From positions 47,481-111,480 of the forward strand of contig JBFLYH010000002.1 of the NCBI GenBank assembly GCA_040756875.1: a DNA stretch of 64,000 nucleotides, in the 5' to 3' direction. Of this stretch, positions 1-64,000 are shown in pieces (positions within the stretch are counted from its first letter, which is position 1; each line of letters starts with the position of its first letter). The position numbers and the translations under genes are program-made. This stretch comes from a candidate division FCPU426 bacterium. GTDB taxonomy: Bacteria > Oederibacteriota > JAAXVQ01 > JAUVAV01. Below the pieces are notes generated by a model. That model did no database searches. It was not told where the DNA came from and worked only from the letters and a program-made list of their open reading frames with translations.

Positions 1-19
1 CAACGATGGGTCACGGTGT

Positions 20-694
20 TCACGCTTTACGCTCCTTAAAGCAGGCCAGGTCGACGGTCCGGCTGACGATCTCGCGAACCTGGCGCTGTTGTTCGTGGAT
101 ACTCAAGGTGGCATCCACGGTCGTGAAGTGGTAGGCGGTCGCCAGGCGGTCGTATTGGGCCATGACGCGCTCCTGGAAAAGCCGGAAGCTTTCCTGTATG
201 TCACTCGACAACCCCAGGTCCATGCCCGCTTCGAAATATTTCAGGCTCGGCCGGCCGGTCAAAATGCGGCCGAGGGCGGTTTGCAGGGGCAGGCGAAAAT
301 AGAAAGTCAGGTCCGGCCGCCGTGCGAAACCATAGAGGTTTTCCAGCCAGGAATCGGCGCACCCCCGCACGGCATCGCGCGCGAAGGCGGTGAACATGTA
401 GCGGTCGCACAGCACCAGGTAGCCGCCCTTGAGCATGGTCAGAATCTGGCGCTCATAGCGGTCTGCGAAATCGGTGGCGTGGATCAGGCTGAACGTGGCG
501 GGGGTGAGCAGCTGCTGTTTTTTGCCTTTGCGCGTGGCTTCCCGCACCAGTTGGCTGGAGTTCCATTCGGTAAAGAACACTTTGCAGCCAAGGCCGCTCA
601 GCCAGCGGTATAAAAGATAGACCTGGGTCGATTTTCCCGAACCATCCAGACCCTCGACCGCGATCAGCTTGCCGGTAATCGGCGATTCATCCAT
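20..694 (-). CDS. tmk: Thymidylate kinase-like protein (dTMP kinase family)
   Basis: P-loop GKLIAVEGLDGSGKSTQ and LCDRY motif. Start moved to ATG 694, which has GGGAGG upstream and overlaps the ppx stop. Confidence 0.85.
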   Translation of the reverse strand: MDESPITGKLIAVEGLDGSGKSTQVYLLYRWLSGLGCKVFFTEWNSSQLVREATRKGKKQQLLTPATFSLIHATDFADRYERQILTMLKGGYLVLCDRYMFTAFARDAVRGCADSWLENLYGFARRPDLTFYFRLPLQTALGRILTGRPSLKYFEAGMDLGLSSDIQESFRLFQERVMAQYDRLATAYHFTTVDATLSIHEQQRQVREIVSRTVDLACFKERKA

Positions 695-2255
695 GGATGG
701 GCCTCCCAAGGTATTCCAATCGGACCGGGTATCCGAACAGATCGGTAAACAACCGTGCCTTGCGCTTTAGCGACCAGACTTCGAGGGGTCTGATCCGCCG
801 CCCTTCCAGGCTCAGCACCAGCGCGTTTTTTTCGATTCGGGCGGCTGCGGCGCGCACATTTTGCGTGTGGTCGCGGTCCAGCGCGTCTGCCAGGCGCAGC
901 AACGAGGCGAGCACCGCAACCCGCCGCTGGTCGTCCGAAGAAAGCCGGGCGAAATGCTCGTGCCGCAGTTGGGGATGACTCTTGCGGTGGTAGCGGGCCA
1001 CATTGGCGATCATCAGCATGTCGCTCTCGGTGCACCCGGGCAGTTCGGACTGCAGCACCAGGTACAGGGAGTGCTTGTGGTGCTTTTTTAAGCTGACAAA
1101 GCCGCCCACATCGTGCAGCAGGCTCGCGGCCATCAGCAGCCGCCCGTCGTCGCGCCGCAACTGGTGCAGGCTGCGCAATTGTTCGAAGATCGACATGGCC
1201 AGACGCGTCACCTGCCGGCAATGGGCTTCGTCAATGCGGTAATGCCGGCCCAAGGCCAGGGCCGCACGAAACAATTCCTGCTCCCGCTCCTGGTCGTGCC
1301 GCTCGTCCGGAAACAGACGGGCAACGACGTCCAGCAGCAAGCCTTCCTTGGTGCCCCAGTCGCTGACTAAAATCTGGCGTTTGCCGCCCAGCCGGCCGAT
1401 GCGGTCGTGGACCAATGCGGCCGGCAGAATCACATCCGCCCGGTCGGGCCGAAGTCCCAGCGTGCGGATGCGTTGTTCAACCGTGAGCCGGGCCAGGCGC
1501 CGGGTGATGGCCCCGAGCGCGTTCAGCCTCAGCACGCGCATGCCTGGGCGCAGCTGGGGTGCGCCGGCCAGCCGGGCCAAGACTTCGCTGTTGCCTCCGG
1601 TGGCCACAATGCCGGCCAGCGGCCGGGAGGCTTTGGTCAGCGCGGTGCGCAGGGGCTTGAGGTAATCCTTCACCAGGCGCTGCAGGTTTTGCGGCGGCTG
1701 GTGCGGCGCGCCAAGCTCGGCCAGTAGGCGCACCGTGCCCAGGGTGTGCGATTCGCTCCAGTGAATTCTGTCTTGGTCCGCCAGGCACAGTTCCAGGCTG
1801 CCGCCGCCTAAATTCATGACCAGCCAGGGTTTGCTGCCCAGGGGCTGCAGCTGCCTGACGGCTCGCACCACCAACCGGGCTTCTTCCGAACCTGAAACCA
1901 CGTCCACAGCCAGCTTCAGCCGCTCCTCGGCCAGACGCAGAAAATCGCGCCGGTTTTTGCTTTCGCGCACCGCGCTGGTGGCGATGGCGCGGTAATGGGT
2001 GATTTGCAGCGCTTGCAATCGGCGGCGGAAAAAAGCCAGGGCCCGAAGCGACGCAGCCAGGGCTTTGGGGTCCAGCCGCCCGTCCCGGAACACACTGGCA
2101 CCTAGGCGCACTGGAACCCGCTTGCTTTCGAGCACCTGAAAGCGGGTCGGCGACGAGAATTCGGCGGCAATAAAACGCATGGCATTGGAACCGATGTCAA
2201 TCCCCGCGGCGCGCAGCGGAAACCAGGGATGCAGCGGCGCAGACAGGGCAGTCAT
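687..2255 (-). CDS. ppx: Ppx/GppA exopolyphosphatase with C-terminal HD domain
   Basis: IDIGSNAMR, ATSAVRES, SGSEEARL, LGGGSLE, RADVILPA, then LLHDVG...HHKHS...LRLADALD. Confidence 0.93.
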   Translation of the reverse strand: MTALSAPLHPWFPLRAAGIDIGSNAMRFIAAEFSSPTRFQVLESKRVPVRLGASVFRDGRLDPKALAASLRALAFFRRRLQALQITHYRAIATSAVRESKNRRDFLRLAEERLKLAVDVVSGSEEARLVVRAVRQLQPLGSKPWLVMNLGGGSLELCLADQDRIHWSESHTLGTVRLLAELGAPHQPPQNLQRLVKDYLKPLRTALTKASRPLAGIVATGGNSEVLARLAGAPQLRPGMRVLRLNALGAITRRLARLTVEQRIRTLGLRPDRADVILPAALVHDRIGRLGGKRQILVSDWGTKEGLLLDVVARLFPDERHDQEREQELFRAALALGRHYRIDEAHCRQVTRLAMSIFEQLRSLHQLRRDDGRLLMAASLLHDVGGFVSLKKHHKHSLYLVLQSELPGCTESDMLMIANVARYHRKSHPQLRHEHFARLSSDDQRRVAVLASLLRLADALDRDHTQNVRAAAARIEKNALVLSLEGRRIRPLEVWSLKRKARLFTDLFGYPVRLEYLGRPIHG

Positions 2256-2340
2256 GGGACGATTCCTGGGTTCACGTCATTCAAAGAGGTCATGGGGGTG
2301 GAGTCTAGACCAGAAAGGTTGCCGCCTGATGCGGAAATGA

Positions 2341-4815
2341 TTAAGAATGTGTGAGCCGTCCGCCGGCCGCCCCCGCCAGTTCCGATTCACGCTCCAGCTG
2401 CGAACGCACGGCAGCGGCTGTTGGCGTCGGCTCCGCTCCAGCGCCGAACGCGCCGCCCAGCAAACCGCCCAGGACATCTTCAGGGCAATAACGGTCTAAA
2501 ACTTCCCGGCGGGCGCGCTGCCTCATTCGCAGGTACCGTTCCGGCTGCAGTTTGCGCCAGGCCAGCACCTCCAGAAGCGCCTGCTCCCAGGCGGCTGTTT
2601 GTCCGGCCGGGACCACCAGCCCGGTTTCCTGATGCCGGACGATTTCCTGCGGCCCGCCCTGGTTCGAGACCACGGCCGGCAACCCGCAGGCTTGGGCTTC
2701 CAGCACAACCATACCGAAGGTATCGGTCGTGCTGGGAAAAACCAGAACATCGGCCGCGCTGTAGGTCCAGGGTAATTCTTCCCGCGGCTGTCTTCCGAGA
2801 AACCGCACACCCGGCCACGAAGCGGTTTTGGCCTGCATTTCTTCTTTATACGGCCCATCGCCGACAATGAGCAGGTTGAGGCGCTGGTCCTGCCCCATCA
2901 GGCGGCGGTAGAGCCCCAGCATAAAATCCATATTTTTATCCTGCGACAATCGTCCCACATATAAAAGCAGCGGCGCCTCAGGGAACGTCAGGCGGGACTT
3001 CAGGCGCTGACGGGCATCGGGCCGGGGGCTGAACAACCCGGTGTCCAAGCCTTTGCGGTAATGAACCAGCTTGCTGGCGTCGTATCCCCGGTCCCGCAAA
3101 ATGCGCAGGTAGTTCTGCGAGGACACTTTAATCTGCCCGCACGCCTGGTAAAACCAGCGGATATAATTTTCCACGAACCGGCCGAGGTCTTCGTCCAGGC
3201 TGAGGGAATGGATTTGGGCGGAGAAATCGGTGTGATAGACGCCAATGCAGGGTATGTTCAGAAGGCGGCCGGCCAGCAACCCCACCAAACCGACCGGCCC
3301 GGGTGTCGAGACGATGATCTCTTCCGGATCGGCCCGGTAAATCAAGTCAATCGCCTTCAGCAGCGACGGTATCCGCAAACTGACTTTTTCGTAGTACGGC
3401 AGCTTCATTTCGCGGATGTACGGAAGCGCCAGCACGATGGGCGGCAGCTGGCCGGATTGTTCCTGCCGCGTGTCCACGGCCGCCGCGATCTGGAGCGGCA
3501 GCCGCTGCTGGTGCGCCAGCCAGGCCGTCTGCTTGATGGTCTCGGCCACGCCGTTGAGATCGCTGTGTGTGTCGGTGAACCACAGAATCCGTTTGGGGGC
3601 TTTTGGCGCGTTTGGAAACAAGGATTGCTTCAGCTCACCGATCAGCGGACGGCCTTGAAACATGTGCCCGACGCTGGTAAAAAACGGAGCCGATAAAAAT
3701 AAGCCGGGGATCAGCGAGGACAGATCCTTGATCAGTTCGATGGCGTCCAGGTGGCGCAGGCTTTTTTCCAGCGATTCGAACAAGGTTCGAAAAAAGGCAT
3801 CGGCCAGTTCGGCCAGTTGCTCGTACACCACCCGGAGCTTATCCTCGATATCCCGGTGCGCGTCGCGCCGGATCCGTTCCACCAGGTCCAGCAGGGCTTT
3901 TTGGATTTTGTCCTGCCGGGCTCCGTTTTTCCAAGCCTTCAGCCGCAATCGGTCCGCCAGAGGCATTTGTCGGCTGTGAAACAGCAGCTCGTTCAATTGA
4001 TGGACGAGCGAGCGGGACAGTCCCGTGGATTTTTCCCTCGAAAAATCGTAGGCGATTTTATAGATGGCGAAAGTGAACCCCTGATAATTGTTGTGCCGGC
4101 CGCCCGGAACCGTCAGCTTGTTCTTGAGTTGCTGTAAAAACTCCTCGGGTGTCGACGCGCCGGCTTGCGTATAGGTCCGTCCCACAAACAAACCCGCGTG
4201 GTCGTCGCTGCCCCCGATGATACCCTTGACCCAGGGGTCCCGGCTGGTGGGCTCGATGCCGTGCCGACGGGCCAGGTCCTCGGTCTGCCGGGGGGTGATC
4301 TGGCGGAGTATGTCCATCCACCCCAGGTTGCTCATTTTATCGCGGCTGCCGTTGATGCCCTCAAAAACGTCAAACAGCAGAAGCAATTTCTCCAGGTGTT
4401 CGCGCCGCAGGCGGTCGTTTACGGAATAGGTTGCATGCGCCACCGCGTGGGCCAGGTCGCGCGCCTTGAGATAATCGCGGAGCTCATAGATGCTGCCGCG
4501 CCGCCGCTCGATCTCGGCGAAATCCTTTTCGTCCAACCCGTATATCAGCACGTGGACTTTGCAGCCGTCTTCCGGGAAATAGGCCGTAGCCTCCATGCCC
4601 GTAAAGACTTCACCGGGATATTTCGCCTGCAGCCGCATAACGCCGTCAATGCGGTTGTGATCCGTGAGCGTGACAAAACGCATGCCATTGGCCTTGGCCA
4701 GGCGAAAAACCTCTTCGGGCTCGGAGTACGATTCGTTGGCTCCGAGCTTTTTCAAGAACCATTCCGACGCATGCCGGGAATATTTAGAGTGCACATGTAA
4801 ATCCGCTCGGGCCAT
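2341..4815 (-). CDS. PHP-domain / GT4 (group 1) glycosyltransferase fusion
   Basis: N-terminal DLHVHSKYS, TLTDHN and GGSDDHAG (PHP); C-terminal YVGRLSQDKN and FPSTTDTFGMVVLEAQACGLP (GT-B). GAGGAGG lies before ATG 4815. Confidence 0.88.
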   Translation of the reverse strand: MARADLHVHSKYSRHASEWFLKKLGANESYSEPEEVFRLAKANGMRFVTLTDHNRIDGVMRLQAKYPGEVFTGMEATAYFPEDGCKVHVLIYGLDEKDFAEIERRRGSIYELRDYLKARDLAHAVAHATYSVNDRLRREHLEKLLLLFDVFEGINGSRDKMSNLGWMDILRQITPRQTEDLARRHGIEPTSRDPWVKGIIGGSDDHAGLFVGRTYTQAGASTPEEFLQQLKNKLTVPGGRHNNYQGFTFAIYKIAYDFSREKSTGLSRSLVHQLNELLFHSRQMPLADRLRLKAWKNGARQDKIQKALLDLVERIRRDAHRDIEDKLRVVYEQLAELADAFFRTLFESLEKSLRHLDAIELIKDLSSLIPGLFLSAPFFTSVGHMFQGRPLIGELKQSLFPNAPKAPKRILWFTDTHSDLNGVAETIKQTAWLAHQQRLPLQIAAAVDTRQEQSGQLPPIVLALPYIREMKLPYYEKVSLRIPSLLKAIDLIYRADPEEIIVSTPGPVGLVGLLAGRLLNIPCIGVYHTDFSAQIHSLSLDEDLGRFVENYIRWFYQACGQIKVSSQNYLRILRDRGYDASKLVHYRKGLDTGLFSPRPDARQRLKSRLTFPEAPLLLYVGRLSQDKNMDFMLGLYRRLMGQDQRLNLLIVGDGPYKEEMQAKTASWPGVRFLGRQPREELPWTYSAADVLVFPSTTDTFGMVVLEAQACGLPAVVSNQGGPQEIVRHQETGLVVPAGQTAAWEQALLEVLAWRKLQPERYLRMRQRARREVLDRYCPEDVLGGLLGGAFGAGAEPTPTAAAVRSQLERESELAGAAGGRLTHS

Positions 4816-4931
4816 GGAACCCTCCTCGGGCATCTTTTGCATGCCGCAACCGGCCCAGCATATACCAGGTTCAGCCGCCGCGGGTTATGGCGAGGATAAT
4901 TCCGGGTTAGATTATGGTTTGGAAGTTATGT

Positions 4932-4953
4932 CCGGCAGCGGCCGGGCTGCCGG
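4932..4953 (-). terminator. GC-rich hairpin just after the stop of the 2,611-aa gene
   Basis: CCGGCAGC-ggccgg-GCTGCCGG, a perfect 8-bp stem. There is no clear U-tract, so it may only be a stabilising hairpin. Confidence 0.35.
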
Positions 4954-4958
4954 CGGAT

Positions 4959-7900
4959 TTAAGCGGCTTGGCCGGCCAGGCGGAAATACCGGCGCCGCAG
5001 AGGTTCCAAAGGGTTGAGATCAAGCTGTATTGGCAGGGCCCGGACCCGGTCAAGCAACGCTCCCAGCAAGCCGGACTGCCCGGGTTTGAGCAGCAGTTCC
5101 GGCACCAAAAGAGCTAACCCGGTGCTTTCGGCAATCTCGGGTTCCCACTTTCCGATCGGTGTGCCGCGAAGCAACGGCATTTGTTCGACCAGGCGGCTGA
5201 AGGTGCGCAAGGCTTCCTCCTGCTCCCTGGGTTGTTTCAGGTTCGTAACCACCCTGACCAAGCTGCGAACCAGGGTTTGAAGCTGGATTTCATTCTGCTG
5301 AAGGGTGAAACGCAGGTACGCCTGGCCGAGGGGGCTGTCGGGTTTTTGCAGGAGTGCGGCCAGCGGGGAATGGTCGCCGCGTAAAACAGCGGCCAGGTAG
5401 GCTTCCGGAGATCGCGCCAGCCACATCTGGTCCAACGCCCACTGCCAGGACTTCGGCCAGCGCCGGCTGAGGCGGAATACGGCGGCGGAAAACAGCCAGC
5501 GGCCGCCTGCGGGCGCGCCGACCCGCTCCGGTTTCCCCCCCTGATACGGCCTGCTCTGCGTTTCCTCGGGCACGCGCCCAATGGCCAGGTCTTCGGCGGC
5601 CACCTGCCTTGCGCTGCTGACTTCCAGAACCTGGCGCACAGGCAGGAGCACGCCCGATTTTTCATGCCACTCCAGCCGGCCGGTGGCCACGCCCAGACAG
5701 ATCCTGCCCAAGTCGCTGGCTAGGGGCAGGGTGTGCACGGCTTCGTCCTGCATCAGAAATCCGCTCTGCAACCACAGCGACTGGCCGAGTGCGGCATCCA
5801 AACGCGCCAAGCTGCCGGGAGCCGCGGTTTCGGCGCCGGCCAACGCCCGCTCGATTTCCTGCCAGCGTTTACACAGCGCCCGCACCGGCCGCGTGGCACG
5901 CAGTGCGCTCAGTGCCTGCAGGCGCGCCTGGGACTGCATCCGCAGGCGGCGGATGGTTTCCGGCATCGCATACACGTACACTTCGCGCACAAACTCTTCT
6001 TCGGTTCGGGTCACCTGCGCCCGCACGGCCGGCGCCTGGGCCTGGATCAGGGCGGCCATGAGATCGCGGCGCACCCAGCCTTGCTCGGTTTGCGGCAGCT
6101 GGTCGGCTTCTCGAATGGCGGTGGCCACCAAGGCCGTGCGGACGTCCCACGGCTCGTCCGCATTCCCCAGTACGCCGGCCAGCGTGGTGAAGTTCGGCTC
6201 GGCGCCCGCCTCCACCTGCCGCGCCAACGCTTCCACCCAGGCATCGCTTCCCTGCCCGGCGGACGTTGGCCCGGCCAGGAGGACCCTGCTTTCGGATTCC
6301 AATTGATCTACGAGTCGCAGCAGGTCGAAAACGCTCAGGCACACCCGCTTGCCGGCCGCGCGCCAAGCCAGGGAGGCCGGTTCTCCGGCGTGCAGGTCGA
6401 CCAGCAGGCGGGTCCGCGGCACACCGGCTTGGGCCCAGGTCCAGTCCCCGGGTTCAAGCCTGGGCCACTCGCGGTCCTGCTGGTAATAATCGTGAGCATG
6501 ATACTCCAGAATAAGCCCGAGCAAAAAACGTTTGGCCATAAACGCCAGCCTTCGCCAGCGACGATTGAGGCTGTCATCGTCGGCAGGCATGCCATTCAGC
6601 AGACTGCGCAGTAGCGCAGCGGGCACATACAGCGTGGGACGGCCGTTTTCACCCTGCTCGCGGTAGCGCCCAAAAAACGCCGGCAATCTGCGGCCTTCGG
6701 ATTCGAGCGCCCGCACCTGGATGGATTGCAGGCGCAGGCCTGTGTGCCGGGCGAACAAGCGCAAAGCCATCGGATCAGGCAGCTGATACTGTCTGAGAAG
6801 ATCGGCCACTTCGGGCCGCCGTTCCGGCAGTTCTTCACCGTCGAAGCGCGGAACCGGGCGGCTGGCGATCCAGAGCCAGACGGCGCCCCGCCACAAGCGC
6901 AGGGGCAGCTGGAAGAAAAAGCCGGCCAGTTGCCAGGGTTGCTTCAGTCTGGCGGGCGCTTGGGCCTCGGGCAGGCGGTCGAACAACGTGGCGAGCATGA
7001 ACCAGCGCCAGGCTCGCGCCAGCCGGCTGCGGGAGGGTGCAACCGGCTGGTTGGCGCCGGGGTCGTCCTGCGCTGCGTGCGCCTGCCAGGCCTGCAAGGC
7101 TTGGGCTTCAGCCTGCGCCTCCCGGGTATTGGCCGGGGGACGTTGGGCTGCGCTTTCCACAGGCGCCTGCTGTTCGGCCAAACCAGCGGCCAGCGGCCAC
7201 CCGGCCGGACGGGTGGCCAGCAGGGCTTCGCGGTACAGACGCAAAGAAAGCGGCGCGCCGCCTTCCCGGCGCAACTGAATGTAAACCGCGGCCTGTTCGA
7301 TCCGTTCGGCCGGATGCCGCATGATCAGGGGATGCGCCTCCAAACCATAGCGCCGCAATATGCGAACCTTGGCGCGCGGGCTGTTGTCCGTCTGCAGCCT
7401 GGTTTTTTCCACCCCTGACCGGCCCTGCCAGGGCAGGGTCAGAAGCATGAACGTCACCTCCCACAGCCAGGCCATTCCGGCCCATGGCTGCCGCGGCTGC
7501 CAGGCTTCCAGCGGCGTGGCCGGCGGCCGGAAAAACAGCGGACGCACGGGAAACCACACACGCTGCCAGCGGGTCCGCGGCTGGACAATGCGCGGGCCTG
7601 CCTGGCCGGCGTGATAGCTTTCAATAATGTCTTCGACCTCTTCTTCCTCGGTCGCCGGCATGAGGCCGGTTTCAGCAGGCACCTGCCGGGTCAGGTTCAG
7701 GGCTTCGCGGTAGAGTTTGACGGTTTCAAGCTCGCCCATCTTAACGCGCTGGTAAATATACTTGGCCGCGGTTTCGAGCTTGGCGCGGCTGGTGCGGAAC
7801 AGAAAGGGATGGGGGATCAGCCCGTACTTCAGCAGCACCACGACTTTTTCGTTGACCTGGTCCCAGCGTCCGTTGAATTCGCGCACATAAGTTCCTGGGC

Positions 7901-10900
7901 GGATGGGAAAACGGACGCCGTAACGGCGTTCCAATACCTGCCGCAGGTATTCCGCCCGTTTTCCGGGATCCTGGGCCGCGCTGTGCAGTTCGAATTCCAG
8001 CGCCACGTCAGCCTCGCGCCGGTTGCCGGCCTCCAGTATCCGCTTGCCGATGAGGGCCAGGGTTTGGGGATCGGCCGCCGTGACTTCAGCCACCAGGTGT
8101 TGCACGCGTTCAAGCGGCAGACCGGCCTGAATCAGCGCCTCGCGAAAGATCATAGCAGCCACGGTGCGGTTGCTGAGCAGGTTGAACATGCGGCGGCGGA
8201 AATAGATCTCCTGGTCCAGGGAAAACACCCCTCCCTCGAGCAGGCTGGACATCCAGGTGGGTTGGCTTTTCTTGGGAACCAGAATGACGCGGCTGGCTTG
8301 GCAGACTTTGCGCAGCCGCTCCCAATCCACGACTTCGTCCGGTTTAAGATAATGATCGAGGTTTTTAATGTACCGGTTGAGAGTTTCCTGCAGGACGTGC
8401 AGCCGGTCAGGCGCCGCCTCGGACACCTGGCTGACTTTATCCTGGTCTTTCAGCACGCTGGAAAAGCCGAGCAGCGAATACATGAAGCTGACGAAAATGA
8501 CCAGCTCCTGCAGGTGCGACCGTAAAAAAGACAGGGCAGCTTGCAATTCAATGACTCGGGTGGAAACGAACGCCGGCAGCAGACCCGGCCATATCGCGTG
8601 CACGCTGGACAAGGCAAAGGCCAGGGACATGGAAAACACCACCAATGCGGCGGGCAGCAGGCTGGCCAGAATAATGACCTTGACCTGCTGGCTGATTTTG
8701 GGGTTTTTCGCCATCTGCAGCCATTGTCCCAGCATAAAGGCCAGCAACACGGTTTGGCCGGCCAGCATGACCGGCAGGGGCAGCGAAAGATAGAAACTGA
8801 GTAATAGCATGCTGGACAACATAAATACAAACAAGATCTGGCGCAGGGGTTGGCCCCGGCCAAAGCTGTCGCGCACGCGCTGGCGGAAAGGTTTGGGGCC
8901 TTGGGTGCGGGCGGGCCGCTTGTTCAGCTGCAGTTCCTTGCGTTTAATGCGATGGAGCCATTCGAGTAAATGCAAAAAGAACTGGGCAAACGAAAGCACA
9001 CCCACGACTTTTTTCAACATGCGCAGAGAAATGGTGGTGCTGTTGCTGGCCAGCACGCTGCTGCCGAAGAAGAGCACGAAGAAAAAACTGGTGGGAAATT
9101 TACACACCTCAATCAGCACGACCGCGCACACGATGCGCAGGGCCTTGGAAACGACGCCATCCAGCCATTCGGTCTTGTTTTTCAGTTTCAACAAACGCAG
9201 GCCGATGATCACCAGAAAGCCTCCGGCCAGGGCAAAGAGCATGACCGCGTTGAAGTTGACCGTGTAGCCCAGCACGGTGCTGTAGTCAAGCAGGCGCGCC
9301 AGGATCATCAGCGCGACAGCCAGCATGGCGGCCAGCGGGGTTTGCTGTTTGGTCAGGCGGTACTCCTTGAGATTCTTCACCAGGGCCGATTTTTGCGCTT
9401 TCCATTCCTCCCGCAAGCCGCCGACCACCTCGTACCACGACAGCAACCGGCGCTGGCGGAGCAGCGCGGTGGCGTAGTTGGAGACAAACGTGAACAGGCC
9501 CAGGGCCAGCAGTACGCCGGCCAAGGCGCCCAGGGTCCAAGCCCAGGTCGGCGGCGCGGGTGACAGGTGCAGCAGGATAGGAACCAGACCCACAGCGAGT
9601 TTGATGTCCCCCAACAGTTCGCCGTAGATGGGCCAGAGCGTAAACCGGCTCTGTCTGCGCTTGGCGATCTGGTCCCGCAGAAACTTCAAGGACGGTTCCT
9701 CGGGCGCCGGGCCGGCCCGGATCGGCGCAGGCCGCCCATTTAAATAGGAAGCAATCAGCAGCAGGCCGGCCAAGCCGGCGCTGGTGCCCCAGGAAACCAG
9801 CGGCGAAATACCCAGACTGAGCGGCAAAGCGGGCTGGAGCACGCCCACGGCTATCACCGCGCCCGCGGCAACCAGGAACACGGCGCCGCGCAGCGGGCTG
9901 ACCCGGCTGGTCAGTGTGGACCAGTTGCCGCTTGCCGCGGCTGCAGCTTTGCCGGCAACAGTGCTTCCCCACAGATAGAGCCGGATTTGGCGATCATGGA
10001 CCTGCGCCTGCCAGCGGGTCCAGGCCTGACCCATGCGTTCAGCCAGACGGAAGCGCTTTCCGGTTTCGGTCCCACGCTGGCGCCACCAAGACCAGGCGAG
10101 CCATGCGGCCACAGCTGCCAGCAGCACCCAAATGCCAATGCCGGCAGCTGGCTGAAGCGCGGGATCGGAAAACCAGGTTTGCCAACCCTCGGTCATTGCC
10201 CCTGGCTGGGCGGCAGCTGCTGCGCCTGGGTCCACTGTCGGCGCAAGGATCGAAGGATCTGGCGTTTGGGGCGCTACCGGCTCTGCTGCCGTTTGCGCAA
10301 TTGGTTCCGGCGCTATTTCCACCAGCTGCCCGTGAATCGGCGTTGTCCCGGTTTGCTGGGGATCGAAATCCACCTTCAGCGTAGTGCCGTAGGCGCTGGG
10401 TTCCCCAGCCGGGTTGAACGAGTGATAGCGGATTTTATTCGGATCCGCCAGTTGGTTGGCCGCCGCAAGTTTGGCAACACCTTCGGGCGCCGGCAAGTTG
10501 GGATAAAGGTGTTTGGCCAGCGCCCACAGGGTGTCGCCCTTGCCTACGTAATACAGCCCTTCGGCGGCGTGTGCAATGCCCTGCAAAGCCAGCGATCCCA
10601 GCGACCCGGCCAGCAGAACGGGCAGAACCCGCAATACGATTCGAACGCCCCGGCGCAGCCAGCGGCGCCACGCCGGATGGTTAGCCGCCGCTTCCGCGGC
10701 CGGCGCCGGACCCCGCCGGAGTCTGGAAGCCAGTCCGTCAAGCGCGCCCAAGGAGATAAAATACGCGTGCAGACTGATATCGCGCGCCTTGGACCGCACA
10801 AGGTCCGCGCGTTTGGCCGCGCCCTGCCACAGCGGCAGGAGGGGCAGCCGGTTAAAATTGACAAAAGGGATCATGCCGGCCAGCAATGCAAAACTCGGCA

Positions 10901-12794
10901 CTGCGCCCATGCCCACGGGGATAAACCCCTGCAGCAACGGCACCGGCAGCGCGACGCGGCCGAACAGGCCGGGCTGGGTTTCCTGCAGCCGGGCTTCGAC
11001 CGTGCGTCGTTGGTCCAGCGGATGGAAACTGACCTCGAAGTCATCCAAGACCAGGGGTTCGGCCAGAGCTTGGGGCAGCTTGACCGCTCGGCGCAGAGGT
11101 TGCAGCACCGCGATAAATTGACGGCCGGCCAAGGGCAGCACCAACGTTTGGCCGATGGTGCGGGCTTGCTTCATATCGAATCGGATTAGCCCGCTGTCTG
11201 CGGCGTACCGGCGCAATTCGGCGTCCAGAGCAGCCGCCATTTTCCGGACCGAGCCGGTCTTGGCCCACAAACGCTGTACCGAGCCTAATTTAAGGACCAT
11301 TTCCAGCATCTGGTAGGCTTGGCGCGTTTCCTCCGGCAGGTCGTTTTCCTGCAGAATGGCTTCCGGCTCGGCATGCTGCGCAAAAAAAGGCGGCAGGGCC
11401 AACTGCATTTGGTTGCGGGCCACCAACCGCTCCCAGGGCGTCTGGCGACGGCGCAGCAGGCTGAGGTAGGGGTTGTACACCACCGCTTCGCTCATGCGCG
11501 GCCGCACGGAGATATAACCAGCGCCCGCGTCTTCCAGCGCTTCACAAATCAGCGCGGTATGATAGCCGCCGCTGATGATCACCGCCAACGGGGACCGGTG
11601 GCGTTCGAGCGCTTCCAAGGCGCGGCGCACAAAGGTGCGGCTCCGCTGATCGGCCTTCCGGTAGAATTCCAGGGCTTCCAGACGCTTTGCATCCAGCGCC
11701 GGCAGGTCGCCGGTGGGTTCCAATTGCAAGCCCGAGGCCAGGGGTTGCAAAAAATCCAAAAACCGTCCGATTGCCAACTGCTCCGGATGGGCGCGCACTT
11801 CGTTTAATTCTTCGGGCGTCAAAGCGATGTTCAGCAACCCTTCGAGCAAATCGAGGCGGTGGAGCATGCCGTCAAGTTCGGCTTGCAAAGGCTGGGTATA
11901 GAGCTCGCGGCGTAAAACCAGGTCTATGACCTGCATTTCCCGGTACAGGTTTTCGGCTTCCACCTCCGGAGGAAATTCGGCTTGTGAAGATCGTGTGTAG
12001 CAAAGCAGGTTGGGATACCCGGCCAAATCCAGCGACCCTTGTGCAAACCCCAGCAGCTGGCGGCAATACTGTTTGAGCGAAATCTGCCCGTTTTGCGTCG
12101 CGGTTTTCAAATCGTCCAGTTTCAGCAGCGGCAGCGAGTACAAGCGCGGCTTGAGGCTTTCCAGGGCTTGACGCAGATCGCACAAGAGCCCCTCGCTTTC
12201 GTCGGTTAAAAAACGGAGCGCCAGCTCGTGCGATGCGCGGTATTCGCCGTCTTCTTCCATGCCCTCCAGAATCACTTGCCCGGGATGCTGGGCCGCGAAA
12301 TATTCCGCGCCGGACAGGCGTCCGCTTCTCAGCAGCAGCTCGGCGGCCAGCTGCCTGACATGCGGATCCGGAAAACTGGAGAGCTTGGTCACATTGACCG
12401 GCAAATGAGCGCCTTCGATCAGCACCAGGCTTACGGCCCGAGTGCGCGCCAAGTGCGACAGCAGCTCGGCGATGTTTTTCTGGATGGGATAGTGACAGTG
12501 AAGGTCCTGAATATGAATGATACGCACGGGCAGACGGCGGTCGGAAACGTGGGTGGCCTGGGCCAGCTCCCGTGGAATGTCAAACCCACCGGGCTTGAAG
12601 GCGGCAGCGGCTGAAGCCGGGGCGTAGGTATCAGGCGCAAACGCCCACCCAAACAACGGATTGATCAGCGCCAGGTTCAGTATAAAGACTAAAACCCGGA
12701 TCGCGCCCGCATGCCTGGGCTCGCGCCAGACGCGCAGCCACTGTAATCGCGTTGACAAGGATTTGTCGCATCCCGGCCGCTGAAAGATATTCAT
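4959..12794 (-). CDS. Giant multi-pass membrane protein B (2,611 aa) with LysM, paralog of giant protein A
   Basis: Long ORF with AGGGGA upstream. It has an N-terminal hydrophobic stretch ending GWAF, the HIQDLHC/LIEGA/SGGYHT domain, LysM, many hydrophobic helices and a C-terminus homologous to giant A. Confidence 0.9.
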   Translation of the reverse strand: MNIFQRPGCDKSLSTRLQWLRVWREPRHAGAIRVLVFILNLALINPLFGWAFAPDTYAPASAAAAFKPGGFDIPRELAQATHVSDRRLPVRIIHIQDLHCHYPIQKNIAELLSHLARTRAVSLVLIEGAHLPVNVTKLSSFPDPHVRQLAAELLLRSGRLSGAEYFAAQHPGQVILEGMEEDGEYRASHELALRFLTDESEGLLCDLRQALESLKPRLYSLPLLKLDDLKTATQNGQISLKQYCRQLLGFAQGSLDLAGYPNLLCYTRSSQAEFPPEVEAENLYREMQVIDLVLRRELYTQPLQAELDGMLHRLDLLEGLLNIALTPEELNEVRAHPEQLAIGRFLDFLQPLASGLQLEPTGDLPALDAKRLEALEFYRKADQRSRTFVRRALEALERHRSPLAVIISGGYHTALICEALEDAGAGYISVRPRMSEAVVYNPYLSLLRRRQTPWERLVARNQMQLALPPFFAQHAEPEAILQENDLPEETRQAYQMLEMVLKLGSVQRLWAKTGSVRKMAAALDAELRRYAADSGLIRFDMKQARTIGQTLVLPLAGRQFIAVLQPLRRAVKLPQALAEPLVLDDFEVSFHPLDQRRTVEARLQETQPGLFGRVALPVPLLQGFIPVGMGAVPSFALLAGMIPFVNFNRLPLLPLWQGAAKRADLVRSKARDISLHAYFISLGALDGLASRLRRGPAPAAEAAANHPAWRRWLRRGVRIVLRVLPVLLAGSLGSLALQGIAHAAEGLYYVGKGDTLWALAKHLYPNLPAPEGVAKLAAANQLADPNKIRYHSFNPAGEPSAYGTTLKVDFDPQQTGTTPIHGQLVEIAPEPIAQTAAEPVAPQTPDPSILAPTVDPGAAAAAQPGAMTEGWQTWFSDPALQPAAGIGIWVLLAAVAAWLAWSWWRQRGTETGKRFRLAERMGQAWTRWQAQVHDRQIRLYLWGSTVAGKAAAAASGNWSTLTSRVSPLRGAVFLVAAGAVIAVGVLQPALPLSLGISPLVSWGTSAGLAGLLLIASYLNGRPAPIRAGPAPEEPSLKFLRDQIAKRRQSRFTLWPIYGELLGDIKLAVGLVPILLHLSPAPPTWAWTLGALAGVLLALGLFTFVSNYATALLRQRRLLSWYEVVGGLREEWKAQKSALVKNLKEYRLTKQQTPLAAMLAVALMILARLLDYSTVLGYTVNFNAVMLFALAGGFLVIIGLRLLKLKNKTEWLDGVVSKALRIVCAVVLIEVCKFPTSFFFVLFFGSSVLASNSTTISLRMLKKVVGVLSFAQFFLHLLEWLHRIKRKELQLNKRPARTQGPKPFRQRVRDSFGRGQPLRQILFVFMLSSMLLLSFYLSLPLPVMLAGQTVLLAFMLGQWLQMAKNPKISQQVKVIILASLLPAALVVFSMSLAFALSSVHAIWPGLLPAFVSTRVIELQAALSFLRSHLQELVIFVSFMYSLLGFSSVLKDQDKVSQVSEAAPDRLHVLQETLNRYIKNLDHYLKPDEVVDWERLRKVCQASRVILVPKKSQPTWMSSLLEGGVFSLDQEIYFRRRMFNLLSNRTVAAMIFREALIQAGLPLERVQHLVAEVTAADPQTLALIGKRILEAGNRREADVALEFELHSAAQDPGKRAEYLRQVLERRYGVRFPIRPGTYVREFNGRWDQVNEKVVVLLKYGLIPHPFLFRTSRAKLETAAKYIYQRVKMGELETVKLYREALNLTRQVPAETGLMPATEEEEVEDIIESYHAGQAGPRIVQPRTRWQRVWFPVRPLFFRPPATPLEAWQPRQPWAGMAWLWEVTFMLLTLPWQGRSGVEKTRLQTDNSPRAKVRILRRYGLEAHPLIMRHPAERIEQAAVYIQLRREGGAPLSLRLYREALLATRPAGWPLAAGLAEQQAPVESAAQRPPANTREAQAEAQALQAWQAHAAQDDPGANQPVAPSRSRLARAWRWFMLATLFDRLPEAQAPARLKQPWQLAGFFFQLPLRLWRGAVWLWIASRPVPRFDGEELPERRPEVADLLRQYQLPDPMALRLFARHTGLRLQSIQVRALESEGRRLPAFFGRYREQGENGRPTLYVPAALLRSLLNGMPADDDSLNRRWRRLAFMAKRFLLGLILEYHAHDYYQQDREWPRLEPGDWTWAQAGVPRTRLLVDLHAGEPASLAWRAAGKRVCLSVFDLLRLVDQLESESRVLLAGPTSAGQGSDAWVEALARQVEAGAEPNFTTLAGVLGNADEPWDVRTALVATAIREADQLPQTEQGWVRRDLMAALIQAQAPAVRAQVTRTEEEFVREVYVYAMPETIRRLRMQSQARLQALSALRATRPVRALCKRWQEIERALAGAETAAPGSLARLDAALGQSLWLQSGFLMQDEAVHTLPLASDLGRICLGVATGRLEWHEKSGVLLPVRQVLEVSSARQVAAEDLAIGRVPEETQSRPYQGGKPERVGAPAGGRWLFSAAVFRLSRRWPKSWQWALDQMWLARSPEAYLAAVLRGDHSPLAALLQKPDSPLGQAYLRFTLQQNEIQLQTLVRSLVRVVTNLKQPREQEEALRTFSRLVEQMPLLRGTPIGKWEPEIAESTGLALLVPELLLKPGQSGLLGALLDRVRALPIQLDLNPLEPLRRRYFRLAGQAA
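6880..7865 (-). repeat. Two-copy internal protein repeat in giant B
   Basis: KVVVLLKYGLIPHPFLFRTSRAKLETAAKYI...KLYREAL versus KVRILRRYGLEAHPLIMRHPAERIEQAAVYI...RLYREAL. Confidence 0.75.
10428..10554 (-). other. LysM domain within giant B
   Basis: YYVGKGDTLWALAKHLY...KLAAANQLADPNKIR matches the LysM pattern YxVxxGDTLxxIA...NxxxDPxxI. Confidence 0.88.
11400..12600 (-). other. Conserved N-terminal chassis domain of giant B
   Basis: IIHIQDLHCH, VLIEGA, LSGAEY, LEGME, IISGGYHT and YNPY are colinear with the same motifs in giant A. Confidence 0.85.
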
Positions 12795-12972
12795 GAACGC
12801 TCATTCCCCTTATGGCTTGACTGCCGGGCCAAGCATAGCCAAAAAGGGTTAATGGCGCGTGCGGTTTCTATTGATTCTCGATTAGAAGTGGGTTAAAGGA
12901 AAGCGGCCACAAACCAACCGGGAGGCAACACTGCCGCAGCCGGCGCTTGGGTGCAAAAAATCACTCAGGCAG

Positions 12973-15900
12973 CTAGGCCGCGCTGCCGGGCGTGCGGCGC
13001 AGGCGGCGCAGCTCGGGACGGAATTTCCGTTCGTCCAGGGTGACCGGCGCCAGCCGCAGTCTTTCCTGCAAAGCCAGCCACAGGGACCGGTACCCGGGCG
13101 CCAGGAACAGTCCGGGCACGAGCACAGGCCGTCCATCCTGCCGGAGGCCGATGCGCTCGCCCGCCAGCTCGGGCATGCGGGCCAGGCGCTCCAGCGTGTT
13201 CAGTCCGGCGTCCAGCGCTTCCGCCGGCTGCGCTTGCAGCAGTTCCACGAGCGTTTCCAACAGGCGGTATTGGGTTTCCGGCGTCGGCGCCAGCGCAAAG
13301 AACCGATAGGCCCGGCCGGCGTCCGCCTCCCGGTCCCGCAGGGCCTGCGCCAGGGGCGAAGTGTCCTCGGCCAGCAGTTCGTTCAAATACGCTTCGGGCT
13401 GCGATCGGCGCAGGCTCCGGTGAATGCGAAGGTTCAGACCCGCAGGCAGACGAACGGCCAGTTTCAGGAGGTTGCGCAGCACCGGCAGATCGGCGGCTGC
13501 CGCGTCGCCGCGCCCAAAACCACGGAGCAGCGCCGCCAGCAACAAGTCCATTCTGCCCCGTTCCTGCTGGTCCGCGCCGGCCTGGCTGACCACCACGTCC
13601 AGCCAGTATTGATAAGCGCGGTAGCGTCCGAGTTGCCAGGCATCCCGCATGGTGTTCACTTCCTCCGGCGGCCCCTGCATGAGGTTGCGCAGCAGGAATT
13701 CCGGAGCCGCGACCACGGACCGGTTCCCCCGCTCGACCAGGCCGCCCAGCCAGCGCCGGCTTACAGGCAAACTGCGGCGGTTCGCGGCGTCCAGCGCGCG
13801 CACGGGCAAAGGCTGCAGCCGCAGACGCTGCGCTCCGGCCAGGCGCAGGGTCGTGTCGTCAGGCAGTCCGTGGCGCCGCAGCAGGGCCTGCACGGCGGGG
13901 TGCGCGGCATCCACTTCCAAACCGGATTCTGCCCGCGTCCCGGCGATCAGCCAGGCCAAGCCCCGGGCCAGACCCATCCCTGCGGCCAGCAGGCTGACCG
14001 CGGCAGCCACGGGCGTCAAGCGCGCCGGGAACATCAGGCGGCGGAAGAACGAGACCAGCAGGCGGCTCCCGGCCGAAAGGCGCGGGGTCAGCGGCTGGTT
14101 GGGCGCTTCCACCCAGGCGCGTTCAGCCTGCACGGAGGCAATGGCCTCGGGAACCGGACCGGGCAATTCCCTGCCCAGCCCCAGCGGGAAGGCGTTCGGC
14201 GACACGTCGTCCTCCTGGCCTGCGGCGCGCCTGGCGGCGGAGACGGGCTGGATTGTCCCCGTGCGGCCGAACCAGCGCGATCCGTACTCAGCCAGGGACG
14301 CCCGCCAGTGGCTGCCGGTGTAACCTTCCCATATTTCGTGCCGCAGCAGCAGCGCGAGCTCAGGCAGGCTGAGGGCATTGGCTTGGGGATGCACGCGGAC
14401 CACCAGGTCCCCGCCCACGCGCTGGACCTGGCCGAGAAGCAGGCGCTGCCAAAAGCGGGGCCTGGCGTCCGGCAAGACTTCGAACCGGATGCGTTCGGGC
14501 GCAAAACCCGCGGGCAGACCGCCCTGGCGCTCCAGATAGGCCAGCAGCGATTCCCGCCGGGCCGCGAGCGCTTCGTTGGTCAGCGGAGGCAGCTTTGAAC
14601 CAAGCACGCGCCGCCGCATCAGAAGCCGCGGCAATTGTACGCCGACCAATGCCAGTCCGGAGACCGCGCCGGCCAGGCTCAGCGTGGTCAGGGCCGGGTC
14701 TTGCAGCAACGCGAAACCGAAGAACAGGCCGGCCAGGGCGGCGCCCAGGGCCTGGAGCAGGACCGCGCCGGGCGACACGGCCAGCGCGCCGGGGCGTTCG
14801 GGCTGCAGGATTTCCCGGGTGGAGAACATGTCAAACAAAGCCTGGTTGCCGAGCGGGGCGCTGACCCGGCTGGCAATGCGCAGGGTGTTTACCCAGCGGA
14901 AATCATACCGGGGCAGGCCGTCATTGGCCAGGGTCAGCAGTTCGTGCTCCAAGGCGGTCAACTGCGGCCGGCTGGCGCGCCGCATCTGGGCCGCGTTCAC
15001 GAAATCCGCCACGGAAATGGCCCGGCTCACGCCGGACAGGGCGGTGCGGCGCAACCCGCGGGGATACCCGCGGCCATTGAGCCATTCGTGGTGATTGGTG
15101 CTTTGCAGGATCTCCGGCTTGTAGCCGAACGCCGAGAGCAGCATTTCGCCCAGACGCGCATGGCTGCGGAGCAGCGACTTTTCTTCCGGACTCAGGGGAT
15201 CCAGGCGCAGGAGCAAGGCCGGCGGCAGGAGCAGCTTGCCCGCGTCGTGCAGCCAGCCGCCGCGGCGGAACAACTCGACCGCCGCCGGGCCGTACGCCGG
15301 GGCCCGGTTGACCAGCCCGTACACCGCCGCCATTTCCGCGGCCAGGTTCCCCACTTCCCACGAATGGCTGAAGGTGAAACCCTGATCATGCCGGTACAGC
15401 AGCGTGAGCAGCACCCAGTCCCAGAACGCAGGCCGCAGCCCCGCGGGCATGGCTTTCAAATCCTCGCTGTCCACTTTCCGGACCAGTTCCCGCATTTCAA
15501 CGACCATCCGCCGCACCCGATTCTGCAAGCGGCCGGACCAGTTGGCTTCCATTTCCTGCGGCGCGCGGATATCGTCGAGCGAGGCCTGGTGCTTCACCAA
15601 AATCTTTTCCACGTCCGCGATGATCTCCATGCGCCTGGGCAGGGAGACCAGGCGGCTGGCGGACACCAGTTGCTGGTAGGAGGTGCTGTCTTCGCCGGCG
15701 CGCGCGGCCAAGGGGCGCCAGGTGCGGATCCAGGCGGCCAGGGCCAGACGGATGCCCTGGAACGGACGGGCCAGGCGGTTGCGCACCTCGGAGGCCATCC
15801 AGGCTTCAATGACCGCTTCGGGATTCGAGTCCGCGTTGGGATCCACGAAGTACCGGTAGCCGTGGGGCTGGTCCTTGGCGTCGCCCAGGAACAAGCCGTC

Positions 15901-18900
15901 CTCGGGAACCAGCTGGTTTTTATTGTCCGCGATCAGGGGCTGCAGGTCGTCCTCGATGACCTCGCCGGTAAACACGCCGCGGGTGTTGAAAACCAGGCGG
16001 TTGCCCCTGACCTCGGATACCACGACGCCGCGCGTCTCCAGGGTCCGGTTGATTTCTCCCCGGTTGAAGAACATCTGCAGCGATTGCTCGCTGCTACGGC
16101 TGCGCACGGCCACCTGGATGTCCTTGGCGCCGGTCGCGACCCGCAGCCGGTCCGTCAACTCCAGGAAACGCCCGTTAAGCTGCCAGGATGCGGCCTGGCG
16201 CCGCAGATGTCCGAGCGTCAGGCGGTCTTTGAGCACCGCCAGATAATTGCGGTACGCAGGGGCGGAAACCTCGGCGTCGAACCGCTGCCGGGCCTGGTTG
16301 TACGCCGTGGTGAACGTTTCGCGTTCCTCCGGATTGCGGATGGACACGGCGGCAATGTCGCGCAGGCTGAAGCCTTGCTCGGACCGGGGCAAGGTGATGG
16401 TTTCGTTGAAATCCGCGTAAATCGTGATCGGCTGGCCGGCGTGGAGCAGCCGGAAAGCCAGCTTGAGCGCCCCGCGCCGCACCCGCCTTCCCCACTCACG
16501 CCAGTCCAGGGCCCGGTTGCCTTCCAGATTGACGAGCAGGTGGGCTGCCGACACCAGCGGCACGAACAGGCCGGCGAACAGCAGCCCGCTGGGATTCAAG
16601 CCCAGTTGCAAAGCGGCCAGCAGCACTCCGGTGAGCCCGGTGATGCGCACCAAGGGCGCGCTAAACGCCAGCCCCAACGCCGCGCGCCAGGCCAGCGGCC
16701 GGCCGGCGGCGTCCTTCGCTCCCACGGCGTGCAGAAGATGCCATGCCAGTTGGAACAGACCGAACAGCGCCCAGAAGGGCGGCCCCATGGCCAGGGGCAG
16801 GCCGAACGCCCACACCAGCAGCAGATGCGACGCCAGGGTCAGGGCGCCCACAAACCAGCCGGATTCGACGAGGGCGGGCAGGAGCGCCTGGCCGAGGAAC
16901 CGCCCCCAGCGGGGCTGGCCGCGCTGGGCCGCCCGCTGCTCCATGCGGTCGTACCACCCTTGCAGCCACGGCCAGCGTCCGCCGGCCGCCGGCGCCGGGG
17001 CGCGGACCGCGGCTTGCTCGCTGTTCAGATCCTGCGCCACCTGCTGCAACAGTTGCTGCAAGGCAAACCGTTCGTCCAGCTTGTCGAGCAATTCCTGGGG
17101 CAGCACCGCCTGGCCCGAGGCTTCCAGCAATGCCTGGTGTTGAAGCTCCAATCCGTTCTGGTCCAGGCTCATCAGCCTCAGGTAATCCGCGGCCAAACGG
17201 GCGCTGTTGTCCTCCAGATACTGTTTCTGCCTGAGCGTGTCCCAGTGTTCGATGCGTTGTTCTTCCCAGGCGCGCGTCCGGATATAGGCCCACAAGCCCG
17301 AATCCTCCTGGACCTGGTTCAGGTTGGCGTAAACCGCCGAGAGCTGCGGCGAGATCCCGGCACCCAGATCCTGCCAGCGGGCGACGCTGAGTTTGGCGGC
17401 CTGGGCCAGTTCGGCGTCCAGCTGTTTGAGCCGCCCCAGCAGTTCATTGACCCGGATCTCCTCCTCCGTGACCGGCTGGTCGCTCCGGATGCGCGCCGGC
17501 TCGCTGGGCGGACGCGGCAGGATCTGGGGCGTCAAGCCGCGCCGGTCCCGGTTCAGCAGTTGGGTGCGCGACAACAACACGACATCCTTCGGCTCCTCGG
17601 CGTCCGTGGCATGCTCAGGGCCCAGGATGGCCGGCAGCACCTCGGCCAGGCGGCCTTTCTGCCGGCTGCGCAGCGCGAGGGTCTCATCGCCCACCTGCAG
17701 GGTCTCGGGCAGCTGGACGTTGTAGCCGGCCATGCGCGCGTTTTCCACGGCCAGGGCCAGGAGGCGGCGGTGAGTGTAGTCGATGTCCGGATGGTACCTG
17801 TTGGCCGAATCCAGCCACCACCAGAAATCGGAATTCACGGCCTGCAACAGGTAATACCAGGCCAGCTGGGTGTAGTCCTGGGGATAGATCACGGGCTGGT
17901 CGCGGTACCGGGTGTCCACGCCGGCCGCGCCGAACGCTTTGATCACCGCGTCGGTCAGGGCCCAGGCTTTGCGCTGCTCGGGCGTGTTGCCCGCCCAGCG
18001 GGAGAAGGACCCCAGCCGGCTGCTGGCTCCGGTGCGGTTGACGGCCGCGCGCACCTGGCGGCCCTGCTGTTCCAGCAGCCGCGTGCGCAGGTGCTGCTGC
18101 GCCGGTAGGCTCATCTCCATGTCCTGGAAATCTTCGCCGCGATAGTCGGGGCTGGGATTGGTGCGGTTGAGCAGCGTGAAGACCTGCTTCCAGAAATAGA
18201 GCCAGCCGCCTTCCTGCCCCACCTGACGGAAGAAGGGTGCGGAGCGCTCGCCGTCGATCATAAAGGAGATTTCGAACTGGCTGGGCAGGCCCAGTTGCCG
18301 GGCTTTGTTCTCGTATTCGGGAGCGTGCTGGCGCGGTCCCCAGCCGGGCCGGGGACGCAGCAAATGATCGTAGGCCAGAATCAACGCCGCGGACAGGCCC
18401 GCGGATTTGCCGCGGGCGTCTCCCAGTTCGTCCCTGGCCACATCTTTGGCGGATTGGGGGTAAAGCGTGATTTTGTGTTGAATGCCTTCCGCTTCCCACT
18501 GGTAATAAAACCCGGCCTGGTCGTCCAAGGGCGCAATCTGCCCCTGGTGCATCTTCAACAGCTGCTGCAGAAACGTCTCGGTTACGAAGACATTCCGGAT
18601 CCCGTGGGCATGCAGACGCCGCAGGGTGTCCTCGTCCAGGCCGTCCTCGCCGGGCCAGAGCGAATAGAACGGCATGTCGAAAAAGTCTTCCATCAAGGCG
18701 GTCATGTAATCCAGGGCGAACTCCGCCATTTCCGGATGCTTGAAATCCACTGCATACTGATCGCTGCCGCCGGCGGCCTGCAGAGCACTATTCTGGTCCG
18801 TCACCACGGGATAGATGAGATGCGGCGCCGCGGCGGCCAGTTCCACCTGTCCGGTCGCGGACAACGGCAGGAGCCCCAGGGCTTCGCGCCGGGCGTCTTC

Positions 18901-21900
18901 GCGCCGCACGGCGAGCCCGAAGGAAATCTGATCGCGGTCCGCGGCCTCCACCACCGTGTTCACGGCCACCAGCCGCGCGGCCGGCGCGATCATGGACAGC
19001 ACGCGGGTCTGGTCCCGGGCAAACGCCAGGCAGACCGCCTCGTCGCGCGCCAAGGCGGGCAAATCGGTCTGGGAGGTGTACCAGTACGAAAAATTCACCG
19101 TATGGGTGACCGGTTCGCCGGCGCGGTTGAGGCCCAGCAGGACCGTGCCAGCCGGACGCAGGCTGGGATCGATCCAGGCCGCGGCCTGGCCCAACAACAG
19201 CCCCTTGACCTGGGCCTTGAACGCCAGCCCCTGCTCTTCACCGGCCAGACGCTGCTTCACATATTCCCGGAGTATGCCCGGGGCGTCGAAATAACCGGCC
19301 TGGATGAAGCGTTCAACCCGTTCCGCGGGATTCTCCACCGCCAGCAGGGCCGCCATCCCCTCCGGCATTCCGGTTTTGTATCCCTCGGCTAAAAATTGCA
19401 GGTAATCGAGCAAAAGGGTTTCGCGCAGGCGGCGGTAGGCCGGGACTTCCTGCACCAAGTTCCGTTCAACAGCGCGGTCCATTTTCAAGGCCAGGAACAG
19501 GTCGTCAGCCGTCCAGTCGGAGAACGGCTTGACGGTGAGCCGGTAGAGCGGATCCACCGCCGTAGCGCCCTCCTTGCCGCTTTCGTCCAGGAATTGCCCG
19601 ATGATCGTGGCGCGGGCAGTCTGCGCCTGTTCCTCGGTCCAGCCTTCGGCCGCGCGGCGCTCGTTTACGTCCGCCAGGGGCTCCCACAACCAGGTTTCCG
19701 CGGCCCGCACCTGGTTCCGCAGCTGGTCCACTAGTGAGGCCGAAAGGTTCACGGTCAGTTTCGCCCCGCGCAGGGCCGGATCATACATCGCGGCGAAAGT
19801 GGGATAGTAGGTCCGGAGGCCGTGGAAACGCGCCCAGGCGGATTCCGACTGGTCGCTGCCCATGGGCTGGTGGTCGTTGAAAACGATCTGTATTTTCTTG
19901 GGGCGGTTGAGCAGTTCCAGGCTTTGCTGCAACTGGCGCTCCGTGGGCGAAATGAGGGCGGCCTCGATGCGCTGGGCCAGATAATGCCGTTTGACCGGCG
20001 GCACGGCCGGAAGTTCGGGCCGCAGCCGGCTGCGGTATTGCTGCAGGAAGAAGCGCGTGGTATGCCCGATCAAGGCCAGGCCCGAAGCCAGGATCGCGGT
20101 GCCGATCAGGCGGCCCATGGTCACCACCGGCCCGCCGAAGAGCCACAAGGCGGCCGCGCCCAGCACGACGGCCAGGGGCAGCGGGCTGGCCAGAAGATTG
20201 AACGCGCGGCCGCGGAGCAGGCGCTGGATCGAAGGATACTGCAGGTACCCGGCTGATTCGAGGAACGAAAACACCGCCTGGGCCGTGGCCCGCCAGTATC
20301 CCTGCCCCGCGGCCTCGTAGATGAGGTACCGCAGGATGGCCAGCTGGAAGGAACGGTCCAGGGCGTCGAAGTGCTTGTGCACGTAGATGATCGGCTGCTG
20401 GGCCACGGTCTCGCTGCTGCCCAGGCGCAGGCCCTGGGTGAAGCGGGAGGAGAGCGATTGTTCGGGCAGGACGCGGAAGATCGGGCGGCGGTAGCCTTCC
20501 GGCAGCCGTCCGTTGCGCTCGACTTCCTCGAGCACGTCCTGCAGGCGCCGGTAGACCGAGGAATTGGTCAGCGCCGGAGTGGCGGGCCTGGCCAGCCGCG
20601 CATAATAATATAGGAAGCGCGGGCCGTAGCTGGCCAGCAGCGTGAGCAAGGTGAGGGCCAGCCAGATGCCAAAGAAGGCCCGGGTGCCGGGGCCGAAGAA
20701 CCACGCCAGGCTGGCGCCGAAGGCCAGCGTGGCCAGGACCGCGCCCAGGACCCGCAGGGGCGGGATGCCGTAGTAGCCCAGAGTCGCCCGTTCCAGCAGC
20801 GGCCGCGTCAGTGGCGTGGCGCGGCGGTATTCCTGCTGGCTGCCCAAAAGCCCGGCGGCGAAACCCATGGCCAGGTACTGCAGGCGGATCATCTCGGCCC
20901 GGTCGCCCTTGATGCGGGCGGTTTCGGTCTGCTCGGCCAGGCCGTTCAAATACCCCAGCACCTGCCGGTTGGCCGTGCCGCCCGTGGGATCGGCCAGCAG
21001 GCTGGCGAGATACCCCAGCAGGTATCCTCCCCGGTGCCGTTGATTGTAATTGTCGTCCCCCTGGGCGTTGAACAGCATGACCTGGTCGACCAGCGGGCTC
21101 TTCTCCTCCAGCAGGCGCTCGAACCCATCCACCAGGCCGTTCAGGTTGGCGGCCGGACTGCGCCCCACTTCCTCGCGCCGGTCCACGTTGTAGAACGACC
21201 ACGCAAAGGGCTCGAAGCGGCCCTGCACGCTGAGCCGCTCCAATTGCGCCGGACCCAGTTGCAGGGCCAGCGCCTGGGCCTGGCCGCGGCCTTCGGCCAG
21301 GTGGAGTTCGCGCTCCTGGTCCTGGCGGTCCAGATAATGCAAGTACTCCACCATCTCCCGGGCCACGCGTTGGGTGCTGATTGCCTCGGACTGGCCCAGG
21401 GAGGCGCGGAGCAGGCGCGCCTGCCCGCCCGGGCGCCGGAGTTCGGCGTTGGCCTGCTGGAAGGCCCGCATCAGGGCTTGCGGCGTGAAACTGCGGCGGT
21501 TGCCGTCGTCCGGGTCCGTGGTGTCGTACGGCAGCAGGAAGGAGTTGAACTGGTCCTGCGAAAACCGGGTGCCCGCGGGGAACTGCCCGGGATAGTCGGC
21601 CTCCTGGCCGCGGTACACGCAAAACTCGGGGATCGCCCCGTCCGGCGAGGCGATGACCACCGTGCCGTTGGCCAGGTCTTTCATGAAGCCCGTGGCCGAG
21701 GCTTCGCGGCCCTCGTTCGACCCCATGACCGTGCCGTCCATGCCCGCGGCCAGGGTGCGCATGTCCATGGTGTTGAAATTGGGGAAGAACAGGACGCGGT
21801 CCCTGAGCGCCGGATGGGCGTTGATCAGGTTGAGGAAAGCCTGCACCAGTTTCTGGCTGCCCTGGTCGTCTTCGTGCACCCGGCCGCCGAAAACCATGAC

Positions 21901-24900
21901 CATGTCCTCCTTCAGGAACTGCTCGCGCAAGGAGTCGTCGGCCAGCAGCTGGTAGAGCTTTTTCAGCTGTTTGTAGTCCACCACGCGGCGGGTCCAGTGG
22001 AAGAAGCGCATGCCCGCCACCCGCTCCTTCCAGCCCGCGTCCAGGCCGCAGTTCTCGACCAGCAGGTCCTGCATGGCTGACCGGGCCTTGGCTTTCTCGG
22101 CCACCAGCTGCTCGTCGCTCTGTCGCGCCCAACCGCGGAACCCCGGCCACTGCCAGAACTTCAGGTTGACGCCGTTGGTGATGGAGACCACTTTGTCCCG
22201 CACCCGGCGGTAGGTGGGCATGGTGCGCATGGTCTGGGCGTGGAGTTTGGCCACGCCGTACAGGCCGTGCGCCAGGGCCGCGATCATGCCGGTGATATGG
22301 ATTGTGTCCCCTTCCAGGGCCAGGCGCAGCAGATCCGGGTTGAGCCGGTACCGTTCCAGGAAGCCCTTGCTCTCCTTCATGTGCGCGTATTCCAGGGGCG
22401 TATGGTCGTTGAACACGAATTTGGCCCGGCCCAGAGTCTCCTGGAATTCGTCCTGCACCAGGGCCGGCAGGGCGAACGTGCCGGCGCTCATTTCGGAGAC
22501 GATGACCGTGTCCGGGTTGATGCCGAGTTTGGCCAAAAGCGCCAGGTAGCCCCGGCCGATCAGGTAGCTTTGCTCCATCTCGATCCGCTTCTTGCGCTCC
22601 CATTCCGGGTCTTTCTGGAAACGCTCGGCGCCGTGCTTGTCGGCCGAGCCCGCGTAAGCCACGTCGAAGACATTGGGTTCGGTCTCGGCCGGATCGAAAT
22701 CATCCAGGTAGTAGGTGACGCTGTCCGTATCCTGGTCGTAATCCTCCCAGACCCGGACTTTGCGCAGGCGCTGGTCGTAAAGCGGCACTTCGAGCACCAG
22801 CTGCTGGCCCGGATGCTCGGGGTCCGGGGCCGGCCGCAGCGCGGAACGGAGCACATCGCCGGTCGTGACCTGCTGCAGGCTGAATTCCGGGTAGGTCACG
22901 CCCGCTTCGCCCAGGGTTTTCACCTGCTGCATCCAGACTTTTTGGTAGAGAGGCGCCACGCTGACCACGCGCCGGATGCCCGGGTCCACGGCCAGGTCCT
23001 CCAGGCGGTCGCGCAGGAGCGGCCCGATGCCGCCCACGGACATGGACATGCACATGGTCTGCAGCACCTTCCGGACGCTGCCGGCTTGCCGGATGGCTTC
23101 GTCCAGGCGCTGCCGCCAGGGATGCCGCGGGTTCTCCAGGGCCTGTCGCGCGGCCTGTTCCATGCGCAGCGTCAGCCGGCTTTCCACGGTCAGTTCCACC
23201 ACGGTCTTGGCGTGCGGAGCCGTGGTCGCCAGGCGGGCCAGATGTTCGTAATGGACCTCGCGCGGCCAGTCGAACGCCCGCAGCCTGGCCACGGCCGCTT
23301 CGTGGCCTTCGCGCAGGCTGAGGAGTTCGTGCAGCAGCAGGTAGCGCAAGCCGTCCGGAAAGGCGTTGCCCAGGCGCTCGCGGAAGAAGCGCAGGCGTTC
23401 GCCGCTGATGAAGAGGTATTGGATTTCCTGGCCCTCGAACACCGGGAACATCGTGCCGCGGTTGATCAGTTCGAACAGCTCCCGGCCGGGCCCGGACAGC
23501 CGGTCCACGAGTTTGGGGTCCGCTTCGCGCACCTGCAGCCAGCCCTTGACTTCCCTGGCTTCGTAGCCGCGCAGCAGTTCCGCGTACTGCGGATCCGCGA
23601 ACAACCCGTCGATGGCATCGGCCAGCTCGTGCTCCCACTGCCGCTGTTCCACGGCCAGCCGCCGGTTGGCCGCCTGGCGGCCCAGGCCCAGCCGGTTCAG
23701 CAGGCCGTCGAACACTTCAGCTTCGGTAAACAGCTGGCCGGCCGCCACGGCGGCGGCCAGGGGTCCGGTTTTTTCCAGCTGTCCGGCCAGCTGCAGGACC
23801 TGGCCCCCGAAAGTGCTGTTGAGGAACGCGTAGGCTTCGGTCTCCCGCGCCTGCGGCTGGACCACAAACGCGAATCCGGCTTTGGGCCCGCCCACCAGGT
23901 TCACCACGGCGTGCGTCCCCACGATCACGGCCAGCGCCAGGCCCGCGAACAGGTAGCCTGTGGGATTGAGCAGCAATTGCAGCGTGGCCAAGGCCAGCCC
24001 GGTCAGGCTCGTGATCCGCAGCAGCGGCAGCGAGAACAGCGGCCGCCAGTGCTGCTGAACGAAAGCGCGGACAGCGATTCCGCCGCGAGCCTGCCAGGGC
24101 ATGTGCCCCAGGTGCCAGGCCACCTGCAGCACGCCGAAGGTCGCCCAGAACGGCGGACCCAGGGCGAACGGCAGGCCGAACGCCAGGCTGAGCAGGAACG
24201 CGCCGGCCAAACTCAGCGCGCCCACGAACAGGCCGGATTCAACGGCCGCCGGCACCAGGGCTTGGCCCGCCACCCACCCCAGGTGTTTGCCCAGCACGCG
24301 GCTTGCCCCGGCTTCCACGCGGTCGTACCAACCCGCCAGCCACGGCCAGCGGCCGCGGGTGGCCTTTTTGTTGAGATAATAAGTCAGCAGCATCCGCTGG
24401 GTCTGTTCTTCCGCCTCGTTGATGCTCAAGGCGCCGGCCGGCACCCGGGTGACCTCGCCGCCGGGCGCGAGCATGAAAGAATCCCGGGGCACGAGCCGAC
24501 CCTGCGTCTTTTGGTACATGGTCAGAAACATCCGCTGGTCTTCCTCATCGCCAGTCAGCAGGTAGCCGCCCTCGCGGACGTCCTGTCCCATTTGCAGGAT
24601 CCGCTGCTCGCGCTGATCCTTGTACATGTACAGCACGTTGAAGCAGATCTTCAGGTCCGCCGGCACGTTCTGGCCGAAGGAGGCCTGCACGACCTCAAAG
24701 CCGTTGGCCGCGGCAAAAGCGGCAAAGGGCTGTTCGACCACCCGCAGGTTCGCGGACAAGGTCCCGGCCTGATGGCGTTGGAACCACTCCGACATTTCCT
24801 GCAGCCGGCTTTCGTCGTAAACCGTCGTGCCGCCGGACTGGAAGCCGGCCAGGAACCTGCCAGCCTGGTCGTAATAGGCGAACTCGCCGGTCTGGGCGTC

Positions 24901-27900
24901 CGTGACGGACCAGGCCGGGACCAAAACATCGCTGCCTTTGACCATGGCCTCGGGATTCAGGGCGTGGACCGCGGCAGAGAGGTTGGCCACCGTGACCGGG
25001 ACCGGACCGCCCAGCCCGATGTTTTCGACCACCACGTTGTTCCTGCGGGACAGCATGCGCCGCAGCGAGCGCTCCCGGCCTAAAAATCTCCATAGAAGAT
25101 CGAGCCGGTTGGGCCGGGTGTTGATGTTGATGAAGCCCTGGAACGGCTGGTCGGCCAGGGATTGTTCGAGTTCACGGATTTGCTGCGGAGTCAGGAGCCT
25201 CCTCAAGGCCGGTTTGATCAGCATTTGCGTCGCGGCCGTGCGGGCCCGGGCGATGATGCCGAAGGACGGATGGAAAAGCAACTGGCGCAGGGTGGCGACC
25301 GCGGCTGCGCGCTCTTCGTAAGACAGCCAGTCCCAGCGGTCACTGATGCGCTTCACCTCGGCCGCGGCTGCGTTGAATTCCATGGCCGGTTGGGCGGCCT
25401 GGGCCTGCGCTTCAACCTGCCGGAGCGGAGCCTGCGTCGCTTCCTGATCGCGGAGGAACCGCGGCGTTTCCCCGGGTCGTGTCTGTATTTCCGCCACCGG
25501 CACCACGGCTATTCCGAAAATCAGCCGGACGCTTTCCCAAAACGCGGCGGCGAAGGTCCTGCCGCCTGCCTGGTCCTGCGGTTGGACCAGGAAAGCCAAA
25601 CCCGCCTTGGGTCCGGCCACCAGGTTCGCCAGCGCATGCACTCCCACCATCACAGCCAGCGCCAGGCCGGCGAACAAATAGCCCGTGGGATTGACCAGCA
25701 CCTGCAGCGTGGCCAAGGCCAGCCCGGTCAGGCCCGTAATCCGCAGCAGCGGCAGCGAGAACAGCGGCCGCCAGTGCTGCTGAATGAAAGCGCGGACAGG
25801 GGTTCTGGCGCGCGCCTGCCAGGGCATGTGCCCCAGGTGCCAGGCGGCTTGCAGAATGCCGAACGCCGCCCAGAACGGCGGGCCCAGGGCAAACGGCAGG
25901 CCGAAGGCCAGGCTGAGCAGGAATGCGCCGGCCAGGCTCAGCACGCCCACGAACAGGCCGGATTCAACGGCCGCCGGAAACAGGGCCCGGCCCATCACCC
26001 GGCCCAGGCGCTGGCCCAGCACGCGGCTTGCCCGGGCTTCCACGCGGCTGTACCACTTCTGCAGCCAGGGCCAGCGGCCTGAATCGTGCATCATATGGGC
26101 CATGATCAGATTTTCAGTCTGCTTCTCGGCCGCGGCGATGTCCAGATGGCCGGCGGGCATTTCGTAGGGCCCTTCGGGCCCCAGCATGACCGTGCGCTGG
26201 GGTTGGAGCCGGCCCCTGCGTTTTTCATACACCGTGAAAAAGATGCGGCTCACCATCCCGTCCCGGCTTTCGTAGGTTTCCTCCTCGCCCACGAGCAGGA
26301 CCCCGCCCTCGCGGAGGTCCTGGCCCATGTCCGCGATCAAGTCCGCCTTTTGCCGCGGGTACATGTACAGCATGTTGAAAACCAGTTTCATATCGGCGGA
26401 AATGCCCCGGCCAAAGGCCGCGCGGGCGATTTTAAAACCGTGCTCAGCGGCGTACGTCTGCAGGGGCCGGTGGTTGGCCGTATAGCCCTCGGGCAGCTGC
26501 CGGCCGGGCTTCAGCGACGCGAAAAACGCCAGGTCGTCCTGTTCGGTCACCGCGCCGCCGGTGGATATGCGAAAAACGCCCATCAACCCGCCGTTCTCAT
26601 CGTAATAAGCGAAACGTTCGTTGGCTGCGTCCGTGATCGACCACTCGGGCACCAGGATGTCGCTGCCCACGACCAGGGCCTGGGGATTGAGGCTGTGCAC
26701 GGTTTCGGCCAATTCGGCCACGGTGGACGGTTCCTGGCCGCCGAGCCCGATGTTCTCCACCACGCGCCGGCCCGGTTTCCGCAGCAACCCGCCCAGCATG
26801 GCGTCCGTGGCGAGGAATTGGTTCAAGGCCTGGAGGCGGTTGGGCTGGGTGGACAGATTGATGAATCCCTGGTATGCCTGCCTGGCCAGGGCGTGCTCCA
26901 GGGCGGCCTGCTGTTCCGGCGTCAGCAGCGCGCGCAGGTCATTGATGTTGAGCAGGGCCAGGGCGGACTGGCGCGCGCGCGCCACCACGGCAAAGCGCGG
27001 ATCGGCCAGCCGCTCCGCGACCAGCGCCACCGCGGCTGCGCGCTTGGCGGCTGTGAAGGATTTGAAATCGACTTCCGCGCTGACCAGCCTCCGGATCGTG
27101 CCGCCCAGGGCGGGCAAGGCCAGCACCGGCCACTTCAAGTTCGGGAAAGTCCGCGCCACCCAGTTGTTGAGGCTGTGAATCAGCGACGACGCCAGGAACG
27201 CGGCCAGGCCGCCGGTTAGGGGCAGGTTGGCCTGGCTCAGGCCAAAACTTACGGCAAAATACACGGCCCCCAGCAGCAAGGTCATTCCGCCGGCAGCCAG
27301 CCACTGCCTGGTGGTCCAGCCTTGGTCCCGGTGCGCGACCAGGAACGCGCCGCCGAACACCGCCAGGCCGATCCCGGCGGCCAGGGGCGAGAGGACTCCC
27401 AGGTGGAACAGCAGCATGGGCGCCACGCGGAAAATCAGTTCCTCGCCGAAAGGCCGCAGGCCCTTGGGCACCCAGGGCAGATGCCGCTCCCAGAAGGACA
27501 GTTCCAGCTCCACGGACGCGGATTCGCCCGGCGCGCGCGGTTTGAGCGGCGTCTCCTGCACGCGGGTCTGCAGGCCATGGAAGGATTCCGTGTACAGCAA
27601 GTGGGTGAAAGCGCCCGGCATTTCCGCGGTCAGGCGTTCGGCCTGGGCCACGGTCCAGCCGGTTTCTGCCAGCGAAAACTCGAATTGCGCTTCCGCGTCC
27701 AGCAGGTAGAAGCTCAAGGGGCGGACCTCACCGGCCTGCTTCTGGTAGAGCACGAAACAGGCAAACGCCAGGCCCTGTTCGTTCTGGGTCTTGCCGGTCA
27801 GCAGGTAACCGCCTTCAGCCAGGTCCTTCCCCATGGTCCGGACGATTTCCGCTTCCTTGCCCGGGTTCATATACATGACATTGAAGCAGGTTTTAATGTC

Positions 27901-30900
27901 CGCCTTGATCCCCTCGCCAAACGAGGCGACCTGCACGGAAAAACCGTTTTGGCTGGCGAAATACTGCACGGGCCTGAACACCATTTCATAGGTCTGCTGC
28001 AGTTCTAGGGACGAGGCAAAGCGCTGGTACACGTCCGAATATTCCCCGGCCAGCCCGTCCGCCGGGATGCCGCGGGGCGTATACGCCTGGATAAAGTTGC
28101 CCCGCTGGTCAAAGTAGGCGAACCAGCCCGTGGCTTTGTTGCGCAGCATGAACGCCGGCAGGAAAAGGTCGGCTCCGATCACCTGGTTGGCGGGATTGAT
28201 GCTTTTGGCCAGGGCGGACAGTTCCGCCGTGGTCACAGGTTCAGGCCCGCCGATGCCGATGTCATTGATGACCGCGCCGGCCGGGCGCTCCAGCAAAGCC
28301 CGGATGCCCGGGAAACGAGCCAGGAAACCCCACACGGCCGAGAGCCGGCCGGGTTCGGTGATCAGGCGCACAGTGGCCGCCTCCCTGAATGCTTCCAGCT
28401 TGTCCTGGGCCAATTGCTGCAGGGCCGGGTCCTCCAGCCCCGGGGCCAGGACGTTCAGGGCGTGCCAGGCGGACATGACCACGCGCAGGTTCGTGTGCAG
28501 CAGGAGGTTGATCAGGGTATAGGCGTACGCCTCGCGCTCGCCGCGGCCGAGTTCCCCGCGGCGCCATTCGATCCCCACCACCCCGCGCACGATGTCCCCG
28601 GCTTCGGAACTGGCCAGCAGCGCCGGTATTTCCTCCGGGCGCGCGGCTTGGGCGCTGTCTCCGGCCACCACGGCGGTCAGTCCTTCGGGTTGGCGCAGGG
28701 AGGCGAGCGAATCCCTGGCGGGCGGCGAGCGTTCCGGCAGTCTGGCTTCGAGCTGGGGTCGCGCCACATCCGGTGCGGTTGTGACCAGCAGGGTCTCAGC
28801 CAGCAGCGCTGTAAAGGAAGCCCCCAGCTTCCCCCAAACGGTTTTTTTACTGTCAGGCGTCCCTGTTTTCGGCTCGAGGACGCCGGCTTCCGCGCCTTCC
28901 ATCCCCTTGCCTTCCAAAGCCAGCACCGGCCAGTTCAAATTAGGGAACGTCCGCGCCACCCAGTTGTTGAGGCTGTGGATCAAGGACGAGGCCAGGAACC
29001 CTGCCAGGCCGCCGGTCAGGGGCAGGTTGGCCTGGCTCAGGCCGACGCTGGCGCCGAAGTATGCCGCGCTCAAGACAAACGTCACGCCGGCCGCGGCTAG
29101 CCACTGCCGGGTGGTCCAGCCTTTGTCCCTATGCGCCACCAGGAACGCGCCGCCGAACACCGCCAGGCCGATCCCGGCGGCCAGGGGCGAGAGGTACCCC
29201 AGGTGGAACAGCAGCATGGGCGCCACGCGGAAGATCAGTTCCTCGCCGAACGGCCGCAGGCCCTTGGGCACCCAGGGCAGATGCCGCTCCCAGAAGGACA
29301 GTTCCAGGGTGGGCGTGCCGGGCCGCTGCACGGTGGGCGGCCGGGCCAGTTGCTGGGCCGCGATTTTTTCCTGCAAGGCTTGTTTGACCGCGGACACCAC
29401 GTTCAACAGCCGCGGTTCAGGTTCGTCGAGATGGAGATATCCTTTCAGCGCCTCGGCCGGCTGGAAGAGATAGGCCGGAACGGATTCAGGCCGCGTCTGC
29501 AGGTCCGAGGCCGGCACGACCACCGGCGCAATGGGCTGGTCGTCGAAGCGCAGCACCCGGCCGGCTGTGCCGTCCAGGTAGAACGTCAGGCCCGCGACCT
29601 GGGTTTCAACCACGGATTCGGATTCAAAGCGCAGGGGAAAGCTCAATTTTCGGGCGGTAAACCCCTCCTGCTTGAGCAGGTTGCTGATTTCCTGCGCACA
29701 GGGCCCGCACAGGTTGGGATAACGCACATCCGACGTGATTTCCCGCAGGGCTCCGGGAATGGCGGCCAGCACTTTTTTAAAGCGCGTCACTTCCTCCTGT
29801 TCGGCCGGGGACAGGGTCCGGCCGGTTTCAGCCAGCACCCGCTGCAGCATAGCGTCGAAGCGTTCGGGTGTCATGCCTTCATACTCCGGATACATGCGCT
29901 CCGGCCCGCTGAAGTGCGCCATCAGCATCTTGACCGCATACCCCAGGGTGAACCTTTCGCCTTCATGCACGATGCGCCCCAGGCTGTAGCCGGATGAAGT
30001 CCGGTCCATGCGCGCGAGCTCGTTCACGAGGAATTCGCGCGCCTGCGGGGTTTGCAGGTCCAGGCGAGCCAGGGCTTCAAAGCCCTTCTGCAGCACCGGC
30101 ACGTGGGGATACAGGCCGCGGAGCGGCGCTAAAATCTCTTGGATCCTGGCCATTTCCCTCTCCGCCAGCCCGGCCGGCGCCGGCGCGGCCACGGATTCAG
30201 CCTCCACCGCGTGCAGCTCAGGCAGCGCGACCTGCGCAACCTCCCGCCCCTCCTGCGCGGCCCGCAAGCCCAGGGTGATCTCGTAACCCTGCCAAGTGAG
30301 TTCCTCGGTTTCCTGGATCGTCAACCCCTGCGCCGGCAAATCGAAACGGCGGTTGCCCGCGATGATGTGGACGGACTGCGGCACGATCCGGCCGTTTTCT
30401 TTCCGGTAAACCGCCAGCTGGAGGTCATACGCCTTGCCCGGCCCCCGCCAGGCGGAGAGCGAATGGCCGGTGACCAGGTAGCCGCCCTCGTTCAGGTCCT
30501 GGCCCATGCGTTCGATGATTTCGGATTCCCGGCCCGCGTAAAAATACAGCGTGTTGAAACAAAGCTTGACCTCCGCCGGCGCCGTTTCTCCGAAGGAGGA
30601 CTGCTGGATCTCGAATCCGTATTTTTCCGCGTACGCGCGGTACGGGTCCGGCTGGAACGTAAAACCAGTTTGCGGCTTGGCGGGTTGCACGCGGAACTGC
30701 GCAAAAGCCGACCGGAAGCGCCTGGCCCAGGCCGTACTGCGCGTGGGATTGCCCTTGTCATCATAGAGGCCGAGCAAATTGCCGTCCTGTCCGAAGTAGG
30801 CGAACAAGCCGTTCGCGGCCTGGACCTGGTAGGCCGGGATTAATACGTCGCTGCCGACCAGGCGGGTTTGCGGATTCATCCGGCGCAACCGGGTGGCCAG

Positions 30901-33900
30901 TTCGGCCGTGGTCACGGGCACCGGCCCGCCCAGCCCGATGTCGTTCACCACCGCGCCCCCGCGCCTGAGCAGCAGGGCCCGGATGCCCGGATGGGTGAAA
31001 AGAAAATCATGCAGCCGGGTCAGCCGGCCCTCGAACGTGGAGACCGAGAGCAGGGCGAAACGGTCGTGCTTGGCCAGTTTTTTCCGGACGGCTTTTTGCT
31101 GGGCCGGTGAAAGCCGGGGCAAAACGGCGGTCAGGGTATGGTATGCGGCCATGGCCACGCGTCCGCGGTACGGTTCCATCAGCATCAGCAGGCGTTCGGT
31201 GTATTGCGCGAGATCGGCTTCGGCGATTTCATCGGCCCGGGCTTCGATGGCGCTGATGCCCCGGATCAGCTTGAGCACGCTCGAGGAATCCAGCAGCTCG
31301 CCGATCTGCGCGGCCGGCGCGGCCACATCGGGCCTGCGGGGCAGCACCGGGATGCGGCCCGGCTGGATTTCCATGTCCGTGCCCGCGAAGCCCGTGGCCC
31401 GCAGGTACTCGGGCAGCCCGGTTTCCAAATACCGGCCCAAGGCTTGCGTGAAGTCGCTGGCGCGGGTGAGCCGGGCGCTGACGCTGCCCCAGGCCTCCTC
31501 CAGGTAAGCCCGGCCTTCCACCGGCCCCAGGGCGTCCATCACTCCGTCGAAGATCGCGTTGTCCGGCCGTACACGGAAGGCGAAGAACACCGGGAACAAG
31601 GCGATCAAGGGCGCGAACAGGCCGCGCATCCGGCTGGTCACGGCCAGGCGCTTGGGCCCGTAGAAAGCCGAATAGTACATGACCTGCGAAAACGGCTGGC
31701 GCCGGAACGGCATGGGGAGCAGCCCGTCTCGGTCCACCAGCTTGGGCTCGGCTCCCGGTTCGTCGGGCAGGATCATGTTCTCCGGTTTGGGGTCGAACAG
31801 CACCCAATTGATGCCCGTGCGGTCGCGCAGATATTTCAGCACGGTCAGGTAGGAACGCACGGCCAGGCGCGGCACCGAACCGTTGACCGCCGGACTGGCC
31901 TCCTGCACCTGGTCCAGGGACCGGCCGTGGATGAACTCCTCGGCCATGATGCCCTGGTCCACGAAATGGAAGCTGGGCATGTTGGGATGGCCCTGCAGCC
32001 AGAGCTGGCGGATGCGCGGCTGGAGGAGCGCGACCCAGCCGACCAGGCGCCGCGGCACTTTGAAGGCCACGTCCACCTGCCGCTGTTCGCCGTTGGCGAA
32101 AGTGACCTGCGTTTCCACGCGGTACGCCCGTTTGAACGCCCCGCCGCCGGTCGGCGTGATCTTGACGTCAGGCCCGATCCGCTGCACGCGGGCGCCCGAG
32201 GGCAGGGCCAGGCGGATGGAGCGTTCGAGCAGCCGTTTGCCTTCGACGGCCCGCTGGATGCGTTTGCGGTCCGCGCCGGGAACATCGGCCGAAAAATCCA
32301 GCGCCAGTTCGCGGACCACGCCCGCGGGTTCAGCCGGCGCGGGCCGGGACTGCCAGCGGTAGAAGAGCAGCAGCGCCAGCACCATGACCGCGCCCAAGGC
32401 CGCGCTGCCGGCCACGGCCAGGGAAAAGAAGCCCAGGACATAGGCGGCCAGCGGCAAGGCCACGGCCAGAGTGAAGGCCCCGGCCGCCAGTAGCCACCGG
32501 CTCCAGGAAAGGGCGGGGTGCGTTTCCGCCGCCGCCGGGGCCGCGCCTTCGGCCCGCGAGCGGCGCGTGACGCGCAAACCCCGCGTCTGGCCGCCTTCCG
32601 CAGTCATAAATCCGTAGAGATGGCAATCGCCGGCCGTTGGCATGGAGACGCCGATCTGGTCCACGTTTACACCCTGCCAGGCGCTGGTGTCCACGCTGAT
32701 ACGGCCCACGAATCCCGCCCCCAGGTCAAAGGCGCTTTCGCCCACTTTCTGGCCTTTGCGGTAATACACCAGGGTGAGATGCGCGGTTTCCGCGCGGTGG
32801 TTCATCACGGCCAGGCGCAGGCTGTCCCCCAGCCGGCCCGGAATGATCCGGGCCTGCGCTTCCTGGGAACCGATGGCGTGCAACAGCAGGTTCGGGGCGC
32901 GGGCCGCGCGGGGAATGAGGCCCAGCCAGTAGGCCGGGTCGCCCCAACGCGGCGTTTTCTGCTCGTCCGCGGGCGACGCGGGCCGGGCCTGGTCGAAGAA
33001 ACTGGCGAAGAGGCGGACCGCGCCGGGATGGGCCGCGAGAATTCCCGCCGGTTCGCCCGGATACAGCTGGCCGAGCATGTCCACGAAAGCGGCGTAGGCC
33101 GAGTACAGCAGCCCGCGCCCCTGCAGGCTCCGCCCCAGGCCCTGGTGTTCGATCTGGACGCGGGTGCCGGCCGCGGATTCATACCGCGTGAATTCCCAGA
33201 TGAACAGCGCGCCGCCCACGCCCTGGTCGACCTCGTAGGCCCCCACGGTCTCAATGGCCTGGGCCAGGCTGAATTTGGGCGCGATCAGGATGCGGTGCTT
33301 GAACTTGTGGCGGTCGCGCGCCTGCTCCGGGATTTCCGGGAACTGCATGCTCAGGTAGACCAGGGCGTCGTCCGGCACGTCCGCCAGGTCGGTCCGCAGG
33401 GCTTCGATGATCCTGCGCTTCAACTCCACGTAGGGGATGTAGTTGTCCGTGTCGAATATTTCCTGCAGCCGGATGGTGAACGGCACCAGGGGCCGGCCCC
33501 GGTTGTTCTCCCGCACCATCACGGTTTCCAGCTCGCCCAGCCAATGCGGCGTGTCGAACAGCGTGAACCGGGCGCGGTCCTGCCGGGCCGAGAACAACCG
33601 TCCGAGGGCGATGACCAGGGCCGGCGCCAGCAGCGCCTGGGCCAGCAGGCGCGTCAGCCACCCGTTGACGAGCCGGTAGCGGACCGTGCCAGGCGTGAAG
33701 CGGTCGAGGGGCAGGCCCAGGGCCTTGAGGCCGCGCACGGCCCAGCGCCGGGCCAGGCCGTCGAACGCGAACATCACCCAGTTGCCGTCGCGCACCACCC
33801 GGCCGTGGTTGTCGTAGAACTGGCGGGTGGCGGGTACGTAGGTCCCCAGCGGCGCATTCAGCAGCCGGCTGGTGGCGTCCAGCTTCCGCCACTCCTCGAA

Positions 33901-36900
33901 GGCGAACACCACCTTGGAAAACTCCACCAGGAAGAAGGAGTACAGCGCCCCGAACACCAGCGGATTGGCCGTCAAAAAGCCGGCTGCCACGCTGAGCGCC
34001 AGCCACCAGGCCATGCGGCCCAGCAGCCCGCCGAGCGAGATCCGCTCGCGGGGCAGGCGCGTTTCTAGGCGGCGGTCGAACCAGGCGCTCGTGTCCGCGA
34101 ACTGCCGGCGGTAGGGCTGCTGGCGGGTCTGCACGCTGAAAGCCGAGAGCGCCACCGCCACCCCGCGCCCCGGATCCTCCAGGGCGGCGTTGAGCTGGTC
34201 AATGGTCAGCCCCCGCAGGCGGGAGATCGGCAGCGTAAACCGGCCCGCGCGCTGGCTGGGCAGTTCCACGACTGTTTCCTCCACGGTCCGGTTTTGCTGG
34301 ACAAAGGACAGGACCACGCGGACCGGCCGGTCGCTGCTTTGCTCGAACCGGAATTCCAGGCTGTCGCCCAGGTGAACGGCCTGCAGCCGCTGCATGGCCG
34401 GCGCTTCGGCCGTGGTCTCGGGGCCGAGTTCCACGGCCAGATCGACGCCCTCGTCCGTCAGCACCGCGCTGCGGCTGAGGTCGTCGTTGACCGCCAGTTC
34501 CACGGGCGCGGCGATCCACAGGGGGCTGACGGAGGTCACGGCCCGGTTCGGGTCCCGGCGCAGGTTCACCAGGCCTTTGGATTCCAGGTTGGCCAGCAGC
34601 ATCTCTTCCACCTGGTTCAAGCGCAGCACCACCAGGTCATACTGCCGTTGGGCGGCCAGCACGGCCTGGATGCGCTGGAGCAGGTTCTTCTCTCCCGGCG
34701 ACAGCGAGCCGTCCTCCCAGCCGGCCAGCAACGCGCTCCGCGCCGCTCGGGCGGCAACCGGCAGCCCGGCTGCCGCGGCCCGGCTGGGCAGCCAGCCGCG
34801 GCCCGGCGTATATAATAATGTATCCGAAGTCAGCAGGCCCGCCAGCTGCTGGCCGGACACCGGCTGGAACAACCGGAGTTGTTCCGGAACGACGATGCCC
34901 TGCTCCAGGAGCCCGGCCCTGAGCTGCCGCTCGTATTCCTCGGCCTGCGCCTGGGACAGTTCCCGCGGATGATACCAGACGCGCAATCCCTCCAGGGCCT
35001 CGCCGGTCATCAACTGGTTCGCGGCCAGCAGGCCCGTTTCCTCGGAAATGGCCGCGATCCCCGCCAGCCGCCCGTCCTTCCCCGCCTGTTCCACCAGCTG
35101 GTCTAATAGCGTCCGGACCGGCGCGCTGCCGTTGGGCTGGAAAGCGGCCAGCTGCGCCACGCGGTCGGGCGCAGCCGCGCCCAGCAGCTGCAGGCCGTTG
35201 AGGAGCAGATGGGCGTTGAGCCAGCTCGTTTCCCGGTCCAGCAATTGCAGCAATTCCACGGTGGCCGTTTCGAAAGCTTTCTTGGTCTGCCGGCGGCTGG
35301 CCAGGTAGGTCCAGAGCAACACGGCGTTTCCGCGGATCAGGGGATTGCGGTTCCACAGCAGGGGCCTGATCAGCGCCGGGTTCTGCTGGTTCAGCAGGCC
35401 GTGGAAGGCCTGGAAGCGCGTGCCCGGGTCCGCGTCGCCGAGCTGCCGGATCCAGTGCAAATAGGTGTCCGACGGCAGGGTGGGAATGCTCTCCCAGAAA
35501 ACCGTCAGCGGCCCGGCGACCCAGTCCAGGATGTGCGCCAGGCCTTCGGCCAGGATGCGGTTGACCAGCAGGTGCGCGAAAGTGCCGGGCCGGGTGCGCC
35601 GCAGGTCCAGGCCGAACCAGGACAGTAACTTTTGCGCCCAACGGTGGGCGTACACCTCGTGCGCCCAGACGATCCAGTGGGATTCGGGCACGCCGTTCAC
35701 CGAACGCATGATGGTGCCGGTGTTGGGATTGTAGGTGGCCACCGGTGTGGCCCAGCTCCGTCCGGCCGCGGGCAGCTGGCGCCATTGCGAGAAGGTGAAC
35801 AGCAGTTTCGCGGACGCCATGGTCAGATAGGGGATGGCGATGGCCAGCAGGCCGGGGAGCATCCAGGCCGCGGCCACCAGGCCCACGGCCAGCAGGAAGG
35901 ACATCAGCGCGCCGGGCAGATTCAGCGGCAGCAGGCGGCGGGCCGGATCATCGGCCGGGAGCCAGCGCTTGGCGCCGGCGCGGACATAGTCCGTTTCGTA
36001 AACCGTTTCGAAAACCCGCTTCATGCCCGCGCGCAGGTCGCGAAGGGCCGGTTCCCCTTCGCGCAGCAGTTTTTCGCCCAGCCGGAGATACGCGTCCTCC
36101 AGTTCCGCCGGCGTGTAGGTCCGGGTCTCGAAATCAGTCAGCTCGCCGGTCCGCTCCACTTCATCCAGGCCCAGCAGCAGCTTCACCGCCCCCAGGTCGC
36201 CGGAAATGGCCAGGTCGAAGATGGAAGTCAGGCTGTAGGACAGGCCGTGGACGATGAACTCCGCGCCGTATGCGCTGAACTCCTTCCAGGCGGCGAACCC
36301 CAGCGTGCCCCAGCCCGAGAGCAGTTCCAGGGACAGGTCCACCGCGTGCTGCACTTCGTGTTCTTCGGTCACCCGCGCCAGCAGCTCGTAGATTTCCTCT
36401 TCGCTCAAGCCTTCGAATTCCCAGGCGAACAGCCGGTTCGCCAGCCCGATCACCTCTTGATTGGGCGTTTTCAGGCGGTACACGCCCTGGGTGGGAGCCG
36501 CAGGATCCAGGCGGGAATAAACGTACTGCCGTTTTTGGGAGAGCGCGGCGTACACCACCCGGGCGTCCTTGCGGATCGCGTCCTCCAACATGGCCGGATG
36601 CTTGAAATCCTCCAGCAACAAGCCCGTGAAGGGCGGCAGCAGCGCGGTGTCGATCAGGCTTTTTAAACGCCAGAATTCCAGCGCGCGGCCGGCCAGCTGG
36701 CCCCGGTCCACGCGCTGGGTGATGCTGAACGGAAACAGCATGGGCGCGGCTTCCTCGCCCGCAACGTCGGGCTTGAGGCGCATTTCCAGCAGGTAATATC
36801 CGAATTGGGCCAGCAGCCGGTTGAGGCTGGCCCGGGCCTCCATCATCCGCGCTTCCTGCTCGGGCTGGGGATTTTCCAGGTACTCGAAGAGCACGTTGAA

Positions 36901-39900
36901 TAACCCCGGCGCCACGCGGTGCATCTGGCGCGAGAGCTCGAACACTTTCTGCTTGAGCCCGTCCGGGATGCGGGCCGGAGGCTCCTCGGTATGCCGCAAT
37001 ACGTCGGACAGTTGGGGCATGACTTCATGCATGAGCTGGTCCACGGCCGGGTGCTTGTATTTGGCGGGCTGCGGAGCCACGATCCGGCGGGCGCTGGTCT
37101 GCTGGGTCAGGGGCATGAGGCGGCGCGCGATCCACAGCCCGGCCACCAGCAGCACGGCCAGGGGAATGGCCGCGGACAGCGAGAGGGCCCCGGCCCAGAA
37201 CAGCAGGCCCAGTCCGGCCACCAGGGCAACGGACAACCCCACGGCCAGGCCCGTGCTCTGCAGGAAGAAATACAGCAGCGGCGAGCTGACGGTCAGGGTG
37301 ACCGGAGCCAGGGACAAACCGGCGTGTGCGACCAGCCAGTCGTGCTGATATCCGGTGACCGACAGCACCAGATCGCGGGCTTCCGCGTGGGTGAACCCCT
37401 GGTCCTCGAGCCATTCATGGAAGAGGATGGCCGCGGCCTCCCGGTCCTGGACCCGCGCCAGGGTGCGGGCCGCCAGAAAACATTTGCCGTCCAGGTGGAA
37501 GGCGCCCAGGCGCTCCAGGTCATCGTCCGTGGCTGCCGGCCGGGTCCGCGCCTGGCGCACCATGAGATGCAATGCGCCGGGATCCGCCACGGCCTTGGCC
37601 AGACGCCGGCCCTGCGGCCGCGATTGGTATTTGCGCTGGGCTGTTTGGACGAACCCCAGCCATTCCTCCGTGATCCGAGGGCCGCGCGCCCGATCGGCTT
37701 GCTGCAGCGGCAGGGCATGCAGGGCCTGGGTCGCGAACAACGCCCCCAGGAGCTGCGCCACTTTCCGCTGGGGCAACCGGGTGAGCACGAGCAGCGCCCG
37801 GCCGGGCCGGATCATCATGTCGAGCGTCGCGGCCGCGTTGCGCAGCGCGCGCTCCAAAATCACCTCGGCCGGTTCGCCCAGAAACGCGGACGACAGGGGC
37901 AGCGCGCGCCGGGCCTGCCGGGCCAGGTGCTCCAGCACGTCCAGAGGAGAACCCAGGCCGCCGGCCAGCCAGGTCCAGGCCGCGTCCTTGGGCGCTTCGC
38001 CGAAGTATTGGTCATAGGCCGGGTCTTCGGCCAGGGCCTCACGGAATTGGTCGGCGATCCGCATAAATTGTTCGTCCTCCGCGATCAGGCTCGCGTCCCG
38101 GACGCGCAGGAAAGCGGCGGCCATGGCAGGCGTAACTTCCGGCGTCTGCAAGTCCCGCAGCATCTGGACCGCGGCGTCACTTTCGCCGGCCGCGGCCAGG
38201 GCATAGGCTGCCACCAGCCGGCGCATGGCCGGGGTCAGCACGGACAGCGGCAGCCGGGCCTGGTCCTGTTCGCGGCGGGCATTGGCCGCGGCCAGGGTTT
38301 GCGCGAGGCGCTGCTTGCTTTCAGCCGGCAGGTTGGCCGCGGTCCACAGGCTGTAGGCGGGCATGGCGCTGGGCCCGCCGCTTTTAACGTAGATGACGAA
38401 GCTGAACAGCCGGCCGGCCCACTCCTGCTCGCCGAGGATGGGCGCCACATTCTGCACCGGGCCCAGGCTGATGATCCGGCCGCGCGCGTCCGCCAGGCCG
38501 TTTACCGCCACCTGGCCCTGGCCGAAATGCGTGCCTTCCAAAACCAGGCTGCGGAATCCTGGCGAATGAATCAGTTCCAGATTGCGGTTGCGTACGCTGT
38601 TGGCGTCCGGCTGGACGCCGGAGCGATCCCGGGGCGCGTAACGCAGCCCGCCGATCGCCTCCACCACGCCCAGGAGTTCAGCGCGCGTCATGGCCGCGAG
38701 CAGGGCCTCGGCGCGGAAACGCTCCAGTCCCAGGGCCTCAGCCACCTCGTCCGCGCCCAGGGTTTCGGCGCCTTGGTCAAACAAGGCCATGACCCGGGCC
38801 TGCTGCTGCTGGCGGTGGAAGAACAGGTTGGTGTGCAGGCTGTACGGCGAGCGGGGGCTGATGAATTCCTGCCACGTCTTTTCGGGCACGTCCGCCCAGG
38901 CTGCGCGGAAATCGCGCGCCGCCCGCTGCTTCTCCGCGGCCGTGGCGTGCTCGCGCCGCAGGAGCTCGCGTTCGATGTCGCGCCATTCCTCGGCCGTACG
39001 GATGCGCACCCGGCCTGCGTCCGCGTTTTGGCCGATGAAGGCGGCCCACACCTGGGACGCCGGCGCCTCACGGACCGTTCCCCAGACCGCCGCGGCCTCC
39101 GGGGCGGACGGGGCGGCCGAAGCCTGCTGCACGCCGGCCGCGGCCCAGGCGCCCCAGTCAAAGCCTGTTTGCGCCCCGCGGTCCGCGGCCCAAGCCGCGA
39201 AATCGCGCTGCGCGTAGTTTTCGAAAGCCAGGTCCCCGCCCCCGCGCCGGTAGGCCAGCCATTGGTCGTAAAACGCCCGTTTCGCAGGATCGGACAACAC
39301 CTCGTACGCTTCGTTGACCAGTTGGAACAGCCGTCCGGCCTCGGGATCGTCGGGATGCAAATCCGGATGCAGGGCGCGGGCCTGCTGCCTGAACGCGGAC
39401 TTGATCTCCTCGGCCGGCGCGTCGGACCCCTGCTCCAGGCGGCGGTAATAATCCTTGGCCTGCAATTCGGCCACGCGGTCCGGAACTTCGAGCCCGGCTG
39501 CCGCGATCAACGCTTCGTTCGTGAAACCCGTGACCTCGAGCACCGCTTCCACGGCCGCCTCATGCGAAAGCCCCAGGGTCTCCAGCGCCTCGTGCAAAAT
39601 CACGGCCGCAGCTTCCCGGGTCGTCAGGCGGTTGAATGCTTCCTGCGTGAGATAGACGCCGCCCAGCAGGTGGAACGCGCCGACCCGCGCCAGGTCCGCG
39701 TCCGTATCCACGCCGGCCGGCGCCTGGTTGCGCTCCAGCAGGTTGATCGAAAGGGTCCGTGCGTTCAGCCGCCGGTTTTGCACCGGCGCCGTACGCACGC
39801 TGAACAGGCGCTCCGCGTGGGCGAGGTAAGCGGCCAGTTGCTCCCGCACCGGCGCGGCGCGGCGGGATTCCGCGTCCTCGAGGGAACGGCTGGCCAGCGC

Positions 39901-42900
39901 CTGCCGGGTCCACAGCGCCCGTACGACATCCGCAATCTTCTCGGGCGCGGCCTGGGCCAGGGCGAGCAAGGCTTGCCCGGGCTGCAGCAGCCAGCCGGCG
40001 GCCGCAGCCGCGTTGCGCAGGGCGCGGTCCAAAACCGCCTCACCCGCAACACCGGTCAAAACGCCGGCGAGTACGCCCTCGCCCTGTCGTCCGAGTCCGG
40101 CTGTCCGCGAAACGGCAGTACGAAGGCCGGATCCAGGCAGGCGCAAGCTTGCCAAGGCTTGCAGCACCGCTTCGCCGGCCAGGCGCAGCAGCGCTCGGAT
40201 CTGCGTTCCATAAGCATAGAGTTCGCCGGCCAGGCGGCCCGAAGGCGCGCGGCCTTGTTTTTCCCTGGCCAGGTCCTGCGTCCGGTGCGCCTGTTCATGG
40301 ATCAAGATCAGGCGCTGCAGCAGCGCGGGCAGATACGAAATGCGCGCCAGGTCGGCCACCAGTTTGCCTGCGATTTCTTTGGGCGAAATGCTGCGGTCAG
40401 CATAGGCGGCAATCTCGCCGGGGCGCATTTCCTTTGACAGGCCGCGCGCATCCACGACATCCGCTGCCAGCCATTCCGGAATCAGGCGCTGCCGTTGCGC
40501 CTCAGTCAGGGCGGCCTCGCCGGCCAGGCCGCGCGTACGCGCGATCATAACGCCCATCACTGCAAACGGCACTCCGACGAGCGGCGTCAGCACGCTGCCC
40601 ACGAGCCCGAAAACCAGGGCCGCCGTTCCGAATCCAAGCCCCAGGGAGAGCAAACCGGTCAAACCGCCAAAGCCCAACCCCAACGCGACGGCCGAGAGGC
40701 CCGTGCCCAGGAAGGAAATGAAGCTGGTGATGAACGCGCCCAGCGCAGTGAGATAGCGCGGCGCCGTGCTGACCACGATTTCCCTGGGCGCCTGCTTGGC
40801 AACCTCGGCATCCAGGGCCGCCTGCAAGGCGGGCAGACCGGTCTGGCTGACCAGTTTCCGGACTTTTGCGTATTCCGTTTCATTTAGAAAATGGAACGAG
40901 AGGTAGTCTCCTATGATTTGTCGGCCCATTTCAGGGTTAAGGGTTTTAAGCAGCTCAACCAACGACTGTTCGGCGTACAGGCTGCTTTTCCCGGAATTGA
41001 CCGCGCTGTACAGCAGCTTAAACCCCAATTCAGCCAGGGTCTGATACTCCCCCTGGGTTTGAAGATACTGATACACGTGGTGCCGCACAACTTCCTGACC
41101 AACCGCATCCAGAACAAGGTTCTGCAGCCGCCCGGCGTATGAGCTCATATAGACGTGGTTATTTTTGGACGCCTTGAAAACAGCGGCCCGGTTGGCGGGC
41201 AGGAGCATTTCTTGATAGAAGCGCTCGTCGCCGAAGTATTGCTTCATTGCGCCTATATAATCGAACCCACCCCAATAGGTCAGCTGTTGCAGCACAGCGG
41301 CCATCTCCGAAAAGCTTTTCCTGCCGTGGGTCGCGAACATTTTTTTCAGTCGATCGGAGGCGCCCGTCTGCAGGCCGCCGTAGGAACCCTCCCTTTGCTG
41401 CGTCAGCAGCCAACGGTCAAGCAGAGCCGCGGTCTGTTCAACCGCGCCCGGGGTTTTTAACAGAGCGGCAAGCCGTTGCTCCTGAGCGGTTACCTCAGAG
41501 GAGCTGAAAGGTTTGACTTCCTGCCTCCGTTGCATAATGTCGGCCGTGGTTTCGGCTTTCTGAGCCGCCAGCGAATGGGCCTGCACCCAGGCTTGGGCTT
41601 TCGCAAAAGCGTCCGCCCCCTGAAAACGCTCGGGTTCTCCCATGGCGCGGTAGGTGGCCAGCTGTACCTGCCATTCAGGGCCGCTTTCACCCTGAACCAC
41701 GGCCAGCAGATGAATCGGCGGATTTCTCGGGTTGGAAAGCAACCGGAAAAACTGGTTTTGCAGCATGACCAGGGCCGCTTGGGGATCCTGTCTGGCCACT
41801 TCCAAGGAGAACCCCAGCTGGAGGCCTAATAGCGACTCATGCTTCGCTTCCAGCGCCTTCGTAAATCCTTGATAGAATCCATGCGCCGCCCGCAGCCAGT
41901 CAACCATGCGTCCGGTTTCCGCCGGGGTGGTTCCTGTCAGCCAGGCAAACGCCTCGGGATGGGTTTTCGCCGCATCGGCCAACACGGCATAATGCTTCAC
42001 GGCGATCAAAGCGGCGCGGCGGTCCGGCCGCCAATCCGTCTCGCCGCTTACACGTTCTAAATAGTCCCAATCCACGGATCCCAGATCCAGGCCTTGCCCG
42101 GAAATCCGTTCTTGATTGCGGGCCTGCACCCACGCTTTGAAAGCCGCGTCGCTGAGCGTGCCGTCCGCCGCCAGGGAAACCGGCGTTTTGCGGCCGTTGA
42201 CAAAAATATAATCGCCCGTCTTGTCCCGCACCACGAACAAGGCGGCCATGAATTTCAATTTCTGCTGCAGGCCTTCATTCAAGCCGTCCCAGAGGACGTT
42301 CCCTCGTGAAATGACGTGCACAAATGCCGTATAAGTCTCGGCAAAGCTCTCTTTCAGGGGGTCGCCCACGCGCAAGGCGTTGACCTTGGCGTCAAAAGCA
42401 TAGCGGGAGAAAAAATACCGGCGTTCGGAAAAGCGTTTATGCAGTTGCAGCCACTCTTCGGTCAAGCGGGCCGAAAGCAGGCGGTGGATAAAATGCGCCA
42501 ATTCATGGGTGGGGGTTTCGCTCAGCACGCTCACATTTTCAAAATATTTTTGCGGATCCGCCTCCGGGTTCAGGAAAGATCCTCTGCTGCCGGCCTGGCC
42601 TTGGCCGAGATCAATGGTCTGTCCGTACTGCCAGCCGGCGATATTTTCCCCCGCCGAATCCGGGAGCGCGCCGATGACCTGTAGGCCGTCAAGATGATTG
42701 CTTGGCAGCCCCAGGTAGGTTTCGTAAATTTGCCTGAGCCCATCCTGGGAATACCCGCCAATGAAACTGATCCAATTGCCGCGGATGTGCAACAACCAAT
42801 GTTTATGACCGGTGCCCATGAAATCTTCGTCCGCCAAGAAGCAATTCGTGGCCGGGCGCTGGTTTTGCAGCACGGTTTGAATGCGCTGTTTGTACAGGGT

Positions 42901-45900
42901 TGCGTAAACCGCGCCGGCATCGGCGTCGTAGTTTTCAAATTCAGAAAGGAGCTCGTTGGCCATCCACTGCAGCTGTTGGTTGTCGCCCGCGGTTGCGCCG
43001 CCCAGCCGGTCCACCATTGTGTTCAAAAAAGCGGGAAAATCCCGCAGCTGTTCCTCGCCGATCAGCAGCAGGCCTGCGCGTTCCTTTGGCACGCCGCGGA
43101 AATCCAGCATATTCCCTTGGCCTTCCGCGGAAGACAGCACACGGACAAATTTAAAGTACCGGGCCAAACGGTCGGGCAAAAGTTCAAACATCAGTTCCAG
43201 CTTGGTCTGGATGTCCGCGTCCTGAGCGGCAGCCCCGGCCACCATAATTTTGTATTTATCGAACATACGCTGTTGAAAAGCGTTCATTCTCAGGCTTTGC
43301 GCAAGCTCGACGTTGAGCGGGACGTTTTCAGCCAGCGTCTTTTGCATCAGCTCCCGGATGATTTCGCTACTCGTGGCGCCTTGTCCGTTGGGCGTCATCC
43401 AGCGGAGAATCATTTGCATTTCGTTTTGATTCAAGTTCTGCTGCTCCGCCCGATAGCGCAGGGCCGTACCAACGCCTAAACCGTCGCGCACCGAAACAAC
43501 GATCTTGGGGGCGCCCGCCAAAGCAATCCAAACGCCCAGGGCCAGCAGCAATACCATTCGTACGCCCGGGTTGGCCAGCACCGGTTTGAACACCCGGCTG
43601 AGCACAGCCAGCGGCCGCTCCAGGACAATCCCCGCCATGGCCAAAGTGTCCAGCAGATGCGCCAGGATTTCGCCTGCCCATACGTTCCAGAGGCGATAGG
43701 CTCTGGAACCGGCCGGATGACGGTTGAGATCGACGCCCACAAGGTATAAAAGATTTTGCGCCCAGCGGTGGGCAAGCTGTTCATGCGCCCGGATGATGGG
43801 ATTCGTTTCTTTCAGCCCTGCGCTCTGCAAGGACTGCACCCTGCCGGTGGCAGGATTATAGGTGGCAACCGGCGTGAAGAAAGAGCGTTTCTCCTTGGGG
43901 AGCCGGCCCCTGATCCGCACTACCAGCGCCAGCTTGGCAACGGCCATGAGGAAAAACGGCAGGCTGAGAGCCAAAGCCCAGGGATGGGCGGCGGCAAAAA
44001 TGACCAGAGCGGCATTCACCCCCAAAGCCGCCAGCGCACCCGGCAGATTCAGCGGCTGCAGGGTTTCGTCCGTGCCTTCCACCACCAGGCCCTGCTCCGT
44101 GTACGCCACGCGCAAGCCCACGGCGCCGAACACGGCCACCAGGCCCTGGGTGCCGCGCACCTCGGAATAATTCGTTTCCAGCACGTTGACCAGCCCGCTT
44201 AGGCGGTTGTGGTTCTCGTCCTGCCGTTCCTGCAGACGGTCGGCCGGTATCCGCTCCGCGGGAAGGCCGGCTTTGCCGGCCGTGCCTTCCACGTAGGGTT
44301 CGGTCAGGGCTTCGGCCTTGACCGCGGTCACCATCTTTTTCAGGTCGTCGGAGCGGTTCTTGGGCATCACCAGCACGACCTTGTCCTGCAGCACCACCAC
44401 GTAATCCTCCAGGTTGCGCACGGTCACCGGCTCGCCGTCCGAAAACACCACCGTGCGTTTGGCGCCCTCCAAAACGATCCGGTCCGTGCCCGGGCCGATG
44501 CGCTGATTGCCGTCCGCGTCCGCTTTCTCGGTCATGGCGTCCCAGGCGCCCTCGTCGTACCAGGGAAAATCGCCAACCACGGCCGTGCTGCCGAATTCGT
44601 GTTCGGGCTTGATCTGCTCGTTGATCACGAACGCCACGGCCACGGCGCCGGCTTTGGGGATCTGGTCGTACTCGCGCTTCAGCACCTCGGCCTCGGCCGG
44701 CGTGTCCACGGCCGTGGCGATGCGCTCCATGCGCTCCCACAGCTCGGGGGTGTACTTCTGGAAGGATTCGATGCCCGTGCGGTTGTGCACGGCGAACATG
44801 CCCGAGCTCCACAGGAACTCGCCGCTTTTCACGAACTGCTCGGCCACGTCGCGTTTGGGCTTTTCGCGGAAGCCTTGGATCTCGCGGATCAGGGTGCCGA
44901 GTTTGGTCTTCGACCCCATTTGGATGTAGCCGTAGCCCGTGGAGGGGAACGTGGGCTGAATGCCGATCATGGCCCAGTCCTTGCGGTTCTGGGCGGCTTT
45001 GATCGCGGACAGGATCGCGGCCTGCAGCCGCTCTTCCTGCAAGATGACGTGGTCCGAAGTGAGAAACACGGCCGTGAAGTCGTCGCCAAAGCGCTTCTTC
45101 CCCACCACCAGGCTCAGGGCCGTGGCCGGCGCGGTGTCCTTGTTCGACGGCTGGGCGATGATGTTGGCGCGGGGAAAATCCGCGGGCACGGAATCCATGA
45201 CCTGCTGCACGAAATTTCCGCGGGCCGCAATCAGGATCCGGTCCTTGGGAATGCCCATGCGGACCACGCGGTCCATGGTCTTTTCCAGCATGGTCTTGCC
45301 GTCGCGCGAGAAGGAGCGGAACTGTTTGGGATTGATGCCCGTGGACACGGGCCACAGCCGGGTGCCGCCGCCGCCGGCCATGATCACCACGTAGGCCCGG
45401 GAGACATCCGGTTCCTGCACGGCCTGGCGGTGGTAAACGCGCTCGCCGCTGGAGAGCTTTTTCACTTCCACGCCGGCGGTCTCGGGCGACTGCTCGGCCT
45501 CGGCCGAGGCGAGGAACTCCAGCACCCGCTGCGCGGTGCGTTCGGTCCAGTTCAGACGCCGCGCCAGGTTCGCCGGAGTCAGGGGCTCGCCGGCCAGGAT
45601 GAGCTCGCGGGCCTGGACGGCGCGGCTCAGAAAGCGCTGGTAGATCAGGTGCAGCGCGAACAGAGGCGTCAGGATCAGGATGACGGCGAACGCGCCCAGG
45701 GCCACGGTGCCCAGGGAGAGATGGCCCAGCACGGCCAGGGGCGCGAGCAGGGAGAGGACCATGGTGGTGAAGGTGATGAAGAGCATGCTCTGCGGCCGGC
45801 TCAGGTCGCGCACCCAGGCGCCCCAGCGGGGATGGTTGCGCAGTCTCATCACCCACTCCAGGGGCTGGGGCAGATCCATGCGCAGCATGAGCGTGCGCAG

Positions 45901-48900
45901 CACGAAAGGCAGGGTCAGCACGAACCCGCCGGCCAGGGTGATGCTGAGCGTGTAATAAAACACGCCCCACAGGGACATGGTGACCAGGCCCACGGTCAGC
46001 AGATAGGCCCCGGCCAGCAGGTAGAGGGCGATTTCCCAGGTCGTGAAGCGCTTGAATTCGCGGCGCACGGCCTGCCAGAAACCGGGCACAACCGGCGGTG
46101 CGAAGGATTTGATATGGATGCCGTCCGCATCCTGCTTGATCTCCAGGTGGTCGGCGTCCACTAGCACGGTCAGGCCCTGCCGGTTCACCACCTGCGAGCG
46201 GCTGGATTGGCCGAAGCGCCGGACCACGGCCTGCCCCTGCGTGCCGGCCTCGCGGGCCGACACGGCGCTGCGGGCGTAAGGAGCGGTCTCGGGATCCGCG
46301 GTCAGCAGGCCCAGCAGGCGCGGCAGGTCCTCGGCCCGCTCTTTGGGCATGACCAGCAGGATTTGGTTGGCCGCGACCACCACGTACCCCTGAAGGTTCT
46401 CCACCGAAACCGGAAGGCTGTCCGAGTACACCACGGTGTTCGTCGTGTTTTGCGTGCGGATCCTGAAATACGCCGGGCCCACGCGCTGCATGCCGCCCTT
46501 TTCCGTGGGCTGGGTCAGCAGGTTCCACTGGTTTTCCTCGTCCCAGGGAAACTCGGCGGGCACGGTCATCAGCCGCAATTCGTCCTGGTCGCCGATGGCT
46601 TCCAGCACCGCTTCGTCCACGGACAGGGGCCGGACGGCCTCCTCGGCGTACAGTTCGCGCAGGCGCTGGGGAGCGATCCCGTCCGCGCCCGTGGCCTCGG
46701 CCAGGCGGGCGGTTTCCGGCGCATAGGACGCGAAGGCCGCGCGGCCCACGCCCACGTCCACCACGAAGATGCCGGCGTTGACGGCCAGGTTTTCGCGGGC
46801 CAGCATTTCCTCCAGCACTTCGCGGTCCGGTTTCTCGACAAACCCTTCGGCCTTGAAAATGTTGGGGGCGAGCTTGCTCGGCTCGCTCTGCAGGAAATAG
46901 CCGTACTTGGTGAGGGGCGTCTTGACCGGCGCGGCGACGGTCATCCAATGCTTCCCGTTTTGCGCGCCCTTGACCGCCGTGCGCAGGGCGGTTTGGAAAT
47001 GCTCTTCCTGCTCGGGGATCACCTGGTCCGTGGGCAGGAAGATCGCGGTGGCGTCCGCGCCGAAGCGGCGTTCCAGCCAGGCCAGGGCCCTGGCCATGGC
47101 CAGGCCCGTGCCCCGGGGCGCGGGCTCCAGGATGAGGTTTTGGTCGGCCGGAAATCCGGCCGGCAGCGCGGAGATGATGGCCGCGCGGTAGGCTTCGGGC
47201 GCGACCACGACCACGCGGTCCCAACTGATGCCCAGGCGCACCACGCGGGCGATGGTCTTGGCCAAGAGCGTCTCGCCGTCCCGGGAGAACGTCTGCAGCA
47301 CCTCGGGCAGGTCCGCCTGGCTGGCGGGCCACAGCCCCGGCGCGCCGCGGCCGCCGATGGGGATCACCACGCAGGCCCGCGACAGATCGGTTTCCTTGAC
47401 TTGCAGAGGTTTAAGCACGCGCTCGCGCGAGGCGTTCCAGGCGTCGGTAACGCCGGCCAGCCGGCCGCGCTCCGATTCCACGGAACTCAGGTAATCCATG
47501 ATGTCTTCCGCGATTTCCGGCGCGCAGCCCAGGCGCTGCTGAATCTGGCCGCGCGTCAGTTCCTCGCCGGCCAGGACCCAGGCGTGAACCTGCCTGAGCT
47601 GGCGTTCGCGCCGGCGCTGGGCCGGTGACCACAGGGCTGCGGGCAGGGCCGCGAAGTCCAGCACGTGCGCTAAAATCTCGCTCACGATCACCACCGCGGC
47701 CAGATGCTGCCAGGTGCCGGGCCGGTAATCGCGCACTTTCAGGCCCAGGATCGACAGGCCGGCCAGGACCCAACGGTGCGCATATTGCTCATGCGCGCGC
47801 ACCAATAAGCCGGCGTTGACCAGCACCCGGCCGTTCGCGTCCTTGATCTTACCCGAACGCGGATCGAAAGTGGCCACGGGCGTCCACCAGGTGCGGCGGG
47901 CCTTGGGCAACTGGCGCCATGCCCGGAAAGTATGCACGGCTTTAGGCAGGGCCAGGGCCAGGTACGGCGCGGCCAGCACCAGTAGCAGCGGATGCGCCAA
48001 GCCCAGGGCGAACATGGGCAGGGCCAGGGCCAGGAGGTTGATGACCACGCCGGCCAGGTTCAAGGGTTGCAGGGCGCGCAGCGATTCGTACGCCAGGCCG
48101 AGTTCCAGCGGACGGGCGAGCAGGCGGACCACGCTTTTGCGCAGCAGGAACCCAAACGACGGCGTGCGCGCCTGTTCCTCCAGCCACGGATCGAGCCGCA
48201 ACGCGGCCTCGGGGGCGGCCGGGGGCCGGGGCAGCCGCTCGCGGCCCAGCCACAAAGCCGTGCTGCTGCTCGCCACCAGCGCGGAAATGGGGCTGGCGAG
48301 CAGCGCGGTGCGCACGAGATCGCCGCTGATCAGGACTTTCGGCCTGGCCAGCAGCCGGTTCTTGATCTGGTCCGCGGCCTCGGTTTCCATCATGGCGATG
48401 GTGTAGGCATCGTTGAGGTTCAAGGTGGCCAGGGGGGTCCCGGGGATCCGGCGGTCCCGCCGGCGGATGATCATGGTAAACCCGGTGTTGCGGATGGGCA
48501 GGTAGTAGGTGTCCGCCGCGGGATTGGCCAGCGCTCCGCTCCAGTCGATTTCGATCCGGGCGTTGTTCCGGGCATAGCGGCTCACCACGCCGGCATACGC
48601 TTCTTCCACGTCCGTCAGCTCGTGAGCGCCCCGCAGAATCAGGTTGGCGACCAATCCCTGCTTGAGGGTAAGGTCCAGGAGCTTGAGGAACACGCGCACG
48701 CGTTCGGGCTGGGCGTCCTCGGCCAACGGTGTCATTTCACCCTGGGGGAAGGCCGTGGGCAGGGCCAGGATTTCCTGATTCTGGGCCAGCAGCTTTTCCA
48801 CCGGCGTGCGGCGTTCGCGCAGCAGCGCGAAATAAGGGTTCACGCTGTCCCACTTGCTCAGCCGGGGCTTGAGGCTCAGGTAGGAGACGCCGCGTTTGCG

Positions 48901-50184: not shown

Positions 50185-50253
50185 ATTAATATGGATAATC
50201 CCCGAAAAAAGAGATGGATAATTACTATGACTATAACATATTTTAACCACCAA

Positions 50254-50426
50254 TTCTAATGCTGTTCCGTTTTTTTTAAATAAAAATAAGGTTAAAGTTG
50301 GTATTGTTCTATTATAGAACGTTTTTTATTATTGATTTATATAAGGAAAACTGATTTTTCCCAAAATATCTGCCAATGTGATAAACAAGGAGAAAATTTC
50401 CTAATGATATGACTAAATCAGCGGGA
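50254..50426 (-). promoter_or_regulatory. AT-rich promoter region of giant A with a -10 box inside a palindrome
   Basis: Strongly AT-rich intergenic stretch. Minus-strand TATAAT at 50316-50311 lies within GTTCTA-tta-TAGAAC (50306-50320). No canonical -35 was found. Confidence 0.5.
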
Positions 50427-51533
50427 TCAAACTTTGAGGAACCAGCGTTTCAGCATTTCCAGCCACTCGTGCATGCGTTGGGGATCAAGGCCAGCGCCTT
50501 TCAGGCTCTCGGCCATGATTTCGGCATTTTGCAGGGTTTCGAACAAACCCCGGTCAGGAATGACGAGCATGCCGCTGGTTTCGACATACCCGGCTTTCAC
50601 TTTGTTGTTGATGATCGCCTCGTTGCCGCGGGGGAAAACCGCCTCCACCCATTCGCCCGCGGAATTCCGCCACGCCAGGCTGTTGTAGATCAGGCCCGAC
50701 ATCCGGCACGAGTGCAACACGACCTGCTGCTGCCGCAGCAGAGCCGACAGGCTGGTCGCGCGGAGCAGGATTCCCGGCCAGGGATAAACAGCGTCCAGCA
50801 CTTCCAGGCGCACGCCGTGGCCGTCGGTCCAGGCGTCGGCCGCGGCCAGTCCGCCGGCCGCTTCCAGGCGCACCAGGGGCAGGAACCGTTTGGGCACGGC
50901 CTGGGTGTGGAAATGATCCACCGAAGCGCCGGCCCCGCGGTCGTTGTAGCCCACGGCATACTCCAGGGGGAACAGGCTGCCGCACAGTTCCTGCGTGTCC
51001 GCCAGATGGCTGGCGGTCGCGACCTGGGGATAATGCTGCCGGGTGTCCGGGTCCGCGTCCAGGGAGGCGATGATGAAATGGTCGGGTACAATGGGCGCCG
51101 GCTGCACCAGCACCCCGTAATGGCGGCCGCTGGCCGCGGTCCAAACCAGGTAGTGCTCGTTTTCAGGAAAACTCTCCCAGGCCAGAAAATCCGGTTTGGC
51201 TCCGGCCGCCGGGGCCGGGCGCTGGCCTTCGGCGTGGCGGTTGGCCGGATCGCGGAAGGGATTGTACAGGGCCACGAGCGGCGACGGCGGGAAGGATTTG
51301 ACCACGATGCTCGCGTCCCAGGGATCGTATTTCACGAAATGCGCGGCCCGGGAGTAGCGCAGCAGGGCCTCCAGCCAGACGGCCAGGGGCAGTCCGGAAT
51401 CCGCAACGGACTGCAGGCGCAGATCCAGGGCGCGGTGTTCTCGGATCAGGGATTCCGCGAGCTTGAGATGGTCCGGATCAGCCGGAGGGAAGGTGGCGCG
51501 GGAGGCGAACTCGGAAAGGGTCTGTGTCGTCAT
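50427..51533 (-). CDS. HIT-superfamily HxHxQ nucleotide phosphorylase (DUF4922 / GDP-hexose or Ap4A phosphorylase-like)
   Basis: VQPAPIVPDHFII, GYNDRGAGASVDHFHTQ, VFPR, ETSGMLV. Start set at ATG 51533 to avoid overlap with truA. Confidence 0.7.
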   Translation of the reverse strand: MTTQTLSEFASRATFPPADPDHLKLAESLIREHRALDLRLQSVADSGLPLAVWLEALLRYSRAAHFVKYDPWDASIVVKSFPPSPLVALYNPFRDPANRHAEGQRPAPAAGAKPDFLAWESFPENEHYLVWTAASGRHYGVLVQPAPIVPDHFIIASLDADPDTRQHYPQVATASHLADTQELCGSLFPLEYAVGYNDRGAGASVDHFHTQAVPKRFLPLVRLEAAGGLAAADAWTDGHGVRLEVLDAVYPWPGILLRATSLSALLRQQQVVLHSCRMSGLIYNSLAWRNSAGEWVEAVFPRGNEAIINNKVKAGYVETSGMLVIPDRGLFETLQNAEIMAESLKGAGLDPQRMHEWLEMLKRWFLKV

Positions 51534-51579
51534 GGATCCATTATCCGCAGAGGAGGCGGCAGGGGCAAGAAAAAACGCT

Positions 51580-52371
51580 TCAGTCCCCGGATTTTCTTCC
51601 AAAAACGATTTTTTCCAAATACAAGCCGCAGGCCGGAGCGGTCGGGCCCGCTTGAGCACGGTCGCGGCCGCGAAGAATGCGCGGAATGTCCGCGGGCTTG
51701 AAACGCCCTTGGCCCACCCACACCAATGTCCCGGCCAGCGCGCGGACCATCTTATATAGGAAGGCGTCGGCTGTGAATGTAAAGGTCAGCAGCGGCCCCC
51801 GGCGCTGCACGCCTGCCTGCAGCAGGGTGCGGACCGGGTGCCGGGCTTCGCAGCCCGCGGCGCGGAAAGCGGAAAAATCGCGGCGTCCGAGCAGATGGCG
51901 GGCGGCCCGGCGCATGGCGTCCAGATCAAGCGGCTGGGCGACCTGCCAGGCGCGGCCGATCCAGAGCGGCGAAAACACCGGACGGTTGAAAACGAGATAG
52001 CGGTAGGTTTTGCGGCGGGCGCGCTGCCGGGGATCCCAGCCCGCGGGCACGCGGCGGCAGGCGACGACCCTGGCGGCCGGGGGCAAAGCGCTGTTGAGCG
52101 CGGCCGTCAGCCTCGCCGGAGGCAGGGCGTGCGCCAGTTCGAAGACCGCGACCTGGCCGCGGGCGTGCACTCCGGAATCCGTGCGGCTGGCGCCGGCCAC
52201 GCGGCGTTCTTCTTTGAACAGGCGCTTGAGCGCCCGCTCCAGAACCGCCTGCACGGTCTCGGCGTTGGGCTGGAGCTGAAAACCCGCGAAGGCCGCCCCG
52301 TCGTATTCGAGCGTGACCGCGAAACGCCGGGTCAGGGCAGGGGCTGCGGACTTCGGATGACGTTGCATCAT
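51580..52371 (-). CDS. truA: tRNA pseudouridine(38-40) synthase
   Basis: EYDGAAFAGFQ, ASRTDSGVHA, FLYKMVR, TAPACGLYL. Confidence 0.96.
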   Translation of the reverse strand: MMQRHPKSAAPALTRRFAVTLEYDGAAFAGFQLQPNAETVQAVLERALKRLFKEERRVAGASRTDSGVHARGQVAVFELAHALPPARLTAALNSALPPAARVVACRRVPAGWDPRQRARRKTYRYLVFNRPVFSPLWIGRAWQVAQPLDLDAMRRAARHLLGRRDFSAFRAAGCEARHPVRTLLQAGVQRRGPLLTFTFTADAFLYKMVRALAGTLVWVGQGRFKPADIPRILRGRDRAQAGPTAPACGLYLEKIVFGRKSGD

Positions 52372-52380
52372 GGACCCCCC

Positions 52381-52417
52381 AAAACAAAGATAGGGGCGTT
52401 CAAGTGAACGCCCCTAT
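52381..52417 (-). terminator. Rho-independent terminator downstream of asd
   Basis: 12-bp perfect stem ATAGGGGCGTTC-aagt-GAACGCCCCTAT followed on the minus strand by CTTTGTTTT. Confidence 0.75.
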
Positions 52418-52440
52418 TTGCGGCCAACGCCGGCCTTCAA

Positions 52441-53454
52441 TTACACCTTTCCTTGGACCAGGATCTCCGCGATCTGGACCGCGTTGGTGGCCGCGCCCTT
52501 GCGCAGCTGGTCGCCGACCACCCACAGGGCCAGCCCGCTGGGATGGGAGATGTCCTCCCGGATGCGGCCGACCCACACCTCGTCCTGGCCCGAGGTCTCC
52601 AAGGGCATGGGATACCGCTGGTGGGCCGGATCATCCACCACCCGGACGCCCGGCGCCTGGCCAAGAATCCGCCGCGCCTCCTGGGCCGAGAGCTTTTTCT
52701 CGGTCTCGATCTGGATGGTCTCCGAGTGGCTGGTGAACACCGGCACCCGCACGGTGGTGGCCGACACCTGGATCGAATCGTCATGCAGCATCTTGCGGGT
52801 CTCGTTCACCATCTTCATCTCTTCCTTGGTGTAGCCGTTCTCCATGAACACGTCGATCTGGGGCAGCACGTTGAACGCGATCTGGTAGGGATACACCTGC
52901 CGCGTAACGGCTTCTCCCCTGGCCCACTGCCGCACCTGCTGGTCCAATTCGGCGATAGCCTTGGCGCCCGTGCCCGAGACCGCCTGATAGGTGCTGGCCA
53001 CGATGCGTTTGACCTTGGCAGCCCGGTGCAGGGGGTTGACAGCCACCAGCATGATGATGGTGGAGCAGTTGGGATTGGCGATGATGCCGCGGTGCTTGAA
53101 AATGTCCTCCGGGTTCACTTCGGGCACCACCAGCGGCACCTCGGATTCCATCCGGAAGGCGCTGGTGTTGTCCACCACCACCGCGCCGGCCTCCACCGCG
53201 TGCTTGGCGAACTGCCGCGAGACCGAGGCGCCGGCCGAAGCCAGCACCAAGTCCAGGCCGCGGAACGACTGCTCGGTCAGTTCCTGCACCGGCAATTGCT
53301 CCCGCATGAAGGGAACGGTTTTACCGAGCGACCGCGCCGAAGCCAGCGGACGCACCTCGGCCACCGGAAACTTGCGTTCCTCCAGCACTTGCAGCATCAG
53401 GGTGCCGACCGCGCCGGTGGCACCCATCACGCCGACTCGATATTGTTTGCTCAT
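52441..53454 (-). CDS. asd: Aspartate-semialdehyde dehydrogenase
   Basis: GATGAVG, DNTSAFR, IIANPNCST, TYQAVSGTG, RKGAATNAVQ; ATG 53454 with AAGGA upstream. Confidence 0.97.
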   Translation of the reverse strand: MSKQYRVGVMGATGAVGTLMLQVLEERKFPVAEVRPLASARSLGKTVPFMREQLPVQELTEQSFRGLDLVLASAGASVSRQFAKHAVEAGAVVVDNTSAFRMESEVPLVVPEVNPEDIFKHRGIIANPNCSTIIMLVAVNPLHRAAKVKRIVASTYQAVSGTGAKAIAELDQQVRQWARGEAVTRQVYPYQIAFNVLPQIDVFMENGYTKEEMKMVNETRKMLHDDSIQVSATTVRVPVFTSHSETIQIETEKKLSAQEARRILGQAPGVRVVDDPAHQRYPMPLETSGQDEVWVGRIREDISHPSGLALWVVGDQLRKGAATNAVQIAEILVQGKV

Positions 53455-53476
53455 GGCTTTATCCTTTTTTATTTTA

Positions 53477-53515
53477 TTCGGACCGGCCCGACCCGTCGGA
53501 CAAGTCTGACCGGTC
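53477..53515. repeat. Intergenic 9-bp GTCNGACNN tandem array
   Basis: ttcggaccg gcccgaccc gtcggacaa gtctgaccg gtc. Confidence 0.65.
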
Positions 53516-53528
53516 AAAGGCTTTTACT

Positions 53529-54590
53529 TTAAACCAAACTCGCCACCAAGTCGCCGACTTCCTCGGTGTTCAGACCCATGCGGCCGGCAGCCAGGGACTT
53601 GATCCTGCCCGACTCCAGGGCCTTGACCACCGCGCCTTCGACCGCATCGGCCGCCCGGGTTTCGCCCAGGTGGGCCAGCAGCATGGCCCCGGCGTTGATC
53701 GCAGCCAGCGGATTGATCTTCTTCTGGCCGGTGTATTTGGGCGCCGAGCCGCCGATGGGCTCGAACATCGAAATCCCCTCGGGATTGATGTTGCCGCCCG
53801 CGGCGATCCCCATGCCGCCCTGGATCATGGCCCCCAGGTCCGTGATGATGTCGCCGAACAGGTTCTCAGTGACCACGGTCTCGAACCACTCCGGGTTCTT
53901 GACCATCCACATGGTGGTCGCGTCCACGTGCGCGTAGTCGCGCGCCACCTCCGGGAACTCCTTCTGCCCCATCTCGTGGAAGGCCCGGAACCACAGGTCG
54001 CCGGTCTCAGTCAGCACGTTCATCTTGTGCACGAGCGTCAGTTTCTTTTCCGGCCGCTTCTGCGCCCGCTTGAAGGCATAGCGCAGGCAGCGGTCCACCT
54101 CGGCCCGGGAATAGGTCATGACCTGGGTGGCGTACTCCAGGGGCGACCCCTTGTGCGCTGAACCGCCCACGCCGGTGTAAATCCCGCCGCAGTTTTCGCG
54201 GATGATGTCGAAATCAATGTCCTGCGGCCCTTTGTCCTTGAGCGGCGTCTCGACGTTGGGATAGAGCTTGACCGGCCGCAGGTTGATGTACTGGTCGAAG
54301 TGGAAGCGCAGGCGCAGCAGGATGCCGCCCTCCAGGGGCCCGGGTTTCACGTCCGGGTGCCCGATGGCGCCCAGGTAGATGGCCTGCACGCCCGCAAGCT
54401 CGGCCAGCACGGAATCCGGCACCAGCTCGCCCGTACGCAGATAGCGGGCGCCGCCCAGGTCGTACGTCGTGGTGTCGTAGGACAGGCCGAACTTTTTCCC
54501 CGCGGCCGCGAGCACCTTCAGGCCCTCGGCGATCACCTCGGGCCCGGTGCCGTCGCCGGGAATGATTGCGATCTTGTAGGTTTTGCTCAT
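53529..54590 (-). CDS. leuB: 3-isopropylmalate dehydrogenase
   Basis: PGDGTGPE, NLRP, NLFGDIITD, FEPIGGSAP; leu operon context. Confidence 0.95.
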   Translation of the reverse strand: MSKTYKIAIIPGDGTGPEVIAEGLKVLAAAGKKFGLSYDTTTYDLGGARYLRTGELVPDSVLAELAGVQAIYLGAIGHPDVKPGPLEGGILLRLRFHFDQYINLRPVKLYPNVETPLKDKGPQDIDFDIIRENCGGIYTGVGGSAHKGSPLEYATQVMTYSRAEVDRCLRYAFKRAQKRPEKKLTLVHKMNVLTETGDLWFRAFHEMGQKEFPEVARDYAHVDATTMWMVKNPEWFETVVTENLFGDIITDLGAMIQGGMGIAAGGNINPEGISMFEPIGGSAPKYTGQKKINPLAAINAGAMLLAHLGETRAADAVEGAVVKALESGRIKSLAAGRMGLNTEEVGDLVASLV

Positions 54591-54615
54591 GGGTTGCTCC
54601 TCCGGTCTTTTTCCG

Positions 54616-54651
54616 GTCTGACCTGTCAGACGCGTCGGACTGGTCGGACCT
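54616..54651. repeat. Intergenic 9-bp GTCNGACNN tandem array
   Basis: gtctgacct gtcagacgc gtcggactg gtcggacct. Confidence 0.8.
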
Positions 54652-54662
54652 TTCGAATGATT

Positions 54663-55154
54663 TTACTGAATTTGTTTCTTCATGTACTCCATCAGCCCGC
54701 CAGCCGCCACCAGCTCCTGCATGAACGGCGGGATGGGTGCGGCCTGATGCTGCCTGCCCGTGGTCAGGTTCGTGATCCGCCCGGTGTCCGCGTCCACCTC
54801 CAGCTCCTGCCCGCTCTGCGCCTCAGCTGCGGCGGCCGGGCATTCCAGGATCGGCAGCCCGATGTTGAAGGCGTTGCGGTAGAAAATCCGCGCGAAGCTT
54901 TCAGCCACCACGCAGGCCACGCCGGCGCCCTTGATCGCCAGCGGGGCGTGCTCGCGGGACGACCCGCAACCGAAATTTTTGCCCGCTACCAGGACGTCTC
55001 CGGGCTTCACCCGGCCTGCAAAACCGGCATCCGCGTCTTCCATGACGTGGGCGGCCAGGGTCCTGGCGTCGCAGGTGTTGAGGTAACGGGCCGGAATGAT
55101 CTCGTCCGTGTTCACATCATGGCCGAACTTGTGCACTTTTCCCCGAAATTTCAT
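54663..55154 (-). CDS. leuD: 3-isopropylmalate dehydratase small subunit
   Basis: [39 protein letters not shown]; ATGA overlap with the leuC stop. Confidence 0.96.
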
Positions 55155-56449
55155 TTTTTCACCCCCCGGGCCCAGTCCGCCCCCCGCACTTCGCGTGGCG
55201 CGGCGATGCGGCCCTTGATGGCCGAGGCCGCCGCCACGCCAGGCGAGGCCAGATACACTTCGCTCTCCGTGTGGCCCATGCGGCCCACGAAATTGCGGTT
55301 GGTGGTGGACACCGCCCGCTCGCCCTTGGCCAGGATGCCCATGTGCCCGCCCAGGCACGGCCCGCAGGTCGGCGGCGAAATGACGCAGCCGGCCGCGGTC
55401 AGCACGTCCAAAAGGCCCTCGTGCAGCGCCTGGCGCCAGATGGTCGGCGTGGCCGGAAAGACGATCGTCCGCACGCGCGGACTCACCCGCCGGCCGCGCA
55501 GGACCTTGGCCGCTTCGCGCAGGTCCTCGATGCGGCCGTTGGTGCAGGAGCCGATCACCACCTGGTCGATCACGATCTCGCGCGCCTTGGACACGGGCAC
55601 TACGTTGGACGGCAGATGGGGCTTGGCCACCACGGGCTCCAGCTTGCTGACGTCGAACGTTTCCACGCGCTCGTATTCCGCGCCCGGGTCCGAGGCGTAG
55701 TAGCGCGGGGTGAAGCGGGCCCGGCTCGTGACATATTTCCGCGTGGCCGCGTCCGGCGCGACAATGCCGGTCTTGGCGCCGGCTTCGATGGCCATGTTGC
55801 ACATAGTCAGGCGCCCCTCGACCGACAGGGCGCGGATCACCGGGCCGGTCAGTTCCAGGGCGCGGTAATTGGCGCCGTCCACGCCCAGGCGCGCGATCGC
55901 CAGCAGGATCAGGTCCTTGGCCCCCACGTCCCGGGGCAGACGGCCGGTGAACTCCAGTTTGATGGTCTGCGGCACCTTGAACCACGCCTTGCCTGTCAGC
56001 ATGGCCGCGGCCAGGTCCGTGGAACCCACGCCCGTGGCAAAGGCGCCCAGGGCGCCGTAGGTGCAGGTGTGCGAGTCCGCGCCGATGATGAGCTGGCCGG
56101 GCACGACCACGCCCTGTTCGGGCAGCAGCGCGTGCTCGATACCGCATTCGCCCTGGTCCCAGTAATGCTCCAGCTTGTGCTTGCGGGCGAATTCGCGCAG
56201 GACCTTCGCCTGTTCGGCCGAAAGGATGTCCTTGTTGGGCGTGAAATGGTCCGGCACCAGGGCCACCCGTCGGCGGTCGAACACGCGCTGGCCACCCGCA
56301 GCCTCGAAGGTTTTGATGGCCAGGGGCGCGGTGATGTCGTTGCCCAGGCACAAGTCCACCTTGGCCAGGATCAATTCCCCGGGCGCCACGGACTTGCGTC
56401 CGCTGGCCCGCGCCAGAATTTTTTCACCGATGGTCATGGGTCGGGACAT
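55151..56449 (-). CDS. leuC: 3-isopropylmalate dehydratase large subunit
   Basis: GADSHTCTYG, IGSCTNGR, CGPCLG, STTNRNFVGRMG; GAGGAG before ATG 56449. Confidence 0.96.
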   Translation of the reverse strand: MSRPMTIGEKILARASGRKSVAPGELILAKVDLCLGNDITAPLAIKTFEAAGGQRVFDRRRVALVPDHFTPNKDILSAEQAKVLREFARKHKLEHYWDQGECGIEHALLPEQGVVVPGQLIIGADSHTCTYGALGAFATGVGSTDLAAAMLTGKAWFKVPQTIKLEFTGRLPRDVGAKDLILLAIARLGVDGANYRALELTGPVIRALSVEGRLTMCNMAIEAGAKTGIVAPDAATRKYVTSRARFTPRYYASDPGAEYERVETFDVSKLEPVVAKPHLPSNVVPVSKAREIVIDQVVIGSCTNGRIEDLREAAKVLRGRRVSPRVRTIVFPATPTIWRQALHEGLLDVLTAAGCVISPPTCGPCLGGHMGILAKGERAVSTTNRNFVGRMGHTESEVYLASPGVAAASAIKGRIAAPREVRGADWARGVKK

Positions 56450-56484
56450 GTTGACCACTCCTCTCCAGGGCCCCCGTTTGGGGG

Positions 56485-57057
56485 CTATTTCCGGCCCAGC
56501 ATTCTTTTGGGCGGCGTGATCACCCAAAAAGCCTGCAGGTTCTTTTTGCCCACGTTCCGCAGCTGGTGCGGCACGTCCGCGGCGAACGAAATGCTGTCGC
56601 CCTCCTGCAGCCGGTACACTTGGTTGCCCACCTGGCATTCGGCCGTGCCCTTGATGATGACGCCCAGCTCCTTGCCGATATGCCCGTAATACTCGTCCCC
56701 GCTTTTCCCGCCGGGCGGCACTTCCAAAAAATAAGCTTCCATCGCGTGCTCTTCGGTCGACGCCGCGGTGTGGGAAAGCTGCTCGTAGACCACCCCGCCC
56801 AGCAGCGTGCGCTTGCGGTCCTTGGCCCTGACCAAATTCACGGCCCGGTCTTTTTTAAAATCCCGGAACAGGTAGTCCAGGTCCATGTCCAGGATGTCCG
56901 CGATCTTCAGCAGCGTGTCGATCGCCGGGGAAATTCGGTTGCGTTCGATCTGCGAAATCAGGCTTTGGGAAACACCCGCTTGTTCGGCGACTTCGCGGAT
57001 GGTCTTTTGCCGGCGTTCCCTGACTTCCCTGATTTTGTCCCCGAATTGGAATTTCAT
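56485..57057 (-). CDS. XRE-family HTH transcriptional regulator with cupin sensor domain
   Basis: IREVAEQAGVSQSLISQIERNRISP (HTH_3); GHIGKE...EGDSISFAADVPHQLRN (cupin). Confidence 0.92.
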   Translation of the reverse strand: MKFQFGDKIREVRERRQKTIREVAEQAGVSQSLISQIERNRISPAIDTLLKIADILDMDLDYLFRDFKKDRAVNLVRAKDRKRTLLGGVVYEQLSHTAASTEEHAMEAYFLEVPPGGKSGDEYYGHIGKELGVIIKGTAECQVGNQVYRLQEGDSISFAADVPHQLRNVGKKNLQAFWVITPPKRMLGRK

Positions 57058-57063
57058 CCCCGC

Positions 57064-57123
57064 AACCCCGACATTAATTATACTGAATATGTTTAAGTAT
57101 AATTAAAGTCGGGGTTTTGTCAA
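57064..57123 (-). promoter_or_regulatory. Sigma70 promoter overlapped by a long inverted repeat (putative operator)
   Basis: Minus-strand TTGACA (57123-57118), 16-bp spacer, TATACT (57101-57096); palindrome AACCCCGAC-a-TTAATTATACT-N11-AGTATAATTAA-a-GTCGGGGTT. Confidence 0.75.
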
Positions 57124-57140
57124 GCGCTTTTTGGGGGCGA

Positions 57141-58697
57141 TTACGAACGGGAGGGGGTTTTGCCCTTTTTCTTCGCAGGACCCCGGTTCGTGGTCAGGGT
57201 GGCCAGCCGGTTCAAGGCGTTGACGTACGCCTTGGCCGAAGCCACGATGATGTCCGTGTGCGCGCCCCGGCCGGTCACGGTTTGCCCCTGCTCGGCGAGC
57301 TGCACCACCACCTCGCCCTGGGCGTCCGTGCCGCCGGTAATGGCCTTCAGGGAATATCCCAGCAGTTTGTGCTGCCGGCCCAGCAGGCCGTCGATGGTTT
57401 GGTAAACGGCGTCCACCGGCCCGTCGCCCGTGCCGCTGCCTTCCAGGAGCTCCCCGCCCCGGCGCAGGCGCACGGCCGCGGTGGGCAGCATGCCGCTGCC
57501 CGACGTGGCCTGGACGTGTTCCAGCACGTAGTATTCCTTCGGCGCGCCCGCCGCCTCCTCCAGGAGGGCCAGCAGGTCTTCGTCGTACACTTCCTTCTTC
57601 CGGTCCGCCAGTTCCTTGAAGCGCTCGAAGAAGGCGGGTTGCTTGGCTTCTGGCAGGGCGTACCCCAGGTCTTGCACACGTTTGAACAGCGCGTGCCGGC
57701 CGCTGTGCTTGCCCAGCACCAACCGGTTTTCCTTGAGGCCGATGTCCTTGGCGTCCATGATCTCGTAGGTCAGGCGGTTCTTGAGAATCCCGTCCTGGTG
57801 GATGCCCGACTCATGCTGGAAGGCGTTGGCGCCGACGATCGCTTTGTTCGGCTGCACCACGATGCCCGTGGCCAGGGAAACCAGGCGGGAGACCCGCGCG
57901 ATTTCGCGCGTCTGGATGTTGGTCCGCGCGCCGTAGTAGGCCGCGCGCGTCTTCAGGCCCATCACGATCTCTTCCAGGGCCGCGTTCCCCGCCCGCTCGC
58001 CCAGGCCGTTGACCGTGCATTCCACCTGCCGCGCCCCGGCCCGGACCGCGGCCAGCGAATTGGCCGTGGCCAGGCCCAGGTCATTGTGGCAGTGGACGGC
58101 CAGGGTCACTCGTTTGAGCGCCGGAACCGCCGCCTGCAGCTCGTGCAGCATTCGTTCGTACTCCGCGGGCGTGATATAGCCCACGGTGTCCGGAATGTTG
58201 ACCGTGCCGGCGCCGGCCGCGATCACGGCCCCGGTCACTTTGGCCAGAAAATCGGGATCGCTCCGGGTTGCATCTTCGGCAGAAAACTCCACGTCCCGGC
58301 ACAGCGACCGCGCGTACTTGGTCATGTCGGTCGCGAGCTTCAGCACCTCGTCCGGCGTCTTGTTCAGTTTGTGCTTCATGTGCAGGGGAGAAGTGGAGAT
58401 GAACAGGTGGATCCGCGGATGGGCCGCGCCGCGCACAGCCTGCCACACCGCGTCGATGTCCGCCTTGGCGCAGCGCGCCAGTCCGGCCACGGCCGGCTTG
58501 CGCACGGCCTTGGCCACGTCCCTCACCGCGGCAAAATCCCCGGGCGACGAAATCGGAAAGCCGGCCTCGATTACGTCCACGCCCAGATCCTGGAGCGCGC
58601 GGGCCACCTCGACTTTCTGCTTGGCATCCAGGCTGGCGCCGGGCGCTTGCTCGCCGTCGCGCAGCGTGGTGTCGAAAATTTTTACGATCTCAGGCAT
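57141..58697 (-). CDS. leuA: 2-isopropylmalate synthase
   Basis: [34 protein letters not shown]; AAGGAGG before ATG 58697. Confidence 0.97.
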
Positions 58698-59421
58698 GGA
58701 CCTTTCCTCCTTTCGCCGCTCCCCAGGGAGCCAGCAGAATGTAGGCGCCGCCACCTGCCAGCAGCAGCGCCGCCGCCCACCGCGACAGCGGGGGCCCTGC
58801 AAAAACCGAGGCCGCCAGTCCGGCCAAAACCAGCAAAATGACCGGCCGTTCGGCCGGGTTGGGATACGGGATCGGGCTGACCGTGAGAAACGTCAAACCC
58901 AGGGCCGCCGCGGCCAGGACCAGCCGGTGTGCCACGCCCACGGTTTCCGGCGGCAGCACCTGCGCCACGGCCGCGATGAAGCCGGCGGTCACGGTCAGCG
59001 GCAGGCCGATGAATCCGCGCCGGGCCCCTCTGGGGTTGAACAGCTTGTACAGGGACAAGCGGATCGTGGCGCCGAACACCACGGCGAACACGGTCAGGAG
59101 CCCCAGCAATCCCCAGCCGCGGAAAGCCAGCTGGTGCAGCAGCAGCGCCGGCACCACGGCGAAGCAAAACACGTCGCCCAGGGTCGAGAATTCATGCTCC
59201 AGGCTGCTGGGTCCCGGCCAATACCGCCGCAGAGCGTACTCCCAGCCGGACACCACCGTCGCGGCCAGCACGAGCCGTCCGGCAAAACCCAGGGCGCCGG
59301 ACAGCACGGCCATAAGCGCCGCGAAAGCGGTGCCGAAAACGACCGCCATGAAGGCATACGGCGCCCACACACGCCAGGAAGGGAGCGGCCGGGGCCGGAT
59401 GCCCCCCTTCACTGCGGCCAC
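58690..59421 (-). CDS. PssA-like CDP-alcohol phosphatidyltransferase homolog with eroded catalytic motif
   Basis: Multi-TM protein; GDVFCFAVVPALL, IRL...FN and FIGLP resemble PssA; it occupies the usual ilvC-pssA-leuA position. Confidence 0.65.
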   Translation of the reverse strand: MAAVKGGIRPRPLPSWRVWAPYAFMAVVFGTAFAALMAVLSGALGFAGRLVLAATVVSGWEYALRRYWPGPSSLEHEFSTLGDVFCFAVVPALLLHQLAFRGWGLLGLLTVFAVVFGATIRLSLYKLFNPRGARRGFIGLPLTVTAGFIAAVAQVLPPETVGVAHRLVLAAAALGLTFLTVSPIPYPNPAERPVILLVLAGLAASVFAGPPLSRWAAALLLAGGGAYILLAPWGAAKGGKVHA

Positions 59422-59470
59422 TGGATGGCTCCCGTAGAAACAGCGGAGGAGTGCGGGGTCTCGGAATGCA

Positions 59471-60466
59471 TTACTTTTTGCCGATCCACCCCATCATGCT
59501 CCGCAGCTTCTTCCCGATCTTCTCGATGGGATGCTCGGCCTCCTGCTTGAGAATGGCGTTGTACATGGGCCGGCCGGCTTTGTTTTCCAGGATCCATTCC
59601 CGCGCGAAAGCCCCGCTCTGGATCTCCTTGAGGATGGTCTTCATTTCGCGCCGCGTCTCGTCGGTGACGATGCGCTTGCCGCGGGTGATGTCGCCGTACT
59701 TGGCGGTCTCCGAAATGCTGGCGCGCATGCCTGCAATGCCGCCTTCGTACATCAGGTCAATGATCAGCTTCAGTTCGTGCAGGCATTCGTAGTAGGCGTT
59801 TTCCGGCTGATATCCGGCTTCCACCAGGGTCTCGTAGCCGGCCTTGACCAGCTCGGTCAGGCCGCCGCACAGCACCACCTGCTCGCCGAACAGGTCGGTC
59901 TCGGTTTCATCCCGGAAGGTGGTTTCCATGACTCCGCCGCGCGTGCAGCCGATGCCCTTGGCGTAGGCCAGCGCCACTTCCAGCGCGTGTCCGCTCGCAT
60001 CCTGCTCCACCGCGACCAGGCCGGGCACGCCGCCGCCCTCGGTGAAGACCCGGCGCACCATATGCCCCGGCCCCTTGGGCGCCACCATGAAGATATCCAC
60101 GTTGGCGGGCGGGACGATCTGGTGGTAATGGATGTTGAACCCGTGGGCAAAGCCCAGGGCGTTGCCTTTCTTGAGGTTGGGGCGGATCGCCTCCTCGTAC
60201 ACCTGCGGCTGCAGCGGATCCGGCACCAGCATCATCATCACGTCCGCGGCCTTGCAGGCCTCGGCCGCGGTCATGACCTTGAGCCCGCTCTTTTCGGCCA
60301 CGGCCCAGGCTTTGGAATCCTTGACCTCGCCCACCACCACGTTGATCTTGGAATCCTTGAGGTTCAGCGCATGGGCGTGCCCCTGGCTGCCGTAGCCCAA
60401 AATGGCGACGGTTTTGTTCTTGATGATCTTCAAATCCGCTTCCTTTTCGAAATACATCTTGGCCAT
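59471..60466 (-). CDS. ilvC: Ketol-acid reductoisomerase
   Basis: [34 protein letters not shown]. Confidence 0.98.
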
Positions 60467-60489
60467 CTGTGTGTCCCCCTAAGTTTGGA

Positions 60490-60978
60490 TTACCGTTTTT
60501 TCTTCAGCGCCCGGGCGATCGCCACGGTGCCGGTGCGTATCAGCTCGCGGATGCCGAACGGCCGGAGCAGGTCGATGAAGGCGTTCACCTTGTCGTCCGT
60601 TCCGGTGATTTCCAACGTGTAGGTTTTGTCCGACACGTCCACGATCTTGGCCCGGAAAATCTCCGCGAGCTGCAGGATTTCCGAACGCTGCTGGAGCTCG
60701 GCCTGGACTTTGACCAGGGCCAGCTCCCTTTCCAGGTGCACTTCCCCGGTCAGGTCGTACACTTTGATCACGTCGACCAGCTTGTTCAACTGCTTGGTGA
60801 TCTGCTCCAAAATGGCGTCGTCGCCCGTGACCACGATGGTCATGCGCGAGGTCGTAGGGTCCTCGGTTTCGCCGACCGTCAGGCTGCTGATGTTGAATCC
60901 GCGGCCGGAAAACAAGCCGGCCACGCGGGCCAGCACACCGGGCTTGTTTTCTACCAAGACGGACAGAGTGTGGCGCAT
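60490..60978 (-). CDS. ilvN: Acetolactate synthase small subunit
   Basis: MRHTLSVLVENKPGVLARVAGLFSGRGFNISSLTV, KQLNKLVDVIKV. Confidence 0.96.
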   Translation of the reverse strand: MRHTLSVLVENKPGVLARVAGLFSGRGFNISSLTVGETEDPTTSRMTIVVTGDDAILEQITKQLNKLVDVIKVYDLTGEVHLERELALVKVQAELQQRSEILQLAEIFRAKIVDVSDKTYTLEITGTDDKVNAFIDLLRPFGIRELIRTGTVAIARALKKKR

Positions 60979-60999
60979 GGGTTTCTCCTTTTTTGCCTG

Positions 61000-61038
61000 G
61001 TCGGACCTGTCAGACACGTCTGACTTGTCGGACCAGTC
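61000..61038. repeat. Intergenic 9-bp GTCNGACNN tandem array
   Basis: gtcggacct gtcagacac gtctgactt gtcggacca gtc. Confidence 0.8.
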
Positions 61039-61046
61039 AAAATCCT

Positions 61047-62726
61047 TTAAGCCAGTTCACCGAGCATCTCATGAATCGGCGCGCCCGCAGGCACCATGGG
61101 CCAGACATTCTCCTCGCGCTCCACATGGCAGTCCACCAGGACCGGGCCGGGAGTGTCGAACGCCTGCTTCAAGACCGCCTCGACGTCTTCGGGTTTGTTT
61201 ACGCGCAGGCCGGTGGCGCCGAACGCCTCGGCCAGCTTGACGAAATCCACGGAATCCGCGATGTTGGTCGAGGAATAGCGCTTGCCGTGGAACAGTTCCT
61301 GCCACTGCCGCACCATGCCGAGAAAGCCGTTGTTCAGCAGGATGATCTTCACGGGCAGTTTGTTGACCACGGCCGTGGACAGCTCCTGCATGTTCATCTG
61401 AAAGCTGCCGTCGCCCGAGACCACGGCCACCGGCTGTCCGGGCAGGCCCACTTGGGCGCCCAAGGCGGCCGGAAAGCCGTATCCCATGGTGCCCAGCCCG
61501 CCCGAGGAAGCCCATTGGCGCGGACGGTCGAATTTGTAGAATTGCGCGGTCCACATCTGGTGCTGGCCCACGTCCGTGGCCACGAAGAGCTTGGATCCGC
61601 CCACTGCGTACAGCGCTTCGATCACGCGCTGGGGCTTCAGGGCTTTGGCGTTACGGTCATACCCGAGCGGGTATTTTTCCCGCCATTCCTTGATCAGCGG
61701 CCACCACTCGTCGCAGGTCCGGGCCTGGGTTTCGGCCAGCAACCCCTGCAGGCAGCGTTTAGCGTCGCCCACGATCGGCACGTCCACGCTGACCACCTTG
61801 GAAATGCTCGCCGGATCCACGTCCACGTGGATGATCTGTGCGTCCGGCGCGAAGTGCTCCACCCGGCCGGTCACCCGGTCGTCGAAGCGCGCGCCCACGG
61901 CGATGATAAGGTCGCTCTTTTGGATGGCATAATTGGCCGAGCGCGTGCCGTGCATGCCCAGCATGCCCAAAAATTGCGGGTGCGTGCCCGGAAATCCGCC
62001 CAGGCCCATCATGGTCAGGGTCACGGGCGCATTGATTTTCTCGGCCAGCTGCTTCAGCTCGGACGCGGCGTCGGCCAGAATGACGCCGCCGCCCGCGTAG
62101 ATCAGCGGGCGCTTGGCTTCCGCGATCATAGCCGCGGCTTTCTTGATCTGGTTCGGGTGCGGGTCCAGGGTGGGCCGGTAGCTGCGCAACTCCACCTTGT
62201 CCGTAAAATTCGGCACACATTTGGCCGTGGTCACGTCCTTGGGAATGTCCACCAGGACCGGGCCCGGCCGGCCGGTGGAGGCGATGTAAAACGCCTGGGC
62301 GATGACTTCGGCGATGTCCTTCACGTCTTTGATCAGGAAGTTGTGCTTGGTGATGGGCCGGGTGATGCCCGTAATGTCCACTTCCTGGAAGGCGTCGTTC
62401 CCGATCAGGCTGGTTGCCACCTGTCCGGTCAGGGCCACCATGGGGATCGAATCCATGTAGGCCGTGGCGATGCCGGTCACCAGGTTGGTCGCGCCCGGCC
62501 CCGAGGTGGCCAGGCACACGCCCACCTTGCCCGTGGCCCGGGCGAAGCCGTCGGCCATATGGGCCGCGCCCTGCTCGTGCCGGGGCAGGATCACCCGCAG
62601 TTTGGACTGGTACAGCGCATCAAAGATCGGCAGCAACACCCCGCCCGGATAGCCGAAGAGGGCCTCCACCTTCTGCCGCAGCAGGCTTTCCACGAAAATT
62701 TGCGCGCCGGTCATTTCCTGGGACAT
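61047..62726 (-). CDS. ilvB: Acetolactate synthase large subunit
   Basis: FGYPGG, RHEQGAAHMADG, TSGPGATN, GDGSFQMN...NNGFLGMVRQWQ. Confidence 0.97.
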   Translation of the reverse strand: MSQEMTGAQIFVESLLRQKVEALFGYPGGVLLPIFDALYQSKLRVILPRHEQGAAHMADGFARATGKVGVCLATSGPGATNLVTGIATAYMDSIPMVALTGQVATSLIGNDAFQEVDITGITRPITKHNFLIKDVKDIAEVIAQAFYIASTGRPGPVLVDIPKDVTTAKCVPNFTDKVELRSYRPTLDPHPNQIKKAAAMIAEAKRPLIYAGGGVILADAASELKQLAEKINAPVTLTMMGLGGFPGTHPQFLGMLGMHGTRSANYAIQKSDLIIAVGARFDDRVTGRVEHFAPDAQIIHVDVDPASISKVVSVDVPIVGDAKRCLQGLLAETQARTCDEWWPLIKEWREKYPLGYDRNAKALKPQRVIEALYAVGGSKLFVATDVGQHQMWTAQFYKFDRPRQWASSGGLGTMGYGFPAALGAQVGLPGQPVAVVSGDGSFQMNMQELSTAVVNKLPVKIILLNNGFLGMVRQWQELFHGKRYSSTNIADSVDFVKLAEAFGATGLRVNKPEDVEAVLKQAFDTPGPVLVDCHVEREENVWPMVPAGAPIHEMLGELA

Positions 62727-62788
62727 TTCCCCACCGCCTTGTTTCTCGGTTCTCCGCTTTACTTCGTTCGTGCGGCCAGCGGCAGCCG

Positions 62789-64000
62789 CTATTTCAACAC
62801 CGCCCCCGTGCTGCCCGAGGTCACGTGCTGGACATACCGCCCCAGCACGCCCTTGACGGGCTTGGTCGGCTTGACCTTGAGCGAAGCCATGCGCTGGGCC
62901 AGTTCGCTGTCTGAAACCAGCAGGTTCAATTTGAGGTTCGGAATGTCGATCTCAATCTGGTCGCCTTCCTTCACCGCGGCAATCGGCCCGCCGGCCGCGG
63001 CCTCGGGCGAGACGTGGCCGATGGCCGCTCCCTGGGTGCCGCCGGAAAAGCGGCCGTCCGTGATCAAGGCCACGTCCTTGTCCAGGCCCATACCCACGAT
63101 GGAACTGGTCGGAGACAGCATTTCCCTCATGCCCGGCCCGCCTTTCGGGCCTTCGTAGCGGATCACCACCACGTCGCCTTTCTTGATCTTGTTGTTCATG
63201 ATCGCCGCAAAGGCGTCGTCCTCGCTGTCAAACACCCGCGCCCGGCCGGTGTGGCGCATCATCTCCGGCGCCACGGCCGACTGCTTGACCACCGCGCCCT
63301 CCGGCGCAAGGTTGCCGCGCAAAACAGCCAGACCGCCCTGGGGGTGGTAGGGATTGGACAGGGGCCGGATCACGGTCTCGTCCCACACTTTGGCCTGGCG
63401 CAGGTTGCCGGCCACGGTCTGCCCGCTCACGGTGGGCAGCTTGGTGGATATCAGCCCCTTCTCGGCCAGGACCTTCATCACCGCCTGCACGCCGCCGGCC
63501 CGATGCACGTCCACCATGAAGTGGTCGCCCGAGGGGCTGACGCTGCACAAATGCGGCGTCTTGGCTGACATGCGGTTGAATTCCTCCAAATCCAGCTTGA
63601 TGCCGAGCTCATGGGCGATCGCCGGCAAATGCAGGACCGTGTTGGTCGAACCGCCCATGGCCACGTCCACGGCAATGGCGTTGCGGAAAGCTTCCAGCGT
63701 CAGGAGCTTGGAAGGCAGCAGCTGCTTGCGCACCACCTCCATAATGGCAATGCCGGCCTGCTTGGCCAGGCGCGTGCGCTCGGAGGAGACCGCCGGCGCG
63801 GACCCGTTGCCCGGCAGGGCCAGGCCCAGGGCTTCGGACAGGCAGTTCATGGTGTTCGCGGTGAACAAGCCGGCGCAGGACCCGCAGGTCGGGCAGGCCG
63901 CATCCTCCATGGCGCACAGCTCGTCTTCTGAAATTTTGCCGGCATTGGCCTGGGCCATGCTCTCGAACGGGCCCTTGATCAAATCCAGTTTTTTACCGCG
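62789..64000 (-). CDS. ilvD: Dihydroxy-acid dehydratase (5' end outside the window)
   Basis: [46 protein letters not shown]. Confidence 0.97.

Follow-up and report, generated by a model that had tools for sequence, protein, structure and literature searches.

Two CPBP-like four-helix modules as candidate membrane staples in a giant bacterial protein

Two near-duplicate membrane modules, C1 and C2, lie within a giant open reading frame of the window (the whole 64,000-nucleotide stretch of DNA analysed here), and each carries the motif set of the CPBP/Rce1-like intramembrane proteases on a predicted array of four helices. We give an even chance to the reading that these modules are very diverged derivatives of the CPBP domain (TM4-TM7) serving as four-pass membrane staples. 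Each module would lead the chain in-out-in-out, crossing the membrane four times and returning it to the cytoplasm, so that the enzyme domains on either side would remain both cytoplasmic and membrane-tethered. The features concerned, in window coordinates, are:

12973-50253, minus strand: giant ORF, 12,426 aa, TTG start
30295-31323, minus strand: CheR-like (putative SAM methyltransferase-like) repeat 1, aa 6311-6653; CheR E 0.044, under the cutoff
28903-29307, minus strand: module C1, aa 6983-7117; PF02517 15.3 bits, E 0.025
29227-29244, 29131-29145 and 28963-28977, minus strand: C1 motifs EELIFR, FLVAH and HSLNN, at aa 7004, 7037 and 7093
28917-29307, shared with 27117-27507, minus strand: gene-conversion tract of near-identical DNA
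27592-28647, minus strand: CheR-like repeat 2, between C1 and C2, aa 7203-7554; 39.5% identity to repeat 1
27103-27507, minus strand: module C2, aa 7583-7717; PF02517 17.3 bits, E 0.006
27427-27444, 27331-27345 and 27163-27177, minus strand: C2 motifs EELIFR, FLVAH and HSLNN, at aa 7604, 7637 and 7693
26086-26979, minus strand: CheR-like repeat 3, after C2, aa 7759-8056; CheR E 0.0019, 18.1 bits, cutoff 27
25492-26079, minus strand: TM module B1, aa 8059-8254, a four-segment membrane module different from C

The host protein is a mosaic in which soluble enzyme-like domains (two NTP_transferase, DnaJ, four CheR-like repeats, a Phosphorylase fragment and HD) alternate with several kinds of repeated transmembrane modules. 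At least five kinds of repeated module are present, and two of the approximately 17 TM clusters are of the CPBP-like kind, which would thus be one of several sorts of staple in the protein. An earlier note described the modules as spacers between enzymes, and they do lie between soluble enzyme-like domains; the range it gave, 27115-29307, runs from the first codon of C1 almost to the end of C2. Its methyltransferase label for the flanking domains has behind it no more than weak Pfam matches to CheR (E values per repeat of 0.0019-0.044; 31.8 bits when summed over a 4000-aa chunk), and repeat 2 matched no Pfam family at E<=0.05 when scanned alone. Module B1 is placed after repeat 3 as the C modules are after repeats 1 and 2, and further copies of module B occur at 23785-24354 and 16516-16980. 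Relatives contain orthologous open frames of 8,636-12,659 aa, and the ortholog in the sister species is collinear with the giant ORF, with 50-90% identity over the collinear part. The host protein is confined to one uncultured order. The C-type module is itself rare: 1.84 billion representatives yielded 7 relatives, and it was found in one bacterial order only, always within huge open frames and flanked by varied enzyme domains.

C1 and C2 are 88% identical over 135 aa, and their motif sets are exactly 600 aa (1800 nt) apart in the one ORF. Their DNA is near-identical, including synonymous sites, across most of the module, with an abrupt break in identity at both ends and a more diverged stretch in helix 3; compared alongside the sister species, the two are 79% identical to each other versus 63-68% to their positional orthologs. 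This likeness is the product of intragenic gene conversion, and the two copies therefore count as one event rather than as independent observations.

Each of EELIFR, FLVAH and HSLNN occurs twice in the 12,426-aa ORF, once per module, as the earlier note had seen, and its identification of them as the CPBP set agrees with their order and with their spacing (37 residues from E to H and 52 from H to H), which falls within the range of true members. A true CPBP from the same phylum (L005) has exactly EELIFR as its motif 1, and the genome itself encodes four ordinary stand-alone CPBPs. A strict three-motif pattern (EE...R.{20,50}[FWY]...H.{25,75}H...[ND]) applied to six-frame ORFs of >=80 aa over the whole genome, 3.56 million residues, gave four matches: one bona fide CPBP, the two modules and a single chance match in a non-hydrophobic context. 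Because the pattern is nearly absent elsewhere in the genome, the motif set of the modules is more than chance.

An AF2 model of C2 (145-aa query, pLDDT 79.1) contains helices at residues 22-42, 48-64, 73-99 and 103-127, and the motif residues E29/E30, H66 and H118/N122 fall on helices 1, 2 and 4, a statement about sequence position only and not about convergence in three dimensions. The available text of PMC11980579 defines TM4-TM7 as the CPBP domain, and the three motif-bearing helices of the four-helix module fit that unit, as does the module's size. The module consists of these four helices only, with a short amphipathic helix and a soluble domain ahead of them; the N-terminal helices TM1-TM3 of Rce1-type proteases are absent. 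Loops 1-2 and 3-4 have K+R counts of 0-0.1, against 2.0-2.7 for the N-flank, loop 2-3 and the C-flank, which by the positive-inside rule indicates an N-in/C-in topology with all motifs at the cytoplasmic side. This placement fits Rce1, whose cavity, as described in PMC5874806, is open on the cytosolic side and has its catalytic water about 10 Å beneath that surface. The Glu of helix 1, the His at the end of helix 2 and the His/Asn pair of helix 4 would then share one depth near the cytoplasmic face, the arrangement by which Rce1 activates a water molecule and stabilises the oxyanion.

In a structure search with the AF2 model of the module (8 sequences, pLDDT 79.1), no CPBP-fold chain was among the matches listed, and the positive control, a true 118-aa CPBP core, returned 4CAD and 6U0O on top. 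As modeled from 8 sequences, the module is a generic bundle that is not recognisably Rce1-like. For the earlier note, a module of insufficient length for a modelled Rce1 core would have refuted its reading; length is not the obstacle, since the true 118-aa core folds and is recognised, but the non-Rce1-like model, built from 8 sequences, does lean toward that concern. APH-1, a eukaryotic gamma-secretase subunit found in a defined complex, has a CPBP-like fold without protease activity; it was not among the structural matches of the module model.

Sequence profiles place the modules at or beyond the edge of the CPBP/Rce1 family. No Pfam family other than PF02517 matches more than a few of the 8 members scanned; PF02517 matches 4 of them at E<=1, with a best E of 0.006, and the match spans profile positions 15-92 of 93, but none of the 8 scanned members reaches the gathering score of 22.4 bits, which C1 and C2 miss at 15.3 and 17.3 bits. 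The NCBIfam CPBP models gave no match to the modules at E<=10, and the modules are absent from their own genome's PF02517 matches at E<=0.001. To call them motif-complete proteases, as the earlier note did, is thus an overstatement. With our own CPBP HMM the module scanned in context scored 4.5 bits, within the genome-wide noise (top 8.2), and the four true CPBPs of the genome scored 52-99 bits. Module profiles of 8 and 16 rows retrieved no Rce1 or SpdC sequence from the PDB at E<=10; a control CPBP profile found 4CAD at 3.8e-15 and 6U0O at 0.0044. In the ESM Atlas the best-scoring named cluster was PF02517 (score 0.84, to be taken as a lead only), and the ten best family-bearing matches all came from one family or clan. 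Alignment of the module profile by hhalign to 29 bona fide CPBP domains from within the phylum gave a probability of 77% and P=2e-5, values unchanged with 17 or 16 rows, and with -mact 0.05 all three motifs were in register; as controls, reversed-profile nulls stayed at P 0.05-0.14, and P was 0.097-0.4 for seven other TM modules from the giant protein. Masking the seven motif residues raised P from 2e-5 to 0.35. The same masking left 27 of 29 bona fide subfamilies at P<=2.4e-4, with the two weakest at 6.9e-4 and 0.12; the weakest, L025, is above the Pfam cutoff and responds to masking as the module does. Since the hhalign signal is lost on masking, the resemblance to CPBP is motif-only, and the similarity to true members is carried entirely by those seven residues.

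Few positions of the family are conserved, and the motif residues belong to them. In an alignment of 16 independent copies taken from 11 genomes, with a median pairwise identity of 39% and a minimum of 27%, just 11 of the 103 core columns show no variation. Of the seven canonical motif positions four are invariant and two more are kept in 15/16 copies; the hypergeometric P, calculated from 17 rows that include one copy twice, is 0.002. The second Glu, the Arg and both His are present in 16/16, the Phe (W in one) and the Asn at His+4 (E in one) in 15/16, and the first Glu in 13/16, with Gln in the other three; another Asn is also invariant. In alignment with MmRce1, the first Glu falls on the catalytic E140 and the invariant second Glu on E141, which according to the structural description in PMC5874806 does not face the cavity. 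Neither copy of the sister species has the full canonical set, one carrying QE and the other HSFNE. The family also has a signature of its own after helix 2, the invariant W, W, A and T of GWTxRQWxxAxxxT, which has no CPBP counterpart, and no conserved Cys was seen in or beside the module in its alignment.

We infer common descent of the module with CPBP. The modules could instead be an unrelated, lineage-specific four-helix anchor, its polar residues conserved for helix packing or for binding of ions or metals and its CPBP likeness due to convergence or chance, which we consider unlikely. The masking result, in which all profile similarity is abolished as it is not for 27 of the 29 true CPBPs, would be explained in this way, as would the generic predicted fold (found with a working positive control), the lack of any PDB, NCBIfam or above-threshold Pfam match, and the family-specific signature. 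Module B, whose profile is related neither to that of C nor to CPBP (P 0.19-0.28), has conserved E, H and HxxxN-like residues at helix ends too, and such patterns can therefore recur in the giant protein. However, three motifs in the same order, on equivalent helices and the same face, and with family-range spacing, are an unlikely coincidence, given one chance match per 3.56 M residues for a pattern that does not even require membrane helices. The hexamer shared with L005, the like response of the bona fide L025 to masking, and the weak convergence of Pfam, hhalign and ESM on one family, which nulls and other TM modules do not share, also argue against an unrelated origin. It is very improbable that the module is a fragment of a MntP/LysE-type ion exporter, even though PF02659 (Mntp) gives the copies 21.1 and 20.7 bits (E 3-4e-4), above the Rce1-like scores, and a joint scan of the two reaches 33.9 bits, over the cutoff of 24.4. 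The matched part is 39 residues long (positions 7-45 of a 152-position profile), the summed score double-counts near-identical duplicates, and among the 8 family members scanned only the two gene-converted copies of this genome match.

Because C1 and C2 carry the full canonical set, hydrolytic activity is possible. The proposal that active glutamic intramembrane proteases cut the giant protein in cis, freeing its enzymes as from a polyprotein, nonetheless appears improbable to us. In its favor are the full motif set in both window copies, the position of the modules between enzyme-like domains, and an active site that would open on the cytoplasmic side, which is also the side of the linkers. 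That giant bacterial proteins may process themselves is moreover an existing hypothesis, since a preprint proposes that embedded C39 and S8 peptidases may cleave giant Omnitrophota proteins (bioRxiv 10.1101/2023.11.21.568195). Yet only two of the TM clusters are of this kind, leaving most junctions with no adjacent protease, and the characterised CPBP proteases described in the available parts of PMC5874806 and PMC11980579 cut beside a lipidated Cys near the C-terminus, a residue with no conserved equivalent here. The catalytic-Glu position is variable, neither copy in the sister species is fully canonical, TM1-TM3, which shape the Rce1 substrate cavity, are missing, and CPBP membership is itself unproven. 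To take the modules as the strongest direct support for in-cis processing, as the earlier note did, is unwarranted. A bolder version, in which minimal four-helix proteases cut the polyprotein beside themselves to yield stoichiometric membrane-tethered enzymes from a 37-kb gene, and the repeated, gene-converted modules also act as recombination joints for swapping enzyme cassettes, has only a slight chance of being right. A CPBP-derived pseudo-enzyme, retaining fold and motifs as a membrane scaffold with no proteolysis in the manner of SpdC/LyrA-type Abi proteins that regulate partners, we regard as distinctly doubtful. Regulatory, non-proteolytic Abi-domain proteins are reported (PMC5854430, PMC3578759). 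Substitutions at the E140-equivalent (Gln in 3/16) and at His+4 (Glu in 1/16) are tolerated, sister-species conservation of the module (72-74%) is no better than that of its flanks (mostly about 60-76%), and the evident structural role is to bring the chain back to the cytoplasm. Set against this, 13/16 copies have the full motif set, and the second Glu, Arg, both His and an Asn are invariant despite 27-50% overall identity, a degree of conservation which in sequence terms suggests more than a packing role.

CPBP proteins are stand-alone and roughly 200-400 aa long, and in Rce1 the lipid-entry gap is formed by TM2 with TM4; we take the CPBP/Rce1-like family (PF02517) to include MmRce1 (PDB 4CAD), bacterial Abi proteins and the myxosortase MrtX. 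Like these, the modules as diverged staples have EExxxR, FxxxH and HxxxN in order on three of four consecutive helices, toward the cytoplasmic face. They are unlike them in scoring under every curated threshold, with a likeness confined to motif residues, in the missing TM1-TM3 and the unrecognisable predicted fold, in the variable E140-equivalent, and in being internal and repeated in a protein of >12,000 aa. SpdC/LyrA (PDB 6U0O) and the Abx1-type Abi-domain scaffolds are membrane proteins of CPBP ancestry known to organise or regulate partners and not to cut them, and they may offer a functional analogy to a module whose clearest role is structural. Giant Omnitrophota proteins, for which the available text of bioRxiv 10.1101/2023.11.21.568195 proposes self-cleavage into several products by embedded C39 and S8 domains, are likewise giant multi-TM bacterial proteins with protease-type domains; these are, however, soluble cysteine/serine peptidases from a different phylum and protein family, and neither CAAX nor CPBP occurs in the main text of that preprint. 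The main texts of the papers examined on giant bacterial proteins did not mention CAAX or CPBP, and our searches of the literature on CPBP/CAAX and giant proteins found no case in which the CPBP fold recurs as a module inside such a protein. Genuine descent from CPBP would make the modules, as TM4-TM7 alone, the smallest form of the protease fold and the first case found in which that fold is internal to, and repeated in, a giant multi-enzyme membrane protein; a purely convergent likeness would reduce them to a further type of membrane anchor in an unusual host. The modules would also bear on whether giant bacterial proteins work as one chain or as cut pieces, and the host, with its 12,426 aa, its variety of repeated modules and its restriction to a single uncultured order, is worthwhile either way.

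Module C is a predicted four-helix membrane module of 135 residues with CPBP-like motifs, and its two copies, C1 and C2, lie among CheR-like soluble repeats in the giant open reading frame of the window.

12973-50253, minus strand: giant ORF, 12,426 codons
28903-29307: C1, aa 6983-7117 of the giant ORF
27103-27507: C2, aa 7583-7717
aa 6311-6653, 7203-7554, 7759-8056 and 8354-8618: CheR-like repeats 1 to 4

Translation of the giant ORF bears out the earlier note in that EELIFR (residues 7004 and 7604), FLVAH (7037 and 7637) and HSLNN (7093 and 7693) occur in both copies; the two motif sets are spaced exactly 600 residues apart, and a relaxed motif-1 pattern finds no third site anywhere in the giant ORF. 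Across the six-frame ORFs of the whole genome (3.56 million residues), the trio pattern EE...R, 20-50 residues, [FWY]...H, 25-75 residues, H...[ND] is found just four times: in one bona fide CPBP protein, in C1, in C2 and once in a non-membrane context. Because the pattern is this rare, the motif trio of module C is evidently no chance product. By self-comparison C1 and C2 are 88% identical over 135 residues, and their DNA is near-identical over most of the module, even at synonymous sites, with a more diverged stretch at helix 3 and an abrupt loss of identity at both ends. Compared with their positional orthologs in the sister species (63-68% identical), the two copies are closer to each other (79%). 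This near-identity with sharp edges, together with the closeness of C1 to C2 relative to the orthologs, indicates intragenic gene conversion, so that the pair represents one event and not independent conservation.

Searched exhaustively with phmmer, 1.84 billion representative proteins yield seven relatives of module C, five of them proteins of 2,015-5,657 aa. A word-index homolog search, with a length window up to 2000 aa that leaves giant hosts outside, gave only P0007, a 378-aa protein in which a weak SIS-like domain is followed by module C, and a single-protein locus search gave one locus, L033, that of the sister-species ortholog of the giant ORF. Module C is present in 11 of 99 genomes of the phylum, all within one order; with the window's own genome left out, the two families of that order have it in 6 of 10 and 4 of 4 genomes, and other families in none of 84. 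The open frames around the matches span 500-12,659 aa, the short ones stopping at contig edges. The flanks vary among relatives, being PRTase-CE, a weak kinase-like domain, HD_5, PPDK_N, DUF1152 or nothing recognizable. In one relative (L034, G019:C87; translated locus, residues 774-982), the domain that comes after module C is PRTase-CE (E 2.6e-8), whose family has been described in conflict systems. The giant ORF and its sister-species ortholog are collinear, with 50-90% identity along the collinear stretch, and module C, at 72-74%, is no better kept than its flanks. Between the two C copies the stretch has been replaced between the two species, a 465-aa CheR-like repeat here standing against 902 aa with DUF1152 there. 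Since flanking domains vary among relatives and the inter-C segment differs between sister species, module C is a portable membrane element set between varied enzyme cassettes. Elsewhere in the giant ORF, about 1,200 residues (window about 32250-35925, aa about 4776-6000, including copies A3 and A4 of TM module A) have no counterpart in L033, and this gap is a large indel within the gene.

From an eight-row alignment, AlphaFold2 places four helices at residues 22-42, 48-64, 73-99 and 103-127 of a 145-aa query (pLDDT 79.1, pTM 0.69). K+R counts over 16 copies average 2.0-2.7 in both flanks and in loop 2-3, against 0-0.1 in loops 1-2 and 3-4, so both ends of the module are predicted to be cytoplasmic. 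Conserved stretches in the flanks read LELSFWER... and WPxLxL. Helix 1 carries the Glu pair at its start, helix 2 the motif-2 His at its end and helix 4 the His/Asn pair in its last third, and all these residues are predicted to lie toward the cytoplasmic side of the membrane. Such an arrangement is in line with Rce1, whose cavity is described as open to the cytosol, with a catalytic water about 10 Å below the surface bridged by E140 and H173 and an oxyanion hole formed by H227 and N231 (PMC5874806). The CPBP domain is defined as TM4-TM7 (PMC11980579), and module C differs from Rce1 in having no TM1-TM3. Because the number of passes is even, the plainest role of module C would be to staple the chain to the membrane and then bring it back to the cytoplasm.

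Kinship with CPBP proteins is suggested by conservation and by profile comparison. An alignment of 17 rows, one copy appearing twice, gives 16 independent copies with pairwise identity down to 27%. Invariance is limited to 11 of the 103 core columns, among them those of the second Glu, of the Arg, of both His and of an Asn. Of the seven canonical motif positions, four never vary and two more each differ in a single copy of the 16 (hypergeometric P=0.002 on the 17 rows). The Pfam Rce1-like family, the sole one matched by several module C members (4 of 8), scores 15.3 and 17.3 bits on the copies, below its cutoff of 22.4, over profile positions 15-92 of 93. An hhalign comparison of the module C alignment with 29 bona fide CPBP domains drawn from the phylum's genomes gives a probability of 77% (P=2e-5) and puts the three motifs in register, compared with P 0.05-0.14 for reversed-profile nulls and 0.097-0.4 for seven other TM modules of the giant ORF. 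In the ESM Atlas, PF02517 is the best-scoring named family (0.84), a weak pointer to CPBP.

Masking the seven motif residues by X moves the hhalign P from 2e-5 to 0.35; under the same masking, 27 of 29 true CPBP subfamilies, tested against members less than 30% identical to them, keep P<=2.4e-4 and the two weakest move to 6.9e-4 and 0.12. Since masking abolishes the signal, unlike in those 27 subfamilies, the likeness of module C to CPBP lies entirely in its motifs, placing the module at or beyond the family edge. A phylum-derived CPBP HMM run over the six-frame ORFs of the genome gives module C in context 4.5 bits, within genome-wide noise, and the genome's four true CPBPs 52-99 bits; copies at the collected loci, scanned in isolation, score -1.2 to 16.5 bits. 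Single-sequence and profile searches of PDB sequences with module C returned nothing or two chance matches at E 0.7-0.9, with no Rce1 or SpdC at E<=10 for its profiles, and a control CPBP profile recovered 4CAD (MmRce1) at 3.8e-15 and 6U0O (SpdC) at 0.0044. Three of the 16 copies have Gln where the catalytic E140 aligns, and the invariant Glu aligns to E141, described in Rce1 as not cavity-facing (PMC5874806). HSFNE stands for the third motif in one copy, and neither copy of the sister species is fully canonical. A reading as MntP was rejected, the Pfam match being confined to part of the profile and to 2 of 8 members. The earlier note had called both copies motif-complete CPBP proteases; the motif set is real and conserved, but neither copy reaches a curated family threshold, and module C is described here as CPBP-like by motif and topology and not filed as a family member.

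We give roughly even chances to module C being a highly diverged, TM4-TM7-only CPBP derivative, which would act as a four-pass membrane staple and would retain a Glu/His/His/Asn site, maybe a hydrolytic one. An unrelated anchor with convergent polar residues is the less probable account. If module C is a CPBP derivative, it could be a non-catalytic scaffold, which we consider rather improbable, or it could cut the giant protein in cis, as the earlier note proposed in taking the two copies as the strongest support for such processing; to this we assign a slim chance. Self-processing has a parallel in print, where cleavage of giant proteins by other embedded peptidase domains is proposed without demonstration (bioRxiv 10.1101/2023.11.21.568195); the main texts of the literature searched mention no giant protein with a CPBP-type module. 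Cleavage is judged the less likely branch because just 2 of about 17 TM clusters in the giant ORF are module C, catalytic-type residues differ among copies, and no conserved Cys lies near the module, whereas the characterized CPBP substrates described have Cys at the cleavage region (PMC5874806, PMC11980579).

By self-comparison, repeated modules make the host protein a mosaic: four copies of TM module A, two NTP-transferase units, four CheR-like repeats, two copies of module C, three of TM module B and two further repeat pairs, with hydrophobic clusters dotted along its whole length. Around module C the order is repeat 1, linker, C1, repeat 2, C2, repeat 3, B1, repeat 4, B2. Pfam recognizes NTP_transferase, DnaJ, HD/HD_5 and a glycogen-phosphorylase fragment; the J domain is clear (E 3.6e-18, window 39265-39453, aa 3601-3663) and sits mid-protein, distant from both ends. 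The methyltransferase label that the earlier note gives to the flanks of module C is weak: single repeats have weak CheR matches in Pfam (E 0.0019-0.044) with none for repeat 2, the CheR cutoff is reached only by the sum across a 4000-aa chunk (31.8 bits), and a profile search of the repeats against PDB gave no match at E<0.17.

47644-48105, 43636-44097, 35509-35940, 33658-33990: TM module A, four copies (aa 717-870, 2053-2206, 4772-4915, 5422-5532)
25492-26079, 23785-24354, 16516-16980: TM module B, three copies (aa 8059-8254, 8634-8823, 11092-11246)

Copies of TM module A are 30-47% identical and have two hydrophobic helices followed, in three of four, by a conserved AHExxAHRW, an HExxxH-like His pair, the fourth being degenerate; A1-A3 match no Pfam family at E<=0.1. 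TM module B stands after CheR-like repeats 3 and 4 where module C would, has P..ES..FVG, W(H)..H and H...N conserved at its helix ends, and occurs in 8 of the order's 15 genomes. It was considered as a second, degenerate CPBP type (E, WHxxH and HxxxN at helix ends) and rejected (hhalign with 13 sequences: P 0.28 for CPBP, P 0.19 for module C), as were TM module A and four other TM clusters (P 0.097-0.4).

4959-12794, minus strand: second very long ORF, 2,611 aa, borderline LysM match only, directly downstream of the giant ORF
2341-4842, minus strand: GT4 glycosyltransferase, 833 aa, long N-terminal extension, downstream
687-2255, minus strand: Ppx/GppA phosphatase, downstream

Ordinary leu/ilv biosynthesis genes lie upstream of the giant ORF. 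Module C is confined to its two window copies in a search of the 3.22-Mb genome, which has at least two further giant open frames (8,807 and 6,963 aa) on two contigs outside the window.

Follow-up and report, generated by a model that had tools for sequence, protein, structure and literature searches.

A repeated transmembrane-hairpin module with a conserved HExxxH motif inside a giant bacterial membrane protein

The window, a stretch of 64,000 nucleotides, encodes a giant many-pass membrane protein in which a domain of ~150-190 residues, not described before, recurs as paralogous copies. Our best explanation, which is tentative and as a whole falls a little short of an even chance, is that this membrane-anchored module has one metal site and acts as a zincin-like hydrolase, and that the fourth of the four copies no longer binds metal. 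Three Ala-His pairs and three carboxylates would form a single site, most likely for Zn2+, which a transmembrane hairpin would hold at the cytoplasmic face of the membrane; the most likely activity would be that of a zincin-like hydrolase that works either in cis, on the giant protein, or at the surface of the membrane, and copy 4 would be retained as an anchor or partner. Metal binding is probable, hydrolase activity of any kind is possible but somewhat doubtful, and peptidase activity in particular is rather unlikely. It is possible that the module represents a new, very small enzyme.

The original prediction of a repeated module is borne out: the minus strand carries four copies, three of them with HExxxH. 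They are not separate genes, however, but domains within a single protein, whose reading frame spans all four:

12973-50253, minus strand: giant ORF, 12,426 aa, TTG start
47554..48132, minus strand: module copy 1, aa 708-900, motif intact; bounds from the hmmsearch envelope and alignment
43546..44121, minus strand: module copy 2, aa 2045-2236, motif intact; first element of low-GC block 1
35425..36000, minus strand: module copy 3, aa 4752-4943, motif intact; first element of block 2
33523..34101, minus strand: module copy 4, aa 5385-5577, degenerate, with the remainder of the module retained

Numerous transmembrane hairpins are distributed over the full length of the giant ORF, which sits on the chromosome in a housekeeping neighbourhood. 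Its Pfam matches are NTP_transferase (twice), ManC beta-helix, DnaJ, CheR-like, Phosphorylase and HD, and every recognisable domain in this and the related giant proteins is of a cytoplasmic enzyme type. Beyond the window, this genome has a second giant frame, and it carries a fifth, divergent module. We linked the copies by self-BLAST of 300-aa chunks of the giant protein. Copies 1 and 3 share 47% identity over 147 aa (E 9.6e-32), copies 1 and 2 share 37% over 156 aa (E 6e-22), and copies 2 and 3 share 45% over 141 aa (E 2.7e-27); copy 4 matches copies 1, 2 and 3 at 28-31% identity (E 7e-10 to 5e-12). The conserved elements of each copy are as follows:

47776-47793, minus strand: HEQYAH, first motif of copy 1, aa 821-826; in helix 102-121 of the structural model
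43768-43785, minus strand: HEQLAH, first motif of copy 2, aa 2157-2162
35644-35661, minus strand: HEVYAH, first motif of copy 3, aa 4865-4870
33748..33768, minus strand: AFDGLAR, degenerate first motif of copy 4
47656..47679, minus strand: EILAHVLD, second motif of copy 1 (E859, H863, D866); in model helices 134-150 and 152-161
43648..43671, minus strand: EILAHLLD, second motif of copy 2
35524..35547, minus strand: EGLAHILD, second motif of copy 3
33628..33651, minus strand: RLLAQALL, degenerate second motif of copy 4
48049-48066, minus strand: PLNLAG, copy 1; predicted beta-strand directly before transmembrane helix 1, model residues 15-18
44038-44055, minus strand: PLNLPG, copy 2
35911-35928, minus strand: PLNLPG, copy 3
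34027-34041, minus strand: ISLGG, eroded equivalent of PLNL(P/A)G in copy 4
47926..48048, minus strand: transmembrane hairpin of copy 1, aa 736-776, with 5 Lys/Arg in the 20 residues past the second transmembrane helix

Across the whole giant protein, HExxxH occurs three times where composition predicts 0.24, and PL.L[PAL]G three times where it predicts 0.11. All of these occurrences fall at homologous positions of the module, and this excess excludes chance. Copy 4 has AFDGLAR and RLLAQALL where copies 1-3 have AHExxAH and ExLAHxLD, so that F, D, R, R, Q and L stand in place of the aligned H, E, H, E, H and D; all six conserved polar residues are jointly gone.

The module is restricted to giant proteins of one order. 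Searching 1.84 billion representative proteins returned 15 matches, of which 14 are 1,154-6,130 aa long. Among the genomes examined, it is present in 12 of the 15 from that order and in none of the 84 from the rest of the phylum. Searches of Pfam, NCBIfam and PDB sequences found nothing that matches it, and even at E<=10 no Pfam family matches any of the four copies.

We aligned 39 non-redundant modules, 37 of which could be counted for the second motif. The consensus, A-H-[E/D]-x-x-[A/S]-H followed by E-x-x-A-H-x-x-D, is almost invariant: the first His is found in 38/39 modules and the second in 37/39, the residue before the second His is always small (Ala in 32, Ser in 7), and the Glu, His and Asp of the second motif are present in 34/37, 34/37 and 36/37. 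Conservation among homologs, which had been set as a test of the prediction, is thus observed, and five of the six motif residues are among the 13 most conserved columns. The pattern is kept in a divergent subfamily at ~24% identity, for example in the module of the second giant frame. The distal element proved richer than the single Glu first proposed, consisting of Glu, His and Asp. The residue after the first His is acidic in 39/39 modules, but it is Glu in 24 and Asp in 15, and one protein, P0001, carries three modules of the Asp type and none of the Glu type. The position is that of the catalytic Glu in zincins, and finding Asp there points to a metal ligand or second-shell residue more readily than to a general base; the alternation weakens the specific claim of a protease.

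Among the observations that argue for our best explanation are the near-invariance of the six-residue pattern in relatives, its joint loss in copy 4, and its partial loss in one further module (L031), where the second His is changed to Arg, the Glu to Asp and the His to Tyr. A site with no metal at all is quite unlikely. There, the His, Glu and Asp residues would form a network of hydrogen bonds and salt bridges, or a surface at the membrane interface that binds lipid headgroups or a partner. The replacements in copy 4 could indeed make a salt bridge instead of holding metal, and the module lacks homology to metal-binding families. Yet three His residues preceded by small residues, together with three carboxylates on facing helices, all 87-100% conserved at 23-30% identity, are typical of metal sites, and Glu/Asp interchange beside an invariant His is the pattern of ligands and second-shell residues. 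That two His on facing helices of partly hydrophobic character bind a cofactor such as heme is highly improbable. These His lie on semi-hydrophobic helices adjoining the membrane (the second-motif helix reaches 2.0 in a 19-residue Kyte-Doolittle window) and the second His is followed by Arg and Trp, but the three conserved carboxylates beside them favour a cation, and the fold searches returned no similarity to cytochrome b-type folds.

The fold of the module is confidently predicted by AlphaFold (mean pLDDT 88.2, pTM 0.74) and is without known relatives. In the model, a Q-P-L-x-L-x-G strand, which includes the PLNLPG motif, is followed by a tight two-helix transmembrane hairpin, a P-V-[AG]-x-Y-[DN]-P beta-hairpin, and two antiparallel helices bearing the motifs; the soluble part amounts to ~100 residues. 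The first motif lies 5-10 residues inside helix 102-121, and the second is located where helix 134-150 ends and the following helix starts. From this layout of secondary structure, rather than from coordinates, we infer that the two motifs face each other in the antiparallel pair. The turn joining the transmembrane helices has 1-3 residues, and 2-6 Lys/Arg occur in the 20 residues after the second, so that by the positive-inside rule the motif side is probably cytoplasmic.

This order of elements would suit a minimal zincin-like metal site, which is the part of the proposed membrane-anchored mini-zincin that stands; a link to any zincin by sequence, profile or fold does not. Membrane zincins of family M48 (HtpX/Ste24 type) and small gluzincins such as M78 (ImmA/IrrE/PprI) have a metal-motif helix and then a second helix with a further ligand. 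The module, with transmembrane helices, then the metal-motif helix, then a second helix, may resemble these families in the order of its elements, but it has HExxxH instead of HExxH. In hhalign profile comparisons, it scored 0.6% and 0.4% probability against M48 and 0.2% against M78, compared to 55% (E 1.2e-4) for the control comparison of M48 with M78. Foldseek against the PDB gave no match at E<=0.001 for either model, VIA-align found nothing significant (maximum Z 5.7 and 5.2), and neither did the BFVD fold search (best E 0.34). The only solved chain among the top 50 that covers the strands and both helices is PprI (8sln_A), which at rank 35 (Z 3.8, rmsd 3.5, 61 aligned residues) is at noise level, as are two phage matches in BFVD, a "Metallopeptidase domain protein" (E 1.0) and an SprT-like protein (E 1.3).

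The prediction had assigned the site to the M49/DPP-III type. HExxxH is correctly described as the M49 zinc motif: in the available part of PMC5667867, zinc is bound by His residues spaced i and i+5 with a small fifth residue, in H-E-x-x-small-H on a helix, and acidic residues on a second helix follow 22-55 residues on. The motif is not unique to M49, as it also occurs in TldD, TMCP tubulin carboxypeptidases and some polyvalent-protein peptidases. The module shares the six-residue motif on a helix, its HExx[A/S]H resembling HEXXGH, and a second motif whose spacing (38 residues in the short form) falls within the M49 range. Even so, a very divergent true member of M49 is close to refuted. In addition to the lack of any Pfam match, the Peptidase_M49 profile has no match at E<=1e-10 in this genome or 98 others of the phylum, the second motif is E-x-x-A-H-x-x-D rather than EEXR(K)AE(D), and no DPP III chain appears in the fold-search lists. 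M49 enzymes are two-domain cytosolic proteins, whereas the small soluble part of the module is tethered by a hairpin.

If metal is bound, it could be merely structural, locking two helices onto the transmembrane hairpin so that the module serves purely as a membrane anchor and spacer without catalysis. We consider this unlikely, but a serious candidate. Consistent with it are the Glu/Asp interchange at the "catalytic" position, the many further anchor-like hairpin repeats in the giant protein, the retention of the rest of the fold in copy 4, and the gain and loss of modules along with blocks inside one genus. Two such blocks are missing in the same-genus ortholog:

40039..44028, minus strand: block 1, aa ~2076-3405, contains copy 2
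32506..35928, minus strand: block 2, aa ~4776-5916, contains copies 3 and 4

Block 1 has a GC content of 0.592 and GC3 of 0.694, compared to 0.65-0.69 and 0.83-0.89 in other parts of the ORF; the composition of block 2 resembles the remainder. Because the ortholog lacks copies 2-4, these copies are dispensable for the core of the giant protein. Against a purely structural metal, the module persists in copy 4 with no ligand left, which shows that metal is unnecessary for module maintenance. Moreover, nearly every helix position around the motif is conserved (A-H-E/D-x-Y-A-H-x-W), as is an invariant-like Y..P in the beta-hairpin, exceeding what a clasp needs.

Under the best explanation of a zincin-like hydrolase, a more specific proposal was that PLNL(P/A)G is a site of self-cleavage or recognition, each module being an HExxxH peptidase that works in cis and cuts its own strand, or close to it, to yield membrane-tethered pieces. 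Such self-processing is very unlikely, and so is cleavage at the strand itself. In its favour, the motif is confined to module starts, at three occurrences where 0.11 are expected. Zincins bind substrate as an added strand, and this strand is predicted to belong to one small sheet with the beta-hairpin preceding the motif helix. It is also eroded, as had been noted for copy 4, in both modules with a damaged metal motif (copy 4 and L031), and Asp in place of Glu could be tolerable for a single turnover. In contrast, the conservation alternates (Q 32, L 38, L 34 and G 31 of 39 at Q.L.L.G; P 27 and N 15 or S 16 at the variable positions), as expected of packing rather than recognition. Several modules combine diverged strands (QALSLRN, YALSGRG) with intact metal motifs, and neither the giant protein nor its neighbour of 2,611 aa has a copy of PLNL(P/A)G outside module starts. 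The alternating conservation, the predicted strand and the absence elsewhere in the giant protein make PLNL(P/A)G look like a structural beta-strand of the fold, not a recognition site; the undetected zincin homology also speaks against self-processing.

For a hydrolase inside a giant protein there are precedents, as far as the available parts of the sources describe them. Zincin-like peptidases, one set with HEXXXH, are small domains in very large multidomain "polyvalent" proteins (Iyer et al, 2017; PMC5512222), and the ~11-residue insert in a subset of our modules can be likened in place to theirs, in both respects by description only. Polyvalent proteins are soluble and belong to phages and conjugative elements, unlike the chromosomal, membrane-embedded giant ORF. 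The TldD/TldE pair, also with HExxxH, joins an active subunit to a paralog without catalytic residues (PMC10885120, in the part available), which the intact copies beside copy 4 recall at the level of sequence; these proteins are soluble and differ in size and fold class, and hhalign gives 0.6% probability for TldD/PmbA, with an alignment limited to the motif. Giant Omnitrophota proteins are likewise very long with many transmembrane segments, and their own embedded peptidase domains have been proposed to cut them (West-Roberts et al, 2023 preprint; 10.1101/2023.11.21.568195). The available portion of that preprint's text makes no mention of DnaJ, nucleotidyl, metalloprotease, hairpin or polyprotein. 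As described there, the Omnitrophota giants carry C39 and S8 peptidases with extracellular adhesion and degradation domains, whereas this ORF combines cytoplasmic enzyme domains with the orphan module.

Translation places the region 33600-48075 inside a single ORF of 12,426 codons (12,450 from stop to stop), and all copies of the module are domains of one protein. The original prediction described a repeat carrying three hexapeptides and a fourth copy lacking the motif; translation and self-BLAST recover both, with each hexapeptide at exactly the predicted position.

12973-50253, minus strand: giant ORF
aa 821, minus strand: HEQYAH of copy 1 (translation)
aa 2157, minus strand: HEQLAH of copy 2 (translation)
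aa 4865, minus strand: HEVYAH of copy 3 (translation)
about aa 717-871, 2053-2206, 4772-4915 and 5403-5532, minus strand: paralogous modules (chunked self-BLAST)

In the chunked self-BLAST, copies 1-3 match one another with E-values of 6e-22 to 9.6e-32, and copy 4 matches the other copies at 7e-10 to 5e-12. Both short motifs occur at homologous positions; from the protein's composition, 0.24 HExxxH and 0.11 PL.L[PAL]G matches are expected in its whole length, and three of each are seen. Copy 4 reads AFDGLAR in place of AHExxAH and RLLAQALL in place of ExLAHxLD, and its PLNLPG position has decayed to ISLGG, also as predicted. The hexapeptides, the four paralogous modules, and the counts above chance together confirm the observation.

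We then collected module sequences from hits, removing the window's own copies (L001-L004), hits that spanned under 100 positions of the profile, and 8 duplicates. Two proteins, P0013 and P0015, were left out because they hold no full module. This yielded 39 non-redundant modules; the second half is missing in 2 of them, so counts for the second motif are out of 37.

Conservation of module residues
First His: 38/39
Residue after first His: acidic in 39/39 (Glu 24, Asp 15)
Residue preceding second His: Ala 32, Ser 7 (of 39)
Second His: 37/39
Trp after second His: 31/39
Second motif, Glu: 34/37
Second motif, Ala and His: 33/37 and 34/37
Second motif, Asp: 36/37
Lys following TM helix 2: 36/39
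Y and P of P-V-[AG]-x-Y-[DN]-P: 36/39 each
PLNLPG strand, Q: 32/39
PLNLPG strand, P: 27/39
PLNLPG strand, L before N/S: 38/39
PLNLPG strand, N or S: 15 or 16 of 39
PLNLPG strand, L after N/S: 34/39
PLNLPG strand, P or A before G: 19 or 7 of 39
PLNLPG strand, G: 31/39

The original prediction was to be given up if the motif residues varied across homologs; the counts in the 39 modules show that they are near-invariant, and the six-residue pattern is kept in a divergent subfamily at about 24% identity. The second motif has the consensus E-x-[LMF]-[AT]-H-x-[LW]-D. The distal Glu that had been predicted is indeed present, but it belongs to an E-x-x-x-H-x-x-D element and does not stand alone. Two modules are damaged: copy 4, where all six polar residues are gone, and the hit L031, with three changes (second His to Arg, Glu to Asp, and His to Tyr). 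The PLNLPG motif is eroded in both. One protein, P0001, carries three Asp-type modules and no Glu-type module.

An AlphaFold model of copy 1, built with a 31-sequence alignment, has a mean pLDDT of 88.2 and a pTM of 0.74, and the soluble part of about 100 residues adopts the same fold when modelled by itself (pLDDT 87.5). The predicted elements, in model numbering, are as follows.

first element: a helix
15-18: short strand, the PLNL motif
19-39 and 41-66: two long helices of the TM hairpin
78-83 and 88-91: beta-hairpin
102-121: helix of the first motif (motif at 107-112)
134-150: second helix, with Glu 145 and His 149
from Asp 152: further helices, the first beginning at this residue

The two motif-bearing helices would form an antiparallel pair, with the start of the first opposite the end of the second, so that the six motif residues should face each other, judging from this secondary-structure layout. 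The turn joining the two membrane helices is only 1-3 residues long, and 2-6 Lys/Arg residues follow the second helix; by the positive-inside rule, both flanks of the hairpin, and hence the motif, are predicted to be cytoplasmic. A complex prediction with two module copies and Zn scored 0.00 and carries no weight either way.

These features are most economically read as a new membrane-adjacent domain with a single metal site; the site would consist of three Ala-His pairs together with three carboxylates. Several observations argue for such a site: the six residues are near-invariant across sequences that are only 23-30% identical, a small residue ahead of each His would permit close packing of the helices, all six residues are lost together in the dead copy, and the i/i+5 spacing of the two His residues is one that binds zinc in M49. 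We consider it probable that the module holds a metal site.

The original prediction went further and likened the site to that of the M49 (DPP III) peptidases, whose defining motifs are HEXXGH and, 22-55 residues further downstream, EEXR(K)AE(D) (PMC5667867). The spacing of the hexapeptide is identical, H-[E24/D15]-x-x-[A32/S7]-H in the 39 modules, and the distance to the second motif fits the M49 range. In contrast to M49, however, the hexapeptide of the module lacks the Gly, its Glu is variable, and E-x-[LMF]-[AT]-H-x-[LW]-D stands where M49 has EEXR(K)AE(D). M49 enzymes consist of two domains, the upper one holding the zinc, as against the roughly 100 soluble residues of the module. A search of 99 genomes from the phylum, the window's own counted, gave no match to Peptidase_M49 (PF03571) at E<=1e-10; the positive control, Bacteroides, matched. 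No DPP III chain is found among the Foldseek or VIA-align matches listed, although absence from these lists does not exclude the family. With a different second motif and no Pfam family at E<=10 for any of the four copies, M49 membership is not supported. Nor is HExxxH unique to M49: TldD, too, has it as its metal motif, and the paralog that partners TldD, TldE, lacks the catalytic residues (PMC10885120). It occurs further in the TMCP tubulin carboxypeptidases (PMC10499314) and, within polyvalent proteins, in one set of their embedded zincin-like peptidases (PMC5512222).

Kinship with other zincins was assessed by profile-profile comparison, using family alignments built from genomes of the same phylum. 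With hhalign, the module matches M48 with probabilities of 0.6% and 0.4%, M78 with 0.2%, and the third domain of TldD/PmbA (PmbA_TldD_3rd, PF19289) with 0.6% over just 24 columns round the motif, compared with 55% (E 1.2e-4) for the M48-M78 control. These values and the lack of a Pfam match give no support to kinship with M48, M78, or TldD. Fold searches gave a similar picture. Foldseek against the PDB returned no match at E<=0.001 for either the whole or the soluble model. VIA-align against 48,161 representative chains reached at most Z 5.7 with the whole model, whose rows fall mostly on the hairpin (residues 1-73), and at most Z 5.2 with the soluble part, where no chain attained Z>=8. The best E-value in BFVD was 0.34. 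The order of the predicted elements does agree with a zincin sheet, active-site helix, and ligand helix, but the zincin matches themselves are at noise level: PprI (8sln_A) in VIA-align (Z 3.8, rmsd 3.5, 61 aligned residues, rank 35), and two phage proteins in BFVD, one named "Metallopeptidase domain protein" (E 1.0) and the other SprT-like (E 1.3, TM 0.40). Membership in M49 or any known zincin family is not supported. What stands of the compact, membrane-anchored mini-zincin originally proposed is a conserved, probably metal-binding, membrane-tethered new domain; the link to a zincin family is not supported (hhalign 0.2-0.6%).

What the putative metal site would do is a separate matter. The invariant Glu expected of a general base was not found, the position being Glu in 24 and Asp in 15 of the 39 modules. 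The Asp in these 15, together with the purely Asp-type protein P0001, argues against the general base of a classical zincin. This Glu/Asp pattern fits a ligand or second-shell residue, or an enzyme that needs just one turnover. We regard a hydrolase as a tentative possibility, somewhat short of even, and a peptidase as rather doubtful. PLNL(P/A)G had been proposed as a recognition or self-cleavage site. Its alternating conservation, the strand prediction, and the absence of further copies in the protein favor a structural role, and PLNLPG is more readily understood as one of the strands that make up the fold; cleavage there seems improbable. The protease and self-cleavage claims are speculative. 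In the boldest version, the module would be a new family of the smallest known membrane-tethered metallopeptidases, with about 100 soluble residues on a TM hairpin and an HExxxH motif, cutting its giant protein in cis at the PLNLPG strand, so that proteins of 2,000-13,700 residues would be self-processed membrane "polyproteins" with dead copies as uncleavable joints; we think this unlikely.

Bacterial proteins longer than 10,000 residues raise the question of how the cell produces, folds, and employs them, and in particular of whether they act whole or as cut pieces. The domain is compact, well conserved, confidently modelled, and found only in giants; it bears the hallmarks of a metal site and has a natural dead copy beside live ones. 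At about 100-180 residues, it offers a small, expressible handle on metal binding and self-processing. Should it prove catalytic, the rare HExxxH spacing would gain a new family; should it be only an anchor, it would show how giant cytoplasmic enzyme arrays get pinned to the membrane.

The module is a mini-domain new to the databases. No Pfam family matches any of the four copies at E<=10; the best NCBIfam E-value is 0.023, with no family matched by more than one of 31 aligned members; the family profile matches no PDB sequence at E<=10; and the ESM Atlas gives a best score of 0.82, to unnamed clusters, and no lead. The absence of a lead in all four indicates that this is not a known family. 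Likewise, we found no description of a membrane-hairpin HExxxH module in giant proteins in the available portions of the literature on HEXXXH.

When 1.84 billion representative proteins were searched with the profile, 15 matched at E<=0.001, 14 of them 1,154-6,130 aa long; in the fifteenth, of 139 aa, only the hairpin part matched, and no free-standing form of the module was found in this set. A search for homologous proteins of 414-2,000 aa gave one unnamed match. Within the phylum, the profile survey called for by the original prediction finds the module in one order only among the 99 genomes searched: it is present in 12 of 15 from the window's order (its own counted) and in none of the 84 others. 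Carrier frames span about 2,100-13,700 codons and often hold two to four modules. One narrow peptide pattern, run across the genome contigs, hit 3 loci and is too narrow to inform distribution. No RNA run was among those listed by a sequencing-run search; one DNA run may represent the source sample.

The ortholog in the other species of the genus is 10,744 aa long and collinear, mostly at 63-86% identity and lower in a few chunks, and it has module copy 1 only. Two blocks are missing from it.

40039-44028, minus strand (aa about 2076-3405): block 1, holding copy 2
32506-35928, minus strand (aa about 4776-5916): block 2, holding copies 3 and 4

Copy 2's PLNLPGAL stands immediately before the border of block 1, and the ortholog still shows a worn trace of this motif. 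Block 2 runs from the PLNLPG of copy 3 and stops just short of a further transmembrane hairpin, which leaves the membrane topology intact. Block 1 has a GC content of 0.592 and a GC3 of 0.694, compared with 0.65-0.69 and 0.83-0.89 in other parts of the ORF, and the edges of this shift are sharp and fall at the same borders as the gap in the ortholog. This composition suggests a recent in-frame acquisition. No close donor turned up in the order, where the top match from another genome is 32% identical. Because copies 2-4 all lie inside blocks missing from the ortholog, the modules travel with blocks gained or lost inside one genus. Whatever the module does, this gain and loss between two species shows the growth of giant genes.

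Pfam matches elsewhere in the giant protein are limited to a few parts: two NTP_transferase domains (one with a ManC beta-helix), DnaJ, CheR-like SAM-binding stretches, a stretch of the glycogen-phosphorylase type, and an HD domain, and a hydrophobicity scan finds transmembrane pairs spread over its full length. Related giant proteins mostly have no Pfam match and otherwise contain cytoplasmic enzyme types (protein kinase, cytidylate kinase). The setting of the gene is chromosomal and not that of a mobile element; ordinary biosynthetic genes lie nearby (truA, asd, leuB, leuA, ilvC, and others).

50427-51659: DUF4922 protein, upstream of the giant ORF
4959-12794, minus strand: 2,611-aa ORF directly downstream, with only a sub-threshold LysM in Pfam
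2341-4842: GT4 glycosyltransferase fusion, next after the 2,611-aa ORF
687-2255: Ppx/GppA, after the glycosyltransferase fusion

Considered alongside the NTP-transferase and phosphorylase-like stretches inside the giant protein, these neighbors hint at a metabolism of sugar nucleotides or polymers. Outside the window, the same genome has another giant frame, of 6,158 codons, with one divergent module (G000:C3:397670-398173) that reads WHEGFSH ... EFLTHTLD, from a subfamily present in other genomes of the order.

The giant ORF also contains repeats of other kinds.

25474-26106, 23764-24381 and 16489-17007 (aa 8050-8260, 8625-8830 and 11083-11255): second TM repeat, three copies, unrelated to the module
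aa 9860-10040 and 11857-12036: third kind of repeat, two copies
28903-29307 and 27103-27507 (aa 6983-7117 and 7583-7717): duplicated stretch of 135 residues
aa 6311-6653, 7203-7554, 7722-8056 and 8301-8618: fourfold repeat of about 300 residues, enclosing the 135-residue duplication

The second TM repeat has the conserved motifs GRWPWL, VESG, AWHL.H, and NPTG.LFAGL. The 135-residue pair is 88% identical in amino acids (97% across the first 68 residues), which points to a recent internal duplication, and one copy of the fourfold repeat matches CheR-like SAM-binding. Upstream of the TTG start as listed, a stretch of 120 bases (50254-50373) is very AT-rich compared with the 65% GC genome. The true start of the giant ORF may lie at codon 24, where the first in-frame ATG is found.
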